From Alphaproteobacteria bacterium (lineage in GTDB: Bacteria > Pseudomonadota > Alphaproteobacteria > Bin95): a stretch of DNA of 64,000 nt. Position 1 is the stretch's first letter. Every line of letters starts with the position of its first letter. The position numbers were made by a program, and so were the translations under genes. Positions 1-64,000 of this stretch are shown here, in pieces. Where the stretch lies: the NCBI GenBank assembly GCA_038102935.1, contig JAYNYG010000002.1:62027-126026 (forward strand), in the 5' to 3' direction. The notes beneath the pieces were generated by a model. That model saw only the letters and a list, made by a program, of their open reading frames with translations. It was not told where the DNA came from and searched no databases.

Positions 1-137
1 CGGATCACACGCTGGAAGAAGTCGGCCAGCAGTTCTCCGTGACCCGTGAACGTATCCGCCAGATTGAGGCGAAGGCGCTCCGCAAGCTGAAGCATCCAAG
101 CCGCAGCCGGAAACTCCGCAGTTTCCTCGATACCTGA
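1..137 (+). CDS. rpoD: RNA polymerase primary sigma factor, 3' fragment (region 4)
   Basis: Frame from nt 3 reads [44 protein letters not shown], the canonical sigma70 region 4.2; TGA at 135-137. Confidence 0.97.
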
Positions 138-140
138 TCT

Positions 141-1340
141 TTATCGGCGTCGCATGCCGCTATTAAGCGCTGCGACGCCGATGATCACACAGACGCTGAG
201 GCTCATGAACGCGAAACCCCAGGCATAGGGGTCTTGTCGTCCGCCAGTCACATCCAGCACAAAACCGAACAGCAACGGCCCGATAAAGCTGCCGATCGCG
301 TTGGCGAAGGCCATGAGCGTAATGGCGGCCCCTCGCCTGCCCGGAAGCGCTGCCGCAGCCGCTCCGCCATTCAGCGCGCCTGAATCCGCCAGCACGAAGC
401 AATTGTGGATCAGCACCAGGGCGGCAAACAGTAGGAGCGGCCCCAAGACTGAAAACCCAACTGCAGCACATGCAATGGCCGAACACGCCATGGCGATGCC
501 AGAGGCGTAGGCGAACCCGCGTTTATGGCCGTATTCGCCGCCAATCATACTCGCCGGCATGCCAATGAATGTGAGGAACCCGGCGAGACAGGCCGCGATG
601 AACAAGTTCGGCTCAAAGCCATAAACGCCAGCCGCGAACACGAAGAACGCGACCGACCAGGCGCGGAGACCCAAAAGCTCGACAGTGTGCATGGTCGCCG
701 CAATGAAATACCCGCGCATCTGGGGATCGCGCAGCTCGTCCCTGAAATCCAGCACAGCCCGCCGCGGCCCTGCCGGCGCGGCTTCCGGTTTGGCGGCGGG
801 TAAGGCGACCAACAGCAGTACAAATGCGACGGCGTTCGTGATTGCGGGCAGCAGGAACGCAGCGCGCCAGGTCCAGGCGTCAGCGATCAATATCGCGAGG
901 ACGAAGGAGAAACTCGTGGTCGTCGCAAAGCTCGACACATAGATGGAGGCTGCCCGGCCTCGCTGGCTTTGATCCACCCGGTCGCTGATCGCCTTCACGC
1001 CGGGCATATATGTCAGCGCAAACCCAATGCCTTGCAGCACCCGATAGGCCATGCCGCTCCATAGGTCATCGGCGAGCAAGCCAAAGCCGCAATAGCCGAT
1101 GATGTTGCAGATAACTCCGGTCAACAGGATCGGTTTTGCGTCAATTTTCTCAGACAGCGCGATCAACGGCACGGTGCCGATATAGGCAACGAACATGGCG
1201 CTGGTCAGCATGCCAGCTTCGGTTTCTGAGAGGCTCCAGATGGTGATGAAATGCGGCAGCAGCGCGCCCATGGCGTGCAGGCCCGTCAGCGTCAGGCCAA
1301 GATAGACGCACATCAGAAGCAAAAGCGGGCGGAGAGCCAT
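141..1340 (-). CDS. MFS transporter
   Basis: 399 aa with about 12 hydrophobic segments in two 6-TM halves; MFS-like loops (ALSEKIDAK, RVLQGIG). Confidence 0.88.
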   Translation of the reverse strand: MALRPLLLLMCVYLGLTLTGLHAMGALLPHFITIWSLSETEAGMLTSAMFVAYIGTVPLIALSEKIDAKPILLTGVICNIIGYCGFGLLADDLWSGMAYRVLQGIGFALTYMPGVKAISDRVDQSQRGRAASIYVSSFATTTSFSFVLAILIADAWTWRAAFLLPAITNAVAFVLLLVALPAAKPEAAPAGPRRAVLDFRDELRDPQMRGYFIAATMHTVELLGLRAWSVAFFVFAAGVYGFEPNLFIAACLAGFLTFIGMPASMIGGEYGHKRGFAYASGIAMACSAIACAAVGFSVLGPLLLFAALVLIHNCFVLADSGALNGGAAAAALPGRRGAAITLMAFANAIGSFIGPLLFGFVLDVTGGRQDPYAWGFAFMSLSVCVIIGVAALNSGMRRR

Positions 1341-1419
1341 CAGGGCAGCCAGTACGGGAGCGGAAGCGGAAAACCGGGCGCGGTCTCAAATGTGCGCCCG
1401 CTCTGAACGCCAGGCGCCG

Positions 1420-2211
1420 CTATGCCTCCCTGATTTCATACCCCGCCAGCACGCCCGCTTCAATCCAGCCCCGGAGATAGCCTGCGGCTTGTCCGGCGGC
1501 TTCCTCGGCGGGAACCCATTCCATCAGGCCTTCACAGAGCTCCGCGAAGGTTGCGCCGCCATCCGCTTCGTTCAGCGCCCAGGCTTCCGCCGCATCCATA
1601 GCCCGGAAGTTCGCCTGGAAATCATCCCGCCAGATCAGCCATGCCTGCGGGTCTTTATCCGCTTCCGCCGCTGCGGGCGCGGGGTCTGTATCGTCGTTCA
1701 AGGCAAGCCAGGCCTCTGGCCCGCCATGCTGCGTCGTAATTCGGCGAATATCAGCGGCGAGCGAGAACGCCAGCATCGGCCAATCATTCGGATGCACCGC
1801 CGCCATCGCCTCCATGGCGAGATGCGGCGCATCCTCGGCCAAGAACACTTCACCCATCGCCCATTCGAGCGCCGTTAACTCACTGAGCCAGGGCCTCTCG
1901 GACCAAGGGGCGGTCTCGGCCAGGAAAGCTGGCAAGCCCGCGCCGAAATACCGGGCGTTCGGATGGCGCGATGGATGGGCTGTCACATAGCCCGCCGCCA
2001 TCTGCAAAAACGCATCAGCGCCAAGTGCGGCATGCAGCTTCTCGTAATCACCCTCAAGAACCTCAGCAAGACGAGATCCATAGGCGTGTTCATAAACCCC
2101 CATCAGCACGTCCCGGCGCTCCAGGCGGCTATCCTGGATCAAGGGCATGATGGCGTCGTCGCCAGTGAGCATCCGGGCGGCGAATGCGCGTTGCAGTTCA
2201 GGCAAGCGCAT
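1420..2211 (-). CDS. DUF2063-type MNIO partner protein (BufC/HvfC-like)
   Basis: LPELQRAF...VYEHAYGSRLAEVL...F..MA..YV..HPS...LEWA pattern; start overlaps the stop of the upstream DUF692 gene. Confidence 0.85.
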   Translation of the reverse strand: MRLPELQRAFAARMLTGDDAIMPLIQDSRLERRDVLMGVYEHAYGSRLAEVLEGDYEKLHAALGADAFLQMAAGYVTAHPSRHPNARYFGAGLPAFLAETAPWSERPWLSELTALEWAMGEVFLAEDAPHLAMEAMAAVHPNDWPMLAFSLAADIRRITTQHGGPEAWLALNDDTDPAPAAAEADKDPQAWLIWRDDFQANFRAMDAAEAWALNEADGGATFAELCEGLMEWVPAEEAAGQAAGYLRGWIEAGVLAGYEIREA

Positions 2212-3074
2212 CAGGCGGCCTTCCCTTGCGCCTCGGCGGCGATGGCGCGGGCGCGATCAAGCTCCTGCTCCATATCTGCGAACGGCGAGATATCCGCATC
2301 GCGCTCAATCATCGTCGTGATCGGTCCAAGCCTGCGGATCGTCTCGGCATAGAGCGACCACACGGCTTCGATCACTGGCGCATCATGGGTGTCGACGATA
2401 TGCGTTTCGTTATGTTCATGGCCGGCCAGATGAATTTGAATGATCCGCTCCGCCGGAAGGCCTTCGATGAAGTCAATCGGGTCAAAGCCGTGATTGAAGC
2501 CGGAGACATAAATGTTGTTGACGTCCAGCAGCAGATCACAATCCGCCCGCTTCGCCATCTCCGCCAAGAAATCCCACTCGGTCATTTCAGAATTGGCGAA
2601 GGTCACATAGGTGGAGGCGTTTTCAAGCGCGATGCGGCGGCCAAGGTGATCCTGCACCTGGCCAATGCGATCAACGACATGGGCCAGCGCTTCCTCAGTG
2701 TATGGCAGCGGCAGCAGATCATGCAGGTTAACGCCGTCAACGCCTGTCCAACAGAGGTGATCCGAAATCCAGGCTGGGTTCAACCGCTCCGCCAGCGCCT
2801 TCAGGCCATCCAGATAATCCTGATCTAGCGGGTCAACGGAACCGATGGAAAGCGAGACGCCGTGCATCACCATCGGGAAGCGTTCACGCACACGATCTAG
2901 GTTGATGAGCGGGCGACCGCCAGCGCTCATATAATTCTCAGAAATGATCTCAAACCAATCAACGCGCGGCTCTGGCGCATCGTCGGGCCGGTCCAGCAAA
3001 TCATTGTAATGCTGCGCGCGGAGGCCAAGGCCGAACCCAAGATAGGGGCGGCTCAATGCGGTATGTTCTGTCAT
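2211..3074 (-). CDS. DUF692 multinuclear non-heme iron oxidative enzyme (MNIO, BufB2-like)
   Basis: GLGLR..H, FEIISENY, HGVSLSIGS, SDHLCW, DLLPLPYTEEAL, LENAS, LLDVNNIYV, QIHLAGH, DTH, IERD. Confidence 0.95.
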   Translation of the reverse strand: MTEHTALSRPYLGFGLGLRAQHYNDLLDRPDDAPEPRVDWFEIISENYMSAGGRPLINLDRVRERFPMVMHGVSLSIGSVDPLDQDYLDGLKALAERLNPAWISDHLCWTGVDGVNLHDLLPLPYTEEALAHVVDRIGQVQDHLGRRIALENASTYVTFANSEMTEWDFLAEMAKRADCDLLLDVNNIYVSGFNHGFDPIDFIEGLPAERIIQIHLAGHEHNETHIVDTHDAPVIEAVWSLYAETIRRLGPITTMIERDADISPFADMEQELDRARAIAAEAQGKAA

Positions 3075-3100
3075 GGCTTAGATATCGGAAACTCTTGGGC

Positions 3101-3140
3101 AGAAAACAATACGGCCGGGCCTGTTTCCAGGCCCGGCCGC
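3101..3140 (-). terminator. Hairpin/leaky intrinsic terminator between the bufA2-like precursor and its MNIO
   Basis: Perfect 12-bp stem CGGCCGGGCCTG (3112-3123/3128-3139) with a GAAA tetraloop on the minus strand, followed by the imperfect U-tract ATTGTTTTCT. Confidence 0.7.
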
Positions 3141-3163
3141 ATCAATCAAGCGTGAAGCTTGGA

Positions 3164-3418
3164 TCAGGCAGGCGTGCCGCCAGCCTTCGTGCAAGCGTCG
3201 GCGGAAGCCGCCTTCGTCCAGCCCTGGCCTTTACAAGCGTTGTGGCCTTTGCAGGCGCTCGTCGCTGTAGCGCAGGCGCTGGAGCCCTTGCAGGAGTTGG
3301 CGCCAACGCATTTGACGCCAGAACCCGCAGCGGCAGGGGTCGTAGCGACCGTACCAGCAGCGAACATAGCGGCAGCAGCAGCAGCGACAACCATACCTGT
3401 GGTCTTGGAAACTTTCAT
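3164..3418 (-). CDS. Secreted Cys-rich RiPP precursor, bufferin BufA2 type
   Basis: Ala-rich Sec signal, then KCVGANSCKGSSACATATSACKGHNACKGQGW...C (six Cys, repeated NxCKG); GGAGG RBS; directly upstream of DUF692. Confidence 0.9.
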   Translation of the reverse strand: MKVSKTTGMVVAAAAAAMFAAGTVATTPAAAGSGVKCVGANSCKGSSACATATSACKGHNACKGQGWTKAASADACTKAGGTPA

Positions 3419-3512
3419 GATTAATCCTCCGTGTTTGGTTTCGAACTTAGTCTCACATCCCGCTAACAGAACATCTGCAAACGAGCTGTCATTACAGTAA
3501 GATCATGGGGCG

Positions 3513-3535
3513 GATAAGATTATTAAAGTCTTATC
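3513..3535. promoter_or_regulatory. AT-rich palindrome, candidate operator upstream of the bufA2-like gene
   Basis: GATAAGA-N9-TCTTATC inverted repeat (extends to 8/9 bp) in the doxX-bufA2 intergenic region. Confidence 0.4.
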
Positions 3536-3558
3536 ACATCACCGTGAGGACCGATTTT

Positions 3559-4032
3559 TCACTTTCGGTCCATGAACCGGTGGATCGTCGCATCCAACGA
3601 AATCAGGCCAGGCCCCTTGGAAATGATCAGCAAAAGAGCGCCCGCCCAGAACAAATGAATGTCCCAAAGGTTCGGGTACACGAAAATCTGGATCACTGCC
3701 GTCATGCCGAGCAGCGCCAATGCAGAGAGCCTGCTGAACAGCCCAAGGATGAGCAGAATCGGGAAAAGATGCTCCGCATATGTCGCAAGATAGGCCGCAA
3801 TATCTGGCGGAATGATCGGCAGGGCGTATTCGTATTCAAACAGTGTGAACGTGCCGTCCGCGACCTCAAGCCCGGACGAGGTTTTTGTCATGCCCGACTT
3901 CAGGAACACCATGGCGATGCCGACTCGCGTCGCCAGCAAAACCAGCCACATGGGGATTTGTTCCGCCATATTGACCAGCCGGTCCCAAATGCCCATTGGC
4001 CCTTCGCGTGGAATTCGCCCCGTTTCGTACAT
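3559..4032 (-). CDS. DoxX family membrane protein (BufD-like)
   Basis: RVGIAMVFLKSG..K, LFEYEYALP, LATYAEHLFPILLILGLFSRLSAL, IQIFVYP..W..H..W, GPGLISLD; true start may be at MGIWD or MAEQ. Confidence 0.92.
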   Translation of the reverse strand: MYETGRIPREGPMGIWDRLVNMAEQIPMWLVLLATRVGIAMVFLKSGMTKTSSGLEVADGTFTLFEYEYALPIIPPDIAAYLATYAEHLFPILLILGLFSRLSALALLGMTAVIQIFVYPNLWDIHLFWAGALLLIISKGPGLISLDATIHRFMDRK

Positions 4033-4043
4033 ATCGCCCTCCG

Positions 4044-4847
4044 TTAAATGTTTGTTGTTTTCACTACGTCGGCGAAGACGGTCTGCGCAAGGCAGTTCCC
4101 CAACGTCTCGCCGAAATCGAATTCTCCCTGCGCCGCGGCTAATTCCACTGCAGCGCCAATGGACTGGCCTTCGAACAATGCCGAGAGAAAGGCAAAGGTT
4201 GCAGGCTCCAGGGGCGCTAGCTCCACATCCAGATCAGGCCTGGACATGATGAGATATGCGGGATCGCCGCTCACCATGCCGCCATCAACGGCGTTATCGA
4301 GCGCCCCACGCCACAATATGTGAACCGGGAACGCCGCTTCGATCAACCTGACAGTCGGATGCGCCTCAAGGCTGGCGTTGGCGATCTCCGCAGACGGAAC
4401 AGCCGTCAGTCGGGTTGGCTCCAACCGGCCGGCGGCGGGCGCGTGAAAGCTTTCATGCATCGCCCATTCAAGGCGCGCCACATCCATCACATAACCGTGA
4501 TCCGCCAATCCAGGTGCAGCCGCGAGCGCAGCCGGGAGATCGCCGCCATATTCGAATATCCCCGCTGCGCTCGGCGGATTGGCGCGCACATAGCGCCTGG
4601 CGAAGGCGTCAAAATACGCGGCGCCGAGCAGTGCGCGCGTCGCCTCAAATACACCGCCAAGGGCTTCGGATAGCGTCGTGGCGAAATGGTTTCTGTGAAT
4701 GGCGAGGCGGCGCTCTGCCGGAATGCCATCAGCGTTCACGGCTTCAAGCAACGCGGCGGGCGGTTGCGGCTCGGCGCCATCTGCACTGACGCCACCCAGC
4801 ACCGTCGCCCGGAAGTCAGCCTGTAACGTTGCAAGACTAGGCTGCAT
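4044..4847 (-). CDS. DUF2063-type MNIO partner protein (BufC1-like)
   Basis: LATLQADF, RLAIHRNHF...L.EAL...F, NPPS, EYG..LP, DVARLEWAMHESFHA; overlaps the upstream DUF692 gene. Confidence 0.88.
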   Translation of the reverse strand: MQPSLATLQADFRATVLGGVSADGAEPQPPAALLEAVNADGIPAERRLAIHRNHFATTLSEALGGVFEATRALLGAAYFDAFARRYVRANPPSAAGIFEYGGDLPAALAAAPGLADHGYVMDVARLEWAMHESFHAPAAGRLEPTRLTAVPSAEIANASLEAHPTVRLIEAAFPVHILWRGALDNAVDGGMVSGDPAYLIMSRPDLDVELAPLEPATFAFLSALFEGQSIGAAVELAAAQGEFDFGETLGNCLAQTVFADVVKTTNI

Positions 4848-5712
4848 CAGCTGCGCCGCCTTGGGTCGCCATAATCGCCTCTGCGCGCGCCGCTTCAGCC
4901 TGAAGAACGTCCAATGCGGGAATGCGCGTGTCCCATTCGATCAGCGCCGGAACGCGGCCTGCATGCTGGATCGCCTGTTCAAACAGCGTCCAAACGGCGG
5001 CGTCCACATGGCTGCCATGATCGTCAATGCGAATTTCCTTGCCATCGTCGAAGTGGTTGATCGCATGACCCGCCAGATGAATTTCGCCAATGATGTCTGC
5101 AGGCGTTTCGGCGATGAACTGGGCGGCGTCAAAATTATGATTGCGCGCATTCACGTAAACGTTGTTGACGTCCAGCAGCGCCATGCAGCCCGCACGCTTG
5201 CAAACTTCCGCCAGAAACGCCTGCTCTGACATCGTCGAGGCAGTGAAGGTCATGTAGGCGGATGCGTTTTCGACCAGGATCGGGCGTTGAAAGGCGTCCT
5301 GCGCCTGCTGCACATTGCTGACCACTTGCGCCAAAGCTTCCTCTGTATAGGGGAGCGGCAGCAGGTCATTCAGATATGCATCGCCGACGCGAGCGAAAGA
5401 AAGATGTTCGGAGATCAGGCCAGGCTCAATCTTGGCAGCCAACTCGGCAAGCCGCGCCAAATGCGCTTTATCCAGGCCGTCTGCTGCGCCGAGGGACAAG
5501 CCGACGCCGTGCATCGACATCGGGTAATGCGCCCGGATGCGCTCCAGGTAAAGATATGGCGCGCCGCCGCCCAGATAGTTCTCTGGGTGGAATTCGAGCC
5601 ATGGGATATCGGGCCGCTCTTCGACGATCTGTTCAAAATGCGGCGCGCGGAGGCCGATCCCGGCTTCTGCTGGGATCGGCCCCGACTGCGCCGGATGCTG
5701 CGAAGACGTCAT
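4837..5712 (-). CDS. DUF692 MNIO (BufB1-like)
   Basis: GIGLRAPH, LEFHPENY, HGVGLSLG, SEHLSF, NDLLPLPYTEEAL, VENAS, LLDVNNVYV, EIHLAGH, IDDHGS, LIEWD. Confidence 0.95.
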   Translation of the reverse strand: MTSSQHPAQSGPIPAEAGIGLRAPHFEQIVEERPDIPWLEFHPENYLGGGAPYLYLERIRAHYPMSMHGVGLSLGAADGLDKAHLARLAELAAKIEPGLISEHLSFARVGDAYLNDLLPLPYTEEALAQVVSNVQQAQDAFQRPILVENASAYMTFTASTMSEQAFLAEVCKRAGCMALLDVNNVYVNARNHNFDAAQFIAETPADIIGEIHLAGHAINHFDDGKEIRIDDHGSHVDAAVWTLFEQAIQHAGRVPALIEWDTRIPALDVLQAEAARAEAIMATQGGAADAA

Positions 5713-5745
5713 CGCGCGCGTCCGGATGTTACGCTCAAACCAAGC

Positions 5746-6000
5746 TTAGCTGGCGGTCTTGGCAGAGCCGGTGAGGCGGTCGCAAAGACCAGCTGGCACC
5801 AGAACCCAAGCATCTTTCTGATCGTCAACTTTAGACGTGCCGGCGCAGGAGCTGGTTGCGGTCTGGCAATCATTCTTGCCTGCTTTCACAACGCCGTAGC
5901 ACTTTTCCATTTTCTTTTTCGCAGCGACGGCTTGGCCTGCGGCGAAGGTCATGCCAACGGCGGCGACAACAGCGGCGGCGGCGATTTGTGTTTTATTCAT
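5746..6000 (-). CDS. DUF2282 bufferin precursor (BufA1 type)
   Basis: Signal peptide, then MEKCYGVVKAGKNDC...SCAG...W..VPAGLC..L.G with four Cys (C34, C45, C52, C73); AAGGAG RBS. Confidence 0.93.
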   Translation of the reverse strand: MNKTQIAAAAVVAAVGMTFAAGQAVAAKKKMEKCYGVVKAGKNDCQTATSSCAGTSKVDDQKDAWVLVPAGLCDRLTGSAKTAS

Positions 6001-6195
6001 GAGAATTCTCCTTGGGTTCTGAAGCGGTCGACTGTTTGGCCCATTTTGAGCCGGGATTGAAAGCGTGGCGACCTACTTGGTCTTACGCTCTGCCCTAGAG
6101 ATAAGGGTGGAAGTAGATCAAGCGCCAATAACGGCTGCGTGAGGTCACGCTGCTGTCATTCGCCGTGACGCCAATTTCCCGGATAGTTTACCATC

Positions 6196-7083
6196 ATGGG
6201 AGATAAAAGCATGGCGACTGTCGCGGAGAGCGAACCAGGCGCGATCATGGGCGCCTTGCCATGGCCGGAAGCCGCAACCCGTATAACAGCCGGGCATCCG
6301 ATCATCATCCCCATCGGCGCCGCCGCCAAGGCGCATGGGCCGCATCTGCCGCTCGCGACGGACAAAATCACCGTCGAAGCGCTCGGGGAAAAGCTCGCAG
6401 CAGCGTTGCCCATTCTGGTCGCGCCTACGGTTGGTTTCGGCTACTATCCCGCCTTCGTCGAGTATCCAGCGAGCCAGCATATTTCTGGGCGGTTATTCGA
6501 GGACCTTTTGACAACGCTCATGCGCAGCTTCATCGATCATGGCGGAAGGCGCATTTTGCTTCTGAATGACGGCGTATCAACCGAAGCGCCGGTCACACTC
6601 GCCTGTCATTCGATCTATGCTGAAACAGGCATCCGGCCAGCGATGGCGCATCTCCGCCTGTTTGGGCGAGGCGCTGACCATGTGCTGGACAATCCAGATG
6701 GCGGCCATGCAGATGAACGCGAAACATCATTGATGCTGGCGCTCAGGCCAGATCTCGTGGACCTCACGAAGGCCATGCCAGCCCCAGCTGAGCATCCCAA
6801 CGGCGCCCCAAGCAGCAAGCCCCGGCCCGGCGGCGCCCGCATCATGCAGCCAATCCGCCTCGCCCATGGCCACCTGGCTGGCCCTGGCGAGCACTCCTGC
6901 GATGGCGCCACCGGCGACCCCACATTGGCCAGCGCTGAAAAAGGCGCCGCGATCCTGGCGGCGACCATGGAAGATCTAATCCAGGAAATCCGGCGCGTAT
7001 TCCATGATGCGCCCGGAATGGCGAACACGGCAATGGCGAACACGGGCATGGCGAATACGGGTGCAGATGGAGACAGCGAATGA
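6196..7083 (+). CDS. Creatininase/creatinine amidohydrolase family protein
   Basis: PIGAAAKAHGPHLPLATD, GYYPAFVEYP, GGHADERETSLMLA, GATGDPTLASAEKG. Confidence 0.88.
   Translation: MGDKSMATVAESEPGAIMGALPWPEAATRITAGHPIIIPIGAAAKAHGPHLPLATDKITVEALGEKLAAALPILVAPTVGFGYYPAFVEYPASQHISGRLFEDLLTTLMRSFIDHGGRRILLLNDGVSTEAPVTLACHSIYAETGIRPAMAHLRLFGRGADHVLDNPDGGHADERETSLMLALRPDLVDLTKAMPAPAEHPNGAPSSKPRPGGARIMQPIRLAHGHLAGPGEHSCDGATGDPTLASAEKGAAILAATMEDLIQEIRRVFHDAPGMANTAMANTGMANTGADGDSE
7018..7062 (+). repeat. 3 x 15-bp tandem repeat encoding MANTA/MANTG/MANTG
   Basis: ATGGCGAACACGGCA ATGGCGAACACGGGC ATGGCGAATACGGGT. Confidence 0.9.
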
Positions 7084-8492
7084 CAATACGGATGCAAGCT
7101 AGGTGCGGCATAGCGCTGCTCAGCGTGATCATCGCCGCCGCACTTTTCCCATCCGCTGCTGCGGCAGCGCCAGAGTGCGGCTACACAATAGCGCCGCGCG
7201 CGACAGATGACCTCCGCAATCTGGTCGTTGATGTCACCATAGACTGCACTGAATCCCGGGCACCGAAGGATTTCGCTTTCGCTTACGACGGTGAAAACCA
7301 TGCCGATTGGCGCCGCCTAGACGATGGCCGACTAACATACGCGGTGCAGCTTGGAGCCTTGGCCCGAAGCAACGCCTCGGCCGATTTCGCCGCAACGCCG
7401 CGCGGCGTGATGGCCCCGGTTGATGCGTGGCTTGGCATCGATACAACGACAGACGAGATGGCTGTAACGCCGATCATGACGGCCCCTGGCAATACGTCCG
7501 GGATTCAATTTCTACACAATCTAACTGCAAACCGGATGGACGGCTGGGAGGGCGCTATTACCCGGCAGGACTGGGCTTTTGGCGGCTATACCGTGTTCAC
7601 GGACCGCATGCCGATGCAGGTCATGACCCCTGGCCCCGGCGCATTCACAGATCCAGGGCGCAACGGCGCCGCCATGGCCGAAATCACCGTCGCCGTGCTG
7701 GATGACGGTTTCGCCATGGATGACGCGGCGATCACGGCCTGGGTCACCCGCTTTGCCGGGCTGGTTGGGCGGTACTGGGGCGGGTTTCCAGCGGATCACC
7801 TGCTGGTCGCGGTCTCGCCGCACGGGCGGGTGAATGGACCGTTCGGTCGGGTCCGCGGCGGCGGCGGCGCTACGTTGCTAATGCGGATTTCAAAGCAAGA
7901 CGATCCAAAATTCCTGCACGAACAGGATTGGGTGCTGCCCCATGAGCTCATCCATGTCGGCGCGCCCTTTGCGCCTGCCCGCCGACCTTGGTTCATGGAA
8001 GGCATGGCGACCTATCTTGAACCGCTGATCCGGGCGCTCGGCGGCGCTGCGACCGAACGGGCTGTATGGAACGAATGGGTGCGCGCGATGCCATCTGGCG
8101 CCGCTGCATTCAACACCGAAGGGCTCGAAGGACGCGGCCACCCCTATTGGTCGGGGGCGTTGTTCTTTTTACTAGCGCAATATGAAACCGCAAAGCTCGG
8201 GCGCATTGACGGCTTGGCGCCCTGCTTTCGTGCATTTCGCAACAGATTAGGCGACGCTTCCAGCCGGACGAACGTTCATGCGTTGATGCAAATTTGTGAT
8301 GAAACGCTCGGTGCGCCAGTGATGGCTGATCTTTACAAACGGTATGCCTATCCGGCGGATTTCGACATCCGGCCGCTTTGGCAGGCGCTCGGCGTTAGCC
8401 GTGGCGAGGACGGCGTTGTCCTATATACCGAAGGTAAAAAACTGCGCGATTTAATCTTCAATTCCGCGCAATTCCCGGAACCTTTGTCCTGA
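7080..8492 (+). CDS. Secreted gluzincin-type metallopeptidase (M61/M1-like)
   Basis: Signal peptide; HELIH zinc motif followed by WFMEGMATY (third ligand E); ATGA coupling to the upstream gene. Confidence 0.75.
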   Translation: MTIRMQARCGIALLSVIIAAALFPSAAAAAPECGYTIAPRATDDLRNLVVDVTIDCTESRAPKDFAFAYDGENHADWRRLDDGRLTYAVQLGALARSNASADFAATPRGVMAPVDAWLGIDTTTDEMAVTPIMTAPGNTSGIQFLHNLTANRMDGWEGAITRQDWAFGGYTVFTDRMPMQVMTPGPGAFTDPGRNGAAMAEITVAVLDDGFAMDDAAITAWVTRFAGLVGRYWGGFPADHLLVAVSPHGRVNGPFGRVRGGGGATLLMRISKQDDPKFLHEQDWVLPHELIHVGAPFAPARRPWFMEGMATYLEPLIRALGGAATERAVWNEWVRAMPSGAAAFNTEGLEGRGHPYWSGALFFLLAQYETAKLGRIDGLAPCFRAFRNRLGDASSRTNVHALMQICDETLGAPVMADLYKRYAYPADFDIRPLWQALGVSRGEDGVVLYTEGKKLRDLIFNSAQFPEPLS

Positions 8493-8657
8493 CAAAGGCT
8501 TTTCATGGTCACAGTTTCGGCTTACAAGGCTTCAATAGTCGAACCGATCCGCGCTTCAAGAGCTCTGAAACGCGCACTGTAGACGATGCGGTCGCGCCTT
8601 TCTTTGAGGCCGAACGAAAAAGCGAATTGGAAAACCGACCCAACAAAGGGGGACATT

Positions 8658-9506
8658 ATGTTTCTACGTCTCGGTAAAATGATTACGGTCGCAGGCCTTG
8701 GCCTCGGCTTAAGCGCATGTGCGCAATTCTACGACGCAGGCATGAGCGCCACGTCCAACGGCCCAGCCTTCAATGATGCGCTGACGGCCAACTACCAGAA
8801 GCTTGCCAAATGGGAAGCTGATGAGCAGGACTGGACGGACGCAGACTTCTTCGGTCAACGCGCCCTGCAGACTGCTGGCGGCGACGCTCCTGGTCCGCAG
8901 GCTCTGGCTGAGCGCGATCTTCCGGCTGAGCATGCAGGCGACATTGCATCTGCTCGCGAGATGCTGGTTGCGGCCCTTGACGGCGGCGCCCGTGAAACTT
9001 GGCCCGAAGCAGCTGCAAAAGCCCAAGCCGGCTTCGATTGCTGGATGCAGGAAGCTGAAGAAAACATTCAGCCGAAAGACATCGTGCGGTGCCGGGATAT
9101 GTTCTGGGACGGCATGAACGCCATGGAAGTTAAAGCCATGCCAGCCAAGCCGAAGCCAGCTGCTGTCGTGCCAATGGGTCCGTGGATTGTCTACTTCCCG
9201 TTTGATAGCGATGAGATCACCTACGAAGGCCAGTTGGAAATCAACAAGGCTGAGAAGGCTGCTTCCAAGCTCAAAGGCTCTCAGATGCTGCTGACCGCCC
9301 ACACCGATACGTCGGGCTCCGAGCAGTATAACCTGGACCTCTCGGCTCGCCGCGCCAAAGCGGTTGTCGATACGCTTGAGCTGATCGGCGTCTCCCGTGA
9401 CGGCGTCACCGCCAGCGCAGTCGGCGAAAGCGATCCGGCTGTCGCTACCGGCGACGGTGTACGTGAGCAGCAGAACCGCCGTGTTGAGATCCGCCTGACC
9501 AAATAA
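8658..9506 (+). CDS. OmpA-family lipoprotein
   Basis: Start moved to ATG 8658 (RBS AAGGGGGA); lipobox LSAC; AQAGFDCWMQE..E domain; C-terminal VYFPFDS, HTDTSG...YN..LS.RRA, NRRVEI. Confidence 0.92.
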   Translation: MFLRLGKMITVAGLGLGLSACAQFYDAGMSATSNGPAFNDALTANYQKLAKWEADEQDWTDADFFGQRALQTAGGDAPGPQALAERDLPAEHAGDIASAREMLVAALDGGARETWPEAAAKAQAGFDCWMQEAEENIQPKDIVRCRDMFWDGMNAMEVKAMPAKPKPAAVVPMGPWIVYFPFDSDEITYEGQLEINKAEKAASKLKGSQMLLTAHTDTSGSEQYNLDLSARRAKAVVDTLELIGVSRDGVTASAVGESDPAVATGDGVREQQNRRVEIRLTK

Positions 9507-9560
9507 GTCAGCAGGATTTCGGCCCTCAGGCAGGCTTCGGCCAGCTTGATACGGTAGACT

Positions 9561-9603
9561 AAAAGAGCCGCCGCCATGGACCCCATGGCGGCGGTTTCTT
9601 TTT
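9561..9603. terminator. Bidirectional intrinsic terminator
   Basis: CCGCCGCCATGG-ACC-CCATGGCGGCGG flanked by AAAAGAG and TTTCTTTTT, between convergent genes. Confidence 0.88.
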
Positions 9604-9612
9604 GCGTATCGA

Positions 9613-10395
9613 CTATTCCGGCACGTCTAGAGCGTGAGCCGCAAGGCGCTCATAAAGCGGCAAGGCTGCGTCTGCGATCCGGGCGAGCGGGGCCGGTAAT
9701 TCGGGTGTAGTAGCGGCCCCTGGTCCTGCGAACTCAGTCGTCGCCCAAACCCGATCGTACCAATGCGGCGCCCATGCGCCGTCAAAGGCCTTCGGACCTT
9801 TAGGCCAATGCAGCATCGCGGGATCAAAGATCAGGCCAAGCGCATCGCATAACGGCGGCAAGGCTTGCTCTGGCGCGCGTTGGATATCCTGCCCCCGGAT
9901 AACGGGCGGCGCATGGCCGAGCGCATCAGCGGCGCGATCAAACAACGCGGCCAATTGCGGATAGCCCAGAAGGTCCAGGCTGACATCCTCAAACTTCAGG
10001 GTATATGAAGCCAGCACAGACGCCGGCTCCCGGATCAGAAACGCATGAGTAGCGCGACCGAACCAGTCATCCAGATCAAACTCTGGCAACAAGTGATGCG
10101 CCATGTGTTTTTGATAATGCAGGCGCGCCCCGGTATCAGGCGGCGCCAACACCTTTGCAGCGACGTCCTTCGCCGCTTCAGGCCCTGCCGCGATCACCGC
10201 ATCGCGCATAGGGTGATCTTGGTCCGTCGCCGCCAGCCAGGCCGCATAATAGGGTTCATCCCACACGGCGCAGTCCTGGCGCTGGGCGAAGCTGTACATT
10301 AGCGCTGTCGAAACATTGCGCGGACCGGACCACATTGCGATGATGCGGTGATTTTGCGACTGTGCCATAGCAAGCATCCTGCTGACCGAATTCAC
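9613..10395 (-). CDS. Sulfotransferase-like P-loop protein (type found fused to BCAT-like aminotransferases)
   Basis: IAMWSGPRNVSTALMYSF.QR.D..V.DEPYY, YQKHMAHH, FLIREP, DG.WAPHWY. Confidence 0.8.
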   Translation of the reverse strand: MNSVSRMLAMAQSQNHRIIAMWSGPRNVSTALMYSFAQRQDCAVWDEPYYAAWLAATDQDHPMRDAVIAAGPEAAKDVAAKVLAPPDTGARLHYQKHMAHHLLPEFDLDDWFGRATHAFLIREPASVLASYTLKFEDVSLDLLGYPQLAALFDRAADALGHAPPVIRGQDIQRAPEQALPPLCDALGLIFDPAMLHWPKGPKAFDGAWAPHWYDRVWATTEFAGPGAATTPELPAPLARIADAALPLYERLAAHALDVPE

Positions 10396-10413
10396 GTGAA
10401 TCTATAGCCGCCC

Positions 10414-10731
10414 ATGCCGTTTGACGACGCCCTCGCTGACCGTGTTCGCGCTGCGCTCCAGCCTTATGGCGGGGCGGAGGAACGTGAAATGCTGGGCGGC
10501 CTGATGTTCTATCAATCCGGGACGATGCGCCTTGGCGTCGTGCAAGATCAACTACTGCTTAGACTATCCCCCGAAGCCGCCGCCGAAGCGCTTTCCCGCA
10601 ACGGCGCGGACCCTGCTGCGGAAGCTGAAATGCCCGGCATCATCACCGTATCCCCAGCCGGCCATGAGCTGGATGAGGATCTACAAGATTGGATCGAACT
10701 CGCAATGCGCCCCCAGAAAGTGCCCCGATGA
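10414..10731 (+). CDS. TfoX/Sxy N-terminal domain protein
   Basis: LADRVRAAL...EREMLGGLMF...G.M..GV....LLLRL...L.DWI..A. Confidence 0.75.
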   Translation: MPFDDALADRVRAALQPYGGAEEREMLGGLMFYQSGTMRLGVVQDQLLLRLSPEAAAEALSRNGADPAAEAEMPGIITVSPAGHELDEDLQDWIELAMRPQKVPR

Positions 10732-11024
10732 ACGATACGTTCAAATTCCTGCGGATCCTGGTTTGGGCCGCGCCCGCAGCCTTTGCCTATAACGCCTGGG
10801 GCGTGCAGGTGGCGTTGCTCACATTTGGCTGCCAAATGTTTTCTGTGAATCCGCTCACTAAGATGTACGCCGTATGGAAATCCCGGGAGGGTGAAGTGCA
10901 GGTGGAGGATGTGCAGCGGTTCTATCTGCTGATCAATCTATTGGCGGGCGCCGCATATGCGTTTTTCATCCATTCGCTGATCGGGGGCGAACCGCCCGGG
11001 CCGAACGGCTTCTTTGGCAACTGA
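10728..11024 (+). CDS. Small hypothetical membrane protein
   Basis: ATG 10728 overlaps the upstream stop (ATGA); 2-3 hydrophobic segments. Confidence 0.6.
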   Translation: MNDTFKFLRILVWAAPAAFAYNAWGVQVALLTFGCQMFSVNPLTKMYAVWKSREGEVQVEDVQRFYLLINLLAGAAYAFFIHSLIGGEPPGPNGFFGN

Positions 11025-11028
11025 TCCG

Positions 11029-11703
11029 ATGAGCGGTATCTGGTGCGTGATCCCGATCAAGGACCTGGAGAACGCAAAAACCCGGCTTGCGCCTGCATTG
11101 ACGCCAGAAGAACGCCGGGGCTTGTTTCAGTCGATGGCGGAGGATGTGCTTGAGGCGGCATCTGACGCGCCATCGCTCGCGGGCGTTCTGGTGCTAACGA
11201 ATGATCCGCGCGCAACGGCCCTGGCTGAAAAATATGGCGCGCGGGTCGAAGGCGAGCCGGCCAATATCGGTCAATCTGAAGCTGTTGCGCGCGCCGCAAA
11301 GCTTTTGGATGCTGAAGGCGCAGACGGCGTGTTGACCTTGCCAGCCGATGCGCCGCTCATCACATCAGCAGATATTGAAGCCATCATCGCCCGCCACCCG
11401 ACCGTACGCTCCGCAATGACGATTGTGCCGGATCACGCACGGCGCGGCTCTAACTGCATGGTGTTGACGCCTGGGCCGCTGATTCCCTTGCATTTCGGCC
11501 ATGTTAGCTTTGAGCCGCACTTGGCTGAGGCCGCTAAACTCGGCCTTGAACCAAATATTCTGGAAGACCTGCCGCGCGTCGCCCTTGATATTGATACGCC
11601 GGATGATTTGGCCGCAGCGCTCGCGACAGGCGCAGATTGCCGGGCGCGGGCGTTTGTTGAAGCGCACGGGATTGCAGCGCGGCTCCCAACAGGGCAAAAT
11701 TAA
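11029..11703 (+). CDS. cofC: 2-phospho-L-lactate/PEP guanylyltransferase (F420 biosynthesis)
   Basis: VIPIKDLENAKTRLAPAL, M.EDVL.A, LPADAPLI, IVPD....GSN, FG..SF..H, LDIDTPDDL. Confidence 0.92.
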   Translation: MSGIWCVIPIKDLENAKTRLAPALTPEERRGLFQSMAEDVLEAASDAPSLAGVLVLTNDPRATALAEKYGARVEGEPANIGQSEAVARAAKLLDAEGADGVLTLPADAPLITSADIEAIIARHPTVRSAMTIVPDHARRGSNCMVLTPGPLIPLHFGHVSFEPHLAEAAKLGLEPNILEDLPRVALDIDTPDDLAAALATGADCRARAFVEAHGIAARLPTGQN

Positions 11704-11744
11704 CCCGAATTCCGTGCGCTTAACAGTTTCAGGACCATCGTTCC

Positions 11745-12773
11745 ATGGCCGACATTCGTTTCAGCCTCTTCAATCGGGGCCAAAACCCCGTCGGCGATGA
11801 CATGCACGCCCGCTTCCTGGAAGCCTGCGAACAAGCCCGGCTCGGCGATAAGCTGGGTTTCGATACGCTGATGAAAGGCTCACACTACAGCGCCCACCCA
11901 CTGCTGGATTTCCAGCAGGTGCCCTTAATGGCGCGACTGATGGCGGAAGCGCCGAACATGCGCCATTGCGCCGGCATCGTGTTGCTGCCGCTGCATAAAC
12001 CCCTGGATGTCGCAGAAACTTTCGCCAATTTGGATGTGATCTCCGGCGGCAAGCTGATTTTCGGCGTCGGCATTGGCTATCGTGAGGTGGAATTCCAGGC
12101 CTTTGGCACGACCACCAAAGACGCCGCCAAGCGGTTTGAAGAAAACCTGGACGCGGTCAAGCGCCTGTGGACCGAAGAACAGGTCACAATGGAAGGCTCA
12201 CACTTCAATCTGGTTGAGGCGTCCTGCCCGGTCAAACCTTTGCAGAAGCCGCTGCCGCCGATCTGGGTTGGCGCCAATGCGGATAAAGCGATCAAGCGGG
12301 CTGCCAGGGTAGCGGACGCATGGTTCGTCAACCCGCATAACCGGCTGGATACGATCGAACGGCAGATGGGCGTTTATAAGCAGGCGCTTGAGGATAACGG
12401 CAAGCCGGACCTGCCAGATGATTTCCCGATGATGCGCGAAGTCGTAGTGGCAAAGTCCCGCGAAGAGGCGATGCGGGTCGCCGAACCCTATCTGAAAGCC
12501 AAATACGACGCCTATCATGAATGGGGCCAAGCCAAAGCCATGCCTGAGGGCGATAATGATCTTGGCATGATGTATGAGGACCTGGTGAAAGATCGGTTCT
12601 TGTTTGGCTCCCCAGATGAGGTATCCGAGCAGATCATCGACATTATCCGCCGCTTCGGCGTGAACCACTTCGTCTTTGGCATTCAATATCCAGGCATGCC
12701 GAATTCCATGGTGCTGGACGAAATGCAGATGCTGGCGGAAGAAGTATTTCCCGCCGTGCGCAGCGGGGTTTAG
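11745..12773 (+). CDS. Luciferase-like (LLM) flavin/F420-dependent oxidoreductase
   Basis: LLPLHKPLDVAE..A.LDVISGG.LIFGVGIGYR..EF, KPLQKP.PPIWVGA, AIKRAAR; lies between cofC and fbiC. Confidence 0.88.
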   Translation: MADIRFSLFNRGQNPVGDDMHARFLEACEQARLGDKLGFDTLMKGSHYSAHPLLDFQQVPLMARLMAEAPNMRHCAGIVLLPLHKPLDVAETFANLDVISGGKLIFGVGIGYREVEFQAFGTTTKDAAKRFEENLDAVKRLWTEEQVTMEGSHFNLVEASCPVKPLQKPLPPIWVGANADKAIKRAARVADAWFVNPHNRLDTIERQMGVYKQALEDNGKPDLPDDFPMMREVVVAKSREEAMRVAEPYLKAKYDAYHEWGQAKAMPEGDNDLGMMYEDLVKDRFLFGSPDEVSEQIIDIIRRFGVNHFVFGIQYPGMPNSMVLDEMQMLAEEVFPAVRSGV

Positions 12774-12833
12774 AGGTGAGTATGGGTTCCATGCTTCAGG
12801 CTGAAGCAGTTGTCTCAGGGATGATCACAGCCC

Positions 12834-15263
12834 GTGGATAACATCGACGAAATTATCGCCGCTGCTGCAGGCGGCGCGCGGCTTTTCCATGATGAAGCGT
12901 TGGCGCTGGCCGAAACCGGGCCGGATGACCTAACGCCGCTGATGGCCGCCGCCGCAACGCTGCGGGATGCGCATTGGGGTGACAAGGTCTCCTATAGCCG
13001 CAAAGTCTTCATTCCGCTGACGCATCTCTGCCGGGATGTTTGCCACTATTGCACTTTCGCCAAGCCGCCAAAGAAAGGCGCGCTTGCGTTTATGACGCCG
13101 GAGCAGGTGCTCGCCGCCGCCCGCGCAGGTCAGGCCCAGGGCTGCAAAGAAGCGCTGTTCACGCTCGGCGACAAACCGGAACTCCGCTACCGGGCTGCAC
13201 GCGAACACTTGGCCGAACTTGGCTTTGAGACGACATTGGATTACCGCGCCGCCATGGCGAAGCTGGTATTTGAGGAAACCGGGATCGTCCCGCATCTCAA
13301 TCCTGGCTTGATGACCGACGAAGACCTCAAAACCCTCCGCCCCGTCGCCGCTAGTATGGGCATTATGGTCGAAAGCCTATCGGAACGGCTGACCGAAAAA
13401 GGCATGCCGCATTACGGCTCCCTGGATAAGAAACCCCAGGCCCGGATTGATACGCTGGAGGCCGCAGGCCGGGCGCAGGTTCCGTTCACAACCGGCATCC
13501 TAATCGGCATTGGCGAAACACGCGCTGAGCGGATCGAAGCATTGCTTGAAATCCGCCGGGTGCAGGAAGCGCATGGGCATATCCAGGAAGTTATCGTACA
13601 GAACTTCCGCGCCAAGCCGGACACCAAAATGCGGGATTGGCCGGAACCTGATCTGGATGATCTGGCCTGGACGGTCGCTATCGCGCGCCTTGTGATGGGC
13701 GGTGAGATGAGCGTGCAAGCGCCGCCGAACCTCTCGCCCGGCGGCCTCGCCAAGCTGGTGCGCGCAGGCGTCAATGATTGGGGCGGCGTATCGCCAGTAA
13801 CGCCGGATTATGTGAACCCAGAAGCGCCTTGGCCGCATCTCCAGCGCCTGGCTAACGAAACGGCGGCGGCGGGCAAGCTGCTGCTGGAACGGCTCACGGT
13901 CTATCCATCCTATGCGCTTGATGCAGCGCGCTGGGTTGATCCCGCCCTGGCTCCCTCCATCCGCCGCGCCATTGATGGCGAAGGCTATGCGCGCGCCGAC
14001 GAATGGGAAGCCGGAAAGCCGCATGATCCGCCAAAACGCGACCTAGACCTGCTGGCAGAACGACAAGCCCCCATCCAAGGCTCCCGCCTCGCCCGCATCC
14101 TCGACAAGCCGTTCGCGGATAAAATGCTGGATGCGGATGAAGCTGCATTCCTGTTCTCCGCCCGTGGCGATGCGTTTTCCGCCGTCGCCCGTGCTGCGGA
14201 CGCGCTCCGCCAGGAGGTTTCCGGCGATACGCTCACATATGTCGTGAACCGGAATATCAACTACACCAATGTCTGCTATTTCAAATGCCAGTTCTGCGCT
14301 TTCTCCAAGGGCAAACTGACAGAGAACCTCCGTGGCAAGCCCTATGTGCTGGACATGGAAGAGATTGAGCGCCGCGTCGGAGAAGCATGGGCCAGGGGCG
14401 CGACTGAGGTTTGCATGCAGGGCGGCATCCACCCCGCCTATACCGGGCAGACCTATCTGGACATTCTCGCCGCCGTCCGCCGGGGCGCGCCGGATATTCA
14501 TATCCACGCATTCACGCCTTTGGAAGTGCGCCAGGGCGCCGAAACGCTTGGCCTGCCGATCCCCGAATATCTTGGCATGCTGAAGGATGCTGGCCTCAGC
14601 ACCCTGCCCGGCACCGCCGCCGAAATCCTCCATGACGATGTGCGCAACATCATCTGCCCGGACAAGCTGAACACAGCCGAATGGTTTGAGGTGATGCGGG
14701 CGGCGCATGATATCGGCCTCCGCTCGACCGCGACCATCATGTACGGTCATGTTGAGCATTACGGCCACTGGGCGGCGCATCTGCTGCGGCTCCGCCAAGC
14801 GCAATCTGAATCTGGCGGGTTCTCAGAACTGGTGCCATTGCCGTTTGTGGCGGAAGAAGCGCCGATCTATCTGAAAGGCTTGGCGCGCAAAGGACCCACC
14901 TTCCGGGAAGCGATTCTGATGCATAGCATCGCCCGGTTGGCGCTGTTCCCGTGGTTCTCGAATATCCAGGCGAGCTGGGTGAAGCTTGGGCCGGATGGCG
15001 TTCAGGCTGCGCTGAACGCCGGCGCCAACGATATCGGCGGCACCTTGATGAACGAAAGCATCACCCGCGCCGCTGGCGCAGCCCATGGCGAGGAATTGGC
15101 GCCGCATCAAATGGAAGCCATCGCTCACGGCATTGGCCGCCCGGTCCGCCAACGCTCAACGCTCTATGGCTTTCCGCCAGAAGCGCAACAACAACGCGCC
15201 CGCCAGGCAGCCCCGCTCGACGCCGTAATCAATCGCCCCGCCAAGGAGTATGAGCGCGCGTGA
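12834..15263 (+). CDS. fbiC: Bifunctional FO synthase (CofG-CofH fusion)
   Basis: Two radical-SAM motifs, CRDVCHYC (after YSRKVFIPLT) and CYFKCQFC (after NRNINYTN); GVNDWGGVSPVTPDYVNPEAPWP; GANDIGGTLMNESITRAAGA. Confidence 0.95.
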   Translation: MDNIDEIIAAAAGGARLFHDEALALAETGPDDLTPLMAAAATLRDAHWGDKVSYSRKVFIPLTHLCRDVCHYCTFAKPPKKGALAFMTPEQVLAAARAGQAQGCKEALFTLGDKPELRYRAAREHLAELGFETTLDYRAAMAKLVFEETGIVPHLNPGLMTDEDLKTLRPVAASMGIMVESLSERLTEKGMPHYGSLDKKPQARIDTLEAAGRAQVPFTTGILIGIGETRAERIEALLEIRRVQEAHGHIQEVIVQNFRAKPDTKMRDWPEPDLDDLAWTVAIARLVMGGEMSVQAPPNLSPGGLAKLVRAGVNDWGGVSPVTPDYVNPEAPWPHLQRLANETAAAGKLLLERLTVYPSYALDAARWVDPALAPSIRRAIDGEGYARADEWEAGKPHDPPKRDLDLLAERQAPIQGSRLARILDKPFADKMLDADEAAFLFSARGDAFSAVARAADALRQEVSGDTLTYVVNRNINYTNVCYFKCQFCAFSKGKLTENLRGKPYVLDMEEIERRVGEAWARGATEVCMQGGIHPAYTGQTYLDILAAVRRGAPDIHIHAFTPLEVRQGAETLGLPIPEYLGMLKDAGLSTLPGTAAEILHDDVRNIICPDKLNTAEWFEVMRAAHDIGLRSTATIMYGHVEHYGHWAAHLLRLRQAQSESGGFSELVPLPFVAEEAPIYLKGLARKGPTFREAILMHSIARLALFPWFSNIQASWVKLGPDGVQAALNAGANDIGGTLMNESITRAAGAAHGEELAPHQMEAIAHGIGRPVRQRSTLYGFPPEAQQQRARQAAPLDAVINRPAKEYERA

Positions 15264-15793
15264 CGCATCTCATCCGCTGCCTCAGCTTCATTCTCGGCTT
15301 CGCCCTCCTGGCGCCGTTCACTGGCATGGCACCCCAGCCTGCACATGCACAGACCAAGAAGGCGTTTGGCTCCGACACGGGCTTTCCACTGCCCCGCTAT
15401 GTCTCGATCCGGAATGCGCCAGCCAATCTCAGGCTTGGGCCAAGCGAAGGCCACAAAGTCGATTGGACGCTGATGCATGCCGGCATGCCCGTGCAAATCA
15501 TCGACGAAGAAGGCCTTTGGCGGCAGGTAAAACTGTATGACGGTCTGCGCGGATGGATGCATAAAAGCCTGCTATCCGGCGCGCGCACGTTGCTGGTCGT
15601 CAGCAACGGCCGGGCCGCACTGCATACCAAAGCAGACGGCAACACCAAGATTGCAGCTTATGCCGAGCGCGGCGTAATTCTGCGCGCCCAGGAATGCCAG
15701 CCACGCTGGTGCCAGGTGCGCAAAGGTGAAATTAAGGGCTGGGTTTCCCGTCGCCAGATCTGGGGCGTCGACGCCACCGAGACCTTCAAGTAG
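15260..15793 (+). CDS. Secreted SH3-domain protein (tandem SH3_4 type)
   Basis: Signal peptide; TG.PLPRYVS....ANLR.GP...H.V.W, WRQV..DG..GWMHKSLLSG.RT. Confidence 0.88.
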   Translation: MTHLIRCLSFILGFALLAPFTGMAPQPAHAQTKKAFGSDTGFPLPRYVSIRNAPANLRLGPSEGHKVDWTLMHAGMPVQIIDEEGLWRQVKLYDGLRGWMHKSLLSGARTLLVVSNGRAALHTKADGNTKIAAYAERGVILRAQECQPRWCQVRKGEIKGWVSRRQIWGVDATETFK

Positions 15794-15806
15794 AGGATGA
15801 CTTAAG

Positions 15807-16670
15807 ATGAACCCCGATGTTCAAGCGGCGATGCCAGAACTCGAAAAGTGGATCGGCACAAAGCGGATCGTTGAAGATGAGATGGGCCTGACATCCGTCC
15901 AGCGCGCAGCGGCGACGCTGGATGTCGACCCTGCAAGCTTCAAGAACGGCGATCCGATCCCGCGCCAATGGTTCAACATGTTCTTCCCCGATATCTGTCG
16001 AGATTCAGACCTTGGACCAGACGGCCACCCCAATAAAGGCGTATTCCTGCCGCCAATCCCCCTGCCCCGGCGCATGGGCGCAGGACGGCGCGTTGAGATC
16101 ATGGGCAATCTGGTTGTCGGCCAGGCCGCCACGAAAACGGCGGAGGTCGCCGCGATTATTCCGAAGTCTGGTCGGTCCGGGAATATCTGCATTTTGACGA
16201 TGCGGCTGACATTTGAGACGGCTGGTAAAATCATCGCCGTGGATGAGTTTGACGCGATCTACCGGGAAGCCGTGCAGCCAGGCGCCAAAACCACCGCAAC
16301 CCAGCCAAAAGAAGCGCCGACGGATAGCGCATGGCATGAGGTTGTGACTTTCACGGAGGCCAAGAATTTCCGCTACGGCGCCGTAAGCTGGAATGCCCAC
16401 CGCATCCACTATGACGCCGATTATGCGCGAGATGAGGAAGGCTATAACCACACCGTCCAGAACGGCGGGCTCACCATGCAAACCGTGACCGACATCGCTT
16501 GCCGCCATACAGACCGCACGATCACCGGCCTGAACGCGCGCCTCACCAAGCCGATTTGGGTGGGCGACACCGTAACCGTGCATGGCCGCGACGAAGATGG
16601 CGGCATCCTCTGCTGGATCGCCGATCAGCACGGCCATCTCTGCGCTGAGATGAATATCGGGTTCGAATAA
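15807..16670 (+). CDS. Double hot-dog acyl-CoA dehydratase (mesaconyl-C4-/itaconyl-CoA hydratase-like)
   Basis: LGPDGHP..G.FLPPIPLPRRM, GRSG, FRYGAVSWNAHRIHYD..YA...EGY. Confidence 0.82.
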   Translation: MNPDVQAAMPELEKWIGTKRIVEDEMGLTSVQRAAATLDVDPASFKNGDPIPRQWFNMFFPDICRDSDLGPDGHPNKGVFLPPIPLPRRMGAGRRVEIMGNLVVGQAATKTAEVAAIIPKSGRSGNICILTMRLTFETAGKIIAVDEFDAIYREAVQPGAKTTATQPKEAPTDSAWHEVVTFTEAKNFRYGAVSWNAHRIHYDADYARDEEGYNHTVQNGGLTMQTVTDIACRHTDRTITGLNARLTKPIWVGDTVTVHGRDEDGGILCWIADQHGHLCAEMNIGFE

Positions 16671-16684
16671 GGGAGAGCGCAGCC

Positions 16685-17881
16685 ATGGGCGGCCCCTTAG
16701 ATGGCGTCCGCGTCGTCGATATGACGACCATCGTCGTTGGCCCCATCTGCGGCCGCACACTGGCGGATCAGGGCGCTGACGTGATCAAGGTCGAAGCGCC
16801 CGGCGGGGATTTGCTGCGGCTGATGGCGCGTGGCGCCCGCAATCGCGGCATGTCCGGCAAGTTCATGAACTTCAACCGCAACAAGCGGTCAATTTGCCTG
16901 GACATCAAAAAACCTGACGGCCTGGCGGCCATGAAAAAGCTGTTGGAAAGCGCGGATGTGTTCGTATCCAACGTTCGCCCGGCGGCGCTTGAGCGGGCGG
17001 GCCTAGATTTCGCCAGTCTGCAGAAACTTAACCCGCGTCTGATCTATTGCGGCATCGTCGCGTTCGGCCAAGGCGGCGAATACTATAACCGCCCAGCCTA
17101 TGATCCGATTGTGCAGAGCCTGTCCGGCGTCGCCGGCACATTCGAGCGCGCGATAGGCGAACCCCGCTTTGTGCCGATGGTGATGACGGATCATGTCACC
17201 GGCCTTATCGCCGCCCAATCCATAGGCTTCGCGCTGTACCGTCGGGAGAAAACCGGCGTTGGCGAAAGCATTGAAACGCCGATGCTGGAAAACATGGCGA
17301 GCTTCGTGTCCTCCGAGCACCTGGCTGGCATCACCTTCGTGCCGCCCGCCGGGCCATCCGGCGATAATCGCTTGCTCAGCCCCGACTACAAGCCGATGCA
17401 AACCAAGGATGGATACATCACCGTCCACCCCAACACAGATGCCCAGGCGGCGGCGTTTTTTGACGAGATAGGCAAGCCGGAACTCAAGGCTGATTCCCGC
17501 TTCACAGACGCCGCCGCGCGCTCAGAAAATGCCGCGGACTATTTCGAAATCCGCACAGCGGGCCTGCTGCTGAAAACCACCGAAGAATGGATCGAAATCT
17601 TCGCCCGGATTGACGTTCCCGCAGCCCGCTACAACACCATAGACAGCTTGCTGGACGATCCACACCTGAAGGATGTCGGCTTTTTCACAGAGATCGACCA
17701 CCCGACCGAAGGCCGCATTCTCAAAACCAAAACCCCCAACACCTTCAGCGGCGGCATGCGCGAAGACACCCTCCACGCCCCCCATATCGGCGAACAAACC
17801 CGCGAAATCCTATGCCAACTCGGCTACTCGGACGATGCGGTTGAGGCGATGATCGAAGCAGGCGGGGCGATTGAGCCCTAG
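16685..17881 (+). CDS. CaiB/BaiF family III CoA-transferase
   Basis: PLDGVRVVD, GADVIKVE, NRNKRSICLD, NPRLIYC, PAYD, APHIGEQT. Confidence 0.93.
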   Translation: MGGPLDGVRVVDMTTIVVGPICGRTLADQGADVIKVEAPGGDLLRLMARGARNRGMSGKFMNFNRNKRSICLDIKKPDGLAAMKKLLESADVFVSNVRPAALERAGLDFASLQKLNPRLIYCGIVAFGQGGEYYNRPAYDPIVQSLSGVAGTFERAIGEPRFVPMVMTDHVTGLIAAQSIGFALYRREKTGVGESIETPMLENMASFVSSEHLAGITFVPPAGPSGDNRLLSPDYKPMQTKDGYITVHPNTDAQAAAFFDEIGKPELKADSRFTDAAARSENAADYFEIRTAGLLLKTTEEWIEIFARIDVPAARYNTIDSLLDDPHLKDVGFFTEIDHPTEGRILKTKTPNTFSGGMREDTLHAPHIGEQTREILCQLGYSDDAVEAMIEAGGAIEP

Positions 17882-17884
17882 GCT

Positions 17885-18103
17885 CTAACGCCGCTGCCCG
17901 CCCGCCGCCCAGCGGAACAGAGCGATAGCGGGCCAGACCCAGATGAGGCCGGTGATGAGGGCGTATATGCCTTCGATCGCCCAATGGTCTGGCAGATAGT
18001 CCGCTAACGTCACAACAGCCGCCGCGTAAAGCGCCAACCCAATTAACAGGATCGCGACGGCGACCAGCGCGCGGCTGTTTGGTTGAGCCCCGGATACGCT
18101 CAC
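17885..18103 (-). CDS. Small 2-TM membrane protein (DUF2842-like)
   Basis: 72 aa, two TM segments, Y...GLIWVWP...LFRW; coupled to the msrB stop. Confidence 0.7.
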
Positions 18104-18516
18104 GCGGCGGACTCATCCTCATCAGACGTCACCAGCTTGAGCGAGGCTGAGTTCATGCAATAGCGCTGGCCCGTCGGCGCGGGGCCATCTGGGAAAACAT
18201 GGCCCAGATGCGCGTCGCATTTGCTGCACAGAACCTCTGTTCGGACCATAAAGAAGGATCGGTCCTTCTTTTCAGCCACAGCCTCATCATCAATCGGCGC
18301 CCAATAGCTCGGCCAGCCAGTGCCGGAATCGAACTTTGTTTCAGAGCTGAACAACGGCTGGCCGCAGCAGATGCAATCGTACCGGCCTTGCGTTTTTGTA
18401 TCGTGGTACTGGCCTGAAAATGCACGCTCCGTGCCATGCTTCCGCGTGACATGGTATTCTTCTGGCGAAAGCTGGGCTTTCCATTCGGCATCAGATTTAA
18501 CAACTTTATCTGTCAT
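18100..18516 (-). CDS. msrB: Peptide-methionine (R)-S-oxide reductase
   Basis: [50 protein letters not shown]; start taken at MTDKVVK. Confidence 0.97.
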
Positions 18517-18617
18517 GGTTCGGGACCCTTCATATTCGTTGATTGGCCTCAATATAGGCGCTGCGGCGGCGAACGGCTATGCTTTGGCGGTTTATTCAGG
18601 CGCGAAGGGTCTCCATC

Positions 18618-19748
18618 ATGTCTCACGATCTCGCCATCCTCGGCGGCCATATCATTGATCCCGCAAACGGCGTCGACGCAGTAACGGATATCGCCTTCAA
18701 AGATGCGGCTGTATCGGCCATTGGCGCCGATGCGAGCGCCGGCGCCGCAGAGACCATCAACGCTGACGGGCTTTACGTAACACCCGGCTTGATCGACCTG
18801 CACACGCATATTTATTGGGGCGGCACCTCACTCGGCGTGGACCCGGATGCGTATATGCGCCAGTCCGGCTGTACGACGCTCGCAGACGCCGGGAGCGCTG
18901 GCCCCGGCAATTTCCACGGGTTTCGCGCGCATATCATCGAGCCCTCGAAGGCCCGGATACTCGCCTATATCAACGCCAGTTTCGCCGGAATTTTCGCTTT
19001 CAGCCCGGCGGTGATGGTGGGCGAATCCGGCGATATTCGGCTGCTGAATCCGATGGAGGTCGTGCGCGTCGGCAATGAGAACCGCGATGTGATCGTCGGC
19101 GTGAAAGTGCGCGTCGGCCTGGTTGCGTCCGGCGGGATTGGGGCTGCGCCGCTTGATATCGCCATTGAGGCCGCAGATGCGCTTGGCATGCCGGTGATGG
19201 CGCATCTGGACCACCCGCCGCCGTCCCGCCTTGAAGTGCTCTCCCGCCTCCGCCCTGGCGATATCCTGACCCACTGCTACCGCCCCTTCCCCGCAGCGCC
19301 CACCGCCATGGATGGCCGTGTTCGGGAGGAAGTGTTGGCGGCGAAAGAAATGGGCGTCATCTTCGATATCGGCCACGGCAAAGGTTCATTTTCCTGGTCG
19401 GTGGCGGAAGCGATGATGGGCGCAGGTTTGCCGCCGGATTGCATTTCATCCGACGTGCACACGATGTCCGCACCCGGCCCAGCAGTCGATCAACTCGTGA
19501 CACTCTCCAAATTCCTGCATCTCGGCATGGGTTTGAGCGACATCATCGCCGCCTCCACCATCAACCCGGCCAAAGCCATGGGCCGCCCAGAACTCGGCGG
19601 CCTGGCCATCGGCGGCCCCGGTGACGCGACATTGCTAAGGATAGACAATGGCGCCTTCCCCCTGACAGACGCCAACGGCGTTACCGTCGAAGCCAACCGC
19701 CGCTTAGCGCGGGCGGGGATTGTTCGGGATGGGGCGGTTTTGCGTTAG
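18618..19748 (+). CDS. Amidohydrolase/deacetylase-family metallohydrolase (dihydroorotase-like)
   Basis: PGLIDLHTH, DAGSAG, GVKVR, PVMAH, GDILTHCY, FDIGHG.GSF, ISSDVH. Confidence 0.88.
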   Translation: MSHDLAILGGHIIDPANGVDAVTDIAFKDAAVSAIGADASAGAAETINADGLYVTPGLIDLHTHIYWGGTSLGVDPDAYMRQSGCTTLADAGSAGPGNFHGFRAHIIEPSKARILAYINASFAGIFAFSPAVMVGESGDIRLLNPMEVVRVGNENRDVIVGVKVRVGLVASGGIGAAPLDIAIEAADALGMPVMAHLDHPPPSRLEVLSRLRPGDILTHCYRPFPAAPTAMDGRVREEVLAAKEMGVIFDIGHGKGSFSWSVAEAMMGAGLPPDCISSDVHTMSAPGPAVDQLVTLSKFLHLGMGLSDIIAASTINPAKAMGRPELGGLAIGGPGDATLLRIDNGAFPLTDANGVTVEANRRLARAGIVRDGAVLR

Positions 19749-19843
19749 ACGAGCAAGGCTAACCTGAACTCGAATTCAACTAGCCCGGGAGGCTTGCTTC
19801 CGGCATACTGAAACGACCAAACGCTGGGCGCGTTTTCAGTAGG

Positions 19844-22800
19844 ATGATTTTGAAGTTGGCGAACACTGGCACTGCAGTTTTGGACCAAGATTTGGCAAAG
19901 GAAAATCCAAATGCCGTCGGGCTTGCAGACGCTATTTGCAGTGCAATCGAGCGCCTAACCGCTGAACCGCTGAAAATCACAACGCCAGATCGCCCGCTGC
20001 CGCTTTATCGCGATATGACTGCAAGGCACCGCGCCGGCGCCGTTGGGGTGCTGCTTGGCGCCGCCCGCGCGCCGCACTTGCGCAAAATCGGCGCAAATCT
20101 GCAAAAACTTGCGGGCGATTCGCCATTGGCCAATGTTGCCTTCGCTGAGGCTGAACCCGCAGCCCACCAAGCCGCTGCAGAGGTTACGCATGCGCGCACA
20201 CAGATGATCGCTGATCTCCGCGAGCATCCGAAAGGCGCCAAACCAGCCCGCATACTGCTGGACGCAACGCATCTCTTACAGCTTGGAGATATAGATGGCG
20301 CCAAAGCCAAACAGGCGGCGTTGTCCGGCGCTGATCCAAAATTCAGGCGCATTCTTCAGATGCGCATTCTGGACGCCGAAGGCTTCATCGCGGACGCCGA
20401 CCGGCTCGCCCTGCAAATTCAACGAATGCACCCAGATACCCTGCCGCCTTACGCTGGCATTGCAGCAGAATACCGCCGGGTCGGCAGCGTTGAATTGCCT
20501 GCGCCGGACGCCGCTGCTCTCACTCCGGCAGCTGTCAACGCTTATCTCCGTTATCTGATTTTGAACGACAAACGAGACGCGGCCATCGCCTTTGCCGCAG
20601 AGCAACATACGCTTGTCGGCGGGTCCCTGGCGCTGCTGGCGCGTGCGGCATCTGTCGTGCTTGCGGTGGAGGGGCATGGGTCTGGCGTTTGGCGCCGGAT
20701 CATCACTGCGGCTGAGACGTTACCGGTGACGTCAAAGGTCGCATTCATGTCAATCACTGCGGAACTGACGCCGCACCGGGTTGCAAGCCTGCTCGATGAA
20801 GCGGTTATCGTCGCTGAAGACGCGAACTGCACACAATGGACTCCGTTGATTGAACGCGGATATGCACTTGCCGAGCCGCCGCCCACCGGTGCGCCAACAC
20901 TGAACGCCGCCCTTTCCGCGCTCCTAACGATTAAGGATGCGCGCGCCATCACGCCTCGGCCTCACCTACACCAGGCGGCGGCAGAACACGGCATCATCGT
21001 CGCGGACGAAAGCACAAACACCGCCATCTTCCGTGCCCGCACGACCGCCAATGCCGCGGCTGACTTAGTCCCCGCCGGGGAACGACAAACCTTGACACCG
21101 CGCGCCGCGCAATTTCTGCAAGAAACCCGGAAAGCCGGGTCTGGGCTGGTTTTATTGTCCGCCCACGGCGTTCGGCTGGGCCGAGGCAATTACTTGTCCG
21201 CCGCAGCGGCCGCACTGGCTGGATTTTCCGTAAAAACGGTCGTCGCCTTCGACGGCATTGAGTTTGAGCAACGCTTCCAAAGCTATATCGATACGCTCAC
21301 GAGTCAGGGCGGGCGGATCGAGATCGTTAATCGCAAAGGCGGCGATGTCGCGGAAGAAACGCTCGCAATGCTTGCTCATTTGGGTGAGGGCGGCGCGATC
21401 GATATAGCGCCAGACGGTATCTACACCATCGGCCAAAAAACGGCGGCGCCATGGCTGATGCAGCCGATGCCGATATCGATCTATGCAGCCCAGCTTGCCG
21501 TCGCCAAGGGCGCTGCTGCTGCATTCACGTCTGTCACGCCGGAGCCAAACGGGCGGATAATCGTCGATATGATTCCGCTGGCGCTGCCGCCTGCAACCGG
21601 CGCATTGCCCGTGCGCGCCGCATGGCTGACACAGCGCCTGGCGCGAACGATCCGCCAAGCAACATTGGCCTCTGAAACGCCCGTGAGCATGAGCGGACTT
21701 GTGGAAGGCGGCGGACGCCCTGCGCACAGAACTTTACTGCCCTTGGCTCAATGGGGTGAAGATCCAGTCGTTCGGCAAAGCCTCTGCGGCTGGCTTGCTA
21801 GCATGCCAACCACCCCTGAAGAAATCGCGTTCCAAGGGCCAAACGGTGCAACACCTTTCGGCGCATTGCGGGATTATGCGCTTTCTTCCGCCGCGATGTT
21901 GTTGCATTTCCAGGCGGGTAAGCCAGCGCATCTCCACCCAAACCGGCGGTTTCTCCATCAACACCGCGTCCTAACGATCCTACCCGATGGTGAGGCGGCG
22001 TTAGCGCTCAGCCTTGGCGCACTCGCCGCTGGCAGCCTAATTTCAGTCAACGGCGATGATACCGCGCCAGCCGCTCTCGCTGACCGCGTACGCGCCTTCA
22101 AGCCTGACCTGATCATCGCAGGCGCTTCCATTTGGAGCAGCGTGCTCGGCGCGAACGCCAGGCTCAACCGCTTCAACGTATTAATTACCGATGATGCAGG
22201 CGACGCCGCAGCTATAAGGGATCTGACATACAGCTTCCCGCCAGCGACCGAACTGCCGTTGATGGCGGAAGGTATGCCTGGAGTAGCGGTATTCACGTCT
22301 GGTAGTGACGGCGCGCCCAAGGGTGTTGTCGTGCCGAATACAGTACTGTCTGGCGGCACAGGGCTGGACAAGCTCCTACCACTAAGCGCTGGAGACCGCG
22401 TTGCCTATTTCACGCGATGGGACGCGATCGGCATTGTAGATATTCTGGCATGCCTTCGCGGCGGAGCTGCCATCATCAAACCAGCGAAAGGCTTAGCCAA
22501 CAGCGCTGAGGCGTTATTGAATTGGATCACCGACGAAGGCGTCTCGGTCGTCTCACTGCCGGCGAGCTTATGGGCGGGAATTAGCCGAAATGCCGCAATG
22601 CGCACGTCACCTTTGGCGCAGCTGCGCGCCGGGATCATGTGGGGCGAGCGCATTGAAACGCAGACTGTGCGCCAAATGGCTGAAGTCGCGCTAAACTGCG
22701 CGATGTTCACAACCTTTGGCGCAAGCGAAGCGACCTATATGTCATTTGGCCAATTGGACCCCGCAGCGCTTGATGGCCCGTTTAGCCCTGGCGGCAAGCC

Positions 22801-23650
22801 TGCTCCCAGCATGAAGCTTACGATCACCTCTGGCGTTACAAGCGCGCAAGGAGCGGGCGCAGAAGAAGACCCGGCGACGACGCCAGATACGACGCTGAAC
22901 GTAACAGGTCCCAATGTGATGCTGGGCTATTTCGCTGACCTCGCGGACGCGAATGCACTGCTCACCCCTCATTCAGACCGTTCAATTGTGCTGACTGACC
23001 AGATCCGCCTATCGGCTGCTGGCGATGTCGAAATCTATGGTCGCCGCGACGCGATCATCAAGATCAGTGGCCGCAGGGTATCTCTAATGGAAGCGCAGAC
23101 TGTAGCGGAGACCGTACCCGGCGTGCGCCGCGCCGTCGCATTCGTTCTAAAAGACGGCGCGCGAGATAGGATCGCGCTCGCCTTGGAAAGCGACAGCCAA
23201 GACCCGTCTGCGCTAAAGCTACTGGCGGCAAAGGCCATCGCCGATAGCATCTTCCCTGGCGCTCGCCCGCAGCGGATTGCGGTTCTCTCTGAATTCCCAG
23301 CCGGCCCAAGCGGCAAGTTGGACAGGGCAAAACTCCGCGCTGCGGCGACAATGGCTGTGAATGCAGACGCACCCCCAATCGCCGTCCCGGCCCCGCCAAT
23401 TGCCAGCGCCCCGCAAACGCCGCGCACATTCTTGAGCGCGCTGGAAGAATGGGCGACCTATAATGCAATGGCGCCAGCGGGCCGGTTCAACCCGGACGCC
23501 CGCCCGCCAGAATTGGATTCAATCGATATCATGGACCTGATGCTTTTGGCCGAGGAAACCTCGGGCAAAACCGGATCGACTGCTGTGTTTGGCGGCGATG
23601 GGCCGAGCAGTTGGCGTGCATTGGCTGCAGCCCTGGCGCCGGGCGGATAG
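19844..23650 (+). CDS. Multidomain protein: helical/TPR-like N-terminus + LpxL-like acyltransferase + adenylation domain + carrier protein
   Basis: GLVLLSAH...HLGEGGAIDIAPDG...AAQLAVAKGA (lipid A acyltransferase fold); FTSGSDGAPKGV, WD, FGASEA, GPNVMLGYF, YGRRDAIIKISGRRVS, PSGKLDR (ANL motifs); LDSIDIMDL (phosphopantetheine Ser1226). Confidence 0.78.
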   Translation: MILKLANTGTAVLDQDLAKENPNAVGLADAICSAIERLTAEPLKITTPDRPLPLYRDMTARHRAGAVGVLLGAARAPHLRKIGANLQKLAGDSPLANVAFAEAEPAAHQAAAEVTHARTQMIADLREHPKGAKPARILLDATHLLQLGDIDGAKAKQAALSGADPKFRRILQMRILDAEGFIADADRLALQIQRMHPDTLPPYAGIAAEYRRVGSVELPAPDAAALTPAAVNAYLRYLILNDKRDAAIAFAAEQHTLVGGSLALLARAASVVLAVEGHGSGVWRRIITAAETLPVTSKVAFMSITAELTPHRVASLLDEAVIVAEDANCTQWTPLIERGYALAEPPPTGAPTLNAALSALLTIKDARAITPRPHLHQAAAEHGIIVADESTNTAIFRARTTANAAADLVPAGERQTLTPRAAQFLQETRKAGSGLVLLSAHGVRLGRGNYLSAAAAALAGFSVKTVVAFDGIEFEQRFQSYIDTLTSQGGRIEIVNRKGGDVAEETLAMLAHLGEGGAIDIAPDGIYTIGQKTAAPWLMQPMPISIYAAQLAVAKGAAAAFTSVTPEPNGRIIVDMIPLALPPATGALPVRAAWLTQRLARTIRQATLASETPVSMSGLVEGGGRPAHRTLLPLAQWGEDPVVRQSLCGWLASMPTTPEEIAFQGPNGATPFGALRDYALSSAAMLLHFQAGKPAHLHPNRRFLHQHRVLTILPDGEAALALSLGALAAGSLISVNGDDTAPAALADRVRAFKPDLIIAGASIWSSVLGANARLNRFNVLITDDAGDAAAIRDLTYSFPPATELPLMAEGMPGVAVFTSGSDGAPKGVVVPNTVLSGGTGLDKLLPLSAGDRVAYFTRWDAIGIVDILACLRGGAAIIKPAKGLANSAEALLNWITDEGVSVVSLPASLWAGISRNAAMRTSPLAQLRAGIMWGERIETQTVRQMAEVALNCAMFTTFGASEATYMSFGQLDPAALDGPFSPGGKPAPSMKLTITSGVTSAQGAGAEEDPATTPDTTLNVTGPNVMLGYFADLADANALLTPHSDRSIVLTDQIRLSAAGDVEIYGRRDAIIKISGRRVSLMEAQTVAETVPGVRRAVAFVLKDGARDRIALALESDSQDPSALKLLAAKAIADSIFPGARPQRIAVLSEFPAGPSGKLDRAKLRAAATMAVNADAPPIAVPAPPIASAPQTPRTFLSALEEWATYNAMAPAGRFNPDARPPELDSIDIMDLMLLAEETSGKTGSTAVFGGDGPSSWRALAAALAPGG

Positions 23651-23659
23651 ACATCATCA

Positions 23660-25501
23660 ATGACAGAAAATGATCCGCAAAACGCCGAACTCGAAAACGC
23701 TAAGAAGAAGCACCAATCGCTGGCGGCTGACTACAGCGCCATTCGCAAAGAGAACGCCCGGCTGACAAAGCGGGCGCAGGGCCTGGAAAGTACGCTTGCC
23801 ACAGCGAATGCAAGGGTAGCGGCGCTCAACACCAAACTCGCGGCCACCCGGGATCGCAGCATCATGCTGGAGGCGCGCGCAAGGGAAACCGCAGCAGCCC
23901 TTAACGATGCGGCAAAGAAAGCAGCCATATCTGACGAAGCACGGGCGAATGCTGTTCGGTATTTTGAGCAGTTGTCAGATTTGCGCGGCCGCTTGCAAAC
24001 ACGCACTGAGGCCCTCCGCGCCACCGAGCGCCGGATCGACCGACTTGAACACACCATCAACCGCGAAGTCGAGCGCACTGTAGCCGCGACCGAGAAGATG
24101 ACGCCGGTCCGGGAGCGTAACCTCACTCTGGAAGAACGCCTCAAGACACTATCACTACGGCTCAAGTCCGCATCCGCGAAAGTCGATCTTCTAGAGACGG
24201 ACAATGATCGGCTGCGCGCGGCAGTGAGCGCGCTTGAGGTTTCTGAGGACGACGCGCAGGCGATTATTGGAGAGCCAGTCACGGCGTCGCTTGCGGCGAT
24301 AGACAAAGCAAACGAAGTCGCCGAAGCCCGCCGTGAAGCTGTATTTAGTCTCAGGAACCGGCTTGATGTCCAAAATGAGCGTGTACGCCAACTGCATACG
24401 CTAACGCCGATAAATTGGCTTTTTAACTACGGCAAAGCTGTCCTTGAAACCATGCCCGAAGATGTTGACTGCTTGCTAACTCATGGTTTGCAGCCGCTCG
24501 CAATCATGCCGTTTGCAGAGCCAGGACGCTTTCAGAAAACCATCAATGACTGCATCGAGATTCCGTCTTTGCTACAACGGGCTGTGGGCGGCAACTCTGA
24601 TCCTGTTGTCCGCGATTGGATATCCCGGGCGCTGGGCTCACACCTGCCGGAGTCGGATACCGTATTTACGGTAAGTGCCGGTCTGACCGCGCATCTGCAA
24701 TCCACAGGTTGCGAGAATGTCGTAACTCTGCCGAATTTTCGCCGCCATAGCCCTGTCCCAACGCCAAACGACCTCCGCGAACGTCTAAACATCCCGCCAG
24801 GCGCATTTGTTATTCTTTCTGCAGGAAGGGCAACGAGCGGATGGGAAGAGGCTTTACGTGGGTTTGCCCAGAGCGGGGATGATCTGCATTTGGTCAATCT
24901 CGGCCCGTTCTCGCCAGTATCATATGGCGATGAGGTCAGGGCCTTGGTCCAGACACTGGGCCTCAGTGACCGCGTGCATCTTTGCGACCCTGTTCCCTAT
25001 GCCGAATTGTCCGCTTGCTGCGCCAGCGCGGATATCGGCGTGATCATCCGTGATCCAGAGATCGGCAATCACGCGATCTCGCTGCCCAATCGCGTGTTTG
25101 ATTATCTAGCGGGCGGCCTGCCGTTTTTGGCGGCCGACATGCCGGATATAGCGAATATCATTAATCAGTTCCGCTGCGGCGAAGTATTGACTGACGTATC
25201 AGCCAGTGGATGGGCGAATGGCGTTGCAGCTGCGCGCGAAGAGCAAGCGGCGTGGCGTCAGAACGCAACAGTCGCGAACGACACAATGACATGGGAGGCC
25301 CATCTTCCTGTGCTGGAGTCGGCGTTCGAAGGGGTTAACCATGTCGCAATTGCAGGCATCGGCGATCTAACGAAGAACAATAGGACCTACCGGATCGCCG
25401 AAGACCTTATCGGGTTGGGGAAAGCAGTCAGTATTTTCACAATCCGGGAATCTGAACGAGCCCGGTTTCTAAACCTCGGCGCAACTGTAACAACAGCCTG
25501 A
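23660..25501 (+). CDS. Coiled-coil + GT4-family glycosyltransferase
   Basis: About 245-aa heptad-rich N-terminus; DTVFTVS, LPN, LRERL.IP, ILSAGR, RVH..DPVPY.EL, ADIGVI, SLPNRVFDYLAGGLP. Confidence 0.82.
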   Translation: MTENDPQNAELENAKKKHQSLAADYSAIRKENARLTKRAQGLESTLATANARVAALNTKLAATRDRSIMLEARARETAAALNDAAKKAAISDEARANAVRYFEQLSDLRGRLQTRTEALRATERRIDRLEHTINREVERTVAATEKMTPVRERNLTLEERLKTLSLRLKSASAKVDLLETDNDRLRAAVSALEVSEDDAQAIIGEPVTASLAAIDKANEVAEARREAVFSLRNRLDVQNERVRQLHTLTPINWLFNYGKAVLETMPEDVDCLLTHGLQPLAIMPFAEPGRFQKTINDCIEIPSLLQRAVGGNSDPVVRDWISRALGSHLPESDTVFTVSAGLTAHLQSTGCENVVTLPNFRRHSPVPTPNDLRERLNIPPGAFVILSAGRATSGWEEALRGFAQSGDDLHLVNLGPFSPVSYGDEVRALVQTLGLSDRVHLCDPVPYAELSACCASADIGVIIRDPEIGNHAISLPNRVFDYLAGGLPFLAADMPDIANIINQFRCGEVLTDVSASGWANGVAAAREEQAAWRQNATVANDTMTWEAHLPVLESAFEGVNHVAIAGIGDLTKNNRTYRIAEDLIGLGKAVSIFTIRESERARFLNLGATVTTA

Positions 25502-25502
25502 G

Positions 25503-26639
25503 ATGGCGATGGGGAGGAAGGGCGTGTTCGCTTTGGTTGTCGGCACGCGACCAAGTTTCATTATGGCCGCCCCGATCATTGCGGCGTTTGATGATGCGGG
25601 CGCGGCACTTAAAGTTCTGCATTCGGCGCAGCATTATTCCGAAAACATGGATGACGTGTTTTTCCGGGATCTTGGCATCCGCCAGCCGGACCATCGCCTC
25701 ACGGCGCAACCTGATCAGAAATCCCCAGCACGGCAAATCGCCCATATCATGATCGGCGTGGAAGATTGGCTACGGGCTGAGACGCCCCAAGCGCTTATGG
25801 TGCTCGGCGACACAAACTCCAACCTCGGCGCTGCATTGGCCACCCGCAAACTGAATGTGCCATTGGCGCATGTTGAAGCTGGTGAGCGCTCTGGCGACTT
25901 GGCCCAGGCGGAAGAGCAAAACCGGCGCCTGATCGACCATATGGCGGACGTGAATTTCGCCACGAACGCCCGCAGCTGCGCCAATCTCAAGGCGGAAGGC
26001 ATTCCGGACGCGCGGATACTCATAACCGGCAATCCCATTGTCGATGCTGTCCTGAAGAACCGCGACAAGGCGGCTGCGCTTGACCTGAGCGATAGGCCAT
26101 ACAGCGACAACCTCAAAGGCAAGTTCGGCGTGATGACGCTGCATCGCCAGGAGAATGTCGACGATCCTGACCGGCTGCCTGTCATCCTCAGGGACATCCA
26201 AGCAGGCGCCGCTGCCGCCGGCGCGCCCGTTATATTTTTTGCCCACCCACGCACTCTAGCGCGCATAAACGAACAAGAATTGATGCCAGGTCTGGAAAGC
26301 GATCCAAATATTATGATCCTGCCGGGCGCTGGATATCATGAATTTGTCGCCGTGCTGCAGCGTGCATCATTCTGCGTTACGGATTCTGGCGGCGTTCAAC
26401 AAGAAGCCTGCATTGTCGGCGTGCCTGCCGTTACGATTATGGATGAAACACCCTGGCCGGACACCATTTCGAATGGCGCCAATGAGCTCTGCCGCCCTGC
26501 CGTCGATCCCATTACGCCGGCAATTGGGCGCGCCATGCAGAAGTCCTATGCCACATCGCCTTGGTCCCAACCATTTGGGGATGGCGACACCGGCGCGCGC
26601 ATTCTACAAGTGCTGGTCGAGCGCTTCGGAACTCGCTAA
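25503..26639 (+). CDS. wecB: UDP-N-acetylglucosamine 2-epimerase (non-hydrolysing, WecB-like)
   Basis: VGTRP, QHYS..M, VLGDTNS, HVEAG.RS, EE.NR, TGNPIVD, TLHRQENVD, TDSGGVQQEA, PFGDG. Confidence 0.85.
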   Translation: MAMGRKGVFALVVGTRPSFIMAAPIIAAFDDAGAALKVLHSAQHYSENMDDVFFRDLGIRQPDHRLTAQPDQKSPARQIAHIMIGVEDWLRAETPQALMVLGDTNSNLGAALATRKLNVPLAHVEAGERSGDLAQAEEQNRRLIDHMADVNFATNARSCANLKAEGIPDARILITGNPIVDAVLKNRDKAAALDLSDRPYSDNLKGKFGVMTLHRQENVDDPDRLPVILRDIQAGAAAAGAPVIFFAHPRTLARINEQELMPGLESDPNIMILPGAGYHEFVAVLQRASFCVTDSGGVQQEACIVGVPAVTIMDETPWPDTISNGANELCRPAVDPITPAIGRAMQKSYATSPWSQPFGDGDTGARILQVLVERFGTR

Positions 26640-26648
26640 ATAAGCGTC

Positions 26649-27143
26649 ATGCCAAAAGTTCTCGTAGATGCAGACGCCTGCCCCGTAAAGGCAGAGATTT
26701 ATAAGGTTGCGGCGCGGTATCAGGCGCAGGTGATCGTGGTCGCCAATAGCTATTTACGGATACCTGATGATCCTATGATCCGCCAGGTTACCGTCAGCGA
26801 CGGGTTTGATGCGGCGGATGATTGGATTGCTGAGAATGCGGACGCCACATGCGTCGTCATCACGTCCGACATTCTGTTGGCTGAACGCTGTGTGAAGGCA
26901 GGCGCCTTGGTGCTGGCGCCCAATGGCAAGCCGTTTACAGAAAACTCCATCGGCGCCGCCGTTGCGACGCGGGCTATCATGGCGGATTTGCGGGCGGGCG
27001 CCGTCGGCGAGCAAATCGGCGGGCCGCCGCCATTTCAGAACAAGGACCGCTCGCGATTTCTGTCAGCGCTCGATGAAGCGCTAGTGCGCTTGAAGCGCCA
27101 GGCGAAAGCTACGCCTCCCCCACCGCCCCCAGCGCTTGGCTAA
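26649..27143 (+). CDS. YaiI/YqxD (UPF0178) family protein
   Basis: VDADACPVK, DAADDWI, ITSDILLA, GGPPPF...DRSRFL. Confidence 0.92.
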   Translation: MPKVLVDADACPVKAEIYKVAARYQAQVIVVANSYLRIPDDPMIRQVTVSDGFDAADDWIAENADATCVVITSDILLAERCVKAGALVLAPNGKPFTENSIGAAVATRAIMADLRAGAVGEQIGGPPPFQNKDRSRFLSALDEALVRLKRQAKATPPPPPPALG

Positions 27144-28710
27144 CAGCCCGTGCATCCGGCGCATTCCCGCGCCAAGCGAGATGGCCGTCGGGGCGGATCA
27201 GCGCTATATCTGCGCCGTATACATCGCGCGCAGGGTCAAACGCCAAATCGACCCGGCGCACCGGTGCGCCAGCATTCTGCATTGGCGCGGTATCCAGCTC
27301 AGGATTGAAGCACAGCAGCGTGAAGCCGGACGGGTCGAACAGATCAAACAACGCTTGACCATCTGGCAGAATAAAGGACGGCGCGCGCATACCGGGCCAG
27401 GCCCCTGCCGGAATTGACGCAGGATCATCAGGCGGCGGCGTGCCTGGATCGTTTGCCAATACCGGCGCGATCAAGGGGGAGGCGTCATAGCGGTAAGCGA
27501 ATTCAACGCCCCAAGCCTCATTCTCCAAATTCCCGAGGCCAGCGATGGCGGCGGCGAGGCTGGCGCGCTCGCCCGCATCTTCCGCTGCATTCGGATGCGC
27601 TTGATATGCCGCCATGATCTCCAGCCGGACACCCGTATGCGCGCCGGACCAGCCGCGATTGATATGGCCGACAGGTCGCCGCTCGACCTCATAAGCGTCC
27701 AAAAAACCATCGCTGGCCCATCCATTCAGCCTGGCTGCCAGCATCCATCCGAGCGCCACAGCGTCGCCGATGCCTGTGTTCATGCCGTAGCCGCCGGTCG
27801 GGATATATTGATGCGCCGCATCGCCCGCCAGGAAAATACGGCCCGTTTTATACGCATCTGCCAGCAGCAGATGCGGCTCCCATGGATTGGCGACCAGGAT
27901 TTCGGCAGTGATATCTTGGCCAAGGAACGTGCGCAGTGTGTCCATCGGATTGACGGATGCGGGATCAACGGCGTCCGGGAAGCGGGCATGCAGGGTCCAG
28001 GTGTCGACGTCATTCTGCGCGATCAGCGTGCCAGCGGGAGATTGGTAATGCCAGGCGATACCGAAGCGCTGCAAAAGTGCGCGTTCCTCGCTCTTGAAAT
28101 GGATCATGTAGCGGTTGGCGACGCCGGTATCGCCTTCAAGGCTGATGCCCATGGCTTGCCGGACGGTGCTATTGCCGCCATCGCATGCAGCGAGATACGC
28201 GCCTTCAATGCGCTTGACCCGGTCAGTCTCTCGGTCGCGCACATCGATCCATACGCCGGAGGGCGATTGGCCTGCATCCTCCACCGCCATGCCCCAGCGC
28301 GCATCGATCAGAGGCTCGGCCAGAGCGGCGGCCTGCAGGATCGGCTCAACCACGATCTGGGAAACGCGCATGCCGGGTTCCAGCGGCTGCGCGCCGTCAT
28401 TCACCGCATGATAGCGCGCGCGGAGCTCTGCGGGCGGGGCATATTTGAAGCGATGCAGTTCATGCCCCGCCATGGCCGTAACCCAGGCGACATCCAGCGG
28501 ATGCGTATCCGGCACCGCCGCCGCCCGCAGCGCATCTGCCAGGCCTAGCCTGCCAAACAACTCCATACTGCGGCCGTTGGTGATATCCATCTTTGGATGG
28601 CGGGTAGTCGTGTAGGCGCGCTCAAACACCCGGCTCGGCACGCCGTGGCGCGCAAGCTCTAGCGCCAGCGTCATCCCGACGGGGCCAGCGCCTGCGATCA
28701 AGACCGTCAT
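27109..28710 (-). CDS. FAD-dependent aromatic monooxygenase
   Basis: GAGPVG, ACDGGNS.VR, LAGDAAH...PTGGYGMNTGIGDA, C-terminal LIRPDGHLAWRG. Confidence 0.92.
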   Translation of the reverse strand: MTVLIAGAGPVGMTLALELARHGVPSRVFERAYTTTRHPKMDITNGRSMELFGRLGLADALRAAAVPDTHPLDVAWVTAMAGHELHRFKYAPPAELRARYHAVNDGAQPLEPGMRVSQIVVEPILQAAALAEPLIDARWGMAVEDAGQSPSGVWIDVRDRETDRVKRIEGAYLAACDGGNSTVRQAMGISLEGDTGVANRYMIHFKSEERALLQRFGIAWHYQSPAGTLIAQNDVDTWTLHARFPDAVDPASVNPMDTLRTFLGQDITAEILVANPWEPHLLLADAYKTGRIFLAGDAAHQYIPTGGYGMNTGIGDAVALGWMLAARLNGWASDGFLDAYEVERRPVGHINRGWSGAHTGVRLEIMAAYQAHPNAAEDAGERASLAAAIAGLGNLENEAWGVEFAYRYDASPLIAPVLANDPGTPPPDDPASIPAGAWPGMRAPSFILPDGQALFDLFDPSGFTLLCFNPELDTAPMQNAGAPVRRVDLAFDPARDVYGADIALIRPDGHLAWRGNAPDARAVSQALGAVGEA

Positions 28711-28716
28711 TCGGCG

Positions 28717-29247
28717 CTAGCCCGCCTGCAATTCCTTACGGCGGCGGGCAGCGTAGTCCGCTTTCTTCATGAAACCGGGCTCATCCTTGAACCGTTCCAA
28801 GGTCCAGGCTTCGAGGGCGGCGTCGTCCATTTTGGTGTCCCAGATTGCGCCCTGCGGCTGCTGCACCTGCCACGGCGTATCGCAGAAGATTTCGACGCCG
28901 TTCTTCTCTGGGTCTTGAAAATAGATCGACCAGGTATTGCCGTGAGATGTCGGGCGATAAGTGATGTCTTCGCCTTCGACGCCTGCGATAAGGCCGCGCA
29001 ACTCGTCCATAGTTTCGGTGCGGAATGCGATATGGGCATGGCTGTTAGACGGTTCGTCATCGGTGCGGGCCGGCATCATGCCAATCTGGTGATGCTCATC
29101 CGGGCTTTGGCTAAGGAAGATGATTTCTTGGCCTGACGGGATCGTCCCCTGGTCTGTCACCTGAAAACCGAGGACGCGGGTATAGAAATCCAGCATCTTT
29201 TCCCGGTCGCGAACAAATAGAACCGTGTGGGACCAACTGAGCGCCAT
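28717..29247 (-). CDS. VOC/glyoxalase family protein
   Basis: SHTVLFVRD...FY..VLGF, EHHQI, HIAFR, HGNTWSIYFQDPE.NGVE. Confidence 0.88.
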   Translation of the reverse strand: MALSWSHTVLFVRDREKMLDFYTRVLGFQVTDQGTIPSGQEIIFLSQSPDEHHQIGMMPARTDDEPSNSHAHIAFRTETMDELRGLIAGVEGEDITYRPTSHGNTWSIYFQDPEKNGVEIFCDTPWQVQQPQGAIWDTKMDDAALEAWTLERFKDEPGFMKKADYAARRRKELQAG

Positions 29248-29307
29248 GGCGATTTCTCCTAAGCGATAAACTTAGCCGCAAGTCTAACGCCTGGAAGGCT
29301 CTGCCGT

Positions 29308-30342
29308 CTATTTGGCTTGCGCGAGCGGGGCGAATGCGTCCCGGCGGCGTTCTTCCAAAGCGAAACACGCGGCCTCGCCAATGCCCGTCGGCTGCAATAT
29401 TGGCGACTCGCTCTTGCACCGGTCGTTCGCCAGCGGGCAGCGGGGATGGAAGCGGCAGCCGGACGGCGGATCAATCGGGTTCGGGATTTCGCCGACAACT
29501 TGGGTGCGCGTCCGGCCCGTCATGTCCAGATCAGGCACGGCGTCGAGCAGCATGGACGTATAGGGATGCTGCGGGTTCTGGAACAGCGCCTTGCCTTCAG
29601 ACACCTCAACCAAGCGGCCAAGATACAGAACCCCAATCCGCGTCGCCATATGGCGAACGACGGATAGATCGTGGCTGATGAATAGATAAGTCAGGCCGAA
29701 CTCATCCTGCAGGTCGCGCATCAGGTTCAGGATCTGCGCCTGCACAGACACATCCAGCGCCGAGGTCGGCTCGTCGCAAACAATGAATTCCGGCTTGGCG
29801 GAGAGCGCGCGCGCGATGGCGACGCGTTGGCGCTGGCCACCCGAAAACTCATGCGGAAACTTAGCGGCGTCACTGGCGGCAAGGCCAACGGTTTCCAAGA
29901 GCTCATCAACGCGCTTAGCGGCGGAGGCTTTGTCGGACGCCAGATCGAACGCCCGGATCGGCTCCGCGATAATATCGCCAACGCGCCAGCGCGGGTTCAA
30001 GCTGGCGAACGGATCCTGGAAAATCATCTGGAAGCGGCTGCGCATCTGCCGAGCGTTCGCCGCTGTCGCTTTCCGCATATCATCGCCGTCGAACAACACC
30101 CGCCCGCCGCTTGGCGCCAGCAGGTTCACGATCAGCTTAGCGATGGTCGATTTGCCAGACCCCGATTCGCCGACGAGCGCGAAAGTTTCACCTTTGCGTA
30201 TTTCGAAGGATACATCGTCAACCGCCGTCAGGGTTCTCTTCGGCTCCCGCTCAATCATGCGGTTGAGCCAGGGTTTCGAGAGATCGAATACCCGGCTAAG
30301 CCCTTCGACCTGAATGAGCGGCTTTCCAGCTTGATCGCTCAT
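29308..30342 (-). CDS. Oligopeptide/dipeptide ABC transporter ATPase (DppF-like)
   Basis: [29 protein letters not shown]-terminal Cys cluster; start at MSDQAGK. Confidence 0.93.
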
Positions 30343-31319
30343 GATGCGGACCCTTCGTCTGGCAGCCAACACGCGACAGCGCGGTCGCCTGACTTAATCG
30401 GCGAGGGACGTTCTTTGCGGCAGCGGTCAAACGCGTATTCGCAGCGCGGGTTAAAGGCGCAGCCCGTTGGAATATCCGTCAGCCGCGGCATGGAGCCCTG
30501 AATTTGCACAAGTCGGTCACCGGTGTGAGACAGCGTCGGTATCGAACCCATCAGGCCTTGGGTATAGGGATGTTTCGCTTGCTGAATGACATCTTTGACC
30601 GGACCAATTTCCGCAACCCGCCCGGCATACATGACAGCCACTCGATCCGCCGTTTCAGCGATCACGCCCATATCATGAGTGATCAGCATGACAGCGGCCC
30701 CGCGTTCAGAACATAGCCGCTTCAGTACATCAATGATCTGCGCCTGGACGGAGACATCCAAGGCGGTCGTCGGCTCATCGGCGATCACCAATTCTGGTTC
30801 CGCCGCAAGCGCCAACGCAATCACGACGCGTTGGCGCATGCCGCCGGAGAATTGGTGCGGGTAATCATCCATCCGGCGCTTGGCGGCGGGAATGCCAACC
30901 TCATCCAAAAGCTGAAGCGCATGCTCCCGCGCCTATTTTTCGGACAAGGGCAAATGCGTGCGGATGGTTTCAGTGAGTTGTTGCGCCACCGTGTAAAGCG
31001 GGTTCAGGGAGGTAAGCGGGTCCTGGAAAACCATGCCGACCTTCTTGCCCCGGATGCGGCGAATCTGGCCGGTAGAGAGATTATCGATGCGCTCCCCGTC
31101 CAGTAAAACCTCGCCCGATGCTATGCGGCCGAGCGGTTCGATCAGGCCGATGATCGCAGCGCCGGTCATGGATTTTCCGGCGCCGGATTCGCCGACCACA
31201 CCCAACACCTCGCCGCGTGCGATATCAAACGAGACGCCGTCTACGGCAGTCAGTACGCCTTTTCGCGTTGGGAACTGGACGACAAGATCGCGGAAAGAGA
31301 GGAGCGGCGTATCCGTCAT
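30339..31319 (-). pseudogene. DppD-like ABC ATPase interrupted by an in-frame TAG (30933-30935)
   Basis: The N-half (GESGAGKS, Q-loop) and C-half ([16 protein letters not shown]) share one frame: ...[23 protein letters not shown]...; could be a sequencing error. Confidence 0.8.
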
Positions 31320-32257
31320 CGGAGCCTCGGGTTCAGAACATCGCGCAGCCAATCGCCGAGCAGGTTGATCGCGAGCGCCAGCACAGCCAGCGCAATGCCA
31401 GGGAAGATTGTGATCCACCATTCGCCGGAAAACAGGAAGTCATTGCCAATGCGGATCAGTGTGCCAAGCGATGGCTGCGTCGAAGGAATGCCGACGCCAA
31501 GGAACGACAACGTCGCTTCAGTGATGATCGCGAGCGCCAGGTTAATTGTGGCGATCACCAATACCGGCCCCGTCACATTTGGCAGCACATGGCGCAGCAT
31601 GATTTTGATGGGATGCAGGCCGATCAGCCTGGCCGCCTGCACATATTCCTTGTTCTTCTCCACCAGCGTGGAGGAGCGGACGGTGCGCGCATATTGCACC
31701 CAGAACGATAGCCCGATGGCGACGACAAGCACATAGAACGCCGAGTCTTCGCGGTTAAACGCGCCACCGAATATTCCTCGGACCGAGCCGTCAATCAGAA
31801 GCGCGATCAGGATGGAGGGGAATGTGAGCTGCACATCCGCGATGCGCATGATGATCGCATCGGTCCGTCCGCCCATATATCCAGCCAGCAGCCCAAGCGA
31901 GATGCCAAGCACCGCCGCGAAAGCCACGGACGCAAACCCAACCGCCAAGGAAATCCGAGCGCCATAGATGATGGCCGAAAGCAAATCCCGGCCTTGATCA
32001 TCGGTGCCGAGCAGGAACCTTGGGTCGCTTTCCTCCAGCCATACCGGCTGCATCAGCGAGTCCATCAGCGATAATGTTGCAAGGTCAAACGGGTTGTGGG
32101 GCGAGACCAGGGGCGCAAACAACGCAGCCAGAAAGAACACAGCCGTCACGAACGCCGCCAGCATGACGATCTTGTTGCGCACGAAGGAATGCCAGATATC
32201 CGTATCGCGCATCCGGGCGATCAGGCTGCGGCGCTCCGCGGTTTGGACGATGCTCAT
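31316..32257 (-). CDS. Peptide ABC permease (DppC-like)
   Basis: LLGTDDQGRD, YGARISL, EYVQAAR..G, RHVLPN, EATLSFLGVG. Confidence 0.93.
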   Translation of the reverse strand: MSIVQTAERRSLIARMRDTDIWHSFVRNKIVMLAAFVTAVFFLAALFAPLVSPHNPFDLATLSLMDSLMQPVWLEESDPRFLLGTDDQGRDLLSAIIYGARISLAVGFASVAFAAVLGISLGLLAGYMGGRTDAIIMRIADVQLTFPSILIALLIDGSVRGIFGGAFNREDSAFYVLVVAIGLSFWVQYARTVRSSTLVEKNKEYVQAARLIGLHPIKIMLRHVLPNVTGPVLVIATINLALAIITEATLSFLGVGIPSTQPSLGTLIRIGNDFLFSGEWWITIFPGIALAVLALAINLLGDWLRDVLNPRLR

Positions 32258-33231
32258 TCCTCGCCGCCTCCAATCCGGATGCGCGGATCAACAACGACAT
32301 AGAGCAAATCAACCGCCATATTGATGATGACGAACAGGAATGCGATTAGCAGCAGATAGGCGGCCATAATCGGAATATCGACATTCTGCACCGCCTGCAG
32401 GAACAGCAGGCCCATGCCCGGCCACTGAAACACAGTTTCGGTGATGATGGCGAAAGCGATGATCGAGCCAATTTGCAATCCAGCAATCGTGATAACCGGC
32501 ACCATGGTGTTTTTCAGCGCATGGCCAAAATTGATAGCCCGGTTCCGCAAGCCCCGCGCGCGGCCAAATTTGATGTAGTCGGTGCGCAGGACTTCAAGCA
32601 TCTCCGCCCGGACGAGGCGCATGATCAGCGTCATCTGGAAGAGCGCCAGGGTGATCGCCGGCATGATCAGCGCTTTCAGCCCAGAGCCGGTGAGCAATCC
32701 TGTGCTCCACCACCCCATATCCACCACTTCGCCCCGCCCGAAGCTTGGTAGAATTTGCAGCAACACGGCGAACACAAAGATGAAAATGATGCCGATCAGG
32801 AAGGTCGGCAGCGATACGCCGACGAGGGAGATTGTTAGGAAGAGCTTGGACAACAAACTCTCCCGCCGGAGCGCCGTATACACGCCCATAGGAATGCCCA
32901 GGATGAGCGAAAGAATGGCGGAAACCAGCGCGAGTTCCAGCGTCGCCGGCATACGCTCGCCCAGGATCGTCGCGACCGGACGCTTGAACTGGTAGGAGAT
33001 GCCGAAATCGCCCTGGATCGCATTACCGACAAAGCGCAGAAATTGGATCGGCGTTGGATCATTCAGGCCAAGCTGTTCACGGAGCGCGTTCCGTTCCTCA
33101 ATCGTCGTTTCCAGGCCGACCATCTGGTCCACCGGATCGCCAACAAAGGTGAACATCACAAATGCGATCAGGCTGACCGCCAGCATCACGCCTAGGGATT
33201 GGACTAATCGGCGGATGGTGAATGCGAGCAA
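32254..33231 (-). CDS. Peptide ABC permease (DppB-like)
   Basis: GDPV, LGLNDP, GDFGISY, PATLEL, RAEMLEVL.TDYIKF.RARGL, ETVFQWPGMG. Confidence 0.93.
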   Translation of the reverse strand: MLAFTIRRLVQSLGVMLAVSLIAFVMFTFVGDPVDQMVGLETTIEERNALREQLGLNDPTPIQFLRFVGNAIQGDFGISYQFKRPVATILGERMPATLELALVSAILSLILGIPMGVYTALRRESLLSKLFLTISLVGVSLPTFLIGIIFIFVFAVLLQILPSFGRGEVVDMGWWSTGLLTGSGLKALIMPAITLALFQMTLIMRLVRAEMLEVLRTDYIKFGRARGLRNRAINFGHALKNTMVPVITIAGLQIGSIIAFAIITETVFQWPGMGLLFLQAVQNVDIPIMAAYLLLIAFLFVIINMAVDLLYVVVDPRIRIGGGEE

Positions 33232-33248
33232 TTCCGCGGACCCTTATG

Positions 33249-34118
33249 TCAGCGGGCGAGCAGCAACGGGCGCTCGGCCCGGCTGACGGCATAGCGCGTG
33301 ACCCCGCCAAGGATCATCTGGCGAATACGGCTTTGGGTATAAGCGCCCATGACGATCAGGTCAGCGTCAAAATCATCCGCTGCTTTCATGAGGCCAGCGC
33401 CAATATCCCGTGGGCCAGACGCTTCAATAATTTCACTTTCAGATGCGATGCCACGCCAAGCCAGCCGCTCCGTCACACGCTCTAAGCTATTCGGACCATC
33501 GAGCCAGCCGGACATTGAGACCGCCTTCACAGCATCCGCCTTCTCCAGGAACGGCATCGCTGCGCCGATTGCGCCTGCGGCTTCCGCCCCGCCGTTCCAG
33601 CCGATCAGGATCCGCGAACCGACAGTATCGCTTTCACCCCATCCAGGCGGCGCCAGCAATACGGGCAATCCACCCTCGAACACGAGCGCTTCGAATAGCG
33701 CCGTCGTCGCGGCTTCGGCCTGCGCACGCGGGCGGGGCGCGATGGCGAGATCGGCGGCGCGGGCCCAGGCTGCTGCGCGGGCATCCTCGCGGCCTGAATC
33801 TTCCCGCCAAGCGACGCTGAAACCCGGCTGCGGCGTATGCGCAACCGGCGCCATTTTGGATTCGGTTAGGCCATCGAACAGGCCGCGCACACTATGCTCA
33901 CGCTCGCCGCTATCGGTCGCGGCGGCGGCGACGACTTCGTCGATCAACGCGCCTGAGAGGCCTTCACCGACATAAGGAATAACCTGACGGGGATCAGCGC
34001 TGACATGCAGCACATCGACATGCGCGCTGAACGCCCTGCCGACGGCGAAGGCCAGTTCAAGCGCAGGCCCGCCGTTTTCGACATCCCCGACCGGCGCCAA
34101 AATTGTACCAAAGCTCAT
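33249..34118 (-). CDS. Universal stress protein
   Basis: ILIGWNGG.EA..AI..AMPFL, ADLIVMGAY..SRIR..ILGGVTR, PLLLA. Confidence 0.9.
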   Translation of the reverse strand: MSFGTILAPVGDVENGGPALELAFAVGRAFSAHVDVLHVSADPRQVIPYVGEGLSGALIDEVVAAAATDSGEREHSVRGLFDGLTESKMAPVAHTPQPGFSVAWREDSGREDARAAAWARAADLAIAPRPRAQAEAATTALFEALVFEGGLPVLLAPPGWGESDTVGSRILIGWNGGAEAAGAIGAAMPFLEKADAVKAVSMSGWLDGPNSLERVTERLAWRGIASESEIIEASGPRDIGAGLMKAADDFDADLIVMGAYTQSRIRQMILGGVTRYAVSRAERPLLLAR

Positions 34119-34250
34119 ATCCGCGCCCCCTTAGACATTGGCGGCGATACACGAAAGACGCTGACCGATCTTAAGTCTGCCGGAACAATACCATATTCCC
34201 AAAGCAGCGCTACCGGCCAAGGCGCCTGGTTAACTCTGTCTGGGGAGAAC

Positions 34251-34841
34251 TTATGGATAGAGCCGAGTTGTCCGCCATTCAGCGCCATCCGGTTGGTAGA
34301 TAATCCGGTCATGCAAGCGGAATGCGCCGTCGCGCCAGAACTCCATCCGGTCTGGCAACACGCAGAAACCAGACCAGTTTTCTGGGCGTGGCGGTTCCTG
34401 GCCGTCAAATTTCGCTTCCATTTCTGAAACGCGCGCTTCAAGCGCCGCCCGGCTTTCGAGCGGGCGGGATTGGTCAGACGCCCAGGCGCCGATCCGGCTC
34501 ATTCGCGCACGGGAATTGAAATATGCGTCCGCCTCCTCAGACGTGACAGGCTCAACCCGGCCTTCGATCCGTATTTGACGGCGCAGCGTCTTCCAATGGA
34601 ACAAGAGAGCTACGGCGCTGTTGCCTTTAATCTCCTGCCCCTTGCGGCTGTCCAAGTTGGTATAGAACACAAACCCGCGCGCATCATGGCCCTTTAGCAG
34701 CAGTATTCGGGCAGCGGGGCGACCATCGGCGCTGACGGTTGTGACCGTCATGGCGTTGGCGTCATTCGGTTCAGACGCCTCAGCGGCGTTCATCCACTCG
34801 TCAAACAGGCGGTGGGGATCGTCAACGACCATATCGTCCAT
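34251..34841 (-). CDS. pdxH: Pyridoxamine 5'-phosphate oxidase
   Basis: DP..LF..W, NAMT, ARILLLKG, FVFYTN..SRKG, RQIRIEG, YFNSR, GAWAS.QS, EFW....FRLHDR, RLYP. Confidence 0.96.
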   Translation of the reverse strand: MDDMVVDDPHRLFDEWMNAAEASEPNDANAMTVTTVSADGRPAARILLLKGHDARGFVFYTNLDSRKGQEIKGNSAVALLFHWKTLRRQIRIEGRVEPVTSEEADAYFNSRARMSRIGAWASDQSRPLESRAALEARVSEMEAKFDGQEPPRPENWSGFCVLPDRMEFWRDGAFRLHDRIIYQPDGAEWRTTRLYP

Positions 34842-35029
34842 GGCGGTATCCTTCCTGGACCGGGCTCCCGGTCGACGTGATTCAGCCGCCATGATCTCGC
34901 CACGTTACATGGATTTGGTGGCAATCTGGCCCTGGCGCGCCACATATACAGCGCGCTATATGATGTAGACAAGATGAGGCGGTCCGGCGTTTGGGCAAAG
35001 CGTCGCGGGACTGCTGAAGGAGAATTTCG

Positions 35030-35521
35030 ATGATGCGCAATTTGGCAATGGCCGCAGCTGCAAGCGTCGCTTTAACGGCATGCGCCAACGGCAACGAGCC
35101 TTCGAACAAGCAAATCGGCACTGTTGCGGGCGCCGCGATCGGCGTGCTTGTCGGCTCACAGATCGGTTCTGGCGTAACCCGAGCGGCGGCGATTGTTGGC
35201 CTGGCTGTGCTCGGCGGATGGCTGGGCGGCGAGCTCGGCGAAGGCTTGTCGAAGGATGATAAACAGCAGGCAGGCACGGCGACGCAAGAAGCGCTCGCCA
35301 ACAACCAAGCGGGCGAAACCGCCACATGGTCAAACGCCTCTACTGGCGCATCCGGGCAAGTGACGCCTGGCCCAGTCTACAAGCCCAAAAGCGGCGCGCA
35401 GGCTGGCAAGCAATGTCGGCAGATTGACGTGGTCGCCAAACCGGCGAACGGGAATGTTAATCGTGGCAAGCGCACGGCCTGCCGTAACGCCAATGGCGAA
35501 TGGGAGGTCTTGAGCGCTTGA
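35030..35521 (+). CDS. 17-kDa-antigen-like (RT0821/Lpp0805) glycine-zipper lipoprotein
   Basis: Lipobox LTAC, glycine zipper, W.N..TG.SG.VTP, CR...ACRNANGEW. Confidence 0.85.
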   Translation: MMRNLAMAAAASVALTACANGNEPSNKQIGTVAGAAIGVLVGSQIGSGVTRAAAIVGLAVLGGWLGGELGEGLSKDDKQQAGTATQEALANNQAGETATWSNASTGASGQVTPGPVYKPKSGAQAGKQCRQIDVVAKPANGNVNRGKRTACRNANGEWEVLSA

Positions 35522-35566
35522 TCCTCGCCATCCGACCCACGCGCCTAAACGCTGCAGGGCCTGCCC

Positions 35567-36508
35567 ATGCGTGACCCCTATGCCGTTCTTGGCGTCACCA
35601 AGGCTGCCAGCGCGGATGATCTGAAATCGGCATTCCGCAAACTTGCAAAAAAGTATCATCCTGATATCAACCCGGGCGATGCTGAGGTTGAGCGCCGCTT
35701 CAAAGAAGCAAATTCGGCCTATGATCTGCTGAGCGACAAAACCAAGCGCGCCCGCTTCGACCGGGGCGAAATCGACGCTGATGGCAAAGAAAAAGCCCGC
35801 CCCTTCCCTGGCGGCTTCTCCAGTAACCCAGGCGGCGCTAGACGGAGCGGCGGCGGCGGATTTGAAAGCGAATATGCGCGCGCTGGCGGCGGTCGCGGGT
35901 TCAACGCCGATGATCTCTTCAGCGATCTATTCGAAACCTTCGGCGGCCGTCGCGGCAAGACGGCCCAAAAAGGCGGCGACATCCGGATCACGCTAACGCT
36001 GAGCTTCATGGAAGCGGCGCGGGGATGCTCCAAACGGGTCCGGTTGCCGACCAACCGCGAGGTTGATGTGCGTGTCCCTGCAGGATCAGAAACTGGCCAG
36101 GCGCTCCGCCTCGCCAACTTGGGCAAAGCGGGCGCGGATGGCGGATCGCCCGGTGACGCCATTGTCGAGCTTAAGGTCGCGCCGCACCCGCATTTCCGGC
36201 GTGAAGGTCGGGATATCTGGCTCGACCTCCCGATATCGCTGAAGGAAGCGGTGCTTGGCGCCCGTGTCCCGACGCCGACGATTGACGGCAACGTGAATCT
36301 CACCGTCCCGAAGGGCGCCGATTCAGGCACGGTATTGCGGCTCAAAGGCAAAGGCGTTGCGCGCAAAGGCGATGCAGCTGACAGGGGCGACCAGTTCGTC
36401 AAACTGATCGTGAAACTGCCCGCGAAATCAGACAGCGCCTTCATTGACGCCATAAAACGCCTGCCCGACGATGCAGAAGACCCCCGCCGGAAAGCCGGCC
36501 TGACCTAG
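35567..36508 (+). CDS. DnaJ-class chaperone without zinc finger (CbpA-like)
   Basis: J-domain with HPD, G/F-rich linker, C-terminal DnaJ_C domain. Confidence 0.93.
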   Translation: MRDPYAVLGVTKAASADDLKSAFRKLAKKYHPDINPGDAEVERRFKEANSAYDLLSDKTKRARFDRGEIDADGKEKARPFPGGFSSNPGGARRSGGGGFESEYARAGGGRGFNADDLFSDLFETFGGRRGKTAQKGGDIRITLTLSFMEAARGCSKRVRLPTNREVDVRVPAGSETGQALRLANLGKAGADGGSPGDAIVELKVAPHPHFRREGRDIWLDLPISLKEAVLGARVPTPTIDGNVNLTVPKGADSGTVLRLKGKGVARKGDAADRGDQFVKLIVKLPAKSDSAFIDAIKRLPDDAEDPRRKAGLT

Positions 36509-36524
36509 CGCGGAACCTCCAAAC

Positions 36525-37526
36525 ATGGCGCCTCAAGCCCCGCCGCCGCTCACAATCGGCGATATCGCTCCGCGTTTCACGTTGCCCCGCAAAGGCGGCG
36601 GTGAGCCTTTTGACAGCCAAGCGGATACCGTTGCCGGCAAGCCAATGATCCTCGCCATCGCACCGGATGCCGCGGCTGAGCCTGCCGCCAGCTTGCTCGC
36701 CCACGCCAGTGAGATCGAAGCAGCCGGCGCCCACGCCATCGCCATGACGCGGCGGGGCGGCGATCCATCCGCACTTGTGGATGAGGCGGGCCAAGCTTCC
36801 GCATTTTTCGCTGGCGGCAAAGGTCCTGGCGCCGTCGTTATCGGGCGGAATGGCCATGTGTTGGCGCTCTTCCGCGATGCGCCTGCGACACAGATCGAAC
36901 GGGCGGTGAGCCTCATTCGGGCGCTTGAAGCCGAAATGCAGCCGAAACCAGCCGAGCGCCAAGCCCCCGTGCTGATCGTGCCAAACGTTTTTACGCCGGA
37001 AGACTGCAAACGCCTGATCACCGTCTACAATATGGATGGGAATGTGTTTGTTGAGCCCGGCCACGGTGTGCAGAATCAGAAGACAGATTATAAAATGCGC
37101 ATCCCGGAATATGGCCGTAAGGACCGGATTGACCATTGGGTCGTCAACCCGAAAACCCAAGCGCTGATTAATGATCGGCTGCAGCGGCGGCTATTTCCGG
37201 AAATCCAGAAGGCGTTCCACTATCGCGTCACCCGCCATGAACGCTACCGGATCGGCAGCTATGAGGGCGAGCGTGGCGGCGAATTGCACGGCCACCGGGA
37301 TAATGTGCAGCCCAATGTGGCGCACCGGCGCTTCGCTTGCTCGATCAACCTGAATGCGGAAGACTTCTCGGGCGGTGAGCTGGCGTTCCCGGAATTCGGC
37401 GCGCATCGCTTCAGCCCAGCGACGGGGGAGGCGGTCGTGTTTTCATCTTCGCTATTGCATGAACCGCTGCATGTCACCGAGGGCCGACGCCTTGTGCTGT
37501 TGGCGTTTCTTTTTGGCGAGACCTAA
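36525..37526 (+). CDS. Redoxin-like domain fused to a 2OG-Fe(II) oxygenase
   Basis: N-terminal GD.AP.FTLP AhpC/TSA-like start with no Cys; C-terminal HRD, FSGGEL.FPEFG, LLHE, GRR. Confidence 0.82.
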   Translation: MAPQAPPPLTIGDIAPRFTLPRKGGGEPFDSQADTVAGKPMILAIAPDAAAEPAASLLAHASEIEAAGAHAIAMTRRGGDPSALVDEAGQASAFFAGGKGPGAVVIGRNGHVLALFRDAPATQIERAVSLIRALEAEMQPKPAERQAPVLIVPNVFTPEDCKRLITVYNMDGNVFVEPGHGVQNQKTDYKMRIPEYGRKDRIDHWVVNPKTQALINDRLQRRLFPEIQKAFHYRVTRHERYRIGSYEGERGGELHGHRDNVQPNVAHRRFACSINLNAEDFSGGELAFPEFGAHRFSPATGEAVVFSSSLLHEPLHVTEGRRLVLLAFLFGET

Positions 37527-37537
37527 TTCGGATTTTT

Positions 37538-37957
37538 ATGAAGGACAAATCCATGATCGATACCTCCAAATACAACACCACGGACGCATTTAACGCCGGG
37601 CTCGAAACCCGCCTGAAAGTGCTCGGCCCAGAATACGTGAAGCCCTCCATCGAAAGTGCTGCTGAAGACCCATTCATGCAAACGCTGCAGCAATTCGTGA
37701 CCGAAACCGCATGGGGCACCGTGTGGCAGCGCGAAGGTCTGGACCTTAAAACCCGCAGCCTCTTGAACCTCGCCATGCTGTCCGCAATGGGCCGTGAAGG
37801 CGAATTGAAGCTGCATACCCGCGGCGCCATCAACAATGGCTGCAGCAAGGAAGAAATCGCGGAAGTATTCCTGCAAGCCGCCGTATACGCCGGCGCCCCC
37901 TCCGCCGTATCCGCCTTCCGCATCGCCAAAGGCGTTTTCGACGATATGGGAGTTTGA
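37538..37957 (+). CDS. Carboxymuconolactone decarboxylase/AhpD-like protein
   Basis: GL..R..VLG, AWG.VW.R.GLDLKTRS, ELKLH.RGAINNG, EVFLQAAVYAG.P. Confidence 0.9.
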   Translation: MKDKSMIDTSKYNTTDAFNAGLETRLKVLGPEYVKPSIESAAEDPFMQTLQQFVTETAWGTVWQREGLDLKTRSLLNLAMLSAMGREGELKLHTRGAINNGCSKEEIAEVFLQAAVYAGAPSAVSAFRIAKGVFDDMGV

Positions 37958-37996
37958 GCGGAGGCGCTAAATTTTAGGCTAGAAGGCGCGTTCAAT

Positions 37997-38130
37997 CCTG
38001 CAGTCTCCCCCCTCTCCTTGCCCTTTCCCCCCTAGTAGGGGGCGAGGGTTCAAAAGGTGGAGGCCTATTTGAGGGTCCCCTCTCCCCCCATTGGAGGGAG
38101 AGGGAACAGGGAGAGGGGGGAACCTGCGGG
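37997..38130. repeat. Palindromic intergenic element (RIME/CIR-like), copy 1
   Basis: C-rich left arm and GGGTCCCCTCTCCCCCCATTGGAGGGAGAGGGAACAGGGAGAGGGGGGAA right arm are imperfect inverted repeats, each with an internal hairpin. Confidence 0.75.
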
Positions 38131-38149
38131 TTGTCAAATCCCCAACCCG

Positions 38150-39202
38150 CTACAGCAAATCCCAACTCAGCGGCGTGCCGCGTTTGATCGCCTGCTTGGC
38201 TGAGCGCGCCAGAACGATGTCCAGCCACTTTGGCGCAAGGCCGAAGCCAGGTCGGATAGCGCGGACGTTTGCCGTCGTGAACGCTTCGCCCGCCGCGATA
38301 TCCGCTGTGGCGTAGAGAGAGCGCCGGAAGGCCAGGGATTTCGCCTCTTGCGCTGAAACCGTTCCGTATTGCGCTTGGCCAATCGCCTGCCACGCGCGCT
38401 CGCTTTCCGTCACAAGCGCCGCCATTTCATGCGGCTCTAACGAGAAAGCGGAATCAACGCCGCCATCGGCGCGGGCGAGCGTGAAATGCTTCTCAATCAC
38501 CGTAGCGCCCAAGGCCACGCTGGCGACAGCGGCGCCGACGCCCATGGTGTGATCGGACAATCCAACTTCGCAGCCGAACGCGGCGCGCATATGCGGAATG
38601 GTCGCCAGGTTGGTGTTCTCCGGCGTCGCCGGGTAGGTGCTGGTGCATTGGAGTAGGATGAGGTCCTCGCACCCGGCATCCCGGGCCGCCCGCACCGTTT
38701 CATCAATTTCGGCCAGCGTCGCCATGCCGATGGAAATGATCATCGGCTTACCTTTGGAGGCGACCTTGCGGACCAACGGCAAATCCGTGTTCTCGAAGGA
38801 CGCGATCTTGTAGATGGCGGCGTCCAGCGTTTCCAGGAAATCAGCCGCTGTATCATCGAAAGGCGTGCTGAGCGGGATCATGCCATGGCTAAGGGCGCGC
38901 TCGAAGATCGGCGCGTGCCAATCCCAGGGCGTATGCGCTTCCTCGTAGAGATCATAGAGCGTGCGGCCATGCCACAAGCTGTTCGGATCGGTGATGACGA
39001 AATCGCCTTCAGCGATATCCAGCGTCATCGTATCGGCGGTATATGTCTGCAGCTTCAGCGCATGCGCGCCGGATGCGGCGGCGGCGTCTACGATTTCCAG
39101 CGCCCGATCCAGCGATTGATTGTGATTGCCAGACATCTCCGCGATCACAAAGGGCGCATGGCCAAGGCCGACCTTGCGGCCAGCGATATCAATGTCTGCC
39201 AT
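38150..39202 (-). CDS. pseI: Pseudaminic acid synthase
   Basis: IAEMSGNHNQSL, KLQTYTADTMT, LYEEAHTPWDWH, KIASFE, GLSDHT, IEKHFT, C-terminal SAF domain. Confidence 0.95.
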   Translation of the reverse strand: MADIDIAGRKVGLGHAPFVIAEMSGNHNQSLDRALEIVDAAAASGAHALKLQTYTADTMTLDIAEGDFVITDPNSLWHGRTLYDLYEEAHTPWDWHAPIFERALSHGMIPLSTPFDDTAADFLETLDAAIYKIASFENTDLPLVRKVASKGKPMIISIGMATLAEIDETVRAARDAGCEDLILLQCTSTYPATPENTNLATIPHMRAAFGCEVGLSDHTMGVGAAVASVALGATVIEKHFTLARADGGVDSAFSLEPHEMAALVTESERAWQAIGQAQYGTVSAQEAKSLAFRRSLYATADIAAGEAFTTANVRAIRPGFGLAPKWLDIVLARSAKQAIKRGTPLSWDLL

Positions 39203-39207
39203 TAGTC

Positions 39208-40725
39208 TTACGACCCAACCGGTTTGCGATAGAAACCGCTAGAATAGCGATAGCCGCAGGATAGAAACAGTTCCTTTGACGCGCCATTTGCGGGCAACAC
39301 TTCGGCCAGCACTTCACTTATGTCCGGCCAAAATGCTGCGATCTCCACTTCACCCGCCATCAGGAGGTTCGCCCCAAGGCCGCTGCCGAGGCGATGCGGC
39401 GCGAGATATATCGATACCTCAGCATTGGTATTCTGCTTATCAAACCGGACGACGCCCAGAGCGCCTTCGCGATCCTCACCGATCAGCAACCTTCGCGCGG
39501 GATTGCCGAGGGTTCCAGCGAACCAACGGGCGTGATCCTCAGGTGAAATAATGGCGGTGTTATGCGAGACCGACCTGATCTGTTCATCATTACGCCAGGA
39601 AAGAAGATCCGCGCTGTCATCAAGCGTCGCTGCCCGAAGCGTGACAGGACATGGCGCCAAGCGGCGGGCGATCCGGCGCGCGCCATCGCCATCAACCCGG
39701 CGACGGCATGAGGCCGCCATATCCTCGCGGCGCTTCCTATCCGCCCGAAGCGCTGCGATCGCCGCCTGCAGCGCTGCAGCATCCGCCTCTGCCTGCTCCA
39801 TGGCGACCAGCAAGCCAAGCGCCGCCGCCTCATTCACCTGGTCGCGCTGATTATCTGCGACGATGACAGCGATGGTGGGCAAGCCCATGGCCATCCGCTC
39901 CCAGACCATGCTGCCGCCGGCGCCGATCGCCATATCCGTCGCAGCCATCAATTGCCCCATGCGGGAGGAATTGACGTGGCAGGTCCAGCCAAGTTCGGCG
40001 CAGCGGCCCGCAATCGCCGCCCGGCCTTCATGGGCCGCGCCGACAACCACATGCGCATGATCGCCTGGTTGCACAATCGCCGCCAGCGCCTCTATCGCCA
40101 CTCGCGTCATTCCGGCGGCGTCTACGCCGCCGAAAGCGATCAGGAAGCGCATCGGATCGCCGCTAGCATCCGTTATCCGCGGCGGTGCGGCGGCGAATTC
40201 GCTGCGGAGTGCGGCATAGCGCGGGCCAAGCTGGAGTTGGGCGCCAGGCGGCGTCAAATCGCGATACCGGGCATGCGGCTTCGCAACAAGGCTCGGGTCT
40301 GAAAGCAGTGCTACGGCGTGGCGGCGATCCGCCAGATCATCCATGGCTGCGACACGGCGTCCATTCACGGCGACCGCCTGTTCCCAGTCCGCATCCAGGC
40401 CATAGTGATCAACCACGATCCAATCAGCGCTGACTTCATCCGCGATCTCGTTGGTTTCAACCGCGTCATCCTGCCAAGGCGCTTTCAGCCAATGGGCATA
40501 GGGAATGTCATTCCCTTTCGCCGAATTGTCGCCGTCTGATGGGATAAGGTATTGCAGCCCATGGCCATCGGCCGTGATGCGGTCAGCAAGCAATGGTGGA
40601 ATTTCGCGGCACGCAAACACACTGTCGCCGCCTTGAGCTTTGACAGCCCCAGCCAGCGCCAGGCAACGCATTACATGGCCTGTGCCAATTTCGGCAGAAG
40701 CATCCGCGCGAAACAGCACGGTCAT
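39208..40725 (-). CDS. pseG: PseG hydrolase fused to a C-terminal GNAT (PseH-like)
   Basis: FRADAS..IGTGHVMRCL.LA, VVDHY, DDLADR, FGGVD, AIGAGG...WER, VADNQ; then LR.AT..D...L.WRND...H..WF GNAT. Confidence 0.88.
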   Translation of the reverse strand: MTVLFRADASAEIGTGHVMRCLALAGAVKAQGGDSVFACREIPPLLADRITADGHGLQYLIPSDGDNSAKGNDIPYAHWLKAPWQDDAVETNEIADEVSADWIVVDHYGLDADWEQAVAVNGRRVAAMDDLADRRHAVALLSDPSLVAKPHARYRDLTPPGAQLQLGPRYAALRSEFAAAPPRITDASGDPMRFLIAFGGVDAAGMTRVAIEALAAIVQPGDHAHVVVGAAHEGRAAIAGRCAELGWTCHVNSSRMGQLMAATDMAIGAGGSMVWERMAMGLPTIAVIVADNQRDQVNEAAALGLLVAMEQAEADAAALQAAIAALRADRKRREDMAASCRRRVDGDGARRIARRLAPCPVTLRAATLDDSADLLSWRNDEQIRSVSHNTAIISPEDHARWFAGTLGNPARRLLIGEDREGALGVVRFDKQNTNAEVSIYLAPHRLGSGLGANLLMAGEVEIAAFWPDISEVLAEVLPANGASKELFLSCGYRYSSGFYRKPVGS

Positions 40726-41413
40726 GGATTCGCACCCCCAAGTGCGCGGAACATATGTTCCGCCCGCGTCCAATCTTCTAGCGTGTCAATATCTTGTACC
40801 CGATGGCGCGGCAGCACAAAAGGGACCGATGCGCGAGAAAATAATGGTGTTTCAACTAACCAAGCCTCCTTCTTGCCCCAATAGAATTGTCCTGCATCGT
40901 GAAACGCCTCCTCAAGGTCCTGCGAGCGCGTTTCACTATACTCTGGGTAGATTGGCGCAACGCCCCCATCCCGGATCGCCAAAGCCCGCTGGACGGGAAA
41001 GGCGAAGCTTGTGACACTGAACGCGAAGGCTTTACCTGACGCAGCTGTCAGCGCTTTGTAAGCGGCGGTCAGGTCGCTCGCTTGCACAAATGGCGCAGTT
41101 GCGTAGATGCAGCAAGCATAGGCGATGTCATCGCCGCCAGCTGACAATTGCTCAACTGCATGTTTCACGACGGGCGCTGTGCCGGTCATATCGTCAGCGA
41201 TTTCCTGAGGGCGGAAAAATGGAATTTCAGCGCCGTATGTTTCCGCGACCCGCGCTATCTCCTGGTCATCCGTCGAGACCACCACACGGTCGAAAAGCCC
41301 CGTTTCCAGCGCCGCCTCGATGGAATAGGCGATGATCGGCTTGCCTTCGAACGAGCGGATGTTCTTGCCCGGTATGCGCTTAGAGCCGCCCCGCGCTGGA
41401 ATTATCGCGACGT

Positions 41414-41417
<4 letters not shown>
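40722..41417 (-). CDS. pseF: Pseudaminic acid cytidylyltransferase
   Basis: IIPARGGSKRIPGKNI, CCIYATAP, RSQDLE.AFHDAGQFYW, QDIDT.EDW. Confidence 0.93.
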
Positions 41418-45235
<3,818 letters not shown>

Positions 45236-45270
45236 GGGGCTGGATTTCCGTTGCTGCGTTTGGGGTCGAG

Positions 45271-45433
45271 CCGCAAGCGCCCCTCCTCCCGGTTCCCTCT
45301 GTCCTCTGCAGGTGCGAAGAGACCCACGGCGAGACCGCATTCCAACTTTCGAAATACAGGCGCGGCCTAGGTGCGGGTCCCCTCGCCCTCCATAGGAGGG
45401 AGAGGGATCAGAGAGAGGGTGGAAGCCTGCAGG
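45271..45433. repeat. Palindromic intergenic element (RIME/CIR-like), copy 2
   Basis: 45375-45433 GGGTCCCCTCGCCCTCCATAGGAGGGAGAGGGATCAGAGAGAGGGTGGAAGCCTGCAGG aligns closely with 38073-38130; the left arm is degenerate. Confidence 0.72.
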
Positions 45434-45482
45434 TCAATATCTTCCGCCCGGTTCACACCACGCTGGCCGGTCTGTCAAGCCA

Positions 45483-46307
45483 TCAAGCAGGCCGGTCGCC
45501 CTTCACTGTCACCCGGTAGCCCGAGCGCGTGTTCGGGAAATAATCCCACATGGCGATGTGTTGGACACAGCGATTGTCCCAAAACGCCATGGAATTCTTC
45601 TGCCACTTAAAGCGCACCTGCCAATGCGGTTTATTGTTATGGGCGTACAAGAACCTGAGGATCGCATCGGCCTCATCGCGCGGCAGGTCCTTGATGCCGA
45701 CGGTGAAAACCGGGTTCACAAAGATCGCCTTCTTGCCGCTGACCGGATGCGTGCGGATCAACGGATGTTCGGCGCGCGGGAAGACGCGATCATCCGTGCG
45801 GCCATCGCGCTGGGCGCGGTCGTGATAGTTCGGGTTGCCATCATGGATCGCGATCATGCCGTCCAGATAGTCTTTCATTTTGTCCGATAGCGCGTCATAG
45901 GCGGCATACATGCTGGCGAACAACGTATCGCCGCCTTCGGGGGGGATCGTGTGCAAGCGGAGGATGGAGCCCATCGGCGGTTCAGGATCGCAAGACACAT
46001 CCGAGTGCCAACGCTCGCCCGCGATTTGCTTGGCATTTTCATCGGCATGGATTGTCAGCACATCCGGATGGCCCTCGGGGCCAGGCGCCGAGGGGTGAAC
46101 ATGCAGCTCGCCGAACTTCCGCCCGAAGTCCTTATGTTGGTCAAGTGAGATATCCTGGTCGCGGAAGAAAATGACCTGATGTTCAATGAGTGCATCATGG
46201 ACTTCGGAAAAAGCCCGATTGCCCAAGGGTTTTGAGAGATCAATCCCATGAATCTCAGCGCCGATGGTCGGCGTGAGCGGGCGGACATCAATTTCTTCAT
46301 AAGCCAT
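45483..46307 (-). CDS. TauD/TfdA family 2OG-dependent dioxygenase
   Basis: IGAEI.G.DL, FFRDQ, WHSD, GGDTLF, HPLIRTHP, WDNR..QH. Confidence 0.93.
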   Translation of the reverse strand: MAYEEIDVRPLTPTIGAEIHGIDLSKPLGNRAFSEVHDALIEHQVIFFRDQDISLDQHKDFGRKFGELHVHPSAPGPEGHPDVLTIHADENAKQIAGERWHSDVSCDPEPPMGSILRLHTIPPEGGDTLFASMYAAYDALSDKMKDYLDGMIAIHDGNPNYHDRAQRDGRTDDRVFPRAEHPLIRTHPVSGKKAIFVNPVFTVGIKDLPRDEADAILRFLYAHNNKPHWQVRFKWQKNSMAFWDNRCVQHIAMWDYFPNTRSGYRVTVKGDRPA

Positions 46308-46369
46308 GTTGCATCTCCATCACGTTATGAGCGGACTTGGTTGGCAATCTCGGTTAAAGGTCGTGCTGG

Positions 46370-47128
46370 CTACCCCCGGCCAAGCAACGGCATTTTGGTC
46401 GCCATCACGGTTATGGTCTGCACATTTGCGTCTAACGGCAAGCCCGCCATGTAAACGATCGCGTCGCCGACAGCCTTCACATCCATGACAGGCTCTTCCT
46501 GCATCGACCCATCCGGCTGCAACACGCCTTCCTTCATGCGCTGAGTCATAGGCGTTTCGGCGTTGCCGATATCGATCTGCCCAACAGCGATATTATAGGC
46601 GCGGCCGTCCAGCCCCGTCGCTTTGGTCAGCCCCGTGATCGCATGTTTGGTGGACGTATACGGCGCCGAAAAAGGCCGGGGCACATGCGCCGAGATCGAG
46701 CCATTGTTGACGATGCGCCCGCCCATCGGGTCTTGCGCTTTCATAATTCGAAAGGCTTCCTGGCTGCATAGAAATGGCCCGGTCAGGTTAACGTCAACGC
46801 AGCCCTGCCATTGCTCAACCGTCAATTCTTCAAACGGGATCGGCGGCGTGCCAGCGCCGGCATTGTTGAAGAGGAAGTCCAGGCGGCCAAAGGCCTCTTC
46901 CGTGCGTTGGAACAGTTCCGCCACTTCGGCGGCGACCGTTACATCCGTCGGCACGCCGATGGCGCGATCTTCGCCAACGCCCGCTTCAGCAATCACATCC
47001 TGCAACGCGCTCGCCCGACGACCGGCAAGCGCAACGCACCACCCATCGGCCAACAACCCCAACGCCGCCGCCCGGCCAATGCCGGAGCCCGCGCCTGTTA
47101 CTACTGCTACTTTTCGATTGTCAGCCAT
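46370..47128 (-). CDS. Short-chain dehydrogenase/reductase
   Basis: [13 protein letters not shown]...YTSTK catalytic motif; start at MADNRKVA. Confidence 0.92.
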
Positions 47129-47289
47129 TTCGCCCATCCCATCCAAAAAAGTCGAATCCCTGCATATTGACCGCCAGAAACTCGGAGCTTTGTCAAATAG
47201 TTCTGACTTGGCGCCCACTTCCAGCTGCGCCATCCTAACAGCAACACAGCAGATTTGGGTCTTCGGGCTGCGGCAAGGAAACTAGAATA

Positions 47290-49305
47290 ATGACAGCACG
47301 GGCAGGTGTCGAAGTCGGCGGCACATTTACCGACCTTGTTTATGTGAAAGACGGCCAGATCATCGTTGCTAAAGCGCCGAGCACGCCCGCTTCGCCGGAT
47401 ATCGGCGCGCGGGATGCGTTGGCCAAGGGCGCGGTTGACCTTGGGGCGCTGAATGAATTGGCTCATGGCTCAACGGTCGCCACCAACGCCATTCTGGAGC
47501 GAAAGGGCGCGCGCGTCGCCTTGCTGACAACTGCGGGGTTCCGGGACCTGCTGCTGTTACAGCGCCATCAGCGACGGCAGATTTATGACCTGCACTATGA
47601 GAAGCCTGTGCCGGTGGTTCGCCGCCGAGATACGGTGGAAATTGTTGAGCGCATTGGCCCAGATGGATCTGTCGCTGTGGCCTTGGATGAGGACGCCGCC
47701 CGCGCCGCTATCACCGAATTGCTGGCCGCACGGGATTTTGACGCTGTCGCGATTTGCCTGCTGAACAGCTTCGCCAACCCGGCCCATGAAGCGCGATTAG
47801 TCGAGATTCTGGCTGAGATCGCGCCAGACATGCAGGCGGCGCCTTCCTATAAAATCGCCCGTGAATTCCGGGAGTTTGAGCGCGCCTCCACCACGACTTT
47901 GTCTGCCTATGTGCAGCCGGTCGTCGGTCGTTATCTGGATAAATTTGAGGCGTCGCTCGGAGAGGATGGGTTCACGGGCGCTTTCTCTGTCATGCAGTCC
48001 AATGGCGGGCGGATGCCTGCAGCGGCGATGGCGGAGAACGCGATTACCGCCTTGTTCAGCGGCCCGGCAGCGGGCGTTGTTGGCGCGGTTCGGCAGGCAG
48101 CGCGATCTGGTTTCAAGAACTTCATCACGTTGGATGTTGGCGGCACATCGACGGATGTTTGTTTAGCCCCCAATGGTCGCCCAGCCTTAGCGCCGATGAC
48201 AGAAATTGACGGCCTGCCAGTCAAGACGCCGGTCATCGACATGGCGACCGTAGGCGCTGGCGGGGGGTCGCTGGTTTGGGCGGATGACGGCGGCATGCTG
48301 CGCGTCGGCCCGGAAAGCGCAGGCGCTGACCCCGGCCCCGCCTGCTACGGCAAAGGCGGCAAAGCGCCGACGATCACAGACGCCCATGTGGTGCGCGGCA
48401 CCATGCAAGCCGCAGCCTTCCTTGGCGGCGAAATGGACCTGGATACAGCCGCCGCTGAAGCCGTATTCCAACCGCTTGCAGATATGTTCGGGAAATCGCC
48501 GCTGGAGATTGCCGACGCCGCAATCCAACTGGCGGAATCCAACATCGCCCGCGCCATTCAACGCGTTTCCACTGAGCGCGGCCGGGACCCGCGCGACTAC
48601 GCCATGGTCGCGTTCGGCGGCGCCGGGCCAATGCATGCGGTGCGCGTCGCAGAAGAAATCGGCCTTTCCGCCGTCATCATCCCGCCATTCGCAGGCGTGC
48701 TTTCGGCGCTTGGTTTGCTGGTCGCAGACTATGCCCGCTTCGCCGCATTGACCGACCGGCAACCGCTGGATGGGAAAGCGGCAGACGTTGTCCGCGGCCA
48801 CATGACCAAGCTGGAAGCCGATATCCGCGCGCATTTCGATGAACACGGCTTGGCCGCACCTTCCCGTTTCCAATACACGCTAGATATGCGCTATCGGGGC
48901 CAGGCCTTCGAAGCATCAGTCGAGCTTACCGCCGATGAATTGCCGGGTTTGAACGAAGCCCTGCTGGAAGAGAAATTCCGGGCGGCCCATACGCAGCTTT
49001 ACGCCTTCGCCAAAGCGCCGGGCGAGCCAGCGGAGATTGTGGCCTATCGCGCAGGCGGCTCCCTGCCGCCGCCGCCCTTCCCGGAATCGCCGGTGACGCG
49101 GGAAGCGAGCGACGCGGCGGAGATCAGCCTCTATGAGCGCGGCGGCCAGCACACCGCGAAAATGCTCCCCCGCGCCGGACTTTCGACAGAAGGCGACGCC
49201 GGGCCGCTGTTGATCGATGACGGCCTCGCCACCGTATATGTGCCGCCCGGCTGGACGGCAGGGCTGGACGCATCCGGCAATATCGTCATTCAGAAGGAGG
49301 GCTGA
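47290..49305 (+). CDS. Hydantoinase A/5-oxoprolinase ATP-binding subunit
   Basis: VGGTFTD, HGSTVATNAILE, REFER, SGPAAG, DVGGTSTDV, GPESAGADPGPACYG, FGGAG. Confidence 0.93.
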   Translation: MTARAGVEVGGTFTDLVYVKDGQIIVAKAPSTPASPDIGARDALAKGAVDLGALNELAHGSTVATNAILERKGARVALLTTAGFRDLLLLQRHQRRQIYDLHYEKPVPVVRRRDTVEIVERIGPDGSVAVALDEDAARAAITELLAARDFDAVAICLLNSFANPAHEARLVEILAEIAPDMQAAPSYKIAREFREFERASTTTLSAYVQPVVGRYLDKFEASLGEDGFTGAFSVMQSNGGRMPAAAMAENAITALFSGPAAGVVGAVRQAARSGFKNFITLDVGGTSTDVCLAPNGRPALAPMTEIDGLPVKTPVIDMATVGAGGGSLVWADDGGMLRVGPESAGADPGPACYGKGGKAPTITDAHVVRGTMQAAAFLGGEMDLDTAAAEAVFQPLADMFGKSPLEIADAAIQLAESNIARAIQRVSTERGRDPRDYAMVAFGGAGPMHAVRVAEEIGLSAVIIPPFAGVLSALGLLVADYARFAALTDRQPLDGKAADVVRGHMTKLEADIRAHFDEHGLAAPSRFQYTLDMRYRGQAFEASVELTADELPGLNEALLEEKFRAAHTQLYAFAKAPGEPAEIVAYRAGGSLPPPPFPESPVTREASDAAEISLYERGGQHTAKMLPRAGLSTEGDAGPLLIDDGLATVYVPPGWTAGLDASGNIVIQKEG

Positions 49306-49308
49306 GCC

Positions 49309-50940
49309 ATGCCGCTGGATCCTGTTGAACAAGCTATCGTCGCCCAGAGCCTGATCGCGGCGGCGCAGGAGATGGGCGTGAAGCTCATCCGCTCCGCCCA
49401 CTCCCCCATCGTGCGGGAGGCGGAGGATTGTTCCGCCGCATTGATGAGCGCGGATGGCGACGTGATCGCGCAGGCCGAACTGATCCCGATCCAGCTTGGC
49501 TCCATCAGCCATACCTTCCGCCACTGCGCCGAGCGCTGCCCGCCGGATACCCTGGAGCCCGGCGATTTCTACATCACAAACGACGCCTACAAGGGCGGCC
49601 AACATATCCAGGACATCTTCCTGTTCTGCCCGATTTTCCATGAAGGCGTGCGGATCGGCTTCGCCGCGACAGTCGTCCATCACATTGATTTGGGCGGCGG
49701 CGCGCCCGGCCTGAACCCGAATGCGCCGGATATTCATAGTGAAGGCATCATCTTTCCTGCGATCAAGTTGAACCGCGAACGGGATTGGGCGGGCGGCCCA
49801 TGGGAAGCGTTTGTACGCGCCAATATCCGCATGCCCGACGCGACCTTGGGCGATATCGACGCGCAATTCGCCGCCAACGCCATTGGCGCGGAACGGTTAT
49901 CCGCGCTGGCTGATAAATATGGCCGCGACAAGCTGGCCGCCGCGATGACCGAAATGCTGGATTACTCAGAGCGCCGCGTCCGCAACGCCCTCCGCGACGC
50001 GCCGGATGGCGTTTATACCGGCGAGGATGCGCTGGATGACGACGGCGTGGGATCTGATCCTGTGCCTGTCAAAGCTACGGTCACCATCAAGGGCGATGCG
50101 ATGGAGATCGACTTCACAGGCACCGCGCCCCAAGTCGCGACCAATATGAACACGCCCTTCGCTTCCACCGTGGCCTCAGCGGTGGCCGCGGCGAAATCCG
50201 TGCTGACGGACCCTGACATTCCCTTCAATGACGGCTGCAGCCGCGCGATAACGGTGAAAGCGCCGGAAGGCACCATCCTGAACCCGCGCTACCCTGCCCC
50301 CGTCCGCGCCCGCTTGCTGGCGAGCTACCGGGCCTTCAACGCGGTGATGAAAGCCTTGTCCACGGCTGCCCCCACCCGCGTGATCGCCACAGGCACCGAC
50401 ACGACAACGCCCTGCTGCCTCGCATGGCTCGGGCCGGACGGGTACGACATCTACTTGGAAATATTTGGCGGCGGATATGGCGCTGGGCCGGAGAATGACG
50501 GCGCGGACGGCATCGACAGCCCCCTGTCAAATTGCGGCAATATCCCTGTTGAAGCGAAGGATATGGACCACGCTTTCTTCCGCTGCATCGAATACAGCTA
50601 TGTGGAAGGTTCCGGCGGAACGGGCCGGATGCGCGGCGGCCTAGGCTTCCGCAAAATCTACGAAATTCTGGAAGACAATGTCACCTTCGCCACATATGGC
50701 GACCGCTTTACCCAACGCGCAGACGGGCTATTCGGCGGGGGGCAAGGCGCGCCCGGCCAGAACCGTGTGCTGCGCGGGAATGAGGTGATCGACCTACCAT
50801 CTAAGACATCCTTCCTGCTCAAACGCGGCGACAAGCTGATCGTGCAAGTCGCCGCTGGCGGCGGGTATGGCGATGCGGCAGACCGGCCAAACGCCCGCGC
50901 CGTCCGCGACCAGGAAGATGGTTTGGTCGCGGCGGAGTGA
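49309..50940 (+). CDS. Hydantoinase B/oxoprolinase subunit
   Basis: SPIVREAED.S, NDAY.GG.H..D, HH.DLGG, SEG, DFTGT, GSGG.G..RGG.G, GGGYG. Confidence 0.93.
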   Translation: MPLDPVEQAIVAQSLIAAAQEMGVKLIRSAHSPIVREAEDCSAALMSADGDVIAQAELIPIQLGSISHTFRHCAERCPPDTLEPGDFYITNDAYKGGQHIQDIFLFCPIFHEGVRIGFAATVVHHIDLGGGAPGLNPNAPDIHSEGIIFPAIKLNRERDWAGGPWEAFVRANIRMPDATLGDIDAQFAANAIGAERLSALADKYGRDKLAAAMTEMLDYSERRVRNALRDAPDGVYTGEDALDDDGVGSDPVPVKATVTIKGDAMEIDFTGTAPQVATNMNTPFASTVASAVAAAKSVLTDPDIPFNDGCSRAITVKAPEGTILNPRYPAPVRARLLASYRAFNAVMKALSTAAPTRVIATGTDTTTPCCLAWLGPDGYDIYLEIFGGGYGAGPENDGADGIDSPLSNCGNIPVEAKDMDHAFFRCIEYSYVEGSGGTGRMRGGLGFRKIYEILEDNVTFATYGDRFTQRADGLFGGGQGAPGQNRVLRGNEVIDLPSKTSFLLKRGDKLIVQVAAGGGYGDAADRPNARAVRDQEDGLVAAE

Positions 50941-51257
50941 CGCGAATTCTAAAACTTTATTGCTTTTACAGAACGATGGGTCTATTTCCTCTCTCAATAC
51001 CGCGCCGCGCGTAGAAGACGATGCTTCGTCAGCGGCGCCGCTCTAGAGCAACCGTACCCCCACGCATGTTGCGAATACCGCGTGAGATCGATCGCTTTTG
51101 TGCATTCACGGGACGCTCAATGCGGACCCGTACAGCCACCCGGCGCTGATCTACGCTAGCTCCATTTGAAAAGACGGCAAGCGCCGCTACGCACCCATGC
51201 GAGCGGCGATGCGGCTTGCGCCGTGGAGTCTTGCTTTGTGTATTGGATGATAAATAC

Positions 51258-53243
51258 GTGACGAACTTTACTGACCTCGGCCTCGCCGAACCTTTGCTCG
51301 ACGCCATTAATGGCATGGGCTACGAAAAACCGACCCCGATCCAAGCCGCCGTGATTCCAGAATTTCTGGATGGCCGCGACGTAATCGGCATCGCCCAAAC
51401 GGGCACCGGCAAAACGGCAGCCTATGTGCTGCCGATGCTGCATGCGCTTGAAAGCAAGCCATCCCGCCCGTCGCCAAAGCGCTGCCGCGTGTTGATCCTG
51501 GCGCCGACCCGTGAGCTTGCTGGCCAGATTGCTGACAGCATTCGCAGCCATGGCCGCCATATTCGCCATTCTGTAGCGCTCGTCGTTGGCGGCGCGCGGC
51601 CTGGCCCACAAATCAAGGCGATGGCGCGCGGCGTTGATTTCCTTGTCGCCACGCCTGGCCGCCTGATGGACCATATGGAAACTGGCGTACTCAGCCTGGA
51701 TGACGTGGAGATGGTCGCGCTTGATGAGGCGGACCAGATGCTCGACATGGGCTTTTTGCCGCCAATCCGTCACATCCTGGGCGCGATCAAAGGCAAACGG
51801 CAGACGGTGCTTCTATCCGCCACCATGCCGCGCCCGATCCGTCAGCTCGCTAATGAATTCCTGCATAAACCGGCCGAAGTATCCGTTTCAGAAGGCGCCA
51901 AGCCGATTGAGCGGATCGACCAGCGCGTTCTGCACATCGAAGGCGGCGCCAAGCGCCGTGTGTTGACGGACATCCTGCGTGACCCAGAACTTGAGCGCGC
52001 AATCGTGTTCACCCGCACCAAGCGCGGCGCTGACCGTGTGCAGCTGCACTTGGAGAAAGCCGGCCTTCGCGCCGAAGCGATCCACGGCAACCGCAGCCAA
52101 AGCCAGCGTGACCGCACTCTTGGCCGCTTCAAAGGCGGACGCGTGAACATTCTGGTCGCGACCGATGTTGCAGCGCGCGGGATTGATGTGGACGACGTGT
52201 CCCATGTCATCAATTTCGAGCTGCCAAATGTGCCTGAAAGCTATGTGCATCGGATCGGACGGACGGCGCGCGCGGGCAAGGCGGGCGTCGCAATCTCGCT
52301 CTGTGACCGCACGGAACGTGGCTATCTGCGCGATATCGAGCGCTTGATCAGCACGCGCATTCAACCGATTGATCCGCCGGAAAGCACTGGGCCAGAAGTC
52401 GCGGAAGCGCCGTTTGGCGATAGGCCGTCCCGCAATGATCTGGAGCGCATGCCGCGCCGGTTCCAGGAGCGCGGCGACGGTCGCGATGAGGGCAGCAATT
52501 ACGGTCGCCCAAATGGCCGTAGCGGAAATGCACGTGGTCATCGTGGTCAAGGTCGGGATCAACACAACGAAGGCCGCGATGCGCAGGCGCGCGGTCGTGA
52601 TGATGACAGGCGCAGTCAGAATGGTCGCCCACCCTATGGCGAACGCCCAGCCGCGAACGACCGCCCGCCTTACGGCGACCGTCCGCGGAATGAAGGCCGC
52701 CATGACGATCGCCCCGAGTATCGTCCTCGTGGGGAGCGTTTCCAGGATGGTCCGTCGAATGAGGGTCGGCCGCCTCGCCGCCGCCCGGAAGAGGGCAGCT
52801 CACGCATAGGCCGCCGTCGTCACATGGATCCACGTCGCCAAGAACCTGTCCAGGCAGAACGCTGGGCAGATAGAGGTCCTGCGCGCCAGGACGAGCGGCC
52901 CCAAGGGCAACGGTCCCAAGGACAACGGTCCGGCGAAGAGCGCTCGGGCGAAGCGCCGCACGGTCGTCGCAGCGGCGGTAAGTTTGCACCGAAGCCGCAT
53001 GGCCAAACGGTCACCGCAGATGGCGGCCACGCTCCAATGCGCCGCAAAGGCGCAGGGCCCAACGGCGGCAAGCCTGGAGCCAAAATGGGCGGTAAAGCTG
53101 GCGGCAAACCAGCACAAGGCGAGAATGCCGGGGCGCGCAAGGCTGGCAAAGGCAAGCCGTTCCGCAAAAATCCGAAGGCTGCTGCTGCGAAACCCGCAGG
53201 CAAAGCAGGCCGACGCCCGAACAAGCAGCACGCGGCTGGCTAA
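51258..53243 (+). CDS. DEAD-box RNA helicase (RhlE-like) with a long disordered C-terminal tail
   Basis: GTG start (TNFTDLGL); AQTGTGKT, PTRELA, TPGR, DEAD, SAT, ARGID, HRIGRTAR; about 290-aa R/G/P/D-rich then K-rich tail. Confidence 0.95.
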   Translation: MTNFTDLGLAEPLLDAINGMGYEKPTPIQAAVIPEFLDGRDVIGIAQTGTGKTAAYVLPMLHALESKPSRPSPKRCRVLILAPTRELAGQIADSIRSHGRHIRHSVALVVGGARPGPQIKAMARGVDFLVATPGRLMDHMETGVLSLDDVEMVALDEADQMLDMGFLPPIRHILGAIKGKRQTVLLSATMPRPIRQLANEFLHKPAEVSVSEGAKPIERIDQRVLHIEGGAKRRVLTDILRDPELERAIVFTRTKRGADRVQLHLEKAGLRAEAIHGNRSQSQRDRTLGRFKGGRVNILVATDVAARGIDVDDVSHVINFELPNVPESYVHRIGRTARAGKAGVAISLCDRTERGYLRDIERLISTRIQPIDPPESTGPEVAEAPFGDRPSRNDLERMPRRFQERGDGRDEGSNYGRPNGRSGNARGHRGQGRDQHNEGRDAQARGRDDDRRSQNGRPPYGERPAANDRPPYGDRPRNEGRHDDRPEYRPRGERFQDGPSNEGRPPRRRPEEGSSRIGRRRHMDPRRQEPVQAERWADRGPARQDERPQGQRSQGQRSGEERSGEAPHGRRSGGKFAPKPHGQTVTADGGHAPMRRKGAGPNGGKPGAKMGGKAGGKPAQGENAGARKAGKGKPFRKNPKAAAAKPAGKAGRRPNKQHAAG

Positions 53244-53268
53244 TTCCGCCTACTCGTAGCACCCTTTG

Positions 53269-53305
53269 AAGCCCCCGCTGACAGGTTCAGCGGGGGTTTT
53301 TCTTT
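53269..53305 (+). terminator. Intrinsic terminator of the helicase gene
   Basis: CCCCCGCTGA-CAGGT-TCAGCGGGGG followed by TTTTTCTTT. Confidence 0.88.
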
Positions 53306-53895
53306 GCCGCCTCAACAATTCCGTTGATGAGGTGATGGAGGCTCCGCTTATATGCGGCGGCATCGGCGCCAGCGTCTGCGGCGATGACGGCGCGATCAAA
53401 TGCGGCTGAGAGCATATCGGCGAGCGCAGTGGTCTCTGCCCCGTTCATCGCTGTGGGCAGCGCTGCGCTAAGCCCTATACGTAGTTCACCGCCGCCCGTC
53501 GCCTGATCAATCTCCCTGATCACGGCGTGACCGAGCACGGCCGGGCCATCAAGCAATAGCAGCCGGATTCGGCCAGGCGCCGCCATCGCATCAAAATAAG
53601 CGGATGCGCCTGCCGCCAGCGCCTCAACAGGTGTGGCTGCTGCAACTGACTGGGCTTCTATTTCATGAGCGACAGCTTCCGCCTCCCTCTGCACGACAGC
53701 GGCGAAAAGGTCTGCCTTGTCACGGAAGTGGTGGTAGAGCGCGCCCCTGGTCACCATCGCCGCCTTGACGATCTCCGGCGTACCAGTCTCCGCAAATCCC
53801 TTTTCCGCAAATAGCGCCCGGCCCGCACTGATCAGCGCATGCCGCGTCGCTTCCGTCCGCGCCTCATTCGTTTGCCGTGTCGATTTCTCTTGCAT
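53287..53895 (-). CDS. TetR family regulator
   Basis: Start at MQEKST (53895); LFAEKGF..T....[15 protein letters not shown]; LLDGPAVLG. Confidence 0.92.
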
Positions 53896-53896
53896 A

Positions 53897-53940
53897 CATA
53901 CAGCCTGTATATTTATATTCATTCGCATACACATTGTATG
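53897..53940. promoter_or_regulatory. Two tandem TetR-type operators
   Basis: CATACA-GCC-TGTATA (53897-53911) and CATACA-CAT-TGTATG (53926-53940) between the divergent tetR and VOC genes. Confidence 0.75.
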
Positions 53941-53964
53941 TTTTCGTGCGAAAGGATGAAACCC

Positions 53965-54399
53965 ATGAAATGCAAACAATTCTATCCCGTCATCCAAACG
54001 GCGGATGTGGCAGGCGTCGCGGCGTTTTACATAAAGAACTTCCGCTTTGAAGCCGCGTTTGAAACTGATTGGTATATACATCTCCAATCAACCGAAGACG
54101 CATCGGTCAATCTGGCCGTCTTGCAACATGACCACGAAACGATCCCCGCAGCTGGCCAGGGCGTTGCGGCAGGCATGATCATCAACTTTGAGGTCGAGGA
54201 TGTGGATGCGGAATATGCGCGCGCGGAAGCCAATGGCGTACCGATCCTACTGCCGCTCCGCAGCGAGCCCTTTGGCCAACGCCATTTCATCGCGCAAGAT
54301 CCGGCGGGACTGTTGATCGACGTCATCACGCCGATCCCGCCAAGCGCGGAATTCGCAGATGCCTACAGTGCCGAAGCGCTCGAAGAAATAAGCGCATAG
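53965..54399 (+). CDS. VOC/glyoxalase family protein
   Basis: RBS AAAGGA; FYPVI...DV....[24 protein letters not shown]...DP.G.LIDVI. Confidence 0.9.
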
Positions 54400-54462
54400 C
54401 AATTCAAGACGCCCTGCGCCGGATGCGATATCATGCAGCCCTCGGATTGATAGGGATGCATT

Positions 54463-56760
54463 ATGGGCGAACAAACATCTGGCGCGGGAAGGCTTGAAGA
54501 TCACCGGTTCCTGACAGGCGAAGGCCGCTTCACGGCGGATTTGCAGCGGGACGGCGAGGCCCATGGCTATGTGTTGCGCAGCCCCCACGCCCATGCAGAC
54601 ATCCTGAGCATTGATGCGGGCGACGCCGCTGCTATGCCGGGCGTTCTCGCTGTCATCACAGCGCAGGACCTGAGCGCAGATGGCTTGGGTGACCTGCAGA
54701 ACAAGTCCCAAATCCCAAGCGATCCGCCCATGGTCCACCCGCCGCGGCCCGTCTTGGCGCGCGGTAAGGTGCGGCATGTGGGCGAAGCCGTTGCATTCGT
54801 CGTCGCGGAAACTCTGACGGAAGCCCAGGACGCGGCTGAGGCGATCTTCGTTGACTACAAGGACCTGCCCGCGGTGATCGACCCCGCAGCGGCATTGGCG
54901 GACGGCGCGCCAGAAATTGCGGCCGAAGCGCCTGGCAACCTGATCTGCACCTTCCGCACCGGCGACCAATCCGCAACAGATGCCGCCATAGGCGCCGCTG
55001 CGCATGTGTTGGAAATGACGGTGGACAATCACCGCATCTCCGCCCTCCCGTTAGAGCCGCGCGCCGCCATCGGCGCCTATGACCCTGCCAAAGACGAGCT
55101 ACTGTTGACGCTGACAGGTCAGGGCGTCCACGGCATACGGGGGTCGTTGGCGGGGCCTGTCTTCGGCGTAGCGAACGAGAAACTGCATGTGATGGCGCAT
55201 GACGTCGGCGGCGGGTTCGGCGCCAAGAATTTCGCCTATCCGGAATGGGCGATGGTGCTCTACGCCGCCAAGAAACTTGGCCGCCCACTGAAATGGGTGG
55301 CGGAGCGGGCCGAAGACGTGCTCGGCGGCGCCCATGGCCGCGCGGTCAAATCGACCGCACGGATGGGCTTGGACGCGACCGGCAAAATCCTCGGGCTGAG
55401 CGCGCATCTGACGGCGGATGTCGGCGGATATCTTTCCAGCGGCGCGCCGGGGAGCGGGACGGTGTCTGTCACGCGGTCACTGCAGGGCATGTACGATATT
55501 CCAGCTGTCTATATGGAAGCGCGCGCGGTGCTGACCAACACCGCCCCAGTGGACGCCTATCGCGGCGCCGGGAAACCCGAAGGCAATTTCCTGATTGAGC
55601 GCATGGTGGAGACGGCGGCCCGGCGCTTTGGCTTTGACCCGGTGGCGCTCCGCCGCCAGAACGCCATCCAATCCTTTCCCTATAAAACCGCTCTTGGGTT
55701 TGAGGTTGATACGGGCGATTTTACAGCCCTCGTCGACCGGGCTGAGCGTTCGTCCGAGCGCGCCAGATTTGAAGACCGCCGGGCAGAAGCGAAGGCGCGC
55801 GGTAAGCTACGGGGCCTCGGTTTCGCCAGCTTCCTGGAATCCGCTCGCGGCGCGCCAAGCGAAGGGGCGGACGTGCGGTTCACCGAAGACGGGATGATCG
55901 AAGTGCGCCCCGGCACTGAATCGAACGGCCAGGGCCACGAGACGACTTTCACCGCCCTGGTTGCGGAACGCTTTGGCCGACCGATGGCAGAAATCCGCTA
56001 TATCCAGGCGGATACGCGGGAAACGCGCATGGGCTCCGGCCATGGCGGCGCGCGCTCCATGCATATGGGCGGCACGGCGATTGTCGGCGCGATTGATATG
56101 GCGCTGGAGAAGGGCAAAACCGTCGCTGCAGGGCTGCTGCAAGCGCCCGCAGAACAGGTGCAATTCGTGGGCGGTGACTTTGTGGCTGGCGACGGGCGGG
56201 CGGTATCTCTCAGCGATGTCGCAGCCGCCGCGCGCCAGCCCGAATTCGGCTTGGACGGCGGCCTCGACAGTTTCTTCAGCTGGGAGGATGCGCCGATCAC
56301 CTGGCCCGCGGGGTGCCACGCCGCCGAAGTCGAGATTGATCCTGAGACGGGCGATATCGAACTCCTGGCCTATACCGGCGTGGATGATTACGGCGTGGTT
56401 TTGAACCCGCAGTTGACGGAAGGCCAAGTGGTCGGCGGGCTTGTCCAAGGGATCGGCCAGGCGCTTGGCGAGCAGATTGTTTATGACCCCGATACGGCGC
56501 AGTGCCTCTCCGCCACATTGATGGACTATGCCGCGCCCCTCGCCCGCACGCTGCCGATGTTCAACATTGAATTTCTTTCAACGCCAACAGCCGCCAACCC
56601 GCTTGGCGTCAAAGGCTCCGGCCAAGCTGGCGCCATCGCCGCGTCTCAAACAGTGATCAACGCCGTCATCGACGCACTGGCGCCGCTCGGGATCGATCAT
56701 CTGGACATGCCTGCAACGCCTGAGAAGGTTTGGCGGGCTATTCGTTCAAAGCAATCCTAA
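54463..56760 (+). CDS. Xanthine dehydrogenase-family molybdopterin-binding large subunit (CoxL-like)
   Basis: RSPHAHA, VGGGFG.K, AYRGAGKPE, GQGHETTF, QGIGQAL.E, NPLGVKG. Confidence 0.92.
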   Translation: MGEQTSGAGRLEDHRFLTGEGRFTADLQRDGEAHGYVLRSPHAHADILSIDAGDAAAMPGVLAVITAQDLSADGLGDLQNKSQIPSDPPMVHPPRPVLARGKVRHVGEAVAFVVAETLTEAQDAAEAIFVDYKDLPAVIDPAAALADGAPEIAAEAPGNLICTFRTGDQSATDAAIGAAAHVLEMTVDNHRISALPLEPRAAIGAYDPAKDELLLTLTGQGVHGIRGSLAGPVFGVANEKLHVMAHDVGGGFGAKNFAYPEWAMVLYAAKKLGRPLKWVAERAEDVLGGAHGRAVKSTARMGLDATGKILGLSAHLTADVGGYLSSGAPGSGTVSVTRSLQGMYDIPAVYMEARAVLTNTAPVDAYRGAGKPEGNFLIERMVETAARRFGFDPVALRRQNAIQSFPYKTALGFEVDTGDFTALVDRAERSSERARFEDRRAEAKARGKLRGLGFASFLESARGAPSEGADVRFTEDGMIEVRPGTESNGQGHETTFTALVAERFGRPMAEIRYIQADTRETRMGSGHGGARSMHMGGTAIVGAIDMALEKGKTVAAGLLQAPAEQVQFVGGDFVAGDGRAVSLSDVAAAARQPEFGLDGGLDSFFSWEDAPITWPAGCHAAEVEIDPETGDIELLAYTGVDDYGVVLNPQLTEGQVVGGLVQGIGQALGEQIVYDPDTAQCLSATLMDYAAPLARTLPMFNIEFLSTPTAANPLGVKGSGQAGAIAASQTVINAVIDALAPLGIDHLDMPATPEKVWRAIRSKQS

Positions 56761-56780
56761 TTTCACTTAGGTAAGACCAG

Positions 56781-57161
56781 ATGTCGGATGCCGAGATAGC
56801 AACGGCCAAGTGCTCGCTCTCTTTCATTCGCCGTCCCCAATATGTCAATTTTTTGGGACGCTATTCCATCCTGGTCAATGATCATCTAATCGGCAAACTC
56901 CGACGGAATGGCGTCCTAAAGTGTGAGGTTGAAACTGGTGAGGTAGTTATCGATGCAAAAATCGACTGGTGCGGCTCCTCTCCGCTTTTTGTGCATCTGA
57001 AACCGGGCGAGCATGCAACGATTGAAGTGTTCAATGGCACTGGACTGTCGCTTGATCTTCTTTCTGCACTACTCTGCCAGACGCCGTATCTAACGCTGCG
57101 AAGGGTCGATGACCCCTCGACAGATGTCACACCATCAGATTGCCCGGATTCGCATCGCTAA
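56781..57161 (+). CDS. Hypothetical protein (beta-rich)
   Basis: 126-aa ORF filling the gap; visibly more AT-rich than its neighbours; Y.I.VN...IGKL, AKIDWCGS. Confidence 0.55.
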   Translation: MSDAEIATAKCSLSFIRRPQYVNFLGRYSILVNDHLIGKLRRNGVLKCEVETGEVVIDAKIDWCGSSPLFVHLKPGEHATIEVFNGTGLSLDLLSALLCQTPYLTLRRVDDPSTDVTPSDCPDSHR

Positions 57162-57179
57162 GATGCTCCGCCAAAGCCG

Positions 57180-57989
57180 TCAACGCCCGTCTGACGCCCG
57201 CCAAACCACCGGCCATAGATCGCTATCCAAGGGCGCGCCTGCTGGAATGCCTGGGTCGCGCAGCATGCGTTGCAGGTTGGGGCGGGGGTTGTAGGTGACA
57301 TCTTCGCCGGCCCAGCGCTGCACATAGGCGCGCCGCCGCAGCCGGTTGCTGGCGTTGCCGGGGGCGCCGTGCACCGTCAGTGCGTGATGCAATGTGCAAT
57401 CGCCCGGCGCCATTTCGAACTGGACGATATCGTATTTGTCGCGCTCGGCATCGATATCCGGCACGGGCGGTAGGTCTTCGGTGTATTTCTGGTTCGGATC
57501 AAACGAGACCGCGAGGAACCGTTGGCCCCAGAGATGCGAGCCCTTGATGTATTCAACGGCCCCTGTTTCGGCGCCCACATCATCCAATGCGACCCAAAGC
57601 GTCGCGATCTGGTCCCCCGCGACAGGCCAATAGGTGCCGTCATGGTGCCAGAGCGTACGGGTAGACGTGCCAGGCTCCTTAACCAGGATCTGATCAAAGA
57701 TCACATTAATCTTGGTGGACTGCATTAATGCGCCCGCGATGGCGGCGCCCGGGCCTTCAAACACAGCCTGCTTGAAGCCGGGAATATGATGCCAGACGAA
57801 GGTGTCGCCGAAGAACTCGCCCGTGCCGCCTTCCTCGTTGATGTCTTTGACCATGCCGGACGGGTTGGCCTTGTCCTCCTCAATGCAGGCGCGGAGATGC
57901 TCGACCCAATCGGGGTCAAACAGGCCGCGCAGGCACACGATGCCGTCCCGTTGATAGGTCTCGATTTCGGCTTCCGTGATGGGGCGCAT
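57180..57989 (-). CDS. Phytanoyl-CoA dioxygenase (PhyH) family protein
   Basis: YQRDG.V.LR, VKEPG, WHHD..YWP, LWVALD, GSH.WG, PGD...HH..T.HGA..N, RRRA. Confidence 0.9.
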   Translation of the reverse strand: MRPITEAEIETYQRDGIVCLRGLFDPDWVEHLRACIEEDKANPSGMVKDINEEGGTGEFFGDTFVWHHIPGFKQAVFEGPGAAIAGALMQSTKINVIFDQILVKEPGTSTRTLWHHDGTYWPVAGDQIATLWVALDDVGAETGAVEYIKGSHLWGQRFLAVSFDPNQKYTEDLPPVPDIDAERDKYDIVQFEMAPGDCTLHHALTVHGAPGNASNRLRRRAYVQRWAGEDVTYNPRPNLQRMLRDPGIPAGAPLDSDLWPVVWRASDGR

Positions 57990-58281
57990 GGCGGCGTCCT
58001 TTCCGTTTGTGGGCGCGTGTTCTAGGCGGAACCAACGCCTTCTCTAGCTTAGGCTAGGCCGCTGAAATGCGGATGTGAAGGCCGCGCTCAGGCCGCAATT
58101 TTCACCCGCCCAATTGGCCTTAGAATTTGCCACGGGTGCATTTGACGGACGCTTGGTTATAATCAGACCCAAGTCTTGTCCCGCGCGCCAATAATCCTGA
58201 ATTGCGCAGCACAAGATTTATAGCCGGCTTGTTAAGAAATTGACGATGCAAAAATATGTCGAAACACAAGGAAAAATACTC

Positions 58282-59322
58282 GTGAAGACTATCACTGAAG
58301 CTGAGGAAATCAGCCAGATCGCCTTTGGTTTTATGGCGTCAAAGGCCTTATTTGCCGCGTTGCATGTCGGCGTCTTCACAAAACTTTCCGAACGGCCGAA
58401 GCGTATTGATGAAATCGCGGCTGAAGCCAACGCTCCCGCCAACCGAATCCAAACGCTGATGACTGCGCTCACCGCGCTTGGCCTCGTCATCGGAGAGGGC
58501 GATGTCTACGCAAATTCGCCGGGCGCAGAGGCGTTTCTGGTAGAAGGCGCCAAGTATGATTTCGGCGATTATCTCCGCCTGCAGATCGACCGGCAGATGT
58601 TCCCGATCATGACTGGCCTCGAAGCCGTTGTAACCGGCGAGCCGACCGATGATCCCAAGATCGAATCCTACGCCGATTGGTTCTCTGACCCGGAAGAAGC
58701 CCGGCTCTACAGCGAAAGCCAACATGCCGGATCGCTGGGGCCAGGGCGCTCCATCGCCCGTATGATTGACCTCAAAGGCGCGAAGACATTGATGGATGTG
58801 GGCGGCGGCACCGGCGCGCTGGCGATCCGGCTTTGTGAGGCGAACCCGAAATTGAAGGCGACCGTGCTTGATTTCCCGCATGTGGCGGCGCTCGGTAAAG
58901 AATATGTGGCGGAAGCCGGGCTTTCAGACCGTATCGAGTTCGTCGCTGGCAACGCGATTGAAGACGATTGGGCGGATGGCCAGGACGTCGTGCTAATGTC
59001 CTATCTCTTCAACGGCGTCCCTGGGACCGCAATCCCGGACCTGACCCGCCGCGCCTTCACCAGCCTGAACCCTGGCGGCCACTTCCTGGTGCATGACTTC
59101 ATCGTAGACGACGACCGCTCCGGCCCAACGCTGGCCGCGCTCTGGCAATTGCAGCACCTAGCGTTCACGCCTGCCGCCAAATCCATGACGCCGACATGGC
59201 TGGAAGGCCTGATGGCGGGCGTCGGCTTCGCGGACATCTCCACCCAGACGCTGATCCCAGGCATGACGAAGCTGATGCACGCACGCAAAGCGACGGAAGA
59301 GGCGGTTGTCGCAGCTGAGTGA
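58282..59322 (+). CDS. dsyB: MTHB S-methyltransferase of DMSP biosynthesis
   Basis: AEEISQIAFGFMASKALFAALH, FLVEGAKYDFGDYLRLQIDRQM, SYADWF.DPEEA.LYSESQHAGSLGP, DVGGGTGA, LMSYLF, AALWQLQH.AFTP match characterised DsyB sequences as I recall them; GTG start assumed. Confidence 0.85.
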   Translation: MKTITEAEEISQIAFGFMASKALFAALHVGVFTKLSERPKRIDEIAAEANAPANRIQTLMTALTALGLVIGEGDVYANSPGAEAFLVEGAKYDFGDYLRLQIDRQMFPIMTGLEAVVTGEPTDDPKIESYADWFSDPEEARLYSESQHAGSLGPGRSIARMIDLKGAKTLMDVGGGTGALAIRLCEANPKLKATVLDFPHVAALGKEYVAEAGLSDRIEFVAGNAIEDDWADGQDVVLMSYLFNGVPGTAIPDLTRRAFTSLNPGGHFLVHDFIVDDDRSGPTLAALWQLQHLAFTPAAKSMTPTWLEGLMAGVGFADISTQTLIPGMTKLMHARKATEEAVVAAE

Positions 59323-59401
59323 GGCGGACATCCCAGATCGAACGCCGCACGTATCTCGAAAGCCGCTCTGATGCGCCGCCGCCAGGTCCCCTCGCCCCCC
59401 C

Positions 59402-60934
59402 CTAAAGCGGAATATTGTCGTGCTTCTTCCAGGGGTTTGCGAGCTGCTTGTCTTTGAGCATGGCTAGGCTGCGGCAGATGCGGGCGCGCGTGTTGTGGGG
59501 GCGGATGACGTCGTCGATGTATCCGCGCCGGGCGGCCACGAAGGGGTTGGCGAATGCGGCGGCATACTCGTCGGTACGGGCCTTGATTTTCTCTTCGTCG
59601 CCAATGTCTTGCCGGAAAATGATCTCCACAGCGCCTTTGGCGCCCATCACCGCGATTTCGGCGTTAGGCCAAGCGTAGTTCACATCGCCGCGCAGATGTT
59701 TAGACGCCATAACATCATAGGCGCCGCCATAGGCCTTGCGCGTGATGACGGTGATTTTCGGCACCGTCGCTTCGGCATAGGCGAAGAGCAGCTTGGCGCC
59801 GTGTTTGATGATGCCGTTGAACTCCTGATCTGTACCGGGGAGGAAGCCCGGCACATCGACGAAGGTGACGATCGGGATATCAAACGCATCCAAAAACCGG
59901 ACGAAACGCCCAGCCTTCCGCGCGCTGTCGATATCCAAGCAGCCCGCCAGCACCATCGGCTGGTTGGCGACGATGCCAACCGTCTGGCCGTCCATCCGCG
60001 CCAATCCGATGACGATGTTGCCTGCGAAATTCGGCTGCACTTCAAAGAAATCGCCCTCGTCTACAACCTTTTCGATCAGCTCTTTAATGTCATAAGGCTT
60101 GTTTGGGTCTGCCGGAACAAGCGTATCCAGGGACATTTCCTGGCGGCCTGCCGGGTCATTCGTTGGACGCGAAGGCGCAGGCGCGCGGTTGGAGGCTGGC
60201 AGGAAATCGAAGAAGCGGCGGGTTTCCAGCAAGGCCTCAACGTCATTCTCAAACGCCATATCAGCGACGCCGGATTTGGCGGAATGGGTGATTGCGCCGC
60301 CAAGCGCTTCCTGGGTCACTTCTTCATGGGTGACGGTTTTGACCACATCCGGCCCTGTCACGAACATGTAGGACGTGTCCTTCACCATGAAGATGAAGTC
60401 CGTCATCGCGGGCGAATAAACGGCCCCGCCAGCGCATGGCCCCATGATGACGGATAGCTGGGGCACAACCCCGCTCGCCAAAACGTTCCGCTGAAAGACT
60501 TCCGCATAACCGCCAAGCGATGCGACGCCCTCCTGGATGCGCGCGCCGCCACTGTCATTCAGGCCGATTACGGGTGCGCCGACTTTCATCGCCTGGTCCA
60601 TCACCTTGCAGATTTTCTCTGCATGCGCTTCGGAGAGCGACCCGCCAAACACGGTGAAATCCTGGCTATACACAAACACCAGGCGCCCGTTGATCGTCCC
60701 GGAGCCGGTAACGACGCCATCGCCCGGCACCCGCTGCTTTTCCATGCCGAAATCGGTTGAGCGGTGCTCCACGAACATATCGAGTTCTTCAAAGGAGCCT
60801 GGATCGAGCAGGATATCGAGGCGCTCTCGCGCCGTCAGTTTGCCGCGGGCGTGCTGCGCATCGATCCGGCGCTGGCCGCCGCCCAACTTTGCGGCATCCC
60901 GCATGGCTTCCAGTTCGGCGACAATATCGGTCAT
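59402..60934 (-). CDS. pccB: Propionyl-CoA carboxylase beta subunit
   Basis: [76 protein letters not shown]. Confidence 0.93.
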
Positions 60935-61023
60935 GGGTCTAGCGCTCACTCAAAGGTACAAAGATCAGCGTTTCAGATAGCATCCTGCCTGCACTGAGGC
61001 CAAGCCGCATCAGCCCAGCAGGC

Positions 61024-62172
61024 TCACATTATCTCGCGCGCAAAGGCCTGGATATCGCCGATTAGCGCATCCGGTTCCTCCATGGCGGCGAAATGGCCGC
61101 CGCGCGGGAATGATGTCCACCGGGCGACGTTGTAAACGCGCTCCGCATAGGATCGGGGCGGCCAGGACAGCAACTCCTTCGGGAAGAGCGCGCAGGCCGT
61201 CGGCGTTTCAACACGGCTCCCATCGGCGGACAGAATACGGCCGCCTTCCGCCGCGCGGCCTGCATAGATCCAACTTGCGGTCGCGAAGCTATCAGTCACG
61301 AGGTAAATCATGATGTTGGCGAGCAACGCATCCTTCGTGTGCGCGCTTTCCACATCATCGCCTTCGGTATCCGACCACGCGTTGAACTTCTCAACGATCC
61401 ACGCAGCAACGCCAACCGGACTGTCCGCCATGGCGAAGCCAAGGCTCTGCGGTTTGGTCGCCTGCTGCGTGCGATAGCCCATTTGCGGGGCTTGTTCGGC
61501 CTCAAATTCCCGTTCCCAGGCTTCTTCATCAGGATTTTGCGGGCCAGCGTGATGCCGCATGATGAAGATGTTCACATGGATGGCGGCGCAGGCGGGCGCA
61601 TGATCGTAACCAAGCCAAGTGGAGACAGCGCCGCCCCAATCGCCGCCTTGGGCCAAGTAGCCATCATACCCAAGCCGATCCGTCATCAGTGTATTGAAGA
61701 GTGCGGCGATCTTGCGGGGGCCGATCGGGTGCGGCGGCGCGCCGGAGAAGCCGAAACCCGGTAGCGAGGGCGCAACAACATCAAATGCATCCGCCGCATC
61801 CCCGCCGAACTGTTCGGGATGCGCCAGCCGGTTGATCACATGCCGGAACTCATCCACGGACCCTGGCCAGCCATGCGAGAGGATAAGCGGTCGCGGGTTC
61901 GGGCCGCTGCCTTTCTCGTGGATGAAGTGAACATCGATCCCGTCGATCTCCGTCAGAAAATGCTGATGCTGGTTCATGGCCGCTTCTTCACGCCGCCAAT
62001 CAAACCCGTCCAACCAGTAGCCGCAGAGTGCGCGGAGATAGCTGTGATTGGTCCCGTAGGTCCATCCATCGAGTGCGGGCATCTCATCCCATGGATAGGC
62101 TGCAACGCGCGCGCGGATGTGTTGAAGCTTGGAGTCGGGCACGTTGATTGTTAATGGTCGGATGGTGCTCAT
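61024..62172 (-). CDS. Epoxide hydrolase (EHN + alpha/beta hydrolase)
   Basis: FDWR, HGWPGS, PSLPGFGFS, QGGDWG, DSPVG.AAWI.EKF, GGHFAAMEEP. Confidence 0.93.
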   Translation of the reverse strand: MSTIRPLTINVPDSKLQHIRARVAAYPWDEMPALDGWTYGTNHSYLRALCGYWLDGFDWRREEAAMNQHQHFLTEIDGIDVHFIHEKGSGPNPRPLILSHGWPGSVDEFRHVINRLAHPEQFGGDAADAFDVVAPSLPGFGFSGAPPHPIGPRKIAALFNTLMTDRLGYDGYLAQGGDWGGAVSTWLGYDHAPACAAIHVNIFIMRHHAGPQNPDEEAWEREFEAEQAPQMGYRTQQATKPQSLGFAMADSPVGVAAWIVEKFNAWSDTEGDDVESAHTKDALLANIMIYLVTDSFATASWIYAGRAAEGGRILSADGSRVETPTACALFPKELLSWPPRSYAERVYNVARWTSFPRGGHFAAMEEPDALIGDIQAFAREIM

Positions 62173-62358
62173 GAGACCCTCGCTTTAGCGGTGAAATCAG
62201 AGTCTGGCGCAAATGAACTGGAATATCCACGGGGAGATTTTGCCGGAGGGAACGCCTCAAGCGCTCGCGACAAATGTTTATTGTGCAAGGCTTTAGAATT
62301 CCCAACAGCACTATTTGAACAGCGCCCAGTATCAAAACCCTTCTCTTAGGCGGGGCCA

Positions 62359-62388
62359 TTGACGGCTGCGACAAACCGCTCTCATACT
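62359..62388 (+). promoter_or_regulatory. Putative sigma70 promoter of the liv-remnant gene
   Basis: TTGACG-N18-CATACT upstream of the AGGGAG RBS and ATG 62436. Confidence 0.35.
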
Positions 62389-62435
62389 TCACGTGAGACC
62401 GCCATTAGTGGCGGCGACACTCAGGGAGAAAAATA

Positions 62436-62906
62436 ATGAAACGGTATTTGGCAGGCGCAGTCGCGCTTGCGGCGATGGGCGCGGGCAGCTTTGCAGTCGC
62501 TGAAGACATCAAGATTGGCGTGCTCTATCCAACATCCGGCGGCGGCGCGATTTATGGCGGCCCTGCGATGGTCGGCCATAACCTCGCTGTTGATGAGATC
62601 AACGCAGCGGGCGGCATCAACGGCCACAAGCTGGTGACGGTCGCACGTGATTCCAAATTGAACCCGGCAGCCGCAGCCTCCGCCGCCAAAGAAATGGTGA
62701 CGAAGGACGGCGTGAATGTGCGTGATCAGGTCAAGCTGCTGAAGGAAAGCGGCCTGACGATTATTCTGGCTGAACAGAATTTGAGCTTCATCCTCTACCT
62801 TTCCGACACGGTGCACATTCTAGAAAAGGGCGAGGTCAAGTGGTCCGGCACGGGCGCGGCCCTCAAAGCGGATAAGAGCATCGTCGAGCAATATCTGACG
62901 GTTTAG
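62436..62906 (+). pseudogene. Chimeric ORF: N-terminus of a branched-chain ABC substrate-binding protein fused in frame to the C-terminus of a LivF ATPase
   Basis: Signal + IKIGVL.P.SG...LAVDEINAAGGING..L....RDS (LivK-like) up to about KDGVNV, then LKESGLTIILAEQN...LSD.VHILEKGEV.WSG...V..YL.V (LivF end). Confidence 0.85.
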
Positions 62907-62927
62907 AGACCAAGCGGAGTATCCGGC

Positions 62928-63851
62928 ATGAGCAATGACCGCTTCGGGATGCGCTGGGGCTATGCTGGCGGCACGACGCTGGCCTCCATAGAAGAAGCCC
63001 GCGCCGCCGGGCGGTTCGCGGCAGAGGCAGGCTTCGACAGCTTCTGGATATCCCACGCGAAAGGCGTCGACCCGATGATGGCGCTCGCCTGCATCGCCGA
63101 TGACATCCCCGAACTCGGCGAGGTCGGAACCTCTGTAACGCCGCTCTATGGCCGCCATCCCATCGGTCTTTCACAGCTTGTGCGAACCGCGCAGAACGCA
63201 TTGGACGGGCGGTTTACACTGGGTGTCGGCGCGTCGGCCAAAGGCCATGCGGAAGATACGCTTGGTCTTTCCTGGGATAGGCCGTTTTCCTACACACGCG
63301 AATTCTTTGACGCGATGGAGCCGCTATTAGCGGGCAAGCCAGCGGATGTCGTCGGCGAGCAGGTGAGCGCCCATGGCGAGCTTAACATCGCCGCCAAACC
63401 AACGCCCATCCTGCTCGCAGCCCTTGGGCCGCGCATGCTAAAGTTCGCGGGCGCACGAGCGGCTGGCACAACGCTTGGCCAGTGCGGCCCGAAGACAATC
63501 GCATCCTATGTGAAGCCAATGTTGGACGCGGCGGCCGATGCAGCCGGACGCCCGCCGCCCCGCATCATGGCGCTGGTTCGCATTTGCGTGACAGACGACA
63601 AACCCGCCGCCAAAGCCTTCGCGCAGGAAGTATCCGCCTTCTATCAATCTATCCCCTCCTATGCCGCGGTTATCGCCAAAGAAGGCTTAGACGCGCCGGA
63701 AGACCTGCATCTCACCGGAAGCTGGCAGGAAATTCTGGACACACTGGCCCAATATGGCGAAGCCGGGGCTACCGACTTCCGCATCGAAGCCTCCTGCCCA
63801 GACGCAAAAACCCGGGAGGCGACGCGGGAGGCGCTGGCCGATTATCTGTAG
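62928..63851 (+). CDS. LLM-class, probably F420-dependent, oxidoreductase (MSMEG_4879-like)
   Basis: GFDSFW, EVGTSV.P.Y.RHP, GRFTLGVG.S, PILLAALGPRML..AG, Y..IPSY. Confidence 0.8.
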   Translation: MSNDRFGMRWGYAGGTTLASIEEARAAGRFAAEAGFDSFWISHAKGVDPMMALACIADDIPELGEVGTSVTPLYGRHPIGLSQLVRTAQNALDGRFTLGVGASAKGHAEDTLGLSWDRPFSYTREFFDAMEPLLAGKPADVVGEQVSAHGELNIAAKPTPILLAALGPRMLKFAGARAAGTTLGQCGPKTIASYVKPMLDAAADAAGRPPPRIMALVRICVTDDKPAAKAFAQEVSAFYQSIPSYAAVIAKEGLDAPEDLHLTGSWQEILDTLAQYGEAGATDFRIEASCPDAKTREATREALADYL

Positions 63852-63875
63852 CGCATCTTCTGAGCGGACTGCGGC

Positions 63876-64000
63876 GTGATACGTCCCCGCCTATCTGGCC
63901 ACGCCGATTTTCCAGCGAACGCCATCGGGCTCGGCATCATCTTCATCCTGCTGTCCTCCGTCATCTTTGCGCCGTTGACCCAGACAGCGACGAAGTTTCT
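63876..64000 (+). CDS. Probable DMT/EamA transporter, 5' fragment
   Basis: GTG-initiated frame open to the window end: ...NAIGLGIIFILLSSVIFAPLTQTATKF, typical of a DMT first TM segment. Confidence 0.5.
   Translation, partial: MIRPRLSGHADFPANAIGLGIIFILLSSVIFAPLTQTATKF

Follow-up and report, generated by a model that had tools for sequence, protein, structure and literature searches.

A dual bufferin locus with CenR-box-like dyads and an adjoining peptidase operon in a marine alphaproteobacterium

Genetic organisation of the locus

The window analysed here is a stretch of 64,000 nucleotides (GCA_038102935.1 JAYNYG010000002.1:62027-126026) from the 99.15%-complete genome of a marine alphaproteobacterium. 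The original prediction was that it carries two complete bufferin clusters in tandem with no sigma/anti-sigma gene beside them, which raises the question of whether this is a genuine dual bufferin locus and, if so, how it is controlled. Analysis of the region revealed seven intact ORFs (7/7) on the minus strand, running from 6000 to 1420. Families were assigned at the curated Pfam or NCBIfam cut-off wherever a fitting model existed.

5746..6000, minus strand: bufA1, Buf1-type bufferin precursor of 84 aa (Pfam PF10048, DUF2282, 82.4 bits, cut-off 22.4)
4837..5712, minus strand: bufB1, B1-clade MNIO maturase (NF050167 MNIO_BufB, 362.2 bits, cut-off 310; PF05114, 336.7 bits)
4044..4847, minus strand: bufC1, DUF2063 partner protein (PF09836, 65.0 bits, cut-off 27.2)
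3559..4032, minus strand: doxX (bufD), membrane protein of the DoxX family, belonging to the buf1 unit (PF07681, 61.2 bits, cut-off 23.6)
3164..3418, minus strand: bufA2, Buf2-type bufferin precursor (NCBIfam NF050166 Cu_RiPP_BufA2, 77.7 bits, cut-off 60)
2211..3074, minus strand: bufB2, B2-clade MNIO maturase (NF050167 MNIO_BufB, 377.5 bits, cut-off 310)
1420..2211, minus strand: bufC2, DUF2063 partner protein (PF09836, 63.3 bits, cut-off 27.2)

The predicted tandem of two complete clusters was therefore recovered, with family cut-offs passed, as were the two precursor types, a DUF2282 protein with four cysteines and a BufA2-family protein with six cysteines and xCKG repeats. The ORFs and profile matches also agreed with the prediction that each precursor has its own MNIO and DUF2063 genes and that one doxX gene lies between the units. 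bufA1 was followed by MNIO, DUF2063 and DoxX genes, which is the Buf1 gene order, and by their Pfam and NCBIfam profiles both units correspond to the sequence-level definitions of Buf1 and Buf2 bufferin systems. The bufC1 and bufB1 genes overlapped by 11 nt and bufC2 and bufB2 by 1 nt. The cysteines of BufA1 lay in EKC, NDC, SSC and GLC, and all four were conserved in the orthologues of loci L003-L010 (74-90% identity); BufA2 was 84 aa long with three xCKG repeats. Both precursors had a predicted Sec-type N-terminus that, read from the translation, was basic, hydrophobic and Ala-rich up to AxA-like sites. bufB1 and bufB2 were the only MNIO genes in the genome. Judged by its genes and their profile matches, the locus is a genuine dual bufferin locus.

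The prediction that one DoxX protein serves both units was not supported, as relatives showed doxX together with the buf1 unit or with bufA1 (the latter pairing in L020, L021 and L082). Dongiaceae-type double clusters had no doxX, and the Caulobacter gene is described as a dispensable part of buf1 (PMC11626156). DoxX scored 45.1 bits against NF050144 HvfX, below the cut-off of 80.

The locus was compared with the Caulobacter vibrioides buf1ABCD and buf2ABC clusters as described in PMC11626156 and PMC12452194. The same seven gene families occur in both organisms in the orders A-B-C-D and A-B-C, the precursors there are Sec-exported with four and six cysteines, as those here are predicted to be from their genes, and both maturases here passed the MNIO_BufB equivalog model. 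In Caulobacter, however, the clusters are described at two separate loci whereas here they abut on one strand. The locus analysed here also differed in having no SigF/NrsF pair or SigF promoter but a CenR-like dyad before each precursor, a hairpin and T-run after bufA2, and an M61-like peptidase gene and a creatininase-like gene alongside.

Putative regulatory sequences of the two units

No ECF sigma/anti-sigma gene adjoined the locus, as had been noted originally; the sole sigma gene nearby was the 3′-end of rpoD (window positions 1-136). The accompanying proposal that regulation works by other means than an adjacent pair was borne out and sharpened by the genome search that had been suggested with it, since NrsF (PF06532) gave no match in the 99.15%-complete genome while a Caulobacter control was detected. 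The SigF motif is given as GTAACC-N16-CGAA (PMC3511200). Allowing up to two mismatches, it was found neither in 6001-6195 (bufA1) nor in 3419-3558 (bufA2), and across the window there were 30 matches where 34.4 were expected by chance. Both precursor promoters seem to be under one regulatory signal, as under the SigF-NrsF (ECF sigma/DUF1109 anti-sigma) control described in PMC3511200, but with no NrsF in the genome and no SigF motif upstream of either precursor, both buf units would stand outside that control.

The original prediction had overlooked a dyad 5′ of both precursors, a hairpin 3′ of bufA2 and a divergent operon at 6196-8492.

6129..6148, minus strand: GTGA-CC-TCAC-GCAGCC-GTTA, CenR-box-like, placed in the divergent intergenic region (195 bp) at 142 nt from bufA1 and 48 nt from the creatininase-like gene, upstream of both
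4487..4500, no strand assigned: a third exact dyad, TCACATAACCGTGA, inside bufC1, identical to the bufA2 site at 13/14 positions
3534..3547, no strand assigned: dyad TCACATCACCGTGA, CenR-box-like, upstream of bufA2 at 129 nt from its start
3097..3144, minus strand: GC-rich hairpin of 17 pairs with a T-rich tail, in the bufA2-bufB2 spacer, terminator- or attenuator-like
6196..7083, plus strand: creatininase-fold amidohydrolase of a distinct subfamily (PF02633, 149.1 bits, cut-off 31.3), without a signal peptide
7080..8492, plus strand: p470, secreted M61/M1-like gluzincin with the motif HELIH...WFMEGMATYLEP, its start overlapping the upstream gene (ATGA)

The dyad upstream of both precursors had the form TCAC-N6-GT(G/T)A. 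Among related loci, which are kin so that the counts overstate independence, it was present upstream of bufA2 in 24/35 (three of the other 11 being truncated) and upstream of bufA1 in 14/24; the 10 bufA1 loci without it were buf1-only clusters of other genera or had bufA1 as an internal gene. The dyad inside bufC1 was found in the closest relatives only. Within 80 loci containing p470 (1.21 Mb), 22 of the 30 exact dyads lay in the stretches of approximately 400 nt that precede buf, doxX, p470 or creatininase genes; these zones make up 7.6% of the sequence, so that 2.3 dyads were expected there by chance. Homologues of the creatininase-like/p470 operon often had the same dyad, which preceded p470 even where a locus had no buf genes (L053, L056, L059, L065 and L098). 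Exact dyads numbered only 22 in the genome itself, of which 10 were intergenic; on contig C59 one preceded a DsbA/thioredoxin-fold gene, as at srlA.

A stable hairpin followed bufA2 in 11/11 loci (−24.8 to −39.3 kcal/mol), with a consensus of 14 pairs and compensatory changes in 6/14. The hairpin and T-run probably end part of the transcripts, and more precursor than maturase message would therefore be made. A marine RNA library contained an exact 157-nt contig on bufA2 (3202-3358) and an exact contig spanning the bufB2/bufC2 junction (2091-2355), a weak hint of expression that covers the buf2 unit only and in which the contigs may originate from contaminating DNA.

The creatininase-like gene and p470

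The creatininase-like gene and p470 formed an operon (6196-8492) divergent from bufA1. The first protein fell below the NCBIfam cut-offs for creatininase, MftE and IolN, and its signature, GAAAK(A/E)HGPHLP / NTGVSTE / GGHADERETS, was found in 46/47 homologues. An alignment with 1J2T and 3A6E showed Lys in place of the Glu before HG and Gly-Val-Ser in place of the His of GH(Y)E, residues which we take to be metal ligands of creatinine amidohydrolase, so that two canonical metal-ligand positions were not kept. As with MftE of mycofactocin maturation, a creatininase fold lies beside a RiPP cluster, but the protein here has K for the first Glu and NTGVSTE for GHxE. Identity with MftE was rejected because the TIGR03964 score of 77.4 bits fell short of the cut-off (172) and the motif set differed.

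p470 matched no Pfam or NCBIfam family at E values up to 10, PF05299 (M61) and M1 included. Residues H288, E289, H292 and E307 were invariant, the AlphaFold2 model had a pLDDT of 90.5, and the best Foldseek match was the M61 structure 7xyo (E 2.2e-17, TM-score approximately 0.57). PF05299 was annotated on 12-52% of the members of its Atlas neighbours. p470 shares a two-domain fold and HExxH followed by the downstream glutamate of WxxEGxAxY with M61 glycyl aminopeptidases and with M1 peptidases, among them EryP, a lanthipeptide peptidase (PDB 7xyo, 6kp0, 7v9p); it differs in its shorter spacer between HExxH and this glutamate, in its N-terminal pair of conserved cysteines and in a predicted Sec signal peptide. 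By motif and modelled fold, p470 is thus classed as an M61-like gluzincin outside Pfam M61.

These two genes recur beside bufferin clusters, of which they are previously unreported companions. An MNIO gene was present in 29/80 p470 loci, both MNIO types in 15 of these, in at least five arrangements, and a creatininase homologue adjoined p470 in 45/80. Among 41 related genomes, p470 occurred in 13, of which 12 had an MNIO gene as well, in most cases no more than 6 kb away, while the thirteenth held a p470 remnant left after cluster deletion. Fifteen of the 27 MNIO-positive relatives had no p470, and the genomes without it included one with a double cluster (G010).

We infer that p470 and the creatininase-like protein probably act on bufferins, p470 by trimming them or turning them over in the periplasm, the creatininase-like protein by hydrolysing a product in the cytoplasm. 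It is quite conceivable, if on the doubtful side, that the peptidase and amidohydrolase are instead mere members of an envelope-stress co-regulon which act on other envelope substrates and are unrelated to bufferin maturation or turnover. Fifty of the 80 p470 loci had no buf gene in the surrounding sequence examined (one more had only a bufC2 remnant), and 34 of these 50 retained the creatininase partner; CenR regulons are described as full of unrelated envelope proteins (PMC9275681), and Sec signal peptidase alone is reported to be enough for Caulobacter bufferins (PMC11626156). Against this, the linkage survives at least five gene orders and includes same-strand insertion between buf2 and buf1, the gaps being 29-89 nt, and among the 41 relatives intact p470 was confined to MNIO-positive genomes. 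Dongiaceae-type clusters had the order p470-bufB1-bufC1 and no DUF2282 gene; because p470 there occupies the expected precursor position, its protein may itself be an MNIO substrate.

Candidate regulator of the dyad

The Sinorhizobium meliloti CenR site has the published consensus AgTCAC--C--cGTgAct (PMC9561847), and binding of CenR to AGTCAC-N6-GTGACT is reported from a gel-shift assay and mutagenesis, the GTTA arm variant being present in the chvI site (PMC9561847, PMC11328730). For Rhodobacter sphaeroides CenR, the source gives a TGA-N8-TGA consensus and a regulon of envelope proteins (PMC9275681). The dyads here fit the description AGTCAC-N6-GTGACT / TCA-N8-TGA, the sites compared coming from other orders, and share with the published sites the TCAC-N6-GTGA core, its variant arm GTTA and the reading as TCA-N8-TGA. 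CenR targets, as described, are exported envelope proteins, and a thioredoxin-fold gene carries the dyad in this genome; no bufferin, MNIO or M61-like gene, however, is reported in the 15 CenR papers listed out of the 51 found. Five OmpR-family regulators were encoded in the genome, and the one without a named family (C97:5756-6445) is a CenR candidate, with Asp56 and approximately 70% identity across Rhodospirillales.

Since the dyad before both precursors and the peptidase operon matches the CenR site, the whole module most likely belongs to the CenK-CenR cell-envelope regulon. Binding by another regulator, such as a dimeric repressor dedicated to metal or redox sensing and encoded away from this locus, appears somewhat unlikely. 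It would suit a dyad that is a perfect palindrome, which is atypical for OmpR-family proteins, and that was found upstream of neither the candidate cenR nor the ChvI-like gene, in a genome that has CueR and a CopR/CusR-like regulator (247.9 bits, cut-off 279.2). Yet a literature search for TCAC-N6-GTGA gave only the CenR site, in two papers, with the arm variants and the TCA-N8-TGA pattern seen here; cueR itself had a CueR box of another sequence, and there was no dyad near copA, copZ or cueR.

Proposed function

A functional dual bufferin cluster with CenR-type control, hairpin attenuation and peptidase and amidohydrolase companions is, with good though not full confidence, the best overall explanation, drawn from the sequence and from analogy with Caulobacter. 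BufA1 and BufA2 would be made with Sec signal peptides, and in the cytoplasm the MNIO/DUF2063 pair of each (B1C1 and B2C2) would, as in Caulobacter, convert cysteines to 5-thiooxazoles. The modified peptides would then be exported to buffer copper in the periplasm. That they serve another metal in this marine organism, or a sulfur or redox role, is improbable: the characterised Buf1 and Buf2 are reported to be copper-induced and copper-protective (PMC11626156) and the NCBIfam equivalog models were passed, even though the window held no copper gene, the double cluster stood beside cysD-cysNC in other families, and PMC3511200 ties DoxX proteins to sulfur redox chemistry and describes Caulobacter SigF targets that respond also to Cr and Cd.

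Conservation of the two units

The tandem was found in two genera of the host's family, its gene order being kept in 6/10 genomes of the host's genus and 4/8 of the second, and permuted versions occurred in other alphaproteobacterial families. The B1 and B2 maturases were approximately 45% identical and split with 100/100 support into largely parallel subtrees. From these trees, the two units are read as ancient paralogues inherited together. A recent duplication was ruled out by the deep B1/B2 split and by the presence of the tandem in two genera. That one unit is a redundant, decaying duplicate is barely credible, for although clusters are readily lost (4/10 genomes of the genus have none, and in G003 the cluster has been cleanly deleted), none of the seven frames is interrupted, each unit has its own dyad, and both are conserved across genera and families at this B1/B2 identity.

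Discussion

Taken jointly, these observations allow a wider reading, which we offer tentatively and which is rather unlikely to hold in every part. Bufferins in a broad set of Alphaproteobacteria would be under the essential CenK-CenR system and not a metal-specific ECF pair; p470 would trim or recycle exported thiooxazole peptides while the creatininase-like protein opens or salvages a heterocyclic breakdown product; and the p470 protein may be modified by MNIO enzymes in its own right. The shared regulatory motif and the two unreported companion enzymes lead to testable ideas on how bufferins are controlled and processed.

The tandem bufferin cluster

Seven intact and closely packed open reading frames occupy positions 6000 to 1420 of the minus strand, making up two bufferin units:

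5746–6000 (−): bufA1, precursor; DUF2282 (Pfam, 82.4 bits, above the gathering score); 4 Cys
4837–5712 (−): bufB1, MNIO maturase; MbnB_TglH_ChrH (Pfam, 336.7 bits) and MNIO_BufB (NCBIfam, 362.2 bits)
4044–4847 (−): bufC1, partner protein; DUF2063 (Pfam, 65.0 bits)
3559–4032 (−): doxX; DoxX (Pfam, 61.2 bits)
3164–3418 (−): bufA2, precursor; Cu_RiPP_BufA2 (NCBIfam, 77.7 bits); 6 Cys
2211–3074 (−): bufB2, MNIO maturase; MbnB_TglH_ChrH (Pfam, 372.6 bits) and MNIO_BufB (NCBIfam, 377.5 bits)
1420–2211 (−): bufC2, partner protein; DUF2063 (Pfam, 63.3 bits)

All the Pfam matches listed exceed their gathering scores, and the NCBIfam equivalog cut-offs are 310 bits for MNIO_BufB and 60 bits for Cu_RiPP_BufA2. 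Reading of the translations revealed a Sec-type signal sequence at the start of both BufA1 and BufA2, and BufA2 contains three xCKG repeats. The original prediction of a tandem dual bufferin cluster was confirmed, as all seven ORFs were intact and passed the family models where it had placed them. Judged from sequence, this is a genuine dual bufferin locus with an ordinary core; the bufferin chemistry and the metal are putative.

The 3′-end of rpoD (region 4.2; window 1–136) converges on an MFS gene (141–1340) just outside the cluster. This MFS gene was considered as a member of the system and rejected because it was kept in the closest relatives only and survived the deletion of the cluster in genome G003. 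Coenzyme F420-type biosynthesis genes, encoding a CofC-like protein, a luciferase-like oxidoreductase and a fused CofG/CofH radical-SAM protein (809 aa), lie a few kb from the cluster (11,014–15,263).

Origin and spread of the tandem

The 4.17 Mb assembly (99.15% complete), from an uncultured marine or estuarine alphaproteobacterium, encoded no MNIO genes other than bufB1 and bufB2, the products of which are ~45% identical. A tree built from the 61 maturases of all loci collected separated the B1 and B2 types with 100/100 support; the labels were best tblastn matches, the split resting on its own branch support. Because of this split, and because the genus, family and Dongiaceae groups appear in both halves of the tree, the tandem is an old association of two paralogous systems and not a recent duplication.

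The order A1-B1-C1-doxX-A2-B2-C2 was present in six of ten genomes of the genus (this genome included) and in four of eight genomes of a second genus of the same family; a third genus encoded buf1ABCD alone. An even sample of the class contained an MNIO gene in 154/401 genomes. Among the matches listed, with 51 further rows outside the listing, adjacent MNIO pairs were confined to G000 and G010 of this family and to G108 and G397 of a second family, in which the order was permuted to B1-C1-A2-B2-C2-A1-doxX.

The double cluster of Dongiaceae-type and second-family loci (L057, L062, L081, L097/L020) was divergent from cysD-cysNC (sulfate activation), followed in the upstream flank by genes for an M23 peptidase and a bufactofilin-type (bactofilin) protein. 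The cysD-cysNC adjacency may reflect a sulfur-supply link or plain synteny.

Search for SigF/NrsF and other regulators

The claim that no sigma/anti-sigma pair adjoins the cluster held, and NrsF was moreover missing from the whole genome (no matches at 99.15% completeness; the Caulobacter control matched). The SigF promoter, given in the accessible text of PMC3511200 as GTAACC-N16-CGAA, was not found upstream of bufA1 or bufA2 with up to two mismatches, and its 30 matches across the window, against 34.4 expected, were at chance level. A sigma-70 consensus scan of window 1–6400 returned no sites, an Rfam scan of window 1–10,000 gave a single chance-level match (E 0.67), and no regulator gene recurred beside the cluster in the window, in relatives or upstream of p470 (a companion gene described below) in locus L053. 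ECF/NepR/PhyR genes beside the Dongia cluster were rejected as its regulator; they represent the general stress system, and the closest match in this genome was 36% identical.

A CenR-type dyad upstream of both units

Alignment of the upstream regions of relatives revealed a dyad, TCAC-N6-GTGA, which is located in the window as follows:

3534–3547: dyad, 129 nt before bufA2
6129–6148 (−): dyad, reading GTGA-CC-TCAC-N6-GTTA, in the 195 bp that separate the divergent bufA1 and creatininase-like genes, at distances of 142 and 48 nt upstream of them, respectively

Upstream of bufA2, 24 of 35 loci had the dyad, and three of those without it are truncated. Upstream of bufA1 it was present in 14 of 24 loci; those without it were either buf1-only clusters from other genera or internal copies of bufA1. 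The loci bearing it belonged to this family, the second family, Dongiaceae-type MAGs and the isolate Dongia deserti. Exact copies were rare, with 22 in the 4.17 Mb genome, 10 of them intergenic. Of the 30 dyads in 80 p470 loci (1.21 Mb), 22 were located no more than ~400 nt upstream of a buf, doxX, peptidase or creatininase-like gene. Such regions make up 7.6% of the sequence, and 2.3 dyads would be expected there by chance (binomial p ~7e-19, the loci being kin). Several of these preceded p470 in loci that lacked any buf gene. No dyad was found near copA, copZ or cueR in this genome.

The coding sequence of bufC1 contains a third exact dyad, TCACATAACCGTGA (4487–4500), which shares 13 of its 14 positions with the bufA2 site. 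It was kept in the closest relatives only and could be an auxiliary site or a chance occurrence.

A full-text literature search for the motif led to CenR of Sinorhizobium meliloti, an OmpR-family regulator of the CenK-CenR envelope system. In the portions available of PMC9561847 and PMC11328730, CenR binds AGTCAC-N6-GTGACT at the srlA promoter, as demonstrated by gel-shift assay and mutagenesis, with the TCA triplet essential; further sites are AGTCACATCACTGTGACG and, at chvI, AGTCACGGCCGCGTTACT, which shares its GTTA variant with the bufA1 site. The Rhodobacter sphaeroides CenR ChIP-seq consensus is TGA-N8-TGA and its regulon consists almost entirely of envelope proteins (PMC9275681, available portion). 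At G000:C59:56399-57342, one of the 10 intergenic copies, the dyad GTCACACATACGTGAC, precedes a gene for a DsbA/thioredoxin-fold protein with a CGYC motif, which resembles the CenR-controlled srlA of S. meliloti.

Five OmpR-family regulators were encoded by this genome. PhoB and CtrA passed NCBIfam cut-offs, one CopR/CusR-like regulator fell below its cut-off, and one appears ChvI-like. The regulator at C97:5756-6445, with Asp56, no named family, only generic source names and ~70% identity across Rhodospirillales, is a candidate CenR. No dyad was present upstream of the ChvI-like or CenR-candidate genes; an exact copy (G000:C97:5689-5702) lies ~55 nt past the stop codon of the CenR candidate, before an MBL-fold hydrolase gene. 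Among the matches listed, no publication linked CenR/CenK with DUF692, DUF2282, DUF2063 or DoxX. A CenR-type site precedes each bufferin unit, where CenR would be expected to bind.

Two companion enzymes

Two overlapping genes are divergent from bufA1:

6196–7083 (+): creatininase-like gene
7080–8492 (+): p470, secreted M61/M1-like gluzincin gene

The product of the first has the creatininase fold (PF02633, 149.1 bits) and scored too low to pass the models for creatininase, MftE and IolN. It belongs to a distinct creatininase-fold subfamily. The signature of this subfamily, GAAAK[A/E]HGPHLP, NTGVSTE, GGHADERETS, was present in 46 of 47 homologues and replaces two canonical metal ligands.

The p470 product was not assigned to a family by Pfam or NCBIfam at E values up to 10, its close homologues (31/31) were unnamed or called hypothetical, and a PDB sequence search returned nothing useful. 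It carries a signal peptide, and its HExxH...WxxEGxAT motif is invariant. The top structural matches of its AlphaFold2 model (pLDDT 90.5) were M61 aminopeptidases (7xyo, E 2.2e-17, TM-score 0.57), followed by M1 peptidases, among them the lanthipeptide peptidase EryP; PF05299 was found on part of its protein-atlas neighbours. Substrates of both companions are putative. An OmpA/Pal-like lipoprotein gene (8586–9506) follows p470 and was kept beside it in this family (L024–L028, L008, L010).

Species-representative genomes held 332 p470 relatives. Among the best 80 of these 332 loci, 29 encoded an MNIO gene (both B1 and B2 types in 15), 45 encoded the creatininase-like partner, 16 had neither and one was a deletion remnant. 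The arrangements included:

p470 divergent from bufA1 (this family)
A2-B2-C2-p470-(A1)-B1-C1, on one strand with gaps of 29–89 nt (12 Dongiaceae-type loci)
A1-doxX-p470
A2-B2-C2-creatininase, convergent with p470
p470-A2-B2-C2

p470 lay directly before bufB1-bufC1 (gaps of 29–89 nt) in L051, L054, L057 (D. deserti), L058 and L060, and likewise in L062, L064, L075, L081 and L046. No DUF2282 gene was found in these Dongiaceae-type double clusters within the stretches examined (up to 10 kb on either flank). Either the substrate of B1C1 has its gene at another site, or the position of the precursor is taken by p470 itself.

In 41 related genomes, p470 was present in 13, 12 of which were MNIO-positive, mostly with both genes within 6 kb; 15 MNIO-positive genomes had no p470. 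The thirteenth, a close relative (G003, locus L026), had kept no more than a stop-ridden piece of p470 next to part of bufC2, a scar left by the deletion of the entire cluster. In L026 (G003:C1, ~9489–11,027), this single deletion runs from mid-bufC2 to approximately residue 95 of p470 and removed the double cluster and the creatininase-like gene; the rest of p470 contains in-frame stops, and the MFS and ompA-like genes on either side have remained intact.

The terms 'creatininase', 'M61' and 'aminopeptidase' were absent from the bufferin literature searched. Neither 'creatininase' nor 'PF02633' occurred in the searched supplements of PMC13097082 or in those of PMC12452194. PDF files, Table S1 of PMC13097082 among them, lay outside this search and may bear on the companions' unreported status. 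As described in the available part of PMC12452194, that bufferin survey required an intergenic distance of ≤10 bp for genes of other families and found additional genes only 'in extremely low proportions'. These Pfam-based criteria may well have missed both companions, because one has no Pfam family and both are divergently transcribed here.

A hairpin after bufA2 and expression

The spacer between bufA2 and bufB2 contains a GC-rich hairpin of 17 pairs with a T-rich tail behind it (3144–3097). A stable hairpin was present at this position in 11/11 loci examined, with a consensus of 14 pairs, six showing compensatory changes; several T-tails were weak as terminators. The hairpin probably acts as a partial terminator that sets the precursor-to-enzyme message ratio.

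The window stretch was found in many marine and estuarine DNA runs, and one marine RNA library contained exact contigs of bufA2 (3202–3358) and of the bufB2/bufC2 junction (2091–2355). This is a weak hint of expression, because DNA can occur in RNA libraries; the lack of such contigs for buf1 and p470 carries no information on their expression.

Implications for bufferin biology

Bufferins are a very large, recently defined class of RiPPs, and their clusters are thought to be limited to four core genes. To our knowledge, their regulation is known for Caulobacter only (SigF/NrsF). In contrast to Caulobacter, SigF/NrsF is missing here and both units are preceded by a CenR-type site; bufA2 is followed by an attenuator-like hairpin, and a co-marked and widely conserved pair of companion enzymes is encoded alongside. 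These three departures from the Caulobacter paradigm are linked to one another. Together with its relatives, the locus points to a second mode of bufferin control, widespread and acting via a CenR-type site, to two conserved companion enzymes of bufferin clusters and to a conserved attenuator after the Buf2 precursor, all three of which are open to direct testing in cultured relatives (Dongia deserti, Reyranella).

What the first reader, a model, noticed from the sequence alone, without database searches (positions are those of the whole stretch)
19844..23650. Single-polypeptide acyltransferase-adenylation-carrier enzyme: an 'AlmEFG in one protein' for decorating a surface glycolipid/glycan
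Seen in sequence: after a helical TPR-like N-terminus, about 21090-21680 encodes an LpxL/HtrB-fold acyltransferase (GLVLLSAH at residue 441, ...GGAIDIAPDG). About 21770-23350 encodes a complete ANL adenylation domain (FTSGSDGAPKG, WD at the A4 position, FGASEA, GRRD.IIKISGRRV, PSGKLDR). The C-terminus is a carrier domain with LDS(1226)IDI. No condensation or thioesterase domain is present. Established: Vibrio cholerae AlmE (A domain), AlmF (carrier) and AlmG (lipid A acyltransferase family) glycylate lipid A as three separate proteins; Aas fuses a different (PlsC-type) acyltransferase to an acyl-ACP synthetase without a cis carrier. Inference: this protein activates a small acid, loads its own carrier and transfers it onto lipid A or a polysaccharide. 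The Asp at A4 hints at an amino-acid substrate. The gene heads an apparent operon with a GT4 and a UDP-GlcNAc 2-epimerase. The acyltransferase His lacks the usual HX4D/E partner (HGVRLG), so its chemistry may be atypical. I do not recall this architecture being characterised.
Basis: partly seen in the sequence, partly recalled or inferred. Interest (0 to 1): 0.82.

Follow-up and report, generated by a model that had tools for sequence, protein, structure and literature searches.

The report
Lipid A-type acyltransferase with built-in loader
One 1268-residue protein of a marine alphaproteobacterium joins a lipid A-type acyltransferase to an acid-activating enzyme and a carrier domain, so it probably activates a small acid and attaches it to a membrane lipid or sugar by itself, a job that known systems split between three proteins.

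Summary
ORF 19844-23650 (+) encodes 1268 aa, and every quoted motif is at the stated residue.

- **Adenylation domain.** Pfam sees only this domain.
- **Acyltransferase domain.** Residues 340-645 model well (pLDDT 85.6). The model matches LpxM and PatA far above anything else: VIA Z 17.8 and 17.4 against 9.7 for PlsC, and Foldseek E 4.8e-10. A profile-profile comparison with 28 LpxL-type proteins gives 95% probability, E 2.7e-8, with clean controls.
- **Carrier domain.** The C-terminus matches carrier-protein profiles (88%, E 3e-6), with Ser1226 on the pantetheine serine.
- **Conservation.** His441, Asp524, Trp933, Lys1158 and Ser1226 are invariant in all rows that cover them.
- **Rarity.** 28 hits in 1.84 billion representatives. 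All named hosts are Alphaproteobacteria, mostly marine. Public records call it only "AMP-binding protein".

The GT/epimerase neighbourhood is not conserved: sugar genes lie nearby in 4 of 11 loci. "TPR-like" is unconfirmed.

Most likely the protein activates a small, probably amino, acid, loads it on its own carrier and esterifies a lipid or glycan hydroxyl. This is a fused analogue of AlmEFG. Substrate and acceptor are unknown. I rate it a new variant of a known kind.

The parts
19844..23650 (+). Whole gene, 1268 aa (alternative TTG start at 19850 gives 1266 aa)
19844..20860 (+). N-terminal domain, residues 1-339. Predicted all-helical, no family assigned, weakly conserved
   Evidence: No Pfam hit. 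AF2 gives helices but pLDDT 45. The Atlas gives only leads. No meaningful PDB sequence hit, best E 0.02
20912..21730 (+). LpxL/LpxM/PatA-type (lipid A late acyltransferase fold) domain, residues about 357-629, with its alpha/beta core at about 414-615
   Evidence: AF2 pLDDT 85.6, pTM 0.84. VIA: LpxM Z 17.8 and PatA Z 17.4. Foldseek: 5kn7 E 4.8e-10. hhalign 95.2%, E 2.7e-8, with controls
21164..21166 (+). His441, putative catalytic base. Residue +5 is Gly, not Asp/Glu
   Evidence: H in 27 of 27 rows that cover it. Aligned to the His of HxxxWE in LpxL
21413..21415 (+). Asp524, aligned with the Asp of the LpxL 'DQ' motif. Probable partner of His441
   Evidence: D in 28 of 28 rows. Alignment. LpxM H122-D192 contact of 2.6 A is described in review PMC6286764. 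The equivalence D192 = DQ-motif Asp is my inference
21770..23362 (+). ANL adenylation domain of NRPS type, residues about 643-1173, with the A3, A4 (WD), A5-like (FGASEA), A7/A8 and A10 (PSGKLDR) motifs
   Evidence: Pfam AMP-binding E 4.7e-20. TIGR01733 113.8 bits, below its 317.4 cut-off. PDB: 5u89 E 1.3e-17. Conservation
23405..23647 (+). Carrier (ACP/PCP-like) domain, residues about 1188-1268
   Evidence: hhalign against 22 ACPs: 88%, E 3.1e-6. Against ACPs plus PCPs: 82.6%, E 9.6e-6, 63 columns. PDB ACP 9l1v E 0.059. No Pfam hit
23519..23521 (+). Ser1226, predicted phosphopantetheine attachment site
   Evidence: S in 24 of 24 rows that cover it. Aligned to the ACP/PCP serine
23660..25501 (+). 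Neighbour: 613-aa protein with an N-terminal coiled coil and a GT1-type glycosyltransferase domain, 9 nt after the stop of the big gene
   Evidence: A 34%-identical homologue lies unlinked in G074, and none was found at E<=1e-10 in 34 of the 36 other genomes of the family
25503..26639 (+). Neighbour: non-hydrolysing UDP-GlcNAc 2-epimerase (WecB)
   Evidence: Epimerase_2 E 3e-86. TIGR00236 253 bits, above its cut-off
26649..27143 (+). Neighbour: YaiI/YqxD (DUF188) protein, last gene of the same-strand run
18579..19748 (+). Upstream neighbour: amidohydrolase/deacetylase-family metallohydrolase. Last gene syntenic with congeners

Best explanation
The gene encodes a self-contained 'activate, carry, transfer' enzyme. 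Four steps are inferred. (1) The NRPS-type adenylation domain adenylates a small carboxylic acid, most likely a small amino acid. (2) It thioesterifies that acid to the phosphopantetheine arm on Ser1226 of the C-terminal carrier domain. (3) The carrier swings to the LpxL/LpxM/PatA-type acyltransferase domain. (4) There a His441-Asp524 pair deprotonates a hydroxyl of a lipid or glycan acceptor (lipid A, another glycolipid, or a lipid-linked sugar, at the cytoplasmic face), which attacks the thioester and forms an ester. The helical N-terminal domain, in place of the membrane anchor of LpxL/LpxM, would bind the membrane or the acceptor. What is shown here: the four-part architecture, the folds or profiles of three parts, and the invariance of the key residues. 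What is inferred: every chemical step, the nature of the acid and the acceptor.
For: Domains: AMP-binding E 4.7e-20. The acyltransferase model has pLDDT 85.6. It matches LpxM at Z 17.8 over 244 residues and PatA at Z 17.4, against PlsC 9.7 and GPAT1 9.0, and Foldseek gives 5kn7 E 4.8e-10. hhalign against 28 LpxL-type proteins gives 95.2%, E 2.7e-8, over 177 columns, with His on His and Asp524 on the DQ Asp. All 14 controls scored 0.5% or less. The carrier matches ACPs at 88%, E 3.1e-6, and ACPs plus PCPs at 82.6% over 63 columns with Ser on Ser; the best of 11 controls has E 0.038.

Conservation in a family only 25-30% identical overall: His441 27/27, Asp524 28/28, A3 Ser/Gly/Lys 24/25, 24/24 and 24/25, Asp/Glu at the A4 position 24/24, Trp933 25/25, Lys1158 24/24, Ser1226 24/24. 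All three active centres are therefore under selection together.

The architecture is constant: 20 of the 28 hits are 1189-1297 aa long.

Amino-acid-type A domain: TIGR01733 scores 113.8 bits against 56 or less for fatty-acid ligase models. PDB hits are led by NRPS A domains at 67 bits, against FadD10 45 and DltA 33.

Precedent: LpxM's His122 contacts Asp192 (review PMC6286764). AlmE, AlmF and AlmG do the same three steps as separate proteins (PMC4278540).

The genome has a PPTase and a canonical LpxL-type gene. Sugar or glycolipid genes adjoin the gene in 4 of 11 loci. Independent marine DNA contigs carry the gene intact and bridge it to the GT.
Against: Pfam does not recognise the acyltransferase or the carrier even at E<=5. 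The whole-genome PF03279 and PF00550 scans did not pick up this gene. The HX4D/E acid is absent here and in 22 of 27 rows, and the Arg of the LpxL 'YR' position is absent too, so the catalytic power or the reaction may differ. The A domain is below the TIGR01733 cut-off. Its specificity positions were mapped with GrsA numbering recalled from memory, so 'small amino acid' is weak. The carrier looks more like an ACP than a PCP: E 3e-6 against 0.0095. The neighbourhood is not conserved, with no sugar genes seen near 7 of 11 loci, so the acceptor is a guess. There is no clear membrane anchor. Transcription is not shown: there are only two short contigs in one metatranscriptome, which may be DNA carry-over.
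Confidence: 0.58

Rival explanations
1. Fatty-acid version (Aas-like or AcpXL/LpxXL-like). The ANL domain activates a free fatty acid, loads it on the cis ACP-like domain, and the LpxM/PatA-type domain acylates lipid A or a glycolipid. This would be a scavenging or remodelling acyltransferase.
For: The carrier resembles ACPs more than PCPs (E 3.1e-6 against 0.0095). All characterised members of the matched fold except AlmG move fatty acyl chains, for example LpxM and PatA with palmitate. Aas models give partial hits at 54 and 32 bits. A TesB-like acyl-CoA thioesterase lies directly downstream of the homologue in G087. Public annotation of some members reads 'acyl-CoA synthetase'.
Against: The amino-acid A-domain model outscores every fatty-acid ligase model by more than 55 bits. 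NRPS A domains lead the PDB list. Asp/Glu at the A4 position that binds the amino group in NRPS domains is present in 24 of 24 rows. The invariant Trp933 sits at a pocket-lining position, by recalled numbering, where a long chain would need space.
Confidence: 0.22
2. The LpxM-like domain releases the carrier-bound acid onto a soluble acceptor or water. In that case the enzyme makes a small-molecule product (an ester or amide, a minimal NRPS-like pathway) and has nothing to do with the envelope.
For: There is no membrane anchor. The second catalytic pair of LpxM (Glu/Arg) is missing. The gene is an orphan in most loci, with varied neighbours such as a solute-binding protein, an RND pump and a thioesterase.
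Against: No precedent for such a role of this fold was seen in the papers read. PatA is also anchorless and acts on a membrane glycolipid (entry titles). Sugar or glycolipid genes lie nearby in 4 of 11 loci. No tailoring or export genes recur beside the gene.
Confidence: 0.12
3. The acyltransferase-like domain is a catalytically dead scaffold, and the protein is simply an adenylating enzyme with a carrier that serves a partner in trans.
For: The HX4D/E acid is lost in 22 of 27 rows. Pfam is blind to the domain.
Against: His441 (27/27), Asp524 (28/28), the GG before it and the VPW...P block are conserved in a family that is otherwise 25-30% identical. This is not expected of a dead site. The domain is never lost from full-length members.
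Confidence: 0.05

Closest known systems
AlmE / AlmF / AlmG of Vibrio cholerae (glycine addition to lipid A)
   Same: [quoted passage not shown] For this I saw passages of PMC4278540 and the title only of Henderson et al. 2017 in reference lists. The AlmE structure 4OXI is among the PDB hits of the A domain.
   Different: Here there is one polypeptide in the order transferase, ligase, carrier, plus a 340-residue helical N-domain. The A domain is no closer to AlmE (36 bits) than to many NRPS domains (up to 67 bits). The AlmG and AlmF sequences could not be fetched, so no direct comparison was made. Substrate and acceptor are unknown.
LpxL / LpxM / PatA family (Pfam PF03279, lipid A late acyltransferases)
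   Same: The fold matches (Z 17.8 and 17.4) and so does the profile (95%). The catalytic His and the downstream Asp are conserved, and the block order is the same (His strand, GG..D, VPF/W).
   Different: The domain is below the Pfam threshold. It has no Asp/Glu at His+5 and no Arg at the 'YR' position, so the Glu127/Arg159 pair of LpxM is missing. There is no N-terminal membrane helix. The donor carrier is fused in cis rather than being free acyl-ACP or acyl-CoA.
Aas (2-acylglycerophosphoethanolamine acyltransferase / acyl-ACP synthetase)
   Same: It has an acyltransferase domain followed by an ANL adenylating domain in one protein. Partial NCBIfam hits to PRK06814 and PRK08633 fall on the ANL part.
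   Different: By recall, Aas has a PlsC-type acyltransferase, activates fatty acids and uses ACP in trans. Here the transferase is of the LpxM/PatA type (Z 17.8 against 9.7 for PlsC), the A domain is of NRPS type and the carrier is fused.
DltA / DltC / DltB / DltD (D-alanylation of teichoic acids)
   Same: A ligase and a small carrier deliver an amino acid to a cell-envelope polymer. DltA is among the hits.
   Different: By recall, the transferase there is an MBOAT membrane protein acting across the membrane, and the proteins are separate.
Stand-alone NRPS A-T loading didomains
   Same: There is an A domain with A3-A10 motifs followed by a carrier about 35 residues after A10. The best sequence relatives are NRPS modules.
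   Different: There is no condensation, thioesterase or reductase domain. Off-loading would be by an LPLAT-fold domain placed N-terminally.

Membership tests
Lip_A_acyltrans (PF03279; LpxL/LpxM/PatA) | Match to the Pfam model above its cut-off | tested here: not met
   No hit at E<=5 for residues 383-649. The whole-genome scan with PF03279 found only the canonical gene on another contig.
Lip_A_acyltrans (PF03279; LpxL/LpxM/PatA) | Profile-profile homology to bona fide members | tested here: met
   hhalign gives 95.2%, E 2.7e-8, 177 columns against 28 LpxL-type proteins. The reversed control, 10 shuffled controls and 3 other-domain controls all scored 0.5% or less.
Lip_A_acyltrans (PF03279; LpxL/LpxM/PatA) | Three-dimensional fold of LpxM/PatA | tested here: met
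   The model has pLDDT 85.6. VIA Z is 17.8 and 17.4, with the next family at 9.7. Foldseek E is 4.8e-10.
Lip_A_acyltrans (PF03279; LpxL/LpxM/PatA) | HX4(D/E) catalytic motif | tested here: not met
   His441 is present but +5 is Gly. D/E at +5 occurs in only 5 of 27 family rows.
Lip_A_acyltrans (PF03279; LpxL/LpxM/PatA) | Conserved downstream Asp (LpxM Asp192, partner of His122) | tested here: met
   Asp524 is invariant in 28/28 rows and aligned to the DQ-motif Asp. The LpxM contact is described in review PMC6286764. The residue equivalence is inferred.
Lip_A_acyltrans (PF03279; LpxL/LpxM/PatA) | N-terminal membrane helix (LpxL/LpxM) | tested here: inconclusive
   The best 19-residue hydropathy window scores 1.99 at 257-275 and contains Arg. 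Nothing comparable lies at the N-terminus. PatA lacks such a helix too.
ANL superfamily / NRPS adenylation domain | AMP-binding model above its cut-off and core motifs A3, A7/A8, A10 Lys | tested here: met
   PF00501 scores 72.2 bits against a cut-off of 29.9. The motifs are located and conserved.
ANL superfamily / NRPS adenylation domain | Amino-acid adenylation subfamily (TIGR01733) above its cut-off | tested here: not met
   It is the best NCBIfam hit, but 113.8 bits is below the 317.4 cut-off.
Phosphopantetheine-binding carrier (PF00550) | Match to the Pfam model | tested here: not met
   No hit at E<=5. The gene is not among the 4 PF00550 matches in the own genome at E<=1e-5.
Phosphopantetheine-binding carrier (PF00550) | Profile-profile homology with the serine in register | tested here: met
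   88%, E 3.1e-6 against 22 ACPs. 82.6%, E 9.6e-6 over 63 columns against ACPs plus PCPs. Weaker against PCPs alone, E 0.0095. Ser1226 is present in 24/24 rows.
Phosphopantetheine-binding carrier (PF00550) | Serine actually carries phosphopantetheine | not testable with these tools
   This needs mass spectrometry. A PPTase gene exists in the genome.
AlmEFG-type lipid A aminoacylation system | Ligase, carrier and LABLAT-type transferase acting together | tested here: met
   All three modules are present in one chain.
AlmEFG-type lipid A aminoacylation system | Three separate proteins, glycine substrate, lipid A acceptor | not testable with these tools
   The modules are fused here (a shown difference). 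Substrate and acceptor need biochemistry.

The most novel reading that the evidence does not exclude
This is the first single-polypeptide, tRNA-independent aminoacyl-lipid (or aminoacyl-glycolipid) synthase. A lipid A late-acyltransferase fold has been recruited as the off-loading domain of a minimal NRPS-like A-T module. It works with only the His-Asp pair, and a new helical N-domain selects the acceptor. It would give a scattered set of mostly marine Alphaproteobacteria (Ruegeria, Litoreibacter, Sulfitobacter, Hyphomonas and others) an amino-acid-decorated envelope lipid that has not yet been described.
Probability: 0.33. Interest if true: 0.78.

Novelty: new variant of a known kind. Interest (0 to 1): 0.62.

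Why it matters
If the mechanism holds, it shows that the lipid A late-acyltransferase fold can serve as a release domain for a carrier-bound acid inside one protein. That would be a compact alternative to the three-protein AlmEFG system and the four-protein Dlt system for changing envelope chemistry. It would also point to an undescribed lipid or glycan modification in several alphaproteobacteria, most of them marine. Public databases label the family only as 'AMP-binding protein', so two of its three functional domains are currently unannotated. Cultured carriers exist (Ruegeria atlantica HKCCD9150, Ruegeria sp. ANG10 and SCP11, Litoreibacter janthinus), so the hypothesis can be tested directly. 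The loss of the HX4D/E acid with retention of the His-Asp pair also bears on which of LpxM's two proposed catalytic pairs is sufficient for acyl transfer.

Tried and rejected
- **Pfam on sub-pieces.** Scans of residues 1-399, 383-649 and the last 96 residues found nothing at E<=5.
- **PDB sequence search, N-terminal half.** The profile of the N-terminal half gave only chance-level hits (best E 0.02, reticuline oxidase).
- **First AF2 model.** The model of residues 1-637 with 4 sequences was unusable (pLDDT 45), so nothing is claimed about the N-domain fold beyond 'predicted helical'.
- **hmmsearch of the C-terminal profile.** Against 23 NRPS proteins it gave no significant hit (best E 0.25).
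- **ESM Atlas.**
  - For the C-terminus it gave carrier-protein clusters at 0.89, under the 0.9 lead threshold.
  - For the N-domain it gave nothing consistent.
- **Complex prediction.** The acyltransferase domain with the carrier domain returned 'no answer' (score 0.01). This is no evidence either way.
- **Promoter and terminator scan.** The scan of 18300-27400 found no more promoter-like sites than shuffles do, and no terminator-like site in an intergenic gap.
- **Plasmids.** No plasmid in PLSDB encodes a relative of residues 1-640.
- **The search for related loci with the 27-row alignment.** It failed for lack of a conserved stretch.
- **Glu/Arg pair co-retention.** I tested whether members that keep an acid at His+5 also keep a basic residue at the LpxL 'YR' position. 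The result was 3 of 5 against 5 of 22. The numbers are small and the rows are kin, so I treat it as a hint only.
- **Literature on a fused architecture.** Four searches found none:
  - 'Lip_A_acyltrans' + 'AMP-binding': 0 papers.
  - 'lipid A biosynthesis acyltransferase' + 'adenylation domain': 0 papers.
  - 'LPLAT' + adenylation + carrier protein + fused: 1 paper, on Dlt.
  - 'late acyltransferase' + 'nonribosomal peptide': 3 papers, all on Vibrio cholerae.
  - These cover only the held open-access library, and supplements are closed.
- **Metatranscriptome.** The coverage gaps are not evidence of silence.
- **Neighbour scans were partial.** Only the nearest ORFs of each locus were scanned, for example 4 of about 17 ORFs in L158 and 3 of about 17 in L161. 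'No sugar genes' therefore means none among those scanned.

Full report
**Observation**

The window has an open frame at 19844..23650 (+) of 1268 codons. Its translation has no stop. A TTG at 19850 preceded by AGGA is an alternative start. The identical database entry P0002 is 1266 aa long.

The gene is real. Three full-length relatives (57, 55 and 47% identity) were found among 5.8 billion clustered proteins; the other 23 hits were NRPS proteins matching only 28-35% of the query.

**Automatic annotation sees only one domain**

- Pfam finds only AMP-binding (residues 705-1030, E 4.7e-20).
- Residues 1-399, 383-649 and the last 96 residues give nothing, even at E<=5.
- NCBIfam's best model is the amino-acid adenylation domain TIGR01733 at 113.8 bits, below its cut-off of 317.4. 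It is followed by MxcG (78 bits), an exosortase-associated ligase (77), long-chain fatty-acid ligase (56), Aas (54) and DltA (39).
- Against PDB sequences the C-terminal half hits 57 adenylating enzymes. NRPS A domains lead (5u89, LgrA; 67 bits), with FadD10 at 45, AlmE (4OXI) at 36 and DltA at 33 bits.

**The family**

A profile of residues 1-637 was built from the four close sequences (alignment A2) and scored against 1.84 billion representative proteins. It found 28 proteins at E<=0.001 and nothing else. Twenty of them are 1189-1297 aa long; the eight shorter ones (139-801 aa) look like fragments. Members are only about 25-30% identical to each other over their full length, yet they keep the same architecture.

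Public names are 'AMP-binding protein', 'class I adenylate-forming enzyme family protein' or 'acyl-CoA synthetase'. Named hosts are Litoreibacter janthinus, Brevirhabdus sp. and Ruegeria sp. SCP11.

Loci fetched from species-representative genomes come from these hosts:

- Sulfitobacter
- Hyphomonas
- Bauldia
- Limimaricola
- Ruegeria sp. ANG10
- Ruegeria atlantica
- uncultured Alphaproteobacteria
- one MAG labelled only Pseudomonadota

The gene is rare and patchy:

- It is in 2 of 37 genomes of the window's own family: the window's genome and G074, of the same genus.
- It gave 3 matches in 401 sampled genomes of the class. One of these is a weak 109-residue match containing a stop, so 2 are real.
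- No plasmid in PLSDB encodes a relative of residues 1-640.

**The middle domain is an LpxL/LpxM/PatA-type acyltransferase**

With 27 sequences (alignment A4), AlphaFold2 models residues 340-645 at mean pLDDT 85.6 and pTM 0.84.

- **Foldseek against the PDB** ranks A. baumannii LpxM first (5kn7, E 4.8e-10). Next come M. smegmatis PatA (7ojt, E 7.4e-9), plant GPAT (E 2.5e-6) and PlsC (E 7e-3).
- **An independent all-against-representatives alignment** gives:
  - LpxM Z 17.8 (244 residues, rmsd 4.0) and PatA Z 17.4 (234 residues).
  - PlsC 9.7 and GPAT1 9.0, well below.
  - Unrelated folds at 6.2 or less; one complex I assembly subunit scores 7.8.
- **Sequence test.**
  - I extracted 28 LpxL-type proteins from genomes of the class. 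The locus from the unpublished genome G040 was left out.
  - I compared profiles with hhalign. The result was probability 95.2%, E 2.7e-8, over 177 columns.
  - His441 falls on the His of HxxxWE, Asp524 on the Asp of the 'DQ' motif, and VPW on VPF.
- **Controls**:
  - Reversed template: 0.2%.
  - Ten column-shuffled templates: 0.4% or less.
  - The family's N-domain, A domain and C-terminus against the same template: 0.1%, 0.1% and 0.5%.

**Active-site residues of the transferase**

- His441 is present in 27 of 27 rows that cover it, and Asp524 in 28 of 28.
- The +5 position is Gly in the window's protein and acidic in only 5 of 27 rows.
- A review of LPS enzymes describes two pairs in LpxM: His122 at 2.6 A from Asp192, and Glu127 paired with Arg159 (PMC6286764, passages read). 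The primary paper was not held.
- By the hhalign register, Asp524 corresponds to that downstream Asp (my inference). The position of the LpxL 'YR' arginine is Ala468 here.
- The family therefore keeps the His-Asp pair and has mostly lost the Glu-Arg pair. Three of the 5 rows with an acid at +5 also have Arg or Lys at the 'YR' position, against 5 of 22 rows without. With small numbers and related sequences, this is only a hint.

**The C-terminus is a carrier domain**

- Ser1226 is invariant, in 5 of 5 rows and 24 of 24.
- A 5-sequence profile hits one solved acyl carrier protein (9l1v, E 0.059) across the serine helix.
- hhalign of the 24-row C-terminal alignment gives:
  - Against 22 ACPs taken from genomes of the class: 88.1%, E 3.1e-6, 26 columns.
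  - Against ACPs plus 34 NRPS carrier domains: 82.6%, E 9.6e-6, over 63 columns spanning the whole domain, serine on serine.
  - The best of 11 controls has E 0.038.
  - Against the NRPS carriers alone the match is weak (E 0.0095, 61 columns, right register; best control 0.064).
- The domain starts about 35 residues after the A10 motif, the usual place for a carrier.
- The genome encodes a phosphopantetheinyl transferase.

**Adenylation domain details**

- The A3 motif residues, the A4 Asp (D in 22 rows, E in 2, of 24), Glu962, Asp1069, Arg1078 (23 of 24) and the A10 Lys1158 (24 of 24) are conserved.
- Using GrsA numbering recalled from memory, the ten pocket positions read D-A-I-S-I-W-T-Y-M-K.
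- Trp933 is invariant (25 of 25), and an aromatic residue or His occupies the next-to-last pocket position in 22 of 24 rows.
- This suggests a small pocket and one shared substrate class, but it is an inference and not a prediction from a tool.

**N-terminal domain**

- Nothing was found in Pfam or in PDB sequences.
- Atlas hits are mixed, with TPR clusters only at ranks 27-28.
- The most hydrophobic 19-residue window (257-275, score 1.99) contains an Arg. There is no clear membrane helix.

**Surroundings in the window**

| Position | Feature |
|---|---|
| Ends 96 nt before the gene | Amidohydrolase/deacetylase-family gene |
| Starts 9 nt after the stop codon | 613-aa coiled-coil plus GT1 glycosyltransferase |
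| Next downstream | WecB |
| Next downstream | YaiI-family gene |
| Next downstream | Opposite-strand FAD monooxygenase |

In two congeners (G075, G072) whose flanking genes are about 90% identical at the protein level, similarity to the window stops at the end of the amidohydrolase gene. None of the downstream genes appears within 15 kb or 10 kb.

The glycosyltransferase has one clear homologue (34% identity, E 1.9e-79) among the 36 other genomes of the family. That homologue is in G074, the only other carrier of the big gene, but it lies on another contig among unrelated genes. G087, which also carries the big gene, has no homologue with this query.

**Other loci**

| Locus | Neighbours seen |
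|---|---|
| L002, Sulfitobacter MAG | SqdB-like NAD epimerase/dehydratase (303 bits, below its cut-off) and a Gfo/Idh/MocA oxidoreductase |
| L077, Hyphomonas MAG | Three GT2 genes and a sulfotransferase |
| L078 | DegT-type sugar aminotransferase, an SDR and a Gfo/Idh/MocA enzyme upstream; SpoIID and a GH3 downstream |
| L001, G074 | LysR regulator and a large RTX/cadherin adhesin |
| L037, G087 | TesB-like thioesterase directly downstream |
| L079 | ORFs without Pfam hits |
| L158 and L161, the two Ruegeria loci | A shared solute-binding protein upstream |
| L159 | RND pump |
| L160 | Peroxidase |

Sugar or glycolipid genes therefore lie nearby in 4 of 11 loci. Only the nearest ORFs were scanned in each locus. 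The link to glycan or glycolipid metabolism is suggestive, not established. The enzyme is mostly an orphan gene, which fits an acceptor that every cell already has.

**Occurrence**

- The 5.9-kb stretch is held at half or more of its sampled words by 14 runs of estuary, seawater and marine metagenomes. The 20 runs that hold any part of it come from 12 studies.
- Contigs of three DNA runs cover it at 99% identity or more. One 2230-base contig bridges the end of the big gene and the start of the glycosyltransferase.
- One metatranscriptome holds two short identical contigs, one in the A domain and one in the glycosyltransferase. This does not prove transcription.

**Interpretation**

Three catalytic or carrier centres are conserved together in a very divergent family with a constant architecture. 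This argues for a single reaction cycle: adenylation, thioesterification to the cis carrier, and transfer by the LpxM/PatA-type domain to a hydroxyl acceptor.

The only characterised member of that fold family that uses an aminoacyl carrier protein is AlmG, working with AlmE and AlmF (PMC4278540, passages; PMC12012098, passages; Henderson 2017, title only). PatA shows that the fold can also acylate a sugar hydroxyl of a glycolipid (entry titles).

I rate the amino-acid reading above the fatty-acid (Aas-like) reading because of the A-domain scores and the conserved A4 acid. The ACP-like carrier and the thioesterase neighbour in one genome keep the fatty-acid rival alive.

**Prior description and novelty**

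Four full-text searches found no description of the fused architecture. The complex-prediction job gave no verdict.

My verdict is a new variant of a known kind. It is worth bench work because cultured carriers exist.

Noticed in passing
window 30339-31421 (-): An Opp/Dpp-type ABC transporter ATPase is interrupted by one in-frame stop (...PLSEK*AREHA...), which splits it into ORFs 30933-31421 and 30339-30908. It is either a nonsense mutation or an assembly error.
   Followed up: partly
window 11014-15263 (+): A run of coenzyme F420 biosynthesis-type genes: CofC-like guanylyltransferase, luciferase-like monooxygenase, and an 809-aa double radical-SAM protein of FbiC (CofG/CofH) type.
   Followed up: no
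window 19748-19844: Similarity to two congeners (G075, G072; flanking proteins about 90% identical) ends exactly after the amidohydrolase gene. None of the window's genes downstream of it turns up within the 15 kb (G075) or 10 kb (G072) beyond the break in those genomes. The extent of the variable region was not delimited.
   Followed up: partly
window 23660-25501 (+): The glycosyltransferase has an unusually long N-terminal coiled-coil region of about 200 residues, with many weak coiled-coil Pfam hits, before its GT1 domain. No NCBIfam model matches it. Its only clear homologue in the family's genomes is in the other carrier of the big gene, unlinked.
   Followed up: partly
L037 9206-10060 (-): In genome G087 a TesB-like acyl-CoA thioesterase (4HBT_3 and 4HBT_3C) follows the homologue on the same strand with a 36-nt gap. 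It may edit or release the carrier-bound group.
   Followed up: no
L002 3027-4238 (+): In the Sulfitobacter MAG the gene about 700 nt downstream of the homologue is closest to UDP-sulfoquinovose synthase (SqdB; 303 bits, below the 575 cut-off). This hints at a sulfolipid or glycolipid link.
   Followed up: no
L001 13663-19812 (-): Beside the G074 homologue lie a 1478-aa protein with eight Big_9/cadherin-like repeats and RTX repeats, and a 554-aa VWA/cadherin protein. Together they look like a large adhesin locus.
   Followed up: no
window 19844 / 19850: There are two candidate starts: ATG at 19844 with no clear Shine-Dalgarno sequence, and TTG at 19850 with AGGA five bases upstream. The database entry uses the shorter form of 1266 aa.
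   Followed up: partly
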